DNA of 31,333 nucleotides from an uncultured Candidatus Saccharibacteria bacterium (GTDB lineage Bacteria > Patescibacteriota > Doudnabacteria > UBA920), in contig CAZJLL010000063.1 in NCBI GenBank assembly GCA_964547145.1, forward strand, positions 1 to 31,333. Direction: 5' to 3'. Shown one piece after another: positions 1-31,333 of the stretch (the first letter of the stretch is position 1; each line of letters starts with the position of its first letter). Position numbers and translations under genes: made by a program. The notes under the pieces were generated by a model. That model saw only the letters and a list, made by a program, of their open reading frames with translations, ran no database searches and had not been told where the DNA came from.

Positions 1-997
1 GTTCGGCCACGGTAACCAGCATAATATTGAGAATGCCAATGCCGCCGACGACCAAAGCAATTGCCGCCATCGCGGTTAGAAAGAGGCTCAGCGCATTGGT
101 AATGGTCGTCAGTACGGAAATGGCGTCGGCAATATTGCGCACGGTATAGTCCAGGTCAGAGTCGGTTTTAATATGATGCTGCTGGTTCAAAACCGCCGTG
201 ATATCGTCTATGGTCTGATTGACGTTTGAGGCCGCATCCACTTTTATGTTAATGGCCTGCAAATAGTGAATGCCCAACAACTGCTGCTGGCCAATAGTCA
301 ATGGCACAAACACCTGATCGTCCTGGTCCTGGAACAGGAAAGTGCCGCGGGCGGCAATGACGCCAATAACCCGCAGCGGCACGCCGCCGGACTGCGCCTG
401 GTCTTTCTGATAGGGATTGGCGCTGGCGGACTGCGATGAATTGCGCACTTTAATAATCTGGCCGACCGGATCAACGCCGGTGCCGCCGAATAATTCATCG
501 GCCACGGTAGAGCCCAAAACCACTACGTTGGCGCCGCCCTGATCTTCCTGCTGGTCAAAAAACTGCCCTTCCTTCATGGTAAAACTGACCACGTTCGGAT
601 AATCAGCATCAGTGCCGATAAAGTTGGTATCCACCGACTGGTTGCGCCAGGTAATGCCGGCCGTCCCGCGCACTACGGCGTTCACCGCCGTGGCATGGGG
701 CACGCGGCTCTTGTCCGCCAAGGCGTCGGCATCATCTTTAGTCAGGGTCGTAATGACTATACCGAACAGCTGCGCCGGCGGGCCTTTTTCGTTGCTCTTG
801 CCCGGCTGGACGGACAGCAAATTGCTGCCCAACTTTGTCACCTGGCCCAAAACCAAACTCTGGGCGCCGGCACCCAAGGCGATGATAATAATGACGCCGG
901 CGACGCCAATGACAATCCCTAAAATCGTCAAAAACGACCGGCCCTTGCGGGCCAGCAGTGTGCGCATAACCAGTCTAATCGTACCAAGAAAATTCAT
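1..997 (-). CDS. MacB/FtsX-family ABC transporter permease (3' end runs off the window)
   Basis: Not in the ORF track because it is truncated. Manual translation from ATG at 997: MNFLGTIRLVMRTLLARKGRSFLTILGIVIGVAGVIIIIALGAGAQ...VVVLGSTVADELFG...IAAIALVVGGIGILNIMLVTVAE-type C-terminal segment (AMAAIALVVGGIGILNIMLVTVAE), all MacB permease hallmarks. Confidence 0.95.
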   Translation of the reverse strand, partial: MNFLGTIRLVMRTLLARKGRSFLTILGIVIGVAGVIIIIALGAGAQSLVLGQVTKLGSNLLSVQPGKSNEKGPPAQLFGIVITTLTKDDADALADKSRVPHATAVNAVVRGTAGITWRNQSVDTNFIGTDADYPNVVSFTMKEGQFFDQQEDQGGANVVVLGSTVADELFGGTGVDPVGQIIKVRNSSQSASANPYQKDQAQSGGVPLRVIGVIAARGTFLFQDQDDQVFVPLTIGQQQLLGIHYLQAINIKVDAASNVNQTIDDITAVLNQQHHIKTDSDLDYTVRNIADAISVLTTITNALSLFLTAMAAIALVVGGIGILNIMLVTVAE

Positions 998-999
998 AC

Positions 1000-1389
1000 G
1001 CGTAGTAGCTGGAACATAGCAGCAAGGGAATAGGAATCCTAACTTAAAAAATTAAAAGATTTAATGATTGAAAGATAAGGAGATAGCATTAGAATTTCAA
1101 AATCCAAATTTCCAATTTCCAATCAATTTGTAGTGAGCAGTGAGGGAATAGATGACTTTAAAAGTTAAAGGTCAAAGGTTAAATGTCAAAAGTACCCTTA
1201 CATCCCGCCTCTTCGGCGGGCAGGCTTATATCCATATATCCTTACATACTTAAATTCCAGTAATTTTGTTCAATCTTGCCAATTACTAGCCTCTTGCCCC
1301 TAGTCTCTTGTTTTCTGCCCCCTCTGGGCACTCTACGCTCTACGCTGCACGCTAGTCCGCCTTGGGCGGGCTGTACGCTTGCCTTCTAT
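1000..1389. repeat. Non-coding spacer made of several degenerate 7-bp tandem-repeat tracts plus short GC palindromes
   Basis: 7-mer runs: ATTTCAA/AATCCAA/ATTTCCA/ATTTCCA (1094-1121); TAGTGAG/CAGTGAG (1131-1144); CTTTAAA/AGTTAAA/GGTCAAA/GGTTAAA/TGTCAAA (1156-1190); CTAGCCT/CTTGCCC/CTAGTCT/CTTGTTT (1286-1313); CTCTACG/CTCTACG/CTGCACG (1331-1351). Palindromes CCCGCC-tcttc-GGCGGG (1204-1220) and CCGCC-ttg-GGCGG (1357-1369). Confidence 0.85.
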
Positions 1390-2106
1390 TTATTTCACCA
1401 ATTCTGAATCGGGCTTGGCAATAGTCCGCTTTTCCACCCGTTCGTCGGCTATAATGTTGCCGTCCTTAATGCGCAAAATACGCTTGGCGTGATTGGCAGT
1501 ATCCATTTCGTGGGTTACCAAAATAATTGTCCGCCCCTGATTGTTCAGCGTCTGCAGGATGTACATGACGGTATTGCCGGATTTGGAATCCAGGTTGCCA
1601 GTCGGTTCGTCGGCGAAAATAACCGCCGGGTTGTTTACCAAAGCGCGGGCAATAGCCACGCGCTGCTTTTCCCCGCCGGAAATCTGGTTGGTAAAATAAT
1701 CCAGCCGGTGGGATAATCCGACCGACTCCAGGGCCTTTTTGGCCAGTTCATCCTGATTCTTCTTGCCGCTGTACATTAACGGCAGCTTAACGTTATCCAG
1801 CACCGTGGTCCGCGCCAGCAGGTTGAACGACTGAAAAACAAAGCCGATTTCCTCGTTACGCAAGCCGGCCAGATAATCATCGTCAAAATCTTTGGTGTCT
1901 TTGTCCTTGAATTCATATAAGCCGCCGGTCGGCCGGTCCAGGAAGCTCAAAATATGCATGAGCGTGGACTTGCCGCTGCCCGACGGACCCATAATGGCCA
2001 CAAATTCCCCCGGTTCAATGGCAAAATTCAGGCCGTGCAGCACCGGAGTCACGACGTCTTCATTGATATAATCTTTTTTGAGATTTTCAACCTTGATTAA
2101 AGCCAT
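1390..2106 (-). CDS. ABC transporter ATP-binding protein, MacB/LolD type
   Basis: Walker [10 protein letters not shown], signature [15 protein letters not shown], Walker [13 protein letters not shown]-loop VTHE. Confidence 0.97.
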
Positions 2107-2153
2107 AAGCCAAGCCGGACGGAATGGACAAAAACTCTCGCCCCGTCCGAAGT

Positions 2154-3713
2154 TTAATTAATATAAGTAACAACTTCGTCCCCCTCGCTTAAGCCAGAAG
2201 TTATTTCCGTCAGGCCGCCGTCCGCTTCCAGGCCCGTGGTGACCGGCACCTGCTCGTAGCTCTTTTTCTTGCTGTCGGTAATGCGCCGGACGAATTTGCC
2301 GTTATCCTGCTGAATCACCGCGCGCGAAGGCACGGCTAAGGCACCACCTTTCTGCGCCACTAAAATAATCATGTTGGCGGTCATGCCGGGTTTAATGTCC
2401 GGAACATTGTCCAGGCTGGCCTTAACTTTATAATCCACTACGCCGGAAACGACGGTAGCGCCGGGGTTAACCGTCTGCACCGTAGCATTGAAATGCCGAT
2501 CCGGCCCCAGGGCGTCAAAGGTGACATCCACGCTTTGGCCGGGCTGGATTGAGGCAATGTTGGCTTCGCTGACATCCGCTTCCACGTGCAGGCTGCTTAT
2601 GTCCTGCAACACAATGGCTTCCTGCATGGCCGTAGCCAATTCGCCGACTTTAATATCCACGGAAGTAATGGTGCCGTCGGCCGGCGCGCGGATGATGGTA
2701 TTTTCCAGTGCTGCCTGGGCGGTCAGCACCTGGCCCTGAGCCGAAACAATCGCCGCCTTGGCGGCATCAATGTCGGCCGGCCGGGCCTGGGCGGTCTTTA
2801 AGTCCAGCGCCGCCTGGGCCTGGGCCAGCGCCGCCTGGGCGCTGTCCACCTGGGCCTGGGCAGAGGCCAAAGCCGATTGCTGGGTCTGCAGCGCCGCCTG
2901 GTAAGCGTTATAATTAGCCACATAATTGGCCGCGGAAGTGTTTGGAATATTCACCGTCCAGGTGTCGCCGTTATACGGCAGGCTGTTGAACTGAACATAC
3001 AAACCGCGGCTGCCCATGGCCACCGGCGAAGCCTTCACCTGGCCGGTTACGGCTTCCAAGCCAGAAGTCTGAAAATATTGGCCACTGCCGGTGCTGTAAA
3101 TTTTTATAGTATAAACGCCCTGATCCGCACCGGTATAGGTGCCGCTGATGCCAACCACATTAGTGCCGCTTAAATTGGTGGCTGCCGGAATAGCGCTTAA
3201 AGTGGAATTGAGCAAGGCGGAATAAGCATTACTGACGGCTGTGGCTTGTTGCGCCTGCACGTTCTGCAGGTTGGTTTTGGCGGTATTCAAAGTCACCTGC
3301 GCCGAATCCACGGCGCTTTGGGAAACCGCCACATCCTGGCTGCTGGCGCCGCTTAAAACTTTTTGGTAATTGGCCTGGGCCTGGGCCAGCGCGCCCTGGG
3401 CGGTGGTCAGGCCGGCCTGGGCATCTTTTTGATCAAGGGTGGCCAAAATATCTCCCGCTTTAACCTTGTCCCCTTCCTGAACCCCGATTTTCTGGACAAA
3501 ACCGCTGACTTTAAAGCTCAAATCCAGATCGGTGCTGGAAACAACCTGGCCCGTGGCTAAAACGGTTGATTTTAAGTCCTGTTTTTTGACGACATCGGTT
3601 TGGATATTGGCGGCGCTATTGCGCCGTGCCGCAATCCGCCAGCCGATTAAGACGAGCAGTAATACGATAATTGCGGTCCAGATAATCTTTTTTTTGGTGA
3701 AAAATTTTCTCAT
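2154..3713 (-). CDS. MacA-like periplasmic adaptor (membrane fusion protein) with a long coiled coil and an inserted beta-rich domain
   Basis: N-terminal TM anchor; lipoyl-like motifs DLSFKVSGFVQKIGVQEGDKVKAGDILATLD and IRAPADGTITSVDIKVGE; beta-barrel VEADVSEANIASIQPGQSV; C-terminal TGLEADGGLTEITSGLSEGDEV. Confidence 0.93.
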   Translation of the reverse strand: MRKFFTKKKIIWTAIIVLLLVLIGWRIAARRNSAANIQTDVVKKQDLKSTVLATGQVVSSTDLDLSFKVSGFVQKIGVQEGDKVKAGDILATLDQKDAQAGLTTAQGALAQAQANYQKVLSGASSQDVAVSQSAVDSAQVTLNTAKTNLQNVQAQQATAVSNAYSALLNSTLSAIPAATNLSGTNVVGISGTYTGADQGVYTIKIYSTGSGQYFQTSGLEAVTGQVKASPVAMGSRGLYVQFNSLPYNGDTWTVNIPNTSAANYVANYNAYQAALQTQQSALASAQAQVDSAQAALAQAQAALDLKTAQARPADIDAAKAAIVSAQGQVLTAQAALENTIIRAPADGTITSVDIKVGELATAMQEAIVLQDISSLHVEADVSEANIASIQPGQSVDVTFDALGPDRHFNATVQTVNPGATVVSGVVDYKVKASLDNVPDIKPGMTANMIILVAQKGGALAVPSRAVIQQDNGKFVRRITDSKKKSYEQVPVTTGLEADGGLTEITSGLSEGDEVVTYIN

Positions 3714-3734
3714 AAACGGTTATTATTAAAAAAA

Positions 3735-4061
3735 TTAAGCCTTCGGTGCTGACTGCTTCAACCTGCTAAGCAGGCTGCTTTCCAGATATTTGCGAAAGTC
3801 TTTGGCGGCGCCGCTGCCGGCCAAGTGCTCCATAATCGCGTCTACCAGCTGGGACATGGCTTCGGCCTTAATCAGGCCGATGGCCCGGCCGAACTTGCCA
3901 ATTACCAGCAGCTGATCGCCCGGACTGATACCCAAATCCCGGCGGGCCGGAGCGGGAATAACCACCTGGCCGCGGGCGCCGACCGTGGTCGCGCCGTAGA
4001 ACTTGTCCTGCCGGGCCATTTTTTTATGAAACCCGGCTAAAGTTTTTGCTTTCTTTGCCAT
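3735..4061 (-). CDS. AbrB/MazE/SpoVT-family DNA-binding protein
   Basis: Swapped-hairpin motif TTVGARGQVVIPAPARRDLGISPGDQLLV; first gene of the ABC operon. Confidence 0.9.
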   Translation of the reverse strand: MAKKAKTLAGFHKKMARQDKFYGATTVGARGQVVIPAPARRDLGISPGDQLLVIGKFGRAIGLIKAEAMSQLVDAIMEHLAGSGAAKDFRKYLESSLLSRLKQSAPKA

Positions 4062-4064
4062 AGC

Positions 4065-4111
4065 GTATGATATATCATACTTATCATATCATATTTTCCC
4101 CTTTTCGTCAA
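4065..4111 (-). promoter_or_regulatory. Sigma70 promoter of the abrB-macAB operon with an adjacent palindromic operator
   Basis: Minus strand TTGACG (4106-4111), 17 bp, TATGAT (4083-4088). Perfect 16-bp palindrome GTATGATATATCATAC at 4065-4080, plus extra TATCAT copies at 4082-4087 and 4087-4092. Confidence 0.8.
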
Positions 4112-4115
4112 TTTT

Positions 4116-4293
4116 CTCTTCCTGGAAGAGGTGCCCCCTCTTCCAATTCAAATTTATGGTGTAATAAAGGTTCCCCCCGCAGCAAGCTGACGGGGTATCA
4201 TTGCAAGGAGCCGGCTTGCATTTCGCAACAGAGCTGCGAGGCATTAAACCTGCATTAGCTCCTTAGGCTCGCTTATCCTTGCAAGCAAGGATA
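4116..4293 (-). ncRNA. Putative structured RNA or palindromic element (family unknown)
   Basis: At least five hairpins in ~180 nt. Two have G(CUUG)C tetraloops when read on the minus strand. Strand and function are inferred. Confidence 0.35.
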
Positions 4294-4359
4294 GACTCGC
4301 CTGCGTCGCTAATAAAAACTGGCCGCCTGGCCGGCAGATCAAGCAGCCGGCTCTTCTGC

Positions 4360-5793
4360 TCAAGCAAAATTAAGGGAATCGACTTTTTTCCGCAGCCCGG
4401 CCCGCTCAAAAATATCCGCAGCGGTTACGGCCAAAAGTTCCGGCTGCCGCTCCTCCGCCGGAGTAATAACCCGGTATATCTCCGGCAATTGGCAATCAAT
4501 GCTGTCCTTTAAAGCCAGCTGTTTGGCCAGCTGCAGATAAGCGTGGTAAAAATCCTGTCCCGCCAAATACAGATCCAGGCCGGTAGCAAGGGAAAAATCC
4601 TGTCCCGCCAAGCCGGGGAAAAAACCGAGACTGCCTTCCAAAAAATTTTTTGTTTCAATCGGACCGATTGCCGCGGCGGCGTCCTTCAGGCCGGCTTTGG
4701 CAAATAGCCGTAAAAATTTCTGCTTGATATCGGTCAGCCAGTTAACCTGATTGAAGCCGCCGGCGCAGGTGACGCCGTAATAAAGCAAAATTAAAAAACA
4801 GACCAAAGTCGTGGGATAAAGCCTGCCTTGCCGCAGTGCCGCAGCCACTGCCCCCGGCTCCGCCTTAAGACTGAAACCGTCACCCTCCAGGCAGCCAGCA
4901 TTATGGCGCAAATGGATGCGCCGGCCTGTCGGTGCAAGCCCCCAAAACAAGAAACTGCCTTTATGGCCGCTGCTGAAAGCGCCGAGACTCCCGGCAAATG
5001 TTCCGCCAATCAGCCCCAGGCCGGCGGCCGAAAACAGCAGCGGATACAAAGGATGGCCGGGCTCGCCGGCGATATCCGCCGCCAGGCGGCCGATTAGCTG
5101 TTCCAGCGGCAGATACAAAACTTCCGGCGCGGTCGGAAAAAAATTTTTCCACAGCAGCCGTGAGGCGCGGGCCGACTGGCCAAGAAAGTCTGCCGCCGCG
5201 CCGACTTCCTTATCGCCGAAAACATCCGTGAGCAAAGTTAGCAGCCGCTCCTTTTGCGCCTGACTAAGCAGCCCTTCTTCCCGCAGGCGGCGGCGGAACT
5301 GGTCAAACTGCTCAAGCTTCAGCGGCGGCTGGGCCAGGACGGTCCCGGTCTTTTGGCGATCGCTGAAAAACGATAAGCGGCGGAGGCCGCCGCCGGGGCC
5401 GGTAAAAACCAGGGAGCCGGGCCAGGAAGAATTATTCAGCGAAACGCCGCCGGTGGCCAGACAAATCAAATACGGCTGATTCTGGCGCAAGCTGAAAATC
5501 AGGTTTGAATTTATAAAAAACGGATGGTTTAGCAAACCATGATGATCAACTGTAGAGACCAGCGGCGCGGCGGCGAACTGGCCGGCAGCGGCCGCGGCAA
5601 CCGCAGGCGGATAATAAGATTCAAGCGCTTCCCGGACATAAGCTAACACAGGCGAACTGGGCGGCAGCGGCACGGCCGCCGGCCAGGCATTGACATAATT
5701 AAACAAGCTTAAGCTGCCCTGGCCGTTATAGATTTCGGCCAATGTCTTTTGCTTATTTAATACGGCCAGTTTGAGCGCTTCCAGATTTGACAT
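4360..5793 (-). CDS. Hypothetical 477-aa cytoplasmic protein, possible HUP/Rossmann-fold (BshC-like) ligase
   Basis: Long ORF with the local high-GC codon style. Motif-like segments VSTVDHHGLLNHPFF, GGVSLNNSSWP, GRLYPTTL and TCAGGFNQVNWL. The fold call is an inference. Confidence 0.8.
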   Translation of the reverse strand: MSNLEALKLAVLNKQKTLAEIYNGQGSLSLFNYVNAWPAAVPLPPSSPVLAYVREALESYYPPAVAAAAAGQFAAAPLVSTVDHHGLLNHPFFINSNLIFSLRQNQPYLICLATGGVSLNNSSWPGSLVFTGPGGGLRRLSFFSDRQKTGTVLAQPPLKLEQFDQFRRRLREEGLLSQAQKERLLTLLTDVFGDKEVGAAADFLGQSARASRLLWKNFFPTAPEVLYLPLEQLIGRLAADIAGEPGHPLYPLLFSAAGLGLIGGTFAGSLGAFSSGHKGSFLFWGLAPTGRRIHLRHNAGCLEGDGFSLKAEPGAVAAALRQGRLYPTTLVCFLILLYYGVTCAGGFNQVNWLTDIKQKFLRLFAKAGLKDAAAAIGPIETKNFLEGSLGFFPGLAGQDFSLATGLDLYLAGQDFYHAYLQLAKQLALKDSIDCQLPEIYRVITPAEERQPELLAVTAADIFERAGLRKKVDSLNFA

Positions 5794-5829
5794 AAACTTC
5801 TACTATTATATACAAATTGACCAAGAAAA

Positions 5830-5853
5830 AACACCTACCCAAAGGGAGGTGTT
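5830..5853 (-). terminator. Intrinsic terminator after the pilin gene
   Basis: AACACCT-A-CCC-aaa-GGG-AGGTGTT hairpin followed by a T run on the minus strand. Confidence 0.7.
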
Positions 5854-5868
5854 CGGCAGATACCTAAC

Positions 5869-6372
5869 CTATTGCACGCCGGTCGGGGTAAGAATATGGA
5901 TGCCGGAAGAAAAATTGCCCGTCTGGTTGCCGAGACAAAAATAATAGGAATAAGACGGATAAACCAAGGTGCTGCCGTCCGGATTCAAGAAAGGCGTGCC
6001 GCTGGGATAATAATAATAGACGGAGCCGTTGGTCCCCGAGGGCACCGGCGACGGATAATTCATGGTTTCGCAGTTGCCGTCCGGCGGGGTCGGAGCAGCG
6101 GGCAGGGAGGAAGTAACCGACGGAACCAGCGGCGACGGAATGCCGGCCGGGCCGGAGGGATAGCCCTTATTCGTGGCAAAATACAGTTCCAGGGCGGTAT
6201 TCATCTGCACCATATCGGACAGGCGTTTGCTGTCGCGGCCCTTTTGCCTGGCGGACATTAGGGCAATGAGCGCAATGGAACTAAGCAGCGCGATAATCGC
6301 CACCACGACCAGAAGTTCAATCAAGGTAAAGCCGCCTTGGCCAAAAAAAACTTTTTGATTTTGATTTCTCAT
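5869..6372 (-). CDS. Type IV pilin / type II secretion pseudopilin-like protein
   Basis: Class III signal GG|[16 protein letters not shown] with Glu at +5; RDSKRLSDMVQMNTALELYF; two Cys. Start re-set to MRNQNQK at 6372, a more typical leader length than the ORF-track start at 6465. Confidence 0.92.
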   Translation of the reverse strand: MRNQNQKVFFGQGGFTLIELLVVVAIIALLSSIALIALMSARQKGRDSKRLSDMVQMNTALELYFATNKGYPSGPAGIPSPLVPSVTSSLPAAPTPPDGNCETMNYPSPVPSGTNGSVYYYYPSGTPFLNPDGSTLVYPSYSYYFCLGNQTGNFSSGIHILTPTGVQ

Positions 6373-6565
6373 TATATTTTCCTGATAGATTAATTTTATC
6401 ATTGTCTTGAATACCGGGCAAGTGTATAAGTCTTTTTGGCAGACGCGCTTGATTAAAATGGCCAAATAAGGTAAAATAACAAAGATTTTGGTTGCAAAAT
6501 CCGTCTGGCAGCAGCGATATGGCCTGCCCTACGAAGCTTTGGCGGTATGCCAAAGTGAAAAATAA

Positions 6566-6627
6566 GGGACGGTAGCTCAGTTGGTAGAGCAGCGGCCTTT
6601 TAAGCCGTTTGTCGTGGGTTCGATCCC
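6566..6627 (+). pseudogene. tRNA-Lys(UUU) 5' part lacking the 3' acceptor strand and CCA
   Basis: GGGACGG followed by 55 nt identical to the intact tRNA-Lys (6573-6627 = 6695-6749). It then diverges (ACACAAGG...) with no acceptor complement. Confidence 0.85.
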
Positions 6628-6687
6628 ACACAAGGATACAATGGTATAATTGGTAAATCGTTTACCTTTGAAAACTAAATACTTCGT

Positions 6688-6763
6688 GGGAACGTAGCTC
6701 AGTTGGTAGAGCAGCGGCCTTTTAAGCCGTTTGTCGTGGGTTCGATCCCCACCGTTCCCACCA
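6688..6763 (+). tRNA. tRNA-Lys(UUU), complete, CCA encoded
   Basis: Acceptor GGGAACG/CGTTCCC; D arm GCTC-AGTTGGTA-GAGC; anticodon arm GCGGC-CTTTTAA-GCCGT; T arm GTGGG-TTCGATC-CCCAC; ACCA end; 76 nt. Confidence 0.97.
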
Positions 6764-6765
6764 CG

Positions 6766-6796
6766 AAAAAGCATCGAATTATTTGGGTGCTTTTTT
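6766..6796 (+). terminator. Intrinsic terminator after tRNA-Lys
   Basis: AAAAAGCA...TGCTTTTT inverted repeat with a T run. Confidence 0.6.
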
Positions 6797-6832
6797 GTAA
6801 AAGTAATATAATTACCACACTTAATTTTTTAT

Positions 6833-7540
6833 ATGGAAATAGAAAATAAGAAAGTCGTTGAAGGCGACATTATAGTGACAACGTTACCAAAGGATAATAA
6901 ATTTTACCCTTACAAGGTTCTAAAAATTGAGTCTTGGCCGGACGAATCTATTACTTGGCACGTGCTTGGCTATGTTCCTTTAGATTACAATCCAACAGAA
7001 AAAGATATATCAAAATTATCAGTACGGGCTTGGCATATTCCTATAAGAAGTTTTGAAGACAAAATCCAAATAATAACTCACTCTACAGTAACCGAGAATG
7101 AGCTACAAGGATATTTTGAATATTTGAAGCTAACAGACTTTCCCCGCTATATTAAAGAGACAGGAAAAAATATAGATGAAGTAATTAAGAAAGCAAACGA
7201 GTATTATGCCAAGGGCAATGAATTATCTGATGCTAAGCAATATGATGAAGCCATAGAGGCATATACTTTAGCCGCAGAGGAGTTTCCGCTACTTTTTGAA
7301 GCAATAGACAACCGGGGATTTGCCAAAATGGATATGGGTAAATACCAAGAAGCCATTTCCGATTTCGAGGAATCATTACAAGTAAAACCTGATAACTTTA
7401 CAGCTCAATTTAGCTTAGCCGAGTGTTACTATCGTTTAAAAGAATATCAGAAAGCCCAAGAAGAAGCCGAAAGAGCAATTACATTAAAAGATGAACCGTT
7501 GGCAAGAGACTTATTGCAAAAAATTAAAGAAAATTTGTAA
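6833..7540 (+). CDS. TPR-repeat protein with an unknown N-terminal domain; AT-rich, likely acquired
   Basis: C-terminal TPR units (YYAKGNELSDAKQYDEAIEAYTLA; AIDNRGFAKMDMGKYQEAISDFEESLQVKP; AQFSLAECYYRLKEYQKAQEEAERA). Visibly lower GC than flanking genes. Confidence 0.88.
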   Translation: MEIENKKVVEGDIIVTTLPKDNKFYPYKVLKIESWPDESITWHVLGYVPLDYNPTEKDISKLSVRAWHIPIRSFEDKIQIITHSTVTENELQGYFEYLKLTDFPRYIKETGKNIDEVIKKANEYYAKGNELSDAKQYDEAIEAYTLAAEEFPLLFEAIDNRGFAKMDMGKYQEAISDFEESLQVKPDNFTAQFSLAECYYRLKEYQKAQEEAERAITLKDEPLARDLLQKIKENL

Positions 7541-7658
7541 AATCGTTTACCTTTCAAATAGAAAACTGATAAAGTTCTTTCAAAACTAGCCTCTTAAATA
7601 AGAGTAGTCGCAATATTTCACGCTCAATAATTGGTGGTTTAGCCAGATGGGCTGCGTG

Positions 7659-7679
7659 CGATCCCCTCCCGTCCCACCA
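7659..7679 (+). pseudogene. Displaced tRNA 3' end (partial T loop, T stem, acceptor strand, CCA)
   Basis: CGATC-CCCTC-CCGTCCC-ACCA. CCGTCCC is the exact complement of GGGACGG, which starts the truncated tRNA at 6566. Confidence 0.8.
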
Positions 7680-7716
7680 AATTAAAAATTCCCAATGTCT
7701 TGGGAATTTTTAATTT
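7679..7716 (+). terminator. 17-bp-stem hairpin (terminator of the ancestral tRNA gene)
   Basis: AAATTAAAAATTCCCAA-tgtc-TTGGGAATTTTTAATTT, a perfect inverted repeat. Confidence 0.75.
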
Positions 7717-7744
7717 GCCCGACGTAGCCTTGGCGAAGTCGGGC
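7717..7744. repeat. Short GC-rich palindromic element
   Basis: GCCCGAC-gtagccttggcgaa-GTCGGGC. Similar short GC hairpins occur at 1204-1220, 1357-1369 and about 29482-29507. Confidence 0.6.
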
Positions 7745-7773
7745 TGCTAGAATCAGCATACTTGATACTATCA

Positions 7774-7890
7774 CTCATTTTCTACGAAGCCTTCCCATCT
7801 AAAGCCTACACCTTAAGACGAGAAGCCTACTTTAAAACCACCGAGGACAAAGTTACTCTAAGACAAATAATAAAGGAATATTTAAAGTAA
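7774..7890 (+). pseudogene. C-terminal remnant of a small GIY-YIG nuclease family gene
   Basis: Frame reads LIFYEAFPSKAYTLRREAYFKTTEDKVTLRQIIKEYLK*. This matches the 'L.YYE.....A..RE..LK' tail of stand-alone GIY-YIG proteins. No start codon or GIY/YIG motifs upstream. Confidence 0.7.
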
Positions 7891-8022
7891 GCAGATAGCC
7901 GAGGTAAAATCTCCACCGGACCTACCATATGATAACTGTTACCTACGGTTACTTACCCGCTGGACAAAAAACCAAAACCGCGCAAAAATAAGGGCAAGAG
8001 GGCATTAACCTAAGTTTATCTT

Positions 8023-8400
8023 ATGAATTCGCGCACCAAGCAAATTCTGATCATTGCAGGGGTCATTATTGTCCTGCTGGTTGTTGGCTGGCTCTTAAAA
8101 GCCAGGCATTCGGCCAAAGAAGAAGCCGCACCGGCAGCGCCGCAAACCCAAAATGCGGACAACCAGGCCAGTGCCGCCGCACCGGCCGGCGAAGACCAGG
8201 CCAGCACCTGGACCGGCACGCTGAAAGCCTCCGCCAATCCGGCCAAAGGCAATTTGGTTTTAGTCACCAGCGACCAAACTATTTATATTAAAACCAGCCG
8301 CGATTTTGCCTCCCTGGTCGGCAAAACGGTAAAGGTAACTTACCAGGGCACGCCGCAAAATTTCGTCCTGGGCGATATCACCCTGGCGGAACAACAATAA
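8023..8400 (+). CDS. Membrane-anchored hypothetical protein (TM, Ala/Pro linker, small beta domain)
   Basis: Hydrophobic ILIIAGVIIVLLVVGWLL, low-complexity linker, beta-rich C-terminus; 3 bp before the next gene. Confidence 0.85.
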   Translation: MNSRTKQILIIAGVIIVLLVVGWLLKARHSAKEEAAPAAPQTQNADNQASAAAPAGEDQASTWTGTLKASANPAKGNLVLVTSDQTIYIKTSRDFASLVGKTVKVTYQGTPQNFVLGDITLAEQQ

Positions 8401-8403
8401 TAA

Positions 8404-9333
8404 ATGCTGCTGGAAACTTTTCACCACTTTCCGGATTTTGAATTGCTGGATAGCGGGGCGGGTTATCGCTTAGAGCGCTGGGGCCAAGCCATTCTGGCCC
8501 GGCCCGACCCGCAGGCTATTTGGCAAAAATCCCTGCCCGAAACCGCCTGGCAAACAGCCTGGGCGGTTTTTCGGGCGGCAGCCGGCAAAGAGCGCGGACA
8601 CTGGCAAGTTAGCCGCCCCCTGCCCCAGCCCTGGCTGCTTAATTTCCACGAAACAAAATTCCTGCTCAAACCATCCCCTTTCAAGCACACCGGCCTGTTT
8701 GCCGAACAGGCGGCGCAATGGGAATGGCTGACTAGCAAGTTATCAAGTTCTTCAGGTAATAAAGCTAACAAATCCGATGCACATTTAAAAAACTCTCCGC
8801 CTGACAACCTTGTAACTGGCAAATTAAAAATTCTAAATTTATTTGGTTACACCGGCGGTGCTACCATGGTCTTGGCCAAAGCCGGCTGCCAGGTTACGCA
8901 CGTGGACGCCAGCAAGCCCGCCTTAGCCTGGGCCGGCGAAAATGCCCGGCTCAACCAGCTGCCGAAAGAGGCAGTCCGCTGGATTCTGGATGATGCCGGT
9001 AAATTCGTCAAACGCGAGCTTAAGCGCGGCAGCCGCTATCATGGCATTATTATGGATCCGCCGGCCTTTGGCCATGGCCCGTCCGGCAAAACCTGGAAAT
9101 TCAGCGAGGACTTGCCGGGCCTGCTTGGCGACTGCGCTGCGCTGCTGGCGGACGATGCCCGCTTTTTGCTGGTCAACGGCTATGCCACCAATTCTTCCGC
9201 CCTGGCCTTGGGCAATCTTCTGGAAGACGCCATGCACCGGCACCCGGGCAAAATAGAATCCGGCGAACTTTGCCTGAGGCAAAAAAACCAACGACTCCTT
9301 TCCACCGGCATCTTTGCCAGATGGAACAGCTAA
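8404..9333 (+). CDS. Class I SAM-dependent methyltransferase, RlmI/RlmK-like family
   Basis: KHTGLFAEQ, motif I KILNLFGYTGG, THVDAS, GIIMDPPAFG. Carries an AT-rich in-frame insert. Confidence 0.9.
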   Translation: MLLETFHHFPDFELLDSGAGYRLERWGQAILARPDPQAIWQKSLPETAWQTAWAVFRAAAGKERGHWQVSRPLPQPWLLNFHETKFLLKPSPFKHTGLFAEQAAQWEWLTSKLSSSSGNKANKSDAHLKNSPPDNLVTGKLKILNLFGYTGGATMVLAKAGCQVTHVDASKPALAWAGENARLNQLPKEAVRWILDDAGKFVKRELKRGSRYHGIIMDPPAFGHGPSGKTWKFSEDLPGLLGDCAALLADDARFLLVNGYATNSSALALGNLLEDAMHRHPGKIESGELCLRQKNQRLLSTGIFARWNS

Positions 9334-9369
9334 AAAAACAGGCCGCCCTGAATCGGGCGGCTTGTTTTT
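9334..9369. terminator. Bidirectional intrinsic terminator between convergent genes
   Basis: AAAAACAGGCCGCCC-tgaatc-GGGCGGCTTGTTTTT. Confidence 0.85.
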
Positions 9370-9386
9370 AAATTGCACGAAACTGT

Positions 9387-9776
9387 TTACGGCTTGTTTC
9401 CATCCGGCTCCAAATAGCTTCTGACTTTACCATATAAATCATCCAGCGTCAGACTGCCCTTAATCAGATATTCCTTCACCCCCTGGTCCAGCAGCATCTG
9501 CTTAAGCTCCGGCTTGTCCAGGTTAGTCAGCACTATCACCGGCACCTGCTGCAGCCGGGGCTGGCTTTGCAAGAAATCCAGAATGCCGGTGGAGCCGTCC
9601 TCTTTGGTCAACAGCAGGTCCAGTACCACGACTTCCGGCGTCACCGTCGCCAAAATTTTTTTTGCTTCTTCCGGCGTGGCCGCGGCATAGACTTCGGTTT
9701 CCCAGGTTTCAAACCGCTGCTTCAGCGTGTTTAGAATCAGGACATCATCGTCTACCATTAGAATGGTATGCTTCAT
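9387..9776 (-). CDS. Stand-alone response regulator receiver (CheY-like) protein
   Basis: ILMVDDD, phospho-acceptor VVLDLLL, VIVLTN, YLIKG; no output domain. Confidence 0.93.
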   Translation of the reverse strand: MKHTILMVDDDVLILNTLKQRFETWETEVYAAATPEEAKKILATVTPEVVVLDLLLTKEDGSTGILDFLQSQPRLQQVPVIVLTNLDKPELKQMLLDQGVKEYLIKGSLTLDDLYGKVRSYLEPDGNKP

Positions 9777-9804
9777 AATACCAACGAAAATCGGTTAATT
9801 TTAA

Positions 9805-10368
9805 TCAAACCTCGGTCGGATCCGCCAGCGACCGGCCTAAAATTATTAAAAACGCCAGCGGCGCCAGCAGCCAGAAAAAAGACGCGTTGGCGGATAAAAA
9901 GACGAAAGTTACCAGCGGAGTAAAGCTTTTGCCGGTGACGGCCAAATAAGTCAAAATAGTGTTAATCAGCAGGCCGACCTGCAGAATGGCAAAAACCAAA
10001 GTGAACGGAATGTCCAGAAAATGCCGGCCGTCCGCCGAGGTCCGGAAGGCGTAGCGGCTGAGCAGGATGAACAAGACGGAAAAAATCAGCAGAAAGCTGA
10101 CCAGCTCCTGCAGGGACGACAGGGTGCTGGGCAATTTCTGGTCAATCACCCCGGCCAGCCAGGGCGCCTGCAGCACCAACAGCTTGGCAATGTACAAGCT
10201 CATTAGCAGGCTGATGGACCGGCCGCGGCCGGCCGCAAAAGCATAAAAGACGCTGGCCACGCCCCAAAATAAAAAAATAAACAAATCCCAGGACGGGTTG
10301 TGCCAATTAAAGCCCTGGACCAGCTGGCTGACCTGGGAAACCGCATCGGCGCTTGTGCTTGCAAACAT
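9805..10368 (-). CDS. Hypothetical integral membrane protein (about 5 TM helices)
   Basis: Multiple hydrophobic segments; preceded by a TGnTATAAT-like element near 10395-10403. Confidence 0.85.
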   Translation of the reverse strand: MFASTSADAVSQVSQLVQGFNWHNPSWDLFIFLFWGVASVFYAFAAGRGRSISLLMSLYIAKLLVLQAPWLAGVIDQKLPSTLSSLQELVSFLLIFSVLFILLSRYAFRTSADGRHFLDIPFTLVFAILQVGLLINTILTYLAVTGKSFTPLVTFVFLSANASFFWLLAPLAFLIILGRSLADPTEV

Positions 10369-10414
10369 TTTTGTTTAAAAAACAAATTTGCTTAATTATA
10401 GCACCTTTCGGCGC

Positions 10415-10451
10415 AAAAAAATACCCCAAAGGCAGCCGGCCTTTGTGGTAT
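10415..10451 (-). terminator. Terminator after dnaJ
   Basis: ATACC-CCAAAGGC-agccg-GCCTTTG-TGGTAT hairpin with a T run on the minus strand. Confidence 0.65.
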
Positions 10452-10462
10452 AAAGATAAATT

Positions 10463-11614
10463 TTAGTTAAACGACTCTTTTATACTGTTCCACAAACCTT
10501 CATCCACTTCTACGGTTTCGCCGCGCTCGGCGGCCAGAGTTTTCAGCAGTTCCTTTTCCTTTTTTGTCAGCTTCTTGGGGACGACCACGCGCGCGGTCAA
10601 CAGCAAATCACCCCGGCTGTCCGGCTGGTTAATATGCGGCACGCCCTTATGCCGGATGCGGAACACGGTGTCCGGCTGCGTACCGGCCGGAATTTTCAGT
10701 TCAATCTCGCCGTCCAGGGTTTTGACAAAAATTTTCGCCCCCAGCGCGCTCTGGGTAAAGCTGACCGGCACGTCTTTAAGCAGGTTAAAGCCGTCGCGGC
10801 GGAACTCGCGGTCAGGCCGGACGGTTACCGCCAAATACAGATCGCCCGGCGCCGAACCCCGATAGCCGGCCTCGCCCTCGCCGGCTACCCGGATGCGCTG
10901 GCCATCCTCAATGCCGGCCGGAATTTTTACGGCAATCGTCTTTTCCTGGCGCCGGGCGCCGCTGCCGCCGCAGGCTTCGCAAGGCTGCTCCGGCACTTTG
11001 CCCTGGCCCTGGCAGCGGTCGCAGACGGCGGAAGAAGCAATGGTGCCGAAAATAGTCCGCCGCGTGGTCCGAATCTGGCCCTGGCCATGGCACTTGGGGC
11101 AAGCAACAACCTTGCTGCCGGGCTTGGCGCCGCTGCCGCCGCAAACAGAGCAGGCGTCCTGCTTGTCCAGCGTAATGTTTTTCTCCGCGCCAAAGACCGC
11201 TTCTTCAAAAGTTATGGTCAAGCCGATTTCTAAATCAATCCCGCGGTTGCGGCGGCTGGCACGCTCCTGGCGGCCGCCGAAAATGTCGCCGAAAATGTCG
11301 CCCAAATCGCTAAAGCCGCCAAAATCCGCGCCATTAAAATCCCAGCCCGCCGGCCCGCCGGCCCCGCCGCCAAACGGATTATAGCCCGCACCGGCCCCGC
11401 CACCGTCAAAAACCCGGCCGTACTGGTCGTATTGCTGGCGCTTCTGGGCGTCGGACAATACCTGATAGGCTTCGTTAACCTGCTTGAATTTTTCCGCATT
11501 GCCGCTGCCCTTGTCCGGATGGAATTCATGAGCCTTTTTGCGGAACGCCCTTTTTATTTCGTCGGCAGAGGCGCCTTTAGAAACGCCTAAAATATCATAG
11601 TAGTCGGTTGCCAT
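10463..11614 (-). CDS. dnaJ: Molecular chaperone DnaJ
   Basis: J domain with HPD, G/F-rich linker, four CxxCxGxG repeats, C-terminal substrate domain. Confidence 0.99.
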
Positions 11615-11626
11615 GTTGCGCGAAAG

Positions 11627-11920
11627 TTATTCAGTCTTAAAACCGATTTTCTTCTCCGGCAGCGCCGGGGCGCCGACAGCGCCGAATTCCGCCTCATAGC
11701 GCTGCAGATTATCCTGCATGGCCGCGACCATCCGCTTAAAATGCGCCGGCGACATAATTACCCGCGCACCGACAATGCCGTGCGGCGGCAGCACGTTCAT
11801 AAAGTCGATAAAAAACTCTTCCGGCGTATGGGCGACCTGGGCGAGATTGGCATAAACTCCCTGCAGCACCTCGTCCGCAATTTTTACCTGCAGCTGCTGA
11901 TCCGAAGAAGATTTTTCCAT
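11627..11920 (-). CDS. DUF3467-family protein
   Basis: GVYANLAQVAHTPEEFFIDF...ARVIMSPAHFKRMVAAMQDNL matches the family pattern as I recall it. Confidence 0.8.
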   Translation of the reverse strand: MEKSSSDQQLQVKIADEVLQGVYANLAQVAHTPEEFFIDFMNVLPPHGIVGARVIMSPAHFKRMVAAMQDNLQRYEAEFGAVGAPALPEKKIGFKTE

Positions 11921-11934
11921 AAGTGAAATGTCAA

Positions 11935-12678
11935 TTAATTAAATTGGGTTTTTAATTGCTGCAGGGCTGCCTTTTCCGCGGCGCAAAAATCGGCAGGCGA
12001 GGTCTGGCTGTAGAGTTCATACGGCCGGCCGCCAATACCCGGAGGCGTTTTCATAACGCAGCCGTCATCGCTGCCGGCGGGCAGGCCCAGCTGGCCGCCG
12101 AAAGCGCGCAGCAAGCTGGTCAGCAGATACTCGTTCTGGTGCTGGCCCAAAGCCCCCAAAAAACTCCGATGGGCGGACAGCGATACGACCAGGCCGAATT
12201 CCTGATATGGCGCCGCCAGTTCTTCCGCGCTGCGCGGGCTGTAATCCTGGGTGAAAAAGACCAGCAAATTGCTGCCGCCGGGCGGGGTTTGGATGGCGGC
12301 CTTAAAACGGAACGTATCCAGGTTGGCCAGCGGCACCGTGCCGTCGCTGACCGCGCCGCCATAAACCAGCTCGGTCCGCCGGCCGGTGGCAGCTGCCACC
12401 CGGTCTGCGAATTCCTGCAGCAGATTCTGGTCCACGTCTTCCGCCTGCGGCTTGAACCATTCAATCATAACCGGCCCCTGGCCGCTCAGATATTCGCCGC
12501 GGGCATCGCCGGGCCGGTGCAATCCGAAAGCGGTGCGCAGCCAGGAATACTCGCCTAAGCGAAAACGGATGGTCTGGTTAAAATGGCTGGCTGGATTGCC
12601 CAGCACCATAATTTTCACCGCGCCAAAGGCGGCCAGCAGCAGAATCAGAATGGTGAAAAAAATGGCTTTGAAGGACAT
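11935..12678 (-). CDS. Membrane-anchored protein resembling a catalytically dead metzincin-type protease
   Basis: N-terminal TM; C-terminal LLRAFGGQLGLPAGSDDGCVM sits where HExxHxxGxxH plus the Met-turn would be; terminal FCAAE. Confidence 0.75.
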   Translation of the reverse strand: MSFKAIFFTILILLLAAFGAVKIMVLGNPASHFNQTIRFRLGEYSWLRTAFGLHRPGDARGEYLSGQGPVMIEWFKPQAEDVDQNLLQEFADRVAAATGRRTELVYGGAVSDGTVPLANLDTFRFKAAIQTPPGGSNLLVFFTQDYSPRSAEELAAPYQEFGLVVSLSAHRSFLGALGQHQNEYLLTSLLRAFGGQLGLPAGSDDGCVMKTPPGIGGRPYELYSQTSPADFCAAEKAALQQLKTQFN

Positions 12679-12682
12679 GGCG

Positions 12683-14545
12683 CTATTTTACTTCCTTATA
12701 TTCGGCGTCCACCGGCCCCTGCTCCTGCGGCGGCTTTTGTTCGCCGCCCGGCTGGGCGGCTCCCGCCGCCGCATCCGGCCCCTGCTGATACATAGCCGCG
12801 CCGACTTTCTGCACGGCTTCGCTCAATTCATCCAGCGCTTTCTTAATAGCTTCCGCGTCGTCCTTGTCTCTTACTTCTTTCAACGCCTTAATTTTCTCTT
12901 CCACCACGCTCTTGTCTTCCGCTTTAACCTTGTCGCCGCCGTCTTTTAAGGTCTTTTCGCTGACGCTGATTAAAGTGTCGGCCTGATTGCGCAAATCCAC
13001 CGTCTCCTTGCGCTTGCGGTCCTCAGCGGCGTGCGCTTCCGCTTCCTTTTTCATGCGTTCAATTTCGTCCTTGCTCAAATTGGAAGAACCCTGGATGGTA
13101 ATATGCTGCTCTTTGTTCGTGGCTTTGTCCTTGGCTTTGACCGAGAGGATGCCGTTAGCGTCAATGTCAAAAGTCACTTCTACCTGCGGCACGCCGCGCG
13201 GGGACGGCGGAATGCCGTCCAAAATAAACCGGCCGAGCGATTTGTTGTCCGCGGCAAAATCCCGCTCGCCCTGCAGCACGTGGACTTCCACGCTGGTCTG
13301 GTTGTCGGCAAAAGTGCTGAAAGTCTGGCTCTTGGACGTCGGGATGGTGGTATTGCGCTCAATCATCGGCGTGCGCACGCCGCCGGCCGTTTCAATGCCC
13401 AAAGTCAGCGGGGTTACGTCCAGCAGCAGGATTTCCTTGCCCTGCACGTCGCCGCCCAAAATGCCGGCCTGGATGGCCGCGCCCTTGGCCACGGCCTCCA
13501 TCGGGTCAATGCCGCCTTCCACCGCCTTGCCGATAAACTCCTCCACAAATTTCTTGACGGCGGGCATGCGGGTCGGGCCGCCGATTAAGATAATTTTATC
13601 AATCTGGGCGGGCGTCAGCTTGGCGTCGGCAATAGCCTGCTGCACCGGCTGGCGCATGCGTTCCACAATCGGCTTAATCAATTCTTCCAGCTTGGCCCTG
13701 GTAATCTTCATCTGCAAATGCTTGGGCCCGCCGGCATCCGCGGTAATGAACGGCAGGTTTAAATCGGTTTCCAGAGTGGTGGACAACTCAATTTTTGCCT
13801 TTTCCGCAGCTTCGCGCACGCGGTTCATGGCCATCTTGTCGCCGGTAATATCCACGCCGCTGCTCTGTTTAAAATCGCCGGCAATATAATCAATCAGGGC
13901 CTTGTCCATATCCTTGCCGCCCAGCTGGGTGTCGCCGGAGGTAGATAGCACTTCAAAAGTCGCCTGGCCGTCCACTTCGGAAAAGTCCATAATGGTCACG
14001 TCCAGGGTGCCGCCGCCCAGGTCAAACACTAAAATCTTCTGATCCTTGGACGAACTCTTGTCCAGGCCGTAAGCAAAAGCGGCTGCCGTCGGTTCATTAA
14101 TCACGCGCACCACTTCCAGGCCGGCAATCTCGCCGGCATTCTTAGTCGCCTGCCGCTGGGAGTCGTCAAAATAAGCCGGCACGGTTACCACAGCCTTGGT
14201 TACCGGTTCGCCCAAAAAGGTTTCCGCGTCTTTCTTGATCTTTTGCAGAATGAATGCCGAAATCTGTTCCGGGCTGTAGTCCTTGCCACTGACTGTATAG
14301 CGGAAATTTGTGCCCATTTTCCGCTTAGCTTCAAAAATCGTGCCATCCGGATTGGTTACCGCCTGGCGGCGGGCCGGCTCGCCCACCAACAGCTGGCCTT
14401 CCTTGGTAAAAGCTACATAGGACGGAAAAGCCTTGCCGCCTAAGGAGGCGCCTTCCGCCGCCGGAATAATGACCGGCTTGCCGGCCTCCATCACCGAGGC
14501 CGCGCTGTTGGAAGTACCCAAGTCAATACCGATAATTTTAGACAT
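12683..14545 (-). CDS. dnaK: Molecular chaperone DnaK (Hsp70)
   Basis: [38 protein letters not shown]. Lacks the subdomain IB insert typical of diderm proteobacterial DnaK. Confidence 0.99.
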
Positions 14546-14586
14546 AGAGTTTCTTGAATAACTTATTAATGAAAAACTAAACCGAT

Positions 14587-14934
14587 TTAAAACTTTTCCC
14601 GGGACATCTGCGTCCGGCCCGGCTCGGCCAGGTCGCCAAGCAAAATTTCAAACGCCTGCCGGTATTGGCCGTCCGGATCAACCATGAACGGCCAGGGCTG
14701 GTCGGTTCGGATAATCTTCCGTTTGGCGCCGCTGCCACTAAGCTCCAGCGTATAATGCCCGCCCGAATACTCGTTAAACTTTGTCACCGCATAGCCGCCG
14801 CCAAGAAAAGAGATAATGTCGGCCACCAGTTTTTTATCAAACCGTTCGGCCAGCGGGCGCAATTCCCGCTGCTGATCCGGCTGCCGGATATTCTGTTCCG
14901 GATTTATTTCATGCCCGCCTGATGTTTCGTTCAT
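14587..14934 (-). CDS. Hypothetical protein between grpE and dnaK
   Basis: 115-aa co-oriented ORF filling the grpE-dnaK gap; no recognised motif. Confidence 0.65.
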
Positions 14935-14977
14935 ATAGTGATAATCTTTACTAATAGATTCAAGCTCAGGGTCGTAT

Positions 14978-15490
14978 CTATAATTTACGCTTACTGATTA
15001 CTACCTGGCTGGGGCGGATGACCTTGCCGTTCAATTCAAAGCCGGTCTGCAATTCCTCCACCACCATCTGGTCCTGCTCGCCTTCCACCTCGCGCACCGC
15101 TTCGTGGAAATTCGGGTCGAATTTTTTGCCTACCGCTTCAATTTTCCGCACGCCCAGCTCGGCCAAGGTTTTATCCAGCTGGCCGACAATGCCGGTTACG
15201 CCCGCCTGCCAGTTCCGGTATTTACCGGCAAACTCCGGGTCATCCGCCGCCGGCAAGTGCCGCAATGCCTGCTCCAGGCTGTCCAGCGTAGGCAACAGCT
15301 TGGCCACCGTAACTTCCCGGGCGAATTCCACCAGTTCCCGGTTTTCTGTCTCCTTGCGGCGCTTGTAATTTTCAAAGTCCGCCGCCGTCCGCTTCCAGCC
15401 GTTCATGGCGGAATCAAGATCGGATTGCAGCTTATCCAAAGTTATTTCGCTGCTCTGGCCCGGCACCTGGCTGTTCTGTTCGTCAGACAT
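14978..15490 (-). CDS. grpE: Nucleotide exchange factor GrpE
   Basis: RTAADFENYKRR, GKKFDPNFHEAV, GFELNGKVIRPSQVVI. Confidence 0.98.
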   Translation of the reverse strand: MSDEQNSQVPGQSSEITLDKLQSDLDSAMNGWKRTAADFENYKRRKETENRELVEFAREVTVAKLLPTLDSLEQALRHLPAADDPEFAGKYRNWQAGVTGIVGQLDKTLAELGVRKIEAVGKKFDPNFHEAVREVEGEQDQMVVEELQTGFELNGKVIRPSQVVISKRKL

Positions 15491-15511
15491 AGTAATTTAT
15501 CTAATCAAAAA

Positions 15512-16306
15512 TCATTTAATCATAAAAACCAGCGCCACGCCTACGCCGCCGCCCAGCAGCTTGGCGATATATTCCATCAGGGACAGATTTTTTTCATATT
15601 TCATGCTCTTGGGGCCGACCAGGCCAATGACGCCTTTCTTGCCCGATGGCAGCTGCAGCCCGGAAACAATCATGGAATAATCCGCCTCGGCCCGGTCGGC
15701 GTGGCGGGACGGGTCGCTGTTTTTGGCCAAGCTGATCTCCCGGCCGATTTTTGCCTCGGGTCCGCGGCCGGCGTATTCGCTAATCAGCCGCTCGGCATGC
15801 GCGTCAATGTCGTCAAAAAACCGGGCAATTTCTTTAGCATCTTCCGCCGGCAGCGCCGGGTTGTCCAAAATATTGGCCAGGCCGGTGGTGGACACCTCTT
15901 CGGGAAAAACTGCGAACGATGCCTGGTTGGAATGCTCAGACAGCATTTTGGCCAGCCGGCGCCCGATTTCCGCATGTACCGCCTGGAGTTTCAACATTTC
16001 CCGCCGCAATTCTTCCTGTTCTTTCAGCGTCAGCTTTACCTTGTCCATCAGCTGGTTGACAAAGTAGCGGAAACCCTTGTCCGTCGGCACGCGGCCGGAC
16101 GAAGTATGGGGCTGGGCAATATAGCCCATTTTTTCCAGCACCTGCATCTCGTTGCGGATGGTGGGGCTGCTGACGCCGAACTGATATTTTTCGGTAATAT
16201 CGGCGCTGGCCACCGGCTGGGCGCTGTCGCAATGCTCTTTGACAATGGCCGCCAAAATCTTAGCTTGGCGCAGGGTTAATTCGGGGCTGGCGGTTTTTTG
16301 GTTCAT
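15512..16306 (-). CDS. hrcA: Heat-inducible transcription repressor HrcA (short form)
   Basis: LTLRQAKILAAIVKEH, VSSPTIRNEMQVLEKMGYIAQPHTSSGRVPTDKGFRYFV, GVIGLVGPKSMKY; position upstream of grpE. Confidence 0.95.
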   Translation of the reverse strand: MNQKTASPELTLRQAKILAAIVKEHCDSAQPVASADITEKYQFGVSSPTIRNEMQVLEKMGYIAQPHTSSGRVPTDKGFRYFVNQLMDKVKLTLKEQEELRREMLKLQAVHAEIGRRLAKMLSEHSNQASFAVFPEEVSTTGLANILDNPALPAEDAKEIARFFDDIDAHAERLISEYAGRGPEAKIGREISLAKNSDPSRHADRAEADYSMIVSGLQLPSGKKGVIGLVGPKSMKYEKNLSLMEYIAKLLGGGVGVALVFMIK

Positions 16307-16327
16307 AAGTTTATCCGTGTAGTTTTG

Positions 16328-16363
16328 ATGGTATCATTATCACTCCATGGTGTCAAGTGATAA
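16328..16363 (-). promoter_or_regulatory. Sigma70 promoter overlapped by a CIRCE-like operator
   Basis: Minus strand TTGACA (16351-16356), 17 bp, TACCAT (16328-16333). Inverted repeat TTATCACTC-N9-AAGTGATAA at 16337-16363, versus canonical TTAGCACTC-N9-GAGTGCTAA. Confidence 0.88.
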
Positions 16364-16404
16364 TTCTGCCTCCCGGCCATCCGCACAAAACGTCGTCAAA
16401 AGAC

Positions 16405-16433
16405 AAAAAAACTCCCCCTGATTAAGGGGGAGT
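16405..16433 (-). terminator. Terminator after the RRM gene
   Basis: ACTCCCCCT-gatta-AGGGGGAGT followed by a T run on the minus strand. Confidence 0.8.
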
Positions 16434-16451
16434 GAAAATCCAAAAAAGATT

Positions 16452-16742
16452 TTAGTAGTTGCCGCGATCGCCAAAATTTCTCTTGGGGCGATCTTCCAAC
16501 GGACGGGCTTCCTTGACGACCAGCGTCCGGCCGTTGTAGTTGGAGTTGTTCAACGCAGCGGCGGCCGCATCAGCTTCGGCGTCATTGCCGAATTCCACGA
16601 AACCGAAACCGCGGCTGCGGCCGGTCATTTTATCGGTGATTACCGTAGCAGAGCTTACTGTGCCGTGCTGGCTGAACAGCGCCTGCAAATCGTCGGAAGT
16701 GGTTGCCCACGGAATGCCGCCGACGAAAAGTTTCTTAGCCAT
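16452..16742 (-). CDS. Single-RRM RNA-binding protein
   Basis: RNP2 KLFVGGI and RNP1 RGFGFVEF; C-terminal R/G-rich tail. Confidence 0.97.
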   Translation of the reverse strand: MAKKLFVGGIPWATTSDDLQALFSQHGTVSSATVITDKMTGRSRGFGFVEFGNDAEADAAAAALNNSNYNGRTLVVKEARPLEDRPKRNFGDRGNY

Positions 16743-16935
16743 TTGTCTTTAAGGCCTCTTAAGAGCTCATCTTGCACTCTTAAACTTATGATATTAAAAA
16801 GCTCTTTATTAAACTTCACCAGATTGCTCTTAACGAAGCCTAACACTTTTTCGACCGCCTTAAAGCAGCCGACGAACTTAAGATGATGGACTTATTATAG
16901 CAGAAACAGCCTATTCTGGCAAGGACCGGCCGGTT

Positions 16936-17589
16936 TTAGGCCTGATGCTCATGATGTTCGTGGTGCTCGTGGTGTTCATGATGCTCATGTTCCGTCTCCG
17001 CCAAATGTTCGCGGGTATGATGACGGTCCTGCAGGCAGACTCCCCACAAAGCCAGCAAATAAGACAAAAGCAGGGCGAAAACCGTGGCCGTGCCAGCCAG
17101 GATATATAGCATATTCTCCCGTACCTCAATTTCCTTCAACGACCGGCCGACCACGACATAGCCGGAAGCCTGGCCGCTGTTATAAGGCGCCACCACAATC
17201 GCCGCGCGCACGCCCGGAGCGGGCTGCCAGGTCAGGCGGCTTTCGCCGCGCATCTGGGCGTTTTTCAGGACACTCAGCGGCAGATCCGGGTTCTTGCCGT
17301 TTAAAATGACGGACGAACCCTGCAGGGTGCCGGTGGCGTCATAAATCATCAAAAATGGCGAAAGCGTCTTGGCCATTTCCACGGTACCGGTAGGTGGCAC
17401 CAGACCCTCGGGCGACTGGCCCTGGTTAATGCCGTTGACCAGGTCTTCCGCCAGCTGGATTTGCGGATCATTGGCCGACAGGCGGTAATTCTGCTGCACG
17501 GCTACGCAGGTTAAGGCGCCAAAGACAATAATGGCCGAGGCCAGGGGCAGCCACTGCCACAGCGCCGCTTTTAACTGTTTGGTTTGCAT
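16936..17589 (-). CDS. Two-TM protein with an extracellular sensor-like domain and a His/Glu-rich cytoplasmic tail
   Basis: Start re-set to MQTKQLK (17589). TM1, ~140-aa extracellular domain, TM2, then HHTREHLAETEHEHHEHHEHHEHHEHQA encoded by 9-bp tandem repeats. Confidence 0.82.
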   Translation of the reverse strand: MQTKQLKAALWQWLPLASAIIVFGALTCVAVQQNYRLSANDPQIQLAEDLVNGINQGQSPEGLVPPTGTVEMAKTLSPFLMIYDATGTLQGSSVILNGKNPDLPLSVLKNAQMRGESRLTWQPAPGVRAAIVVAPYNSGQASGYVVVGRSLKEIEVRENMLYILAGTATVFALLLSYLLALWGVCLQDRHHTREHLAETEHEHHEHHEHHEHHEHQA

Positions 17590-17708
17590 GTTTTCTAATT
17601 TTTTACTGTTCAGTTTTTTTATTATACAAAGTTTTTGCCGTCTTGGCCATTGCACCGCCGTGCTTTGTGGTATGATAAGGTTATTCGCCGCGATTAAGGA
17701 GGTGCCCA

Positions 17709-18109
17709 ATGACGGCGGGCATGGGGTAGTAGTACCCCACTATAGCACACAAACCAGAAACTGGAACCGGGGATTGGCCGTCGCGCTGGCCGTAGCGTGC
17801 GCGGTCACCCTCTTGCTGATTGTCCTGGACGCGCCAGCGGCAGTTGCCGGAGCGGCCGGGGAAGGAGGATATTACGTCGCCTTGGTGGCGGCGGTCAAGG
17901 AATTGCGCCAGCAGTTCCTAAGCCTGCAGTTTAAAACCGTCCTGCTGCAAGTGGGGCGGGGAAATCTGCTGGCCGAATTGGCCGACGCCGCCGCACAGCC
18001 GATGCTGCTGTGGTCCTGCTCTTTGCTGTTTCAGCAAAAACTGCCGGCCACCGCGGCATTCACCGTAGTATCCTGCCTGCTGTACTTTGTTATGGCGCGC
18101 AAGAGATAA
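17709..18109 (+). pseudogene. Membrane protein gene with an apparent 1-bp frameshift near its start
   Basis: Strong SD AAGGAGGTG (17696-17704) and ATG 17709 give only MTAGMG*. One extra G in GGGG (17723-17726) joins it to the hydrophobic frame VVVPHYSTQ...FVMARKR ending at 18109. Confidence 0.55.
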
Positions 18110-18474
18110 GCGCGCCAAGCTTTTGGCCGGACCTTTGTTTAGGGGTCCGGCCATTTTTCATAAAATTCGGCGCTATGGTATAATATAGCAAATCGCTTTT
18201 TTAAAGAGCTCGCTAAAAACAGAGCCATGAGCAACGAAACAAAACATAAATTTATCCTGCCTGTAAAAAAACTTGTTAAAAATAAGGGGGATTTTCTTTG
18301 CCGCTACATAGCTTTCGGCTATAAATAGCCGGCCGGACTTGAATTTTTAATAATTTTACCTAATCATATAATTAAATAGTTAATATTTTACCAATGAAAC
18401 ACGAAGCAGACTTGGGGCCGCTGCTGCAATACGACAATCTGGCCATCAGCAGGGCAACCAGACAAGCCACCAAT

Positions 18475-18960
18475 ATGATAATCCAAAACCAAAACAAAGG
18501 TTTTACCCTGATTGAACTGCTGGTGGTAATCGCCATCATTGGCCTGTTGGCTTCCGTAGTCTTGGTGGCCTTAAACAGTACCAGGCAAAAAGCCCGTGAT
18601 GCCAAGCGCATTGCGGACATGAACCAGATTGCCAAGGCTATGGAGCTATACTTCAACGACCATAACAGCTACCCGACCAACAATCTCACCACTTACAGCC
18701 TGCTAAGCACTTCTTCCGCACCCGGCCTGGCGCCGACTTACTTAAGCGTAATGCCCGCGGCTCCCGCGCCGGCCGACTCCACAACCTGCGCCGCCACTTA
18801 CGGCGGCACCGGCCGCGTAGCCAATGACTATCAGTACGCGGGCACCGGCACCGGCAAAACCACTATCAATACCTATACCTTAACCTTCTGCCTGGGCGGC
18901 GCCACCGGCTCGCTGTCCGGCCCCTCGGTTCATACGCTGACGCCTGGCGGTTTTCAATAA
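18475..18960 (+). CDS. Type IV pilin / pseudopilin-like protein (paralog of 5869-6372)
   Basis: KG|[48 protein letters not shown]...HTLTPGGFQ. Start re-set to MIIQNQNK (18475). Confidence 0.93.
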
Positions 18961-18970
18961 CCCGGACAAT

Positions 18971-19009
18971 ATAAAAAGCCTCTCCCTTAACCGGCGAGAG
19001 GCTTTTTAT
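18971..19009. terminator. Bidirectional terminator between the pilin and the P-type ATPase
   Basis: ATAAAAAGCCTCTC-ccttaaccggc-GAGAGGCTTTTTAT. Confidence 0.88.
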
Positions 19010-19010
19010 A

Positions 19011-21152
19011 TTATGACAGTTTGTTTCTCTTCAGCAGCACGGCATTAATGGCCACAATCACGGTGCTAAGCGACATCAGCACGGCAGATATGGCCGGCTG
19101 CAGCAGAATGCCCCACGCGGCCAAAACCCCGGCTGCCAGAGGCAAGGCCACCACGTTATAGCCCGTCGCCCAGAACAAATTCTGCAGCATTTTGCGGTAA
19201 GTCAGCTTGGATAATTGGATAATTTTGGGAATGTCGCGTGGGTCGTTTTTCACCAAAATAATGCCGGCGGATTCTATGGCCACGTTGGTGCCGGCGCCGA
19301 TGGCGATGCCCAGGTCGGCCTGGGTCAACGCCGGGGCGTCGTTGACGCCGTCGCCGACCATCGCTACTTTCATCCCTTTGTCCTGCAGCAGCTTGACCTT
19401 GCCGGCTTTTTGTTCCGGCAGGACCCTGGCAAAATACTCGTCAATGCCCAGCTCGCCGGCTACCCAGGCCGCCACGTCGTCGGAATCGCCGGTTACCATG
19501 GCTACCCTAACGCCCAAAGATTTTAACTTTTTTACCGCCTCCCTGGACTCGCTGCGGATAACGTCGCCTAAGGCAATTATGCCCAGCAGCTGCTTTTCCC
19601 TTATCACAAAAGTCACGGTCTTGCCCTGCTTTTCCAGCTGGCCGGCCTGGCCGGCCAGCTTGCCGTCCAAATTTTTACCCGTCTCCCGCATGAGAGTGGC
19701 GCTGCCGACCAAAACTTCCTTATTATTTATAATCGCCCTGGCGCCCTTGCCGGGGATGCGCTGGAAGTCTTTCACTTCATACGGGACAATGCTGCGCTTG
19801 CCGGCTTCGCCGGCCAGGGCCTTGGCGATGGGGTGTTCGGAACGGCTGTTGACCGAAGCGGCCAGCTTAAGAATTTCCTCGGCAGCGGCGCCGGAGGCGG
19901 AAATTACGGTATCAACTCCGTACTCGCCCTTGGTCAGCGTGCCGGTTTTATCAAACAGCACCGCATTGACGTCGCGGGCGGCTTCCAGGGCCAGCCGCTG
20001 TTTGACCAGCAGGCCGTTTTTTGCCGCCATGTTGGTGGAAATAGAAGCAACCAGCGGAATGGCCAAACCCAGGGCGTGCGGACAGGTAATAACCAAAACC
20101 GCCACGGTCCGCTGCAGGGCAAAATTAACCCCCGCCCCCTGCAGCAGCCAGACGACAAAAGTCAAAGCGCCGGCAATCAGGGCAACGATGGTCAGATAAT
20201 AGGCAGCGCGATCAGACAGCACCTGCAGCCGGGACTTGGAATTCTGAGCTTCGGCCACCAGCTTCATCACCCCGGCCAGAAAAGTCTGTTCGCCGATTTT
20301 AGCCACCCGCACCTGCAGGCTGCCGTCGCCGTTGATTGTGCCTGCAATCACCTGGTCTGTCACGGACTTTTCCGCCGGTTTGGATTCGCCGGTGACCATT
20401 GATTCGTCAATTTCAGATTTGCCTTCCGCAATAACACCGTCAGCCGCAATCTTGCCGCCGGGCCTGACCACGAATATATCGCCGACCTGCAGCTGCTTAA
20501 GCGGAATCGTTTCGGTCTTGCCGCCGCGGACGACTTCCGCCGTGTCCGGCAGCAGCTTGGCCAGCTCGCCAAGCGCCCCCTGCGCCCCCTGCACGGCCCG
20601 CATTTCCACCCAGTGGCCGAGCAGCATAATGGTAATTAAGGTGGTCAGTTCCCACCACAGCGTTTCGCCGTGCAAAAACAGGTTGGAATACAGGCTGTAA
20701 GCAAAGGCCACGGTAATGGCCATGCCGATTAAGGTCATCATGCCCGGCTGTCCGGCTTTCAGTTCGCGCCAGCCGCCGACCAGAAAGACCCAGCCGCCAT
20801 AGAAAAAGACTACGGTGCCAAGCAGCAGGGGCAGATAAGCGGAGCCGGGAAAGCCGGGCGCGGTCCAGCCCAGCAGGGTGTAGAGGATTTCCGAATACAG
20901 CACGACAAACACGCTCAAAACCAGGCTGACCCAAAACTTCTTTTTGAACATGTTGGTGGAATGGCCTTCGTGCTTGTTGAAACCGCCCATCTGCCCGTGC
21001 CCGGCATGGTTCATGCCGGCCGCTTTCCCGGACGGGACGGGCAGCAGGTTCATGCCGCAAAGCGGACATCGCCCCGGCGTATTCTGCCTAATCTCCGGGT
21101 GCATCGGGCAGGAATATATCATTCCCGCGCCATGGTTATGATTGTGTTCCAT
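19011..21152 (-). CDS. copB: Copper-translocating P1B-type ATPase, CopB (P1B-3) type
   Basis: TGES, intramembrane CPH, DKTGTLT, SEHP, GDGVNDAP, YN and MSLS motifs. N-terminal YSCPMHP...CPLCGM and His-rich stretch. Start re-set to MEHNHNH (21152); the ORF-track extension overlaps the small gene upstream. Confidence 0.95.
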   Translation of the reverse strand: MEHNHNHGAGMIYSCPMHPEIRQNTPGRCPLCGMNLLPVPSGKAAGMNHAGHGQMGGFNKHEGHSTNMFKKKFWVSLVLSVFVVLYSEILYTLLGWTAPGFPGSAYLPLLLGTVVFFYGGWVFLVGGWRELKAGQPGMMTLIGMAITVAFAYSLYSNLFLHGETLWWELTTLITIMLLGHWVEMRAVQGAQGALGELAKLLPDTAEVVRGGKTETIPLKQLQVGDIFVVRPGGKIAADGVIAEGKSEIDESMVTGESKPAEKSVTDQVIAGTINGDGSLQVRVAKIGEQTFLAGVMKLVAEAQNSKSRLQVLSDRAAYYLTIVALIAGALTFVVWLLQGAGVNFALQRTVAVLVITCPHALGLAIPLVASISTNMAAKNGLLVKQRLALEAARDVNAVLFDKTGTLTKGEYGVDTVISASGAAAEEILKLAASVNSRSEHPIAKALAGEAGKRSIVPYEVKDFQRIPGKGARAIINNKEVLVGSATLMRETGKNLDGKLAGQAGQLEKQGKTVTFVIREKQLLGIIALGDVIRSESREAVKKLKSLGVRVAMVTGDSDDVAAWVAGELGIDEYFARVLPEQKAGKVKLLQDKGMKVAMVGDGVNDAPALTQADLGIAIGAGTNVAIESAGIILVKNDPRDIPKIIQLSKLTYRKMLQNLFWATGYNVVALPLAAGVLAAWGILLQPAISAVLMSLSTVIVAINAVLLKRNKLS

Positions 21153-21160
21153 ATCTTCAA

Positions 21161-21304
21161 TTATAGCACCTTGGCAATCAAGAAAATCAACAAACCGGCA
21201 ATAATTAAGCCAAAAATCCATTTGGCCGATGAGCCGGCCGGCGATTTGGCCGCCGCAACCGAAGCCTGATCCGGTTTCTGGTCATGGGAATCACAGCAGT
21301 CCAT
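21161..21304 (-). CDS. Unannotated 47-aa single-TM protein with an N-terminal CCxxH motif
   Basis: SD AGAAAGGA 6 nt before ATG 21304. Translation MDCCDSHDQKPDQASVAAAKSPAGSSAKWIFGLIIAGLLIFLIAKVL*. Stop is 8 nt before the copB start. Confidence 0.8.
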   Translation of the reverse strand: MDCCDSHDQKPDQASVAAAKSPAGSSAKWIFGLIIAGLLIFLIAKVL

Positions 21305-21333
21305 TTTTATTCCTTTCTTGTCCCTTTGGACGC

Positions 21334-21951
21334 TTACTGATTAAAGCCGGCGATTTTTTGTGCCAGCATATCGTTGTTGATGGCCATGGTCGGGTCGTCG
21401 TAAACAAACCGCACAATACCCTGCTTGTCCAGCACTATATAAGTATGGCCGGGGTAAGCGCCTTTGTGCATGGACGAGGCCACATCCAGCAGGCCCAGAC
21501 TGCGGGAACTGCCGCCGCCCTGATCAAACAGCAGTATGGCTTTGGCCAGGTCGGGCATTTTGGCAATAGCCTGCTGCCACTGGCCAGGCTGGTCAATGAC
21601 CACGGAAAACGCCGCCGTATCGCCGCCGTTGAATCTCTGGTCAAGGCCCAGCTGCACCACCTGGTTCCAGCAGGCCGGATAGCACATAATCCCCTCGTTA
21701 AAGAACAGCACCACATTTTTACCTTTCAGGCTGGCCAAGGAATACGGCTTGCCGTCTTTGTCGCTCAGCTGCAGCGCCGGCAGCGGCTTGCCGACCAGGC
21801 TGTTTAAATCTCCCGCGGGCGGGCTGCCGGCGGCCGGAGGGTTGCCGCTGGTCTTAAACAGGGCCCAGCCGGCAAACAAGACCAGCGCGGCGGCCAGAAC
21901 AATGACAATGATGCTCTTTCTGCTATTCTGGACGTAATTATTATTGCTCAT
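21334..21951 (-). CDS. Membrane-anchored thioredoxin-fold (redoxin) protein with CxxxC and a distal His (Sco/SenC-like ligand set)
   Basis: TM anchor; GKPLPALQLSDKDGKPYSLASLKGKNVVLFF; GIMCYPACWNQ; PGHTYIVLDKQGIVRF. Start at 21951 overlaps the ccdA stop. Confidence 0.85.
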   Translation of the reverse strand: MSNNNYVQNSRKSIIVIVLAAALVLFAGWALFKTSGNPPAAGSPPAGDLNSLVGKPLPALQLSDKDGKPYSLASLKGKNVVLFFNEGIMCYPACWNQVVQLGLDQRFNGGDTAAFSVVIDQPGQWQQAIAKMPDLAKAILLFDQGGGSSRSLGLLDVASSMHKGAYPGHTYIVLDKQGIVRFVYDDPTMAINNDMLAQKIAGFNQ

Positions 21952-22798
21952 GGTTTTTGGATTGCTTAATGAACGCATAAACTAACAGGGCAAAAATTCC
22001 GACAATTATGATTGCCCAAACCAGCTCGGGCACGGCGGCAGTCAGGCTGCCGATTCTGTTTTGCCAGCCGGCCAGCAGCAAATTCATCTGCAGCTGGTAA
22101 TCGGAACGCATGGCCAGCTCGTTGTTCCAGGCCAGATAGGTAATATAGCCGCCCATGCCCAAAAAGATCAGGCCGGAAATCAATTCCAAAATGGTAATGG
22201 TCCAGCGGCGGCCCAGCAGGCTCAACTGCACGGTTTTTTTCACGTTGGCCAGCTTTTTGGCCAAATCAATCCGGTCCAGAAAAACGGAGACGATAAACAG
22301 CGGCAGCACCATGCCAATGACGTAGGCCAGGGTATAGACCACGCCCCAGATAATTTTGCCGCTGACGGCCGACAGGGCAATGACTCCAGCCAAAACCGGC
22401 GCGCAGCAGGTGGTGGCAATGGCCGAAAAAATGCCGAGCAGATAGACGGAAGTTACATGCCGCTTGAACCGGTCGCGCAGCGCGGCCGGCGTGCTAAAGC
22501 CTTTGCCCAGCAGCATGGCAATGCCTAAAGCCGCCAAAAACAGCCCGCCCAGCGTGAAAATCTTGTTGTGGTAATGGCTGAACACCGAAGCTAGGGCGGT
22601 AAAGCCCAGGCCGATGGGCAAAAACACGGTCAAAATCCCCAGGAAGAAGACAAAAGTCATAAAATAAATTTTGTATCGCTCCTTGAAGATGTTCCCCAAA
22701 TATGACGGCAGCAGCACGGAGATGCAGCATGGCGCAAACAGCGCGGCCACGCCGGCCACAAACGCCGCAATCAGGGAGGTGGTAACAAGTGGTTGCAT
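21941..22798 (-). CDS. ccdA: CcdA/DsbD-type transmembrane thiol-disulfide electron transporter
   Basis: AFVAGVAALFAPCCISVLLPSY and GIFSAIATTCCAPVLAGV, the two Pro-Cys-containing helices of CcdA; about 7 TMs. Confidence 0.88.
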   Translation of the reverse strand: MQPLVTTSLIAAFVAGVAALFAPCCISVLLPSYLGNIFKERYKIYFMTFVFFLGILTVFLPIGLGFTALASVFSHYHNKIFTLGGLFLAALGIAMLLGKGFSTPAALRDRFKRHVTSVYLLGIFSAIATTCCAPVLAGVIALSAVSGKIIWGVVYTLAYVIGMVLPLFIVSVFLDRIDLAKKLANVKKTVQLSLLGRRWTITILELISGLIFLGMGGYITYLAWNNELAMRSDYQLQMNLLLAGWQNRIGSLTAAVPELVWAIIIVGIFALLVYAFIKQSKNHEQ

Positions 22799-22890
22799 AA
22801 AGTTAACGAATGAAAATGATAAGTCCGGACAAAATTAACAAAATCGCGTAAAAAAATTTTGTTAATTTTGCCAATTTCAAATTTTGTCAC

Positions 22891-23961
22891 TTAACTTACT
22901 CCGCAGCCGCCGCGGCTCTGCGGCGCGGTTTGCGGGGCTACTTGCTGCAGCAATTGCTGATAGCCTTGGGCGGAAGAATATTGGGCCGACAGGGCCAGCT
23001 TGGGATCAACCGCGCTCCAGTTCGTGCCCTGCTTTTTAAAGTAGGCCGCCATGGTCAGATAGTTGTCCGGAAACCAATAGGAATTCACCGCCAAAGCGTA
23101 TTTGTACATATCCGTTTTGGCCACGCCCTGGGAGGCCATCAGTTCCAGCAGCCCCAGCATGGCCAGGCCGTGGTTGCAGTCCGGCAGATGGGTGGAGTTG
23201 TTGCAGCAGGGACGGTAGATATTGGCCGCGACTTCGGCCACTAGCGCCTGCTGGGCCGCCGTCAGGCTGACTAAGCCATGCATGCCATAGTGCTGCATGG
23301 CATCGCCCCGGGCCAGAGTCCAGCCGCCAGTGGAAGCAAACTTGCCCGGATCGCCGCCGTATTTGGGATCTTTCATGTCCTCGTTTAAGATAGGATTTTT
23401 GTTGCCCAGGCCCAGTGCCCAGAGCAGGTTAAGGACGACTCCCGCATTCTGGCTGCTGATGGTCAATTTGCCGTTGCCGCTGTTTTGCAGCAGGGCTTTT
23501 TGCTCGGCTGGCAGGCCGCCGGCCGCGGCATAAAGCGCTTCAAATTTTTGCTGGTCAATAACCCCGGCGGCGAGCAGCTGCTTGCCCAAAGATCCCCAGG
23601 CAACCGGCAGCGTTATGCCGGCTGCGGGTATAACCTCCGCCATAAGCGCGGGGTCGGCCGCGGCCGGCTGGGCCGGAGACGGCTGATTGGCGGCGCCGGA
23701 TAATTGCGGCGGCAGGCTGGAAGCGGTTTCTTGGCCCAGCATTTTCTGCAGCAGCGGCTTTCTGCTTATCGTAATGCTTAAGGCAAAAAACTGGTCCAGG
23801 ATTATAACGGCAATGGCAGCCAGGCCGATAATTTCCAGCCAGCTGAACCGGCCCAGGCGCCGGTAGAATGTTTTCAGTCCCGTGCGCAATTTATGCAGCC
23901 GTCCCGGTGGTGGCGCGGGCGCCGCGGCCGGGCCGTGGTCCTGTTGAATGTTGTGTTCCAT
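22891..23961 (-). CDS. Membrane-anchored, Cys/His-rich extracytoplasmic protein of unknown function
   Basis: One TM near the N-terminus; motif IYRPCCNNSTHLPDCNHGLAMLGLLE; C-terminal GGCGVS. Confidence 0.85.
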   Translation of the reverse strand: MEHNIQQDHGPAAAPAPPPGRLHKLRTGLKTFYRRLGRFSWLEIIGLAAIAVIILDQFFALSITISRKPLLQKMLGQETASSLPPQLSGAANQPSPAQPAAADPALMAEVIPAAGITLPVAWGSLGKQLLAAGVIDQQKFEALYAAAGGLPAEQKALLQNSGNGKLTISSQNAGVVLNLLWALGLGNKNPILNEDMKDPKYGGDPGKFASTGGWTLARGDAMQHYGMHGLVSLTAAQQALVAEVAANIYRPCCNNSTHLPDCNHGLAMLGLLELMASQGVAKTDMYKYALAVNSYWFPDNYLTMAAYFKKQGTNWSAVDPKLALSAQYSSAQGYQQLLQQVAPQTAPQSRGGCGVS

Positions 23962-23986
23962 GGCAAATAGATTTAAATTAATTTTA

Positions 23987-24475
23987 TTACTCCTTGCAGC
24001 AGTCCAGCATCTGGCCGATTAAGTCTTCCTTGGTTTTGGGCAACTCGTCCCGCTCCCGGCTTAAGCCGCTGCTGCTCACCAGCTTCAGGCGCAGCGCCCA
24101 AAACAGGGAATAAAGTTCGTAAGATTTGCCGAACATGTCTTTGGCTTCCTCTGTCTTGCCGGCGGACTGCAGCTTGGTGGCAACTTCCATCAGGCGCATG
24201 GCGGCGGCCAGCAGATGCTTGGTAATGCACCAGGTTTCGCCCTCGTGCCGGTCAATCATTTTGGCCAGAAGCTGCTTCCTCATTTCGCGCGCCTGGCCAA
24301 GCAGTTCAAAGTATTCGTCCTTTTTGGTCTTTTCCGCGGTAAAAAAGAAATGCTCTTCCAGGCTGACCAGATTCATAATCGCAATGCTCAAATCTTCCTC
24401 CAAAGACAAGTCAAAGCCGCCGCTTTGCTTAAGCTCGGTAACTTTTTGAATTAGCTGTTCTTGTGTTAGCTTCAT
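23987..24475 (-). CDS. Helical hypothetical protein ending in DCCKE
   Basis: Start re-set to MKLTQEQ (24475). Motifs NLVSLEEHFFFT and ETWCITKHLLA, with a C-terminal Cys-Cys. Confidence 0.85.
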   Translation of the reverse strand: MKLTQEQLIQKVTELKQSGGFDLSLEEDLSIAIMNLVSLEEHFFFTAEKTKKDEYFELLGQAREMRKQLLAKMIDRHEGETWCITKHLLAAAMRLMEVATKLQSAGKTEEAKDMFGKSYELYSLFWALRLKLVSSSGLSRERDELPKTKEDLIGQMLDCCKE

Positions 24476-24560
24476 ATGTGCTAATACTTTCGCTATGTTT
24501 ACGATTAAAAAACACCACAAAATGTGGCGCCGAAATGAACCTTGCAATGTCCCCCAGCGG

Positions 24561-25028
24561 TCAGGCAAAAGGAACCATGGCAAATTCAAACCCGCGCCAC
24601 AACGGTTTGTGGGCCGGGTCGCGTTTTTCCAAAATGGCCAGCCAGGAGCCGATTTGGTGATGGAAGGCCAAAAGGCGGCGGCGCGTAAGCAGCCGCCAGC
24701 TCTGCAGCCTGGCCAGCAGGCTGCTTTCGTAAAGCAGCAATAAGCCGAGCGGAGCTAAAAATGAGACCAGGATAATGGCCGAAATAATGACTTTCTGGAA
24801 TTGCTGCGGCGGCGCCTGCAAAAAGCTTTGCATGGCGCTTGCTTCCGTGGCGCAGCAGGACAGTCCGGCCGGCGGCTGGCGGCAGTTCTGGGTCTGCACC
24901 GCGCCGGTCGCGCAGTCCTGCGCGGCGGCCATGGCCTCGTCCATAAAAACCGTATGCAGCGCGGCCGCGGCAAAAAAGCCGGCCAGCAGAACCAAAACGA
25001 GCAAATTATAGCGGAAGAAGCGGCTCAT
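24561..25028 (-). CDS. Secreted or membrane hypothetical protein with a C-x9-C-x8-CC motif
   Basis: Signal-like N-terminus, DCATGAVQTQNCRQPPAGLSCC, second hydrophobic segment; starts 3 bp after the csoR stop. Confidence 0.7.
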   Translation of the reverse strand: MSRFFRYNLLVLVLLAGFFAAAALHTVFMDEAMAAAQDCATGAVQTQNCRQPPAGLSCCATEASAMQSFLQAPPQQFQKVIISAIILVSFLAPLGLLLLYESSLLARLQSWRLLTRRRLLAFHHQIGSWLAILEKRDPAHKPLWRGFEFAMVPFA

Positions 25029-25031
25029 AGC

Positions 25032-25304
25032 TTAACGGTTAGCAAGCCCGAACACTTCCAGCAGTTCCTGGACGGCTTTGTCCTGCTGTCCTTTCTGCTG
25101 GAACTGCCGGCTGACATGGCTCTTGAGATGGTTTTCCAGCAGGACGCTGTCCAGGCTCTTTAAGGATTTTTGCATGGAAAAAGACTGATTAAGCAGGTCC
25201 GTGCAATAAACCTCGCTCTCAATGGCCTTGGCCAGCGCCCGCGCCTGCCCTTCAATAATTTTAATCCGGTGCAGGGCCTTTTTCTTTAACTTTTGGTCAA
25301 GCAT
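25032..25304 (-). CDS. csoR: CsoR/RcnR-family metal-sensing repressor
   Basis: LHRIKIIEGQARAL, YCTDLLNQ, LLENHLKSHV; metal fingerprint x-C-H-H. Confidence 0.93.
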   Translation of the reverse strand: MLDQKLKKKALHRIKIIEGQARALAKAIESEVYCTDLLNQSFSMQKSLKSLDSVLLENHLKSHVSRQFQQKGQQDKAVQELLEVFGLANR

Positions 25305-25329
25305 AATCCTAAATCTCCGATATAAATTA

Positions 25330-25384
25330 ATAGGCTATACCCCTATAGCCTATATATAGTAAACCAAGCAGACAAATACGTCAA
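25330..25384 (-). promoter_or_regulatory. csoR operon promoter and CsoR-type operator
   Basis: Minus strand TTGACG (25379-25384), 17 bp, TACTAT (25356-25361). Palindrome ATAGGCTATA-CCCC-TATAGCCTAT at 25330-25353, with the central C/G tract typical of CsoR operators. Confidence 0.85.
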
Positions 25385-25437
25385 GCAATCATGCAAAAAC
25401 TTACTGTGGCCTGCTCCCAATTCTTTGTAACCGCTGT

Positions 25438-26262
25438 CTACAGTTTAACGGATACTTGCTTAGTTGTTAATAGTCGCCGCTCGGCATAAACCGCTGGCGG
25501 CATTTTTAATTTAGTGTGAATTCTTTTGTGGTTGTAGTAATAGAGTTGAAGGTAGATGGCCACGGCCAACTCGGCCAGTTTCTTGTAGCGGTTGGGGTCA
25601 CCTAGGTCAATTTTGAACTGAGAGTAGAAGGACTCCTGAAAGCCGTTCTCCCAAGGGCTGCCCTTGTGGCTCATGGAGGGCTTAAATCCCAAACTGATGG
25701 CAAAACTCATGTAAAGCTTACTTTTGTATTCACTGCCCTGGTCGGAGTGCAAAATATCTGCCCGGCCATGTTTTTCCACTGCATCCATCAGCGCCAGCAG
25801 GGGTAATTGCACCGTGTGGTTGGTCAGGATGCTCCAGCCGACAACCCTCCGGCCAAACACGTCCATAATGGTTGCCAGGTAAACGGTTTTGCCATGAAAT
25901 GGAATGTAGGTGAAATCCGAAACCCAAGCAACATTGGCCTTAGTCGGAAACGGCATCTCTTGCAGCAGATTCGGGAATACTGTGCCCAAATCCTTGATTT
26001 TCTTGAACTTTTTGCCTCTCCTGCGGTAGGGCTTAATGCCGAACAGCTTCATAACACGCCTGGCCTTTTTCTTGTTAACGCGCAGCTCTAACGCAACCCT
26101 GCGGTAGCCATAGGACGGATGTTCATGGAGCACTTGTTCAATCCGGTTTTTAAAGGACCAATCTTGATCTGGTTTCTTGGGCTTGTAGTAAAGGCTGGAG
26201 ATGGAAACGCCTAAGCGTTTGGCCAGTTCCTTTTTTGACAGGCCCAAGGTCTCAGCGGCCAT
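25438..26262 (-). CDS. IS3 transposase OrfB (DDE integrase core)
   Basis: HPSYGYRRV, WVSDFTYI, HSDQGSEY, ENGFQESFY, YYNHKRIHTKL. Confidence 0.95.
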   Translation of the reverse strand: MAAETLGLSKKELAKRLGVSISSLYYKPKKPDQDWSFKNRIEQVLHEHPSYGYRRVALELRVNKKKARRVMKLFGIKPYRRRGKKFKKIKDLGTVFPNLLQEMPFPTKANVAWVSDFTYIPFHGKTVYLATIMDVFGRRVVGWSILTNHTVQLPLLALMDAVEKHGRADILHSDQGSEYKSKLYMSFAISLGFKPSMSHKGSPWENGFQESFYSQFKIDLGDPNRYKKLAELAVAIYLQLYYYNHKRIHTKLKMPPAVYAERRLLTTKQVSVKL

Positions 26263-26530
26263 TACGATCGTCCGTCTTTTTTTTCTCCAGTTCCAGGTCG
26301 AGCATGATCTGGCCGATGAGCTGCTTTAGGGCCTGGTTCTCTCTTTTGAGCTTGGCCACCTCCAGAATGGACGGCTGGCCGGTAATTTGCTTGTTGAGCC
26401 AACTGTATATGGTTTTGACGTGCAGGCCGTGTTCGGCGGCCACTTGGGCTACCGGCTGGCCTTCATCCCGAATCCGTTTTAAGACTTGTTCTTTAACTTC
26501 TTTGCTGACTAACGCTTTGCCTTTGGGCAT
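26252..26530 (-). CDS. IS3 transposase OrfA (HTH)
   Basis: VAQVAAEHGLHVKTIYSW HTH and zipper EVAKLKRENQALKQL; SD AGAAAGGA. Confidence 0.93.
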   Translation of the reverse strand: MPKGKALVSKEVKEQVLKRIRDEGQPVAQVAAEHGLHVKTIYSWLNKQITGQPSILEVAKLKRENQALKQLIGQIMLDLELEKKKTDDRNGR

Positions 26531-26641
26531 AGGATACGATCCTTTCTGTATCCATTATACCGTAAAGAATCAAGTTACAAATTTTGGGGGGCCGACCAAT
26601 TAAAGATGTGGTACCAGTCCATGTCATAAGATAATTCAGCT

Positions 26642-27196
26642 CTATTGTTTATTAGTTTTATTTTTTTCTAAGTCGTTCCAAAACCTATTTATTTCATTCC
26701 ACCATTTTTTTGATTCAGGAAACAAGTGTGGTTCAAATAATTTTGGATCTATGCCATTGCTACCAGCAATGTTTTGAATGTCCTCTAATAAACCGGTGAC
26801 CATAGCATTGCTCACATCTGCCGTTCCATGCTTAATAATGACTTCTATAGCCTCAAAAATACCTGAAAACTCTTTAAGGTCATTCTCTTTAATTAAGTGT
26901 ACTAAATGCCTTGCGTAACTCGAAAGAAAACTATAAAAACTATCGAACTTTTTCTCACCATTCTCTTTGAAGAATTTAGAAGATATGCGGGTTAAGATAT
27001 AAGTTGCCTGCTCTGCTTTCATATCACCTGCTGTGGTTTTAAAATTTTTTCCTATTAGGTCCCCAGTCTCTTTTTCGTATGTTAAAGCGTCGACAACATT
27101 TCTTTTTGTACCCGGTCTATACAGCGAATCCATAATATTTTTGAATTCTGTATTTGCTTGGGGTTTTGATTCTTTTTTCTTTTTAAATGGCCACAT
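26642..27196 (-). CDS. AT-rich hypothetical protein, helical C-terminal domain (immunity-protein-like)
   Basis: Long ORF in an AT-rich block. C-terminus IFEAIEVIIKHGTADVSNAMVTGLLEDIQN...LFPESKKWWNEINRFW. Confidence 0.75.
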   Translation of the reverse strand: MWPFKKKKESKPQANTEFKNIMDSLYRPGTKRNVVDALTYEKETGDLIGKNFKTTAGDMKAEQATYILTRISSKFFKENGEKKFDSFYSFLSSYARHLVHLIKENDLKEFSGIFEAIEVIIKHGTADVSNAMVTGLLEDIQNIAGSNGIDPKLFEPHLFPESKKWWNEINRFWNDLEKNKTNKQ

Positions 27197-27213
27197 ATAA
27201 TTGGTTTCTTAAC

Positions 27214-27525
27214 CTACTTTTTAAACCTGATATCCAGAGGCACCATCTTATCTCCATCTTTTAGGGGCGCTGGCCTCTGAATCGGGTTCAGAATTACCTC
27301 AACAGATTCATCCTCCCAACCTTCCTGGTCATTCTTTCCCAACTCAACACCTTTTTCTAAAATTTTCTTTCCATCTAAGTGTCCACTACCATCGGCTTCT
27401 GTAATCCAATCGTCTTCCTGAACTTCAACCGACACAAATTTAACTTGTTTAATTATCCTTTGGAGCGTAACTTGAACTGATAATTTTTCTATAGGGTGTT
27501 TATCGTCCTTATTATAAAGCTGCAT
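27214..27525 (-). CDS. AT-rich hypothetical protein
   Basis: 103-aa ORF co-oriented with and 17 bp from the next gene; no recognised motif. Confidence 0.65.
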   Translation of the reverse strand: MQLYNKDDKHPIEKLSVQVTLQRIIKQVKFVSVEVQEDDWITEADGSGHLDGKKILEKGVELGKNDQEGWEDESVEVILNPIQRPAPLKDGDKMVPLDIRFKK

Positions 27526-27583
27526 AAAATTAACTTAATTATGGCTTAATTATACTCCTTCCATCTAAATTAAGCCATTTACA

Positions 27584-27610
27584 AATAAACCGCTACAAGA
27601 GCGGTTTATT
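27584..27610. terminator. Terminator hairpin downstream of the 16S transcript
   Basis: AATAAACCGCT-acaag-AGCGGTTTATT. Confidence 0.7.
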
Positions 27611-27921
27611 AAAAACTTCCATAGAAAGACAGCGTTTCTAAGGAAATTTTTGCCGCCTCTAACATAAAAAGCCTCGCGCCGATAATCGGTACGAAGCTCT
27701 TTATTGCAATTTCCGTTAACTTTAACGGCTAAACAGTGACCCCCAACTTTTTGGCGTTGAGGCCTTTACCGCAAGGGTAAAGGAAGAATTGCCTTTATAC
27801 AAAACCGTGTTACGTCAATCGTATAGAGTCTTTCGTAACTCTCGAAAGAGTTAACGACGACCAATGGAATGTATGACAACAGGCACCTTCGAAAAGGTAT
27901 CAGGCCATATATTTATTCCTT

Positions 27922-29389
<1,468 letters not shown>

Positions 29390-29583
29390 AGATGATCCGT
29401 ATCAAGATTGATACAAATCTGGCGATAATTTATTTTTGAATGGCTAAATTATCAAAGCCGGAGAATTCATTGAACTCTTTATCCTCCGCCGCATAAAGCT
29501 TTGGAGGATTTACAAAATTGACGTAACTTGCCTCCGAAATAAATCGGAGACGATGGTTTTGTACATTCTAACCACTATTCAGC

Positions 29584-29595
29584 TGTTAAAGTGCA
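29584..29595 (-). promoter_or_regulatory. rrn boxA antitermination element
   Basis: Minus strand TGCACTTTAACA, one mismatch to consensus TGCTCTTTAACA, in the 16S leader. Confidence 0.7.
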
Positions 29596-29842
29596 TGAAT
29601 TTTGAGGAGACAAAACCTGGCGGTTTTTTCTTCTCAATACTCATCTTTTTCCTATTTTTGAAAAAGTGTGCGGAGAAAATTGGGCGAAAAAAAACACATT
29701 CCAACAATCTGGAACTATGTTCAGTCTCCGGGAAACCCGGAATCCCTGGCAATTAGCGGAAACTCCGCTTACACTAGGGCAAAATTGAACTGGATGTTAT
29801 GCCTTTTTTAATCTCCTAGATTTAATATCTAAATCCTCAAGC

Positions 29843-29871
29843 ATTTTATACGATTTCCCCAAAGCTGTCAA
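29843..29871 (-). promoter_or_regulatory. rRNA promoter
   Basis: Minus strand TTGACA (29866-29871), 17 bp, TAAAAT (29843-29848), with AT-rich sequence upstream. Confidence 0.8.
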
Positions 29872-30036
29872 GCCAAAATCGAATACAATTTTTCCGTTAT
29901 TTCTAAGCTGTCACAGCCATCTAACGGGCGGCATGCCATTGCCGCCATCTTTATATTTATAATTGCCAAAAACCAACTAAGTATTAACTTGAAACAAAAT
30001 ATATAAAATGTCTATAATATGAGCCAGGAGGATCGT

Positions 30037-30153
30037 ATGTACGAGCAGTATTCGAAAAAACAGTCTTCAAACCGGATGTCGGTTTGGGCCTGCCTGATCA
30101 CACTCGTTGTAATGGTGATTGGACTGTGGATGGCTTGCGGCCACCATGTCTAG
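30037..30153 (+). CDS. Unannotated 38-aa single-TM peptide
   Basis: TTGAAA (29989-29994), 18 bp, TATAAT (30013-30018); SD AGGAGG 5 nt before ATG; MYEQYSKKQSSNRMSVWACLITLVVMVIGLWMACGHHV*; followed by a strong hairpin. Confidence 0.7.
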   Translation: MYEQYSKKQSSNRMSVWACLITLVVMVIGLWMACGHHV

Positions 30154-30170
30154 GTCTAGCCCTTCGCCTC

Positions 30171-30200
30171 GCACCGGACCGCCTCACAACGGTCCGGTGC
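30171..30200 (+). terminator. Terminator after the small ORF
   Basis: GCACCGGACCG-cctcacaa-CGGTCCGGTGC, 11-bp perfect stem followed by T-rich sequence. Confidence 0.75.
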
Positions 30201-30326
30201 TGCTATTTTATTTACCCCCGGCTGACCAATTCGCGCGAAAAGGTAAGCCGCAAAAATGGGGTGATCAGACTGGCTTAAAAACCGAAAATTGCCAGCTTGT
30301 AACTTTTCTGCTAAATTTTAAGCATT

Positions 30327-31333
30327 ATGCCTAAAAAATTCATTTTCATTCTGGTAATTTTTCAGCTGGTTTTAAGCTTTCTGCACTGGTTGCTGTATTT
30401 GGAAGCACTAGCCTTCTTTCCGGCCCTGCAGGCCCATAGCAGCGGCCTGCTTATTGCCATTATGGCCATGTCGGTCTCGTTTCTGGTTTTCTCCGCCTCC
30501 ACCCATTTCCGAGAACAAAAAACCCTGACGGTTGGCTATGTCCTGGCCGCTATTTGGCTGGTCTGGGCCATGTATTTCTCCATTTTCGGCGCCGTAGCCC
30601 TGCTCGGCTACCTGGCGTTTGGCGGCGCAATAGGATATTGGGGCTGGGCCGTGTTCGCCGTCAGTTCGGCCTTAACACTTTACGGCCTGATCAACGCCCG
30701 CATCGCCCGCCTGGTCACCTACACCGTCCGCCTGCCCAACCTGCCCGCGGCCTGGAAAAATCAGACAGCCATTATGGCTTCCGACCTGCACCTGGGACAG
30801 ATTTTAAAAAAGCATTTTGCCCGCAAGCTGATCAAGCTGATTAATGCCCAGGCGCCGCGGATTGTGTTCATTCCCGGCGACTTTTACGACGGCGTACACA
30901 CCAATTTCCAGGAGCTGGCCGACGAATTCAAGAAGCTGGCGGCGCCCTGGGGTGTCTTCTTTTCTTCCGGCAACCACGAAATGCTGGCCGGCTATGGCGT
31001 CTGCGAACAGGCGGTCAGGAACGCCGGCCTGCGCGTCCTGGAAGACGAGAATGTGGATGTCCAGGGCGTGCAAATTTTAGGCCTGGCCTACCGCAGCGAG
31101 ACCGACGAGTCCGTAGCCGAGCGCCTGGGCAAAATGAGCATTGACCCAAAAAAACCGTCCATTCTGCTCAAGCATGTGCCTGACCACTTAGGGCCGGTTA
31201 CCAAAGCTGGCGTCAGCCTGCAGCTGTCCGGCCATACGCACTTAGGCCAGGTCTGGCCGTTCCGCTATATTACCAAGAAAATTTTTAAAAGTTTTGATTA
31301 CGGCTTAAAAGCCATAGGCGCCAGCCAAGTTTT
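30327..31333 (+). CDS. Membrane-bound calcineurin-like metallophosphoesterase (YkuE/YaeI-like); 3' end off the window
   Basis: Manual translation from ATG 30327: about 4 N-terminal TMs, then SDLHLG, GDFYDG, GNHE, LLKHVP and SGHTHLGQ. Confidence 0.95.
   Translation, partial: MPKKFIFILVIFQLVLSFLHWLLYLEALAFFPALQAHSSGLLIAIMAMSVSFLVFSASTHFREQKTLTVGYVLAAIWLVWAMYFSIFGAVALLGYLAFGGAIGYWGWAVFAVSSALTLYGLINARIARLVTYTVRLPNLPAAWKNQTAIMASDLHLGQILKKHFARKLIKLINAQAPRIVFIPGDFYDGVHTNFQELADEFKKLAAPWGVFFSSGNHEMLAGYGVCEQAVRNAGLRVLEDENVDVQGVQILGLAYRSETDESVAERLGKMSIDPKKPSILLKHVPDHLGPVTKAGVSLQLSGHTHLGQVWPFRYITKKIFKSFDYGLKAIGASQV

Follow-up and report, generated by a model that had tools for sequence, protein, structure and literature searches.

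In the canonical integrative elements that enter tRNA genes through the T loop, crossover takes place within 7 bp of the loop, with the symmetric T stem on either side, and attP carries the 3' end of the tRNA, so that the gene is restored; Williams, writing in NAR in 2002, is said to have grouped tRNA-targeting integrative elements into sublocation classes that include T-loop crossover. tRNA-dependent lysogeny has been described in actinobacteriophages, among them Fionnbharth (K4), Cluster L, Cain (K6), Gaia (X) and the Gordonia phages of CQ2/DL (Guerrero-Bustamante and Hatfull, mBio 2024, PMC10865867). Their attachment site in the host, attB, is part of a tRNA gene, usually that for tRNA-Lys-TTT, and they provide the experimental precedent for this way of life (PMC10865867). 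According to statements in citing papers, a target tRNA that is not rebuilt and a cognate tRNA encoded by the prophage also occur together in Lj965 of Lactobacillus johnsonii (cited in PMC10865867) and in Lo5R7ANS-like prophages of Sinorhizobium meliloti (PMC12429752, PMC11476347).

The stretch of patescibacterial DNA analysed here (31,333 nt, hereafter the window) contains at positions 6566-7717 what is most probably the scar of a temperate phage that integrated by tRNA-dependent lysogeny (Table 1). The original prediction of a tRNA-Lys gene split at the T loop, with a 7-bp overlap, a terminator after the 3' piece and a putative promoter element, TGGTATAAT, behind the 5' piece, was borne out element by element. 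The overlap CGATCCC is the sole block common to the attL and attR junctions of the window, and ~1.03 kb separate its two copies. The 5' piece comprises the acceptor strand GGGACGG, the D arm, the anticodon arm, the 5' strand of the T stem and the T loop; the 3' piece runs from the core through the 3' strand of the T stem and the acceptor strand CCGTCCC to ACCA. Fused at the core, the two yield 76 nt, GGGACGG...CCGTCCCACCA, which ARAGORN reads as tRNA-Lys(ttt), with the acceptor stem paired at 7/7 positions and, as predicted, one T-stem mismatch (T:T); that the strand CCCTC of the 3' piece fails to pair with GTGGG of the 5' piece counts against the two having once formed a single gene split by one phage. 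The expected empty-site sequence of the locus is GGGTTCGATCCCCTCCCGTCCC, and the expected circle junction of the excised islet is ...GCGTGCGATCCCACACAAGG....

Table 1. Features of the split tRNA-Lys locus and its flanks (positions in the window)
Feature	Position	Strand	Remarks
Candidate host promoter TTGATT-17-TAAAAT	6449-6477	+	Upstream of split gene; weak, from a consensus scan only
Host tRNA-Lys(UUU) 5' piece	6566-6627	+	62 nt, GGGACGG...GGGTTCGATCCC; host side of attL
Common core CGATCCC at attL	6621-6627	+	T-loop positions 56-60 and first two T-stem bases
Phage-type left arm, pre-tRNA leader	6628-6687	+	Contains TGGTATAAT (6642-6650) and the 15-mer CGTTTACCTTTGAAA (6659-6673)
Complete phage-derived tRNA-Lys(UUU)	6688-6763	+	Acceptor GGGAACG/CGTTCCC, CCA encoded; ARAGORN tRNA-Lys(ttt), Rfam 76.5 bits
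Hairpin and T run, terminator of phage tRNA	6763-6798	+	Inverted repeat; resembles hairpin 3' of L069 tRNA
TPR gene	6833-7540	+	235 aa, uncharacterised N-terminal domain and three TPR repeats; Pfam TPR_1/2/8
Insert right arm	7541-7658	+	Second 15-mer copy at 7544-7558; last ~30 nt weakly tRNA-like
Host tRNA-Lys 3' piece	7659-7679	+	21 nt, CGATCCCCTCCCGTCCCACCA; host side of attR
Original host terminator hairpin	7678-7717	+	Perfect, 18-nt arms; inverted-repeat search
GC-rich hairpin GCCCGAC...GTCGGGC	7717-7747	+	Host DNA 3' of terminator; breakpoint of the other assemblies

That the target was left unrestored, as had been proposed, is evident from both tRNA-finding programs, which detect a truncated gene only: ARAGORN calls no tRNA at the 5' piece (6566-6627), and the Rfam tRNA model scores 47.8 bits there, over model positions 8-63 only, even though the piece matches the full gene at 97% identity over its 62 nt, an exact 55-nt repeat included. 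What follows the core on its 3' side is ACACAAGG in the window and TACAC or TACTC in relatives, not CACC plus an acceptor strand. ARAGORN calls one tRNA-Lys gene in the 31 kb, the complete one inside the insert. The claim that the cargo supplies a whole tRNA-Lys(UUU) gains a viral source from prophage L069 in IMG/VR, which carries at the equivalent place, just inside attL, a tRNA identical to that of the window at 76/76 positions. The left arm in front of it is likewise of phage origin: it is homologous to the left arms of L069 and L016 and, once a 21-nt gap is allowed, to the arm of the L011 type, and positions 6566-6763 as a whole are 84% identical over 202 nt to the attL region of L016.

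The remainder of the insert has a less obvious ancestry. The TPR gene and insert (GC ~0.37-0.38) lie in surroundings of ~0.55, and homologues of the TPR protein at 40-56% identity occur in many bacteria, one of them (L003) also directly downstream of a tRNA gene; none was found in any fetched phage locus, and the exact protein sequence occurs in this population only. The region 6800-7658, covering the TPR gene and the right arm, had no match in the fetched phage loci; it may come from the same phage as the left arm. The islet contains no phage structural gene and, as originally noted, no integrase; domain searches and tblastn for an integrase remnant were negative across the window. The 15-mer found near both ends of the insert (at 6659 and 7544) is unexplained and, like these absences, was counted against the reading as a prophage scar. 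It was considered as an arm-type integrase site and rejected as such, being missing from the homologous L011-type arm.

Is this architecture peculiar to one genome? The shared 56-nt tRNA body was used to scan GTDB at one genome per species; of the 14 Patescibacteria loci obtained, four (L011, L015, L016 and L023) are cut at the same base and then continue into a complete tRNA-Lys. L028, L069 and L100 are additional occupied loci, and L026 is a degenerate eighth. L016 lies on JBBREH010000017.1 (28.4 kb), L011 on JAJZRC010000006.1 (32.9 kb) and L100 on contig_17402 of ERZ25039512 (949 kb); a search with the L011-type junction pattern gave five loci, namely L028 (real), L026 (degenerate) and three chance matches. 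In all eight the host gene breaks off right after GGGTTCGATCCC, which, with the window, makes nine of nine attL junctions and upholds the proposed cut in the T loop; a complete cognate tRNA-Lys follows 42-62 nt further on in 8/8. The host 5' pieces differ, with GGGTTCG, GGGTCTG, GGGTCGG, GGGATCG-type variants (e.g. GGGATGG), GGGTCGA and GGGACGG. The left ends of the inserts, in contrast, hardly vary inside each family, a combination that marks a mobile element rather than vertical inheritance. No functional tRNA is rebuilt in L011 and L100 either. ARAGORN calls of 71-72 nt on the 5' pieces of L015, L016 and L023 were taken as permissive calls, not genes; the L016 call, the one checked by hand, holds only if the acceptor stem is shifted and one G-A mismatch and one G-T pair are tolerated.

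Judged by their terminase, portal, capsid, tail and lysis genes, the inserts at the other occupied loci are tailed prophages. That of L028 encodes Sak4-like, HU, ParB-methylase, TerS and TerL proteins (phrog_675, 1.5e-95), that of L069 TerL, portal, protease, major head, adaptor and neck proteins, and L089 prolongs the L069 family to tail fibre, amidase and holin at ~22 kb; L016 is colinear with L069, and L100 with L028 and L011. Two phage families whose packaging and head modules are unrelated have this attP left arm in common, together with the placing of a tRNA directly inside attL, which points to a portable integration-plus-tRNA module. Inside such elements a single recombinase was seen, a 239-aa tyrosine recombinase of L100 (212-931, PF00589), ~8.5 kb from attL; a tyrosine integrase is plausible and would be the likelier type. 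A large serine recombinase, which would fit the lack of restoration, was set aside, since it was found only in some TerL relatives of one of the phage families, at tRNA-Gly.

Searches for the right end of these prophages gave less. No attR of a full-length relative was retrieved from the fetched loci: the rightward walk from L069 to L089 and the amidase homologues L094, L095, L096, L098 and L090 end or diverge before attR or an integrase is reached. IMG/VR yielded no match to the junction and leader patterns or to the Sak4-like protein, and its relatives of the L100 integrase (44-52% identity) had no tRNA or T-loop site near them; the leader pattern of the window and L016 had no match in JGI metagenomes, and relatives among GenBank phages reached ~25% identity only.

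The host side of the locus is documented by empty sites, whose existence in relatives had been anticipated. In L012 and L024, in the same orientation as the window, an intact 76-nt tRNA-Lys gene lies between the same pilin/p477 and p125/methyltransferase genes, and in L014, L018 and L019 it has the same neighbours with the block inverted. A TGTAAAATATCA box is conserved upstream of the intact gene in relatives. The 3' piece of the window and its terminator have homologues in L019, where the 3' piece is displaced, and in the tRNA ends of L013 and L017, the terminator itself corresponding to AAATTAAAATTCCACAGTTTGGGATATTAATTTTG in L019, where a sequence similar to the GC-rich hairpin also follows. 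Exact look-up of the window's pilin and p125 retrieved no alternative allele, the methyltransferase query found no relatives among GTDB genomes, and the L011 and L016 contigs were missing from the list of pilin homologues.

The following scenario would accommodate these data. Recombination at the core CGATCCC, between the attP of a tailed phage (L069/L016 family) and the T loop in the tRNA-Lys(UUU) gene of the host, may have left the 5' piece at attL and the 3' piece with the original terminator at attR. The host gene would have been split and not rebuilt because attP has no copy of the tRNA 3' end. The complete tRNA-Lys(UUU) of the phage, 60 nt inside attL and in the orientation of the host gene, would then replace the lost one, presumably expressed by read-through from the host tRNA promoter together with TGGTATAAT and released by RNase P. 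Most of the prophage would later have been deleted, sparing the left arm, the phage tRNA with its terminator, the TPR gene and the right arm, so that, with most of the virus lost, the viral tRNA would now serve as the cell's resident gene at the locus. Patescibacteria have minimal tRNA sets, in which the loss of one tRNA gene should be lethal; the phage tRNA would be essential and has probably been kept by selection. The original prediction had left open whether the islet is mobile or a relic: the relic holds, but the 1-kb islet does not qualify as the mobile unit; that role falls to a prophage measuring 22 kb or more. The addiction by replacement that it invoked is the already described tRNA-dependent lysogeny (PMC10865867).

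Other histories can be imagined for the same sequence. The scar may be composite, with an older TPR element seated in the T loop (possibly one that restored the tRNA), a later L069-type phage, and a deletion that fused the two. This we consider unlikely, although several observations fit it: L018 and L019 hold relics of canonical T-loop integration at the same gene (the tRNA intact, followed by 190-330 nt of junk and then by a displaced 3' piece), a further broken 5' fragment, older than the 5' piece of L100, lies upstream of that piece, the two pieces in the window differ by the T:T mismatch, fetched phage DNA holds nothing related to the TPR gene and right arm, and the TPR homologue of L003 also sits just downstream of a tRNA. 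It requires more steps, however, the 15-mer common to the left and right arms suggests that these ends belong together, and there is no second 3' piece or core within 6566-8022. The 15-mer near each end, the intact 7-bp core at both junctions and two other assemblies that branch beside the islet could instead be taken as signs of a still-mobile satellite without an integrase, excised and re-integrated by the integrase of an incoming L069-type phage. Such a satellite is decidedly improbable, given that neither an exact nor an approximate second copy of the islet turned up anywhere, that the TPR protein is confined to this population, that the leader pattern has no match in viral or metagenome collections, and that all other occupied sites carry phage-sized inserts.

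Readings that dispense with a mobile element fare worse. Local tandem duplication of the host tRNA-Lys followed by decay would account for an exact 55-nt repeat 122 bp apart, but it is very improbable: viral contigs, and hosts whose tRNA alleles differ, break at the same point and have homologous left arms, the insert is low in GC (0.38 against 0.55 around it), and the acceptor stems differ by compensatory changes, which imply two distinct functional alleles. Nor is a chimeric or collapsed assembly over the tRNA repeat any more credible, although the repeat is longer than common k-mer sizes and other assemblies break close by. Both of these, the NCBI MAG and Logan, break at ~7720 and ~8222, so that the link from the 3' piece to downstream DNA rests on the window's assembly together with synteny in relatives. 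Against an artefact, a Logan contig matches window positions 6720-7720 and breaks exactly at the end of the 55-nt repeat, as k=31 predicts, the independent NCBI MAG contig DASZSQ010000123.1 matches window positions 1-7722 with the identical split arrangement and 3 SNPs elsewhere, and the same architecture recurs in eight other, unrelated contigs from different projects; the split arrangement is neither an assembly artefact nor chance. Finally, might the pieces be joined as RNA? In Nanoarchaeum equitans, the halves of split tRNAs bear complementary leaders, and the archaeal splicing endonuclease joins them. Here too the two pieces are encoded apart, and fused they make a near-perfect tRNA, but a functional split tRNA, or a tRNA gene with a 1-kb intron, is scarcely conceivable: the flanks of the pieces are non-complementary (longest run 5 nt, duplex energy no better than shuffles), no Rfam intron family was found at E<=1, and joining is unnecessary when a complete replacement gene is present.

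With the prophage scar as the preferred reading, tRNA-dependent lysogeny, experimentally shown so far only in actinobacteriophages, would extend to phages of uncultured, genome-reduced Patescibacteria. The window would represent an evolutionary end point that the experimental work has not addressed, in which the phage tRNA outlasts its decayed prophage as a chromosomal gene; a phage may thus permanently overwrite a core gene of translation. In practical terms, a truncated tRNA-Lys match followed by a full copy is a usable marker of prophage borders in CPR genomes. It is tempting to go further and imagine a phage-driven turnover, in which integration kills the resident tRNA-Lys(UUU), decay leaves the phage copy fixed, and the next phage then targets this copy, the islet itself still being open to excision by an incoming phage integrase. 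We regard this as a tentative and rather doubtful idea, which finds hints in the acceptor GGGACGG/CCGTCCC of the dead host allele, the same as that of the L011-type phage tRNA; in the T-stem strand of the window's 3' piece, which is that of the L016 phage tRNA; in the GGGATGG common to the host and phage alleles of L028; and in the two stacked 5' fragments of L100. If it were true, the supposed host alleles, and with them the variety of acceptor stems, would stem largely from phages.

How, then, does the locus stand beside the systems described so far? It has an attB in a tRNA gene, a short core and a cognate tRNA carried by the element, and its relatives L028, L069 and L089 supply the temperate phages. 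Unlike canonical T-loop elements, it has an attP left arm (TAC/ACAC...) that lacks the tRNA 3' end. The Lj965 and Lo5R7ANS-like cases, which concern other hosts and phage lineages, resemble it according to citing papers. With the actinobacteriophages it shares the attB in a host tRNA gene and attachment sites, attL and attR, at neither of which a functional tRNA is restored; the new features are its host phylum, a core in the T loop, a tRNA directly inside attL and a decay that leaves the phage tRNA resident. Whereas the Fionnbharth tRNA lies elsewhere in its genome, overlapping gene 37 on the opposite strand (PMC10865867), the phage tRNA lies here 42-62 nt from the crossover and is co-oriented with the host 5' piece; and the window preserves the decayed end state rather than an active prophage, a phage tRNA without a phage protein gene.

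The split of the window's tRNA-Lys gene by a roughly 1-kb islet carrying a complete second tRNA-Lys was borne out in every detail of its predicted anatomy: the two pieces, the complete copy, the drop in GC (0.38 at 6500-8000 vs 0.50-0.60 in the rest of the window) and the rejoined tRNA were all verified, so the original observation is correct in full.

Features of the split tRNA-Lys locus in window coordinates
Feature	Position	Support
tRNA-Lys 5' piece, ending ...GGGTTCGATCCC	6566-6627	Rfam tRNA model positions 8-63, 47.8 bits
Non-tRNA spacer, 60 nt, containing TGGTATAAT	between 5' piece and complete tRNA-Lys	direct reading of 6300-7900
Complete tRNA-Lys(ttt), then a hairpin	6688-6763	ARAGORN; Rfam 76.5 bits
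Gene for a 235-aa TPR protein	6833-7540	
Spacer, 118 nt	between TPR gene and tRNA-Lys 3' piece	
tRNA-Lys 3' piece, CGATCCCCTCCCGTCCCACCA	7659-7679	
Terminator, perfect 18-bp stem	7678-7717	

Fused at the 7-bp core CGATCCC, the two pieces yield a tRNA-Lys(ttt) of 76 nt whose acceptor stem pairs perfectly and whose T stem has a single T:T mismatch. The mismatch may have arisen because the dead fragment is decaying, or because the 55-nt identical copy nearby has converted the 5' piece. From core to core the insert measures 1.03 kb, and it retains no phage protein genes. Each of its arms carries one copy, in the same orientation, of the 15-mer CGTTTACCTTT(G/C)AAA (6659-6673 and 7544-7558), the only two in the 31-kb window; the 15-mer resembles the anticodon-arm sequence TTAAGCCGTTTGTC of the tRNA.

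Could the arrangement be an artefact, or a gene whose product is joined at the RNA level? Misassembly, the concern raised with the original prediction, is contradicted by contig DASZSQ010000123.1 of the NCBI MAG GCA_035548575.1, whose contigs equal the window except for a few SNPs; it spans window 1-7722 with the identical arrangement and three SNPs, none inside the split-tRNA region. A Logan contig spanning 6720-7720 agrees, so that the arrangement is independently reproduced, and the order 3' piece, p125 (a neighbour protein), methyltransferase is consistent with synteny in relatives. An intron is contradicted by the lack of any Rfam intron family at E<=1, and trans-splicing by flanks of the pieces that show no complementarity beyond chance. 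Both assemblies of this population (the NCBI MAG and Logan SRR12170511) stop at ~7720 and resume at ~8222; these 500 bp (7720-8222) consist of non-coding, AT-rich DNA and the start of an ORF (8023-8400) whose N-terminus is of low complexity. The assembly graph branches or forms a bubble here, which makes a second allele of the segment probable. Elsewhere the window holds, in ordinary context, a lone MazE-like antitoxin ORF (3735-4061, minus strand) between an HlyD-like gene and neighbour protein p477 and, downstream of the split gene, a conserved heat-shock cluster hrcA-grpE-dnaK-DUF3467-dnaJ (10463-16306, minus strand). A 16S rRNA gene (27924-29389, minus strand) has no 23S gene after it; the DNA downstream (within 25438-27525) is AT-rich at first (GC 0.36-0.39), where it holds a DUF7674 ORF (26642-27196) and a small ORF, and then carries an IS3-family transposase (25438-26262).

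The window is Patescibacteria DNA. An exact search of species-representative genomes with the 56-nt body common to both window copies gave 14 loci, each in a different species, and all 14 genomes are MAGs labelled Doudnabacteria, Patescibacteria group or similar. Ten of these loci hold an intact 76-nt tRNA-Lys gene, and the other four (L011, L015, L016, L023) a 5' piece cut at the identical base, a 42-62-nt spacer and a complete second tRNA-Lys. Later searches added L028 and the degenerate L026 (metagenomes), L069 (IMG/VR) and the 949-kb contig L100, which belongs to the closest relative found, with a pilin 70% identical to the window's. In the alignment of left junctions (attL; alignment A2), every junction ends at GGGTTCGATCCC followed by TAC(A/T/C)C..., in the window ACAC, where intact genes continue with CACC and the acceptor strand; among the host 5' pieces, six acceptor strands occur. 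By tblastn of window neighbours, the locus order is p477, pilin, tRNA-Lys, p125, methyltransferase, response regulator, p187, DnaJ. The empty alleles called for by the original prediction were found by this synteny, in other species at 55-70% protein identity: L012 and L024 have an intact tRNA-Lys in the same orientation, and L014, L018 and L019 one within an inverted pilin-tRNA block. The occupied site is seen from the pilin side in L015, L023 and L100 and from the methyltransferase side in L011, L016 and L028. The window's 3' piece, terminator and next hairpin are homologous to the displaced 3' piece and terminator of L019 and to the ends of the L013 and L017 tRNA genes, and are thus ancestral host DNA.

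The inserts form two families, one (L011, L015, L023, L028, L100) 80-86% identical over kilobases, the other L016 and L069, 82% identical to each other. The window groups with the latter (84% over 202 nt to L016; tRNA 76/76 identical to that of L069), and the 15-mer is kept in both their leaders and absent from the L011-type arm (A2). The L028 insert reaches 13.7 kb or more inward of attL; its genes, which include those for a Sak4-like ATPase, HU, a ParB-fused N6 methylase and the small and large terminase subunits, are all co-oriented with the tRNA; L069 encodes a Sak4-like protein, methylase, TerL, portal, protease, major head protein, adaptor and neck protein, and its relative L089 (82% DNA identity) continues to ~22 kb with tail tube, tape-measure-sized genes, LamG fibre, amidase and holin. 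These three are tailed prophages, for which no close relatives were found among GenBank phages. In L100, no structural genes occur within the 9 kb seen of its L011/L028-type element; in their place the element bears, at 212-3954, a diversity-generating retroelement (reverse transcriptase and bAvd) and a short tyrosine recombinase. Despite unrelated terminases (phrog_675 vs phrog_2), the left arms are homologous across both families (TAC.C...ACAT...CCTTAAA.AAA; A2), which suggests a common integration module.

The simplest reading is that the 1.03-kb islet is a prophage, over 22 kb in its full-length relatives, after an internal deletion that would have spared its ends and the tRNA, by then putatively indispensable. 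Integration would place the phage tRNA where the 3' half of the host gene had been, behind the host promoter, and we infer expression by read-through; TGGTATAAT is also present in the window's leader, but no promoter is evident in the L011-type arm. Local duplication as a source of the second tRNA is contradicted by its 76/76 identity with that of L069 and by the common attL junction (A2). A composite origin of the islet is possible: its TPR gene and right arm have no match in the fetched phage DNA, and it becomes more so because L018, L019 and L100 show the T loop struck repeatedly. In L018 (~2430-2870) and L019 (~5190-5520), an intact tRNA-Lys with terminator precedes 190-330 nt of junk, in which inverted T-loop scraps occur, and then a displaced 3' piece with host-type terminator; these are what is left of canonical integrations that hit the same T loop and restored the tRNA. 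L100 (9330-9720, minus strand) bears, upstream of its own 5' piece, a further tRNA-Lys 5' fragment, GGGTCTGTAGCTCAGTTGG..GCAGCGGCCTTTTAAG.., that is older and broken up by small hairpin inserts; a GIY-YIG nuclease ORF follows it. These stacked remnants suggest repeated hits. TPR homologues are dispersed across many bacteria. One, P0003 (53% identity; L003, 1-120), begins 55 nt beyond a different tRNA (anticodon loop CTTATAA), measured from that tRNA's 3' end, where its contig starts; the family thus stands immediately behind a tRNA in two instances.

No integrase is present in the window. The L100 element encodes a 239-aa PF00589 tyrosine recombinase ~8.5 kb from attL. IMG/VR phages with TerL 65-68% identical to that of L028 (L035, L037-L040, L042) have left ends adjoining tRNA-Gly genes and carry a gene for a 535-aa large serine recombinase, the 3' end of which runs into the tRNA, so a serine enzyme is conceivable for the tRNA-Lys elements too.

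The feature is thus real and its original reading right in essentials, including the replacement tRNA; the mechanism itself is not new, since tRNA-dependent lysogeny has already been described and experimentally tested (PMC10865867). There, tyrosine-integrase phages enter a host tRNA gene, mostly tRNA-Lys-TTT, via a core of 8-17 bp, leave it unrebuilt and carry the cognate tRNA; integration kills the host if that tRNA is lacking. Its occurrence elsewhere was predicted (PMC10865867), and Lj965 and rhizobial prophages are cited as further cases. A full-text literature search found no mention of it in Patescibacteria. The finding is of moderate interest for the phage-host biology of CPR bacteria and bears on the idea that a phage may take the place of a core tRNA gene for good. 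With the sequence-level hallmarks of an attB in a tRNA gene, a 7-bp core, an unrebuilt target and a cognate tRNA, the window feature is best read as a decayed case of this known mechanism, in a host phylum new to it. The Patescibacteria elements are set apart by a phage tRNA lying 42-62 nt from the crossover and co-oriented with the host 5' piece.
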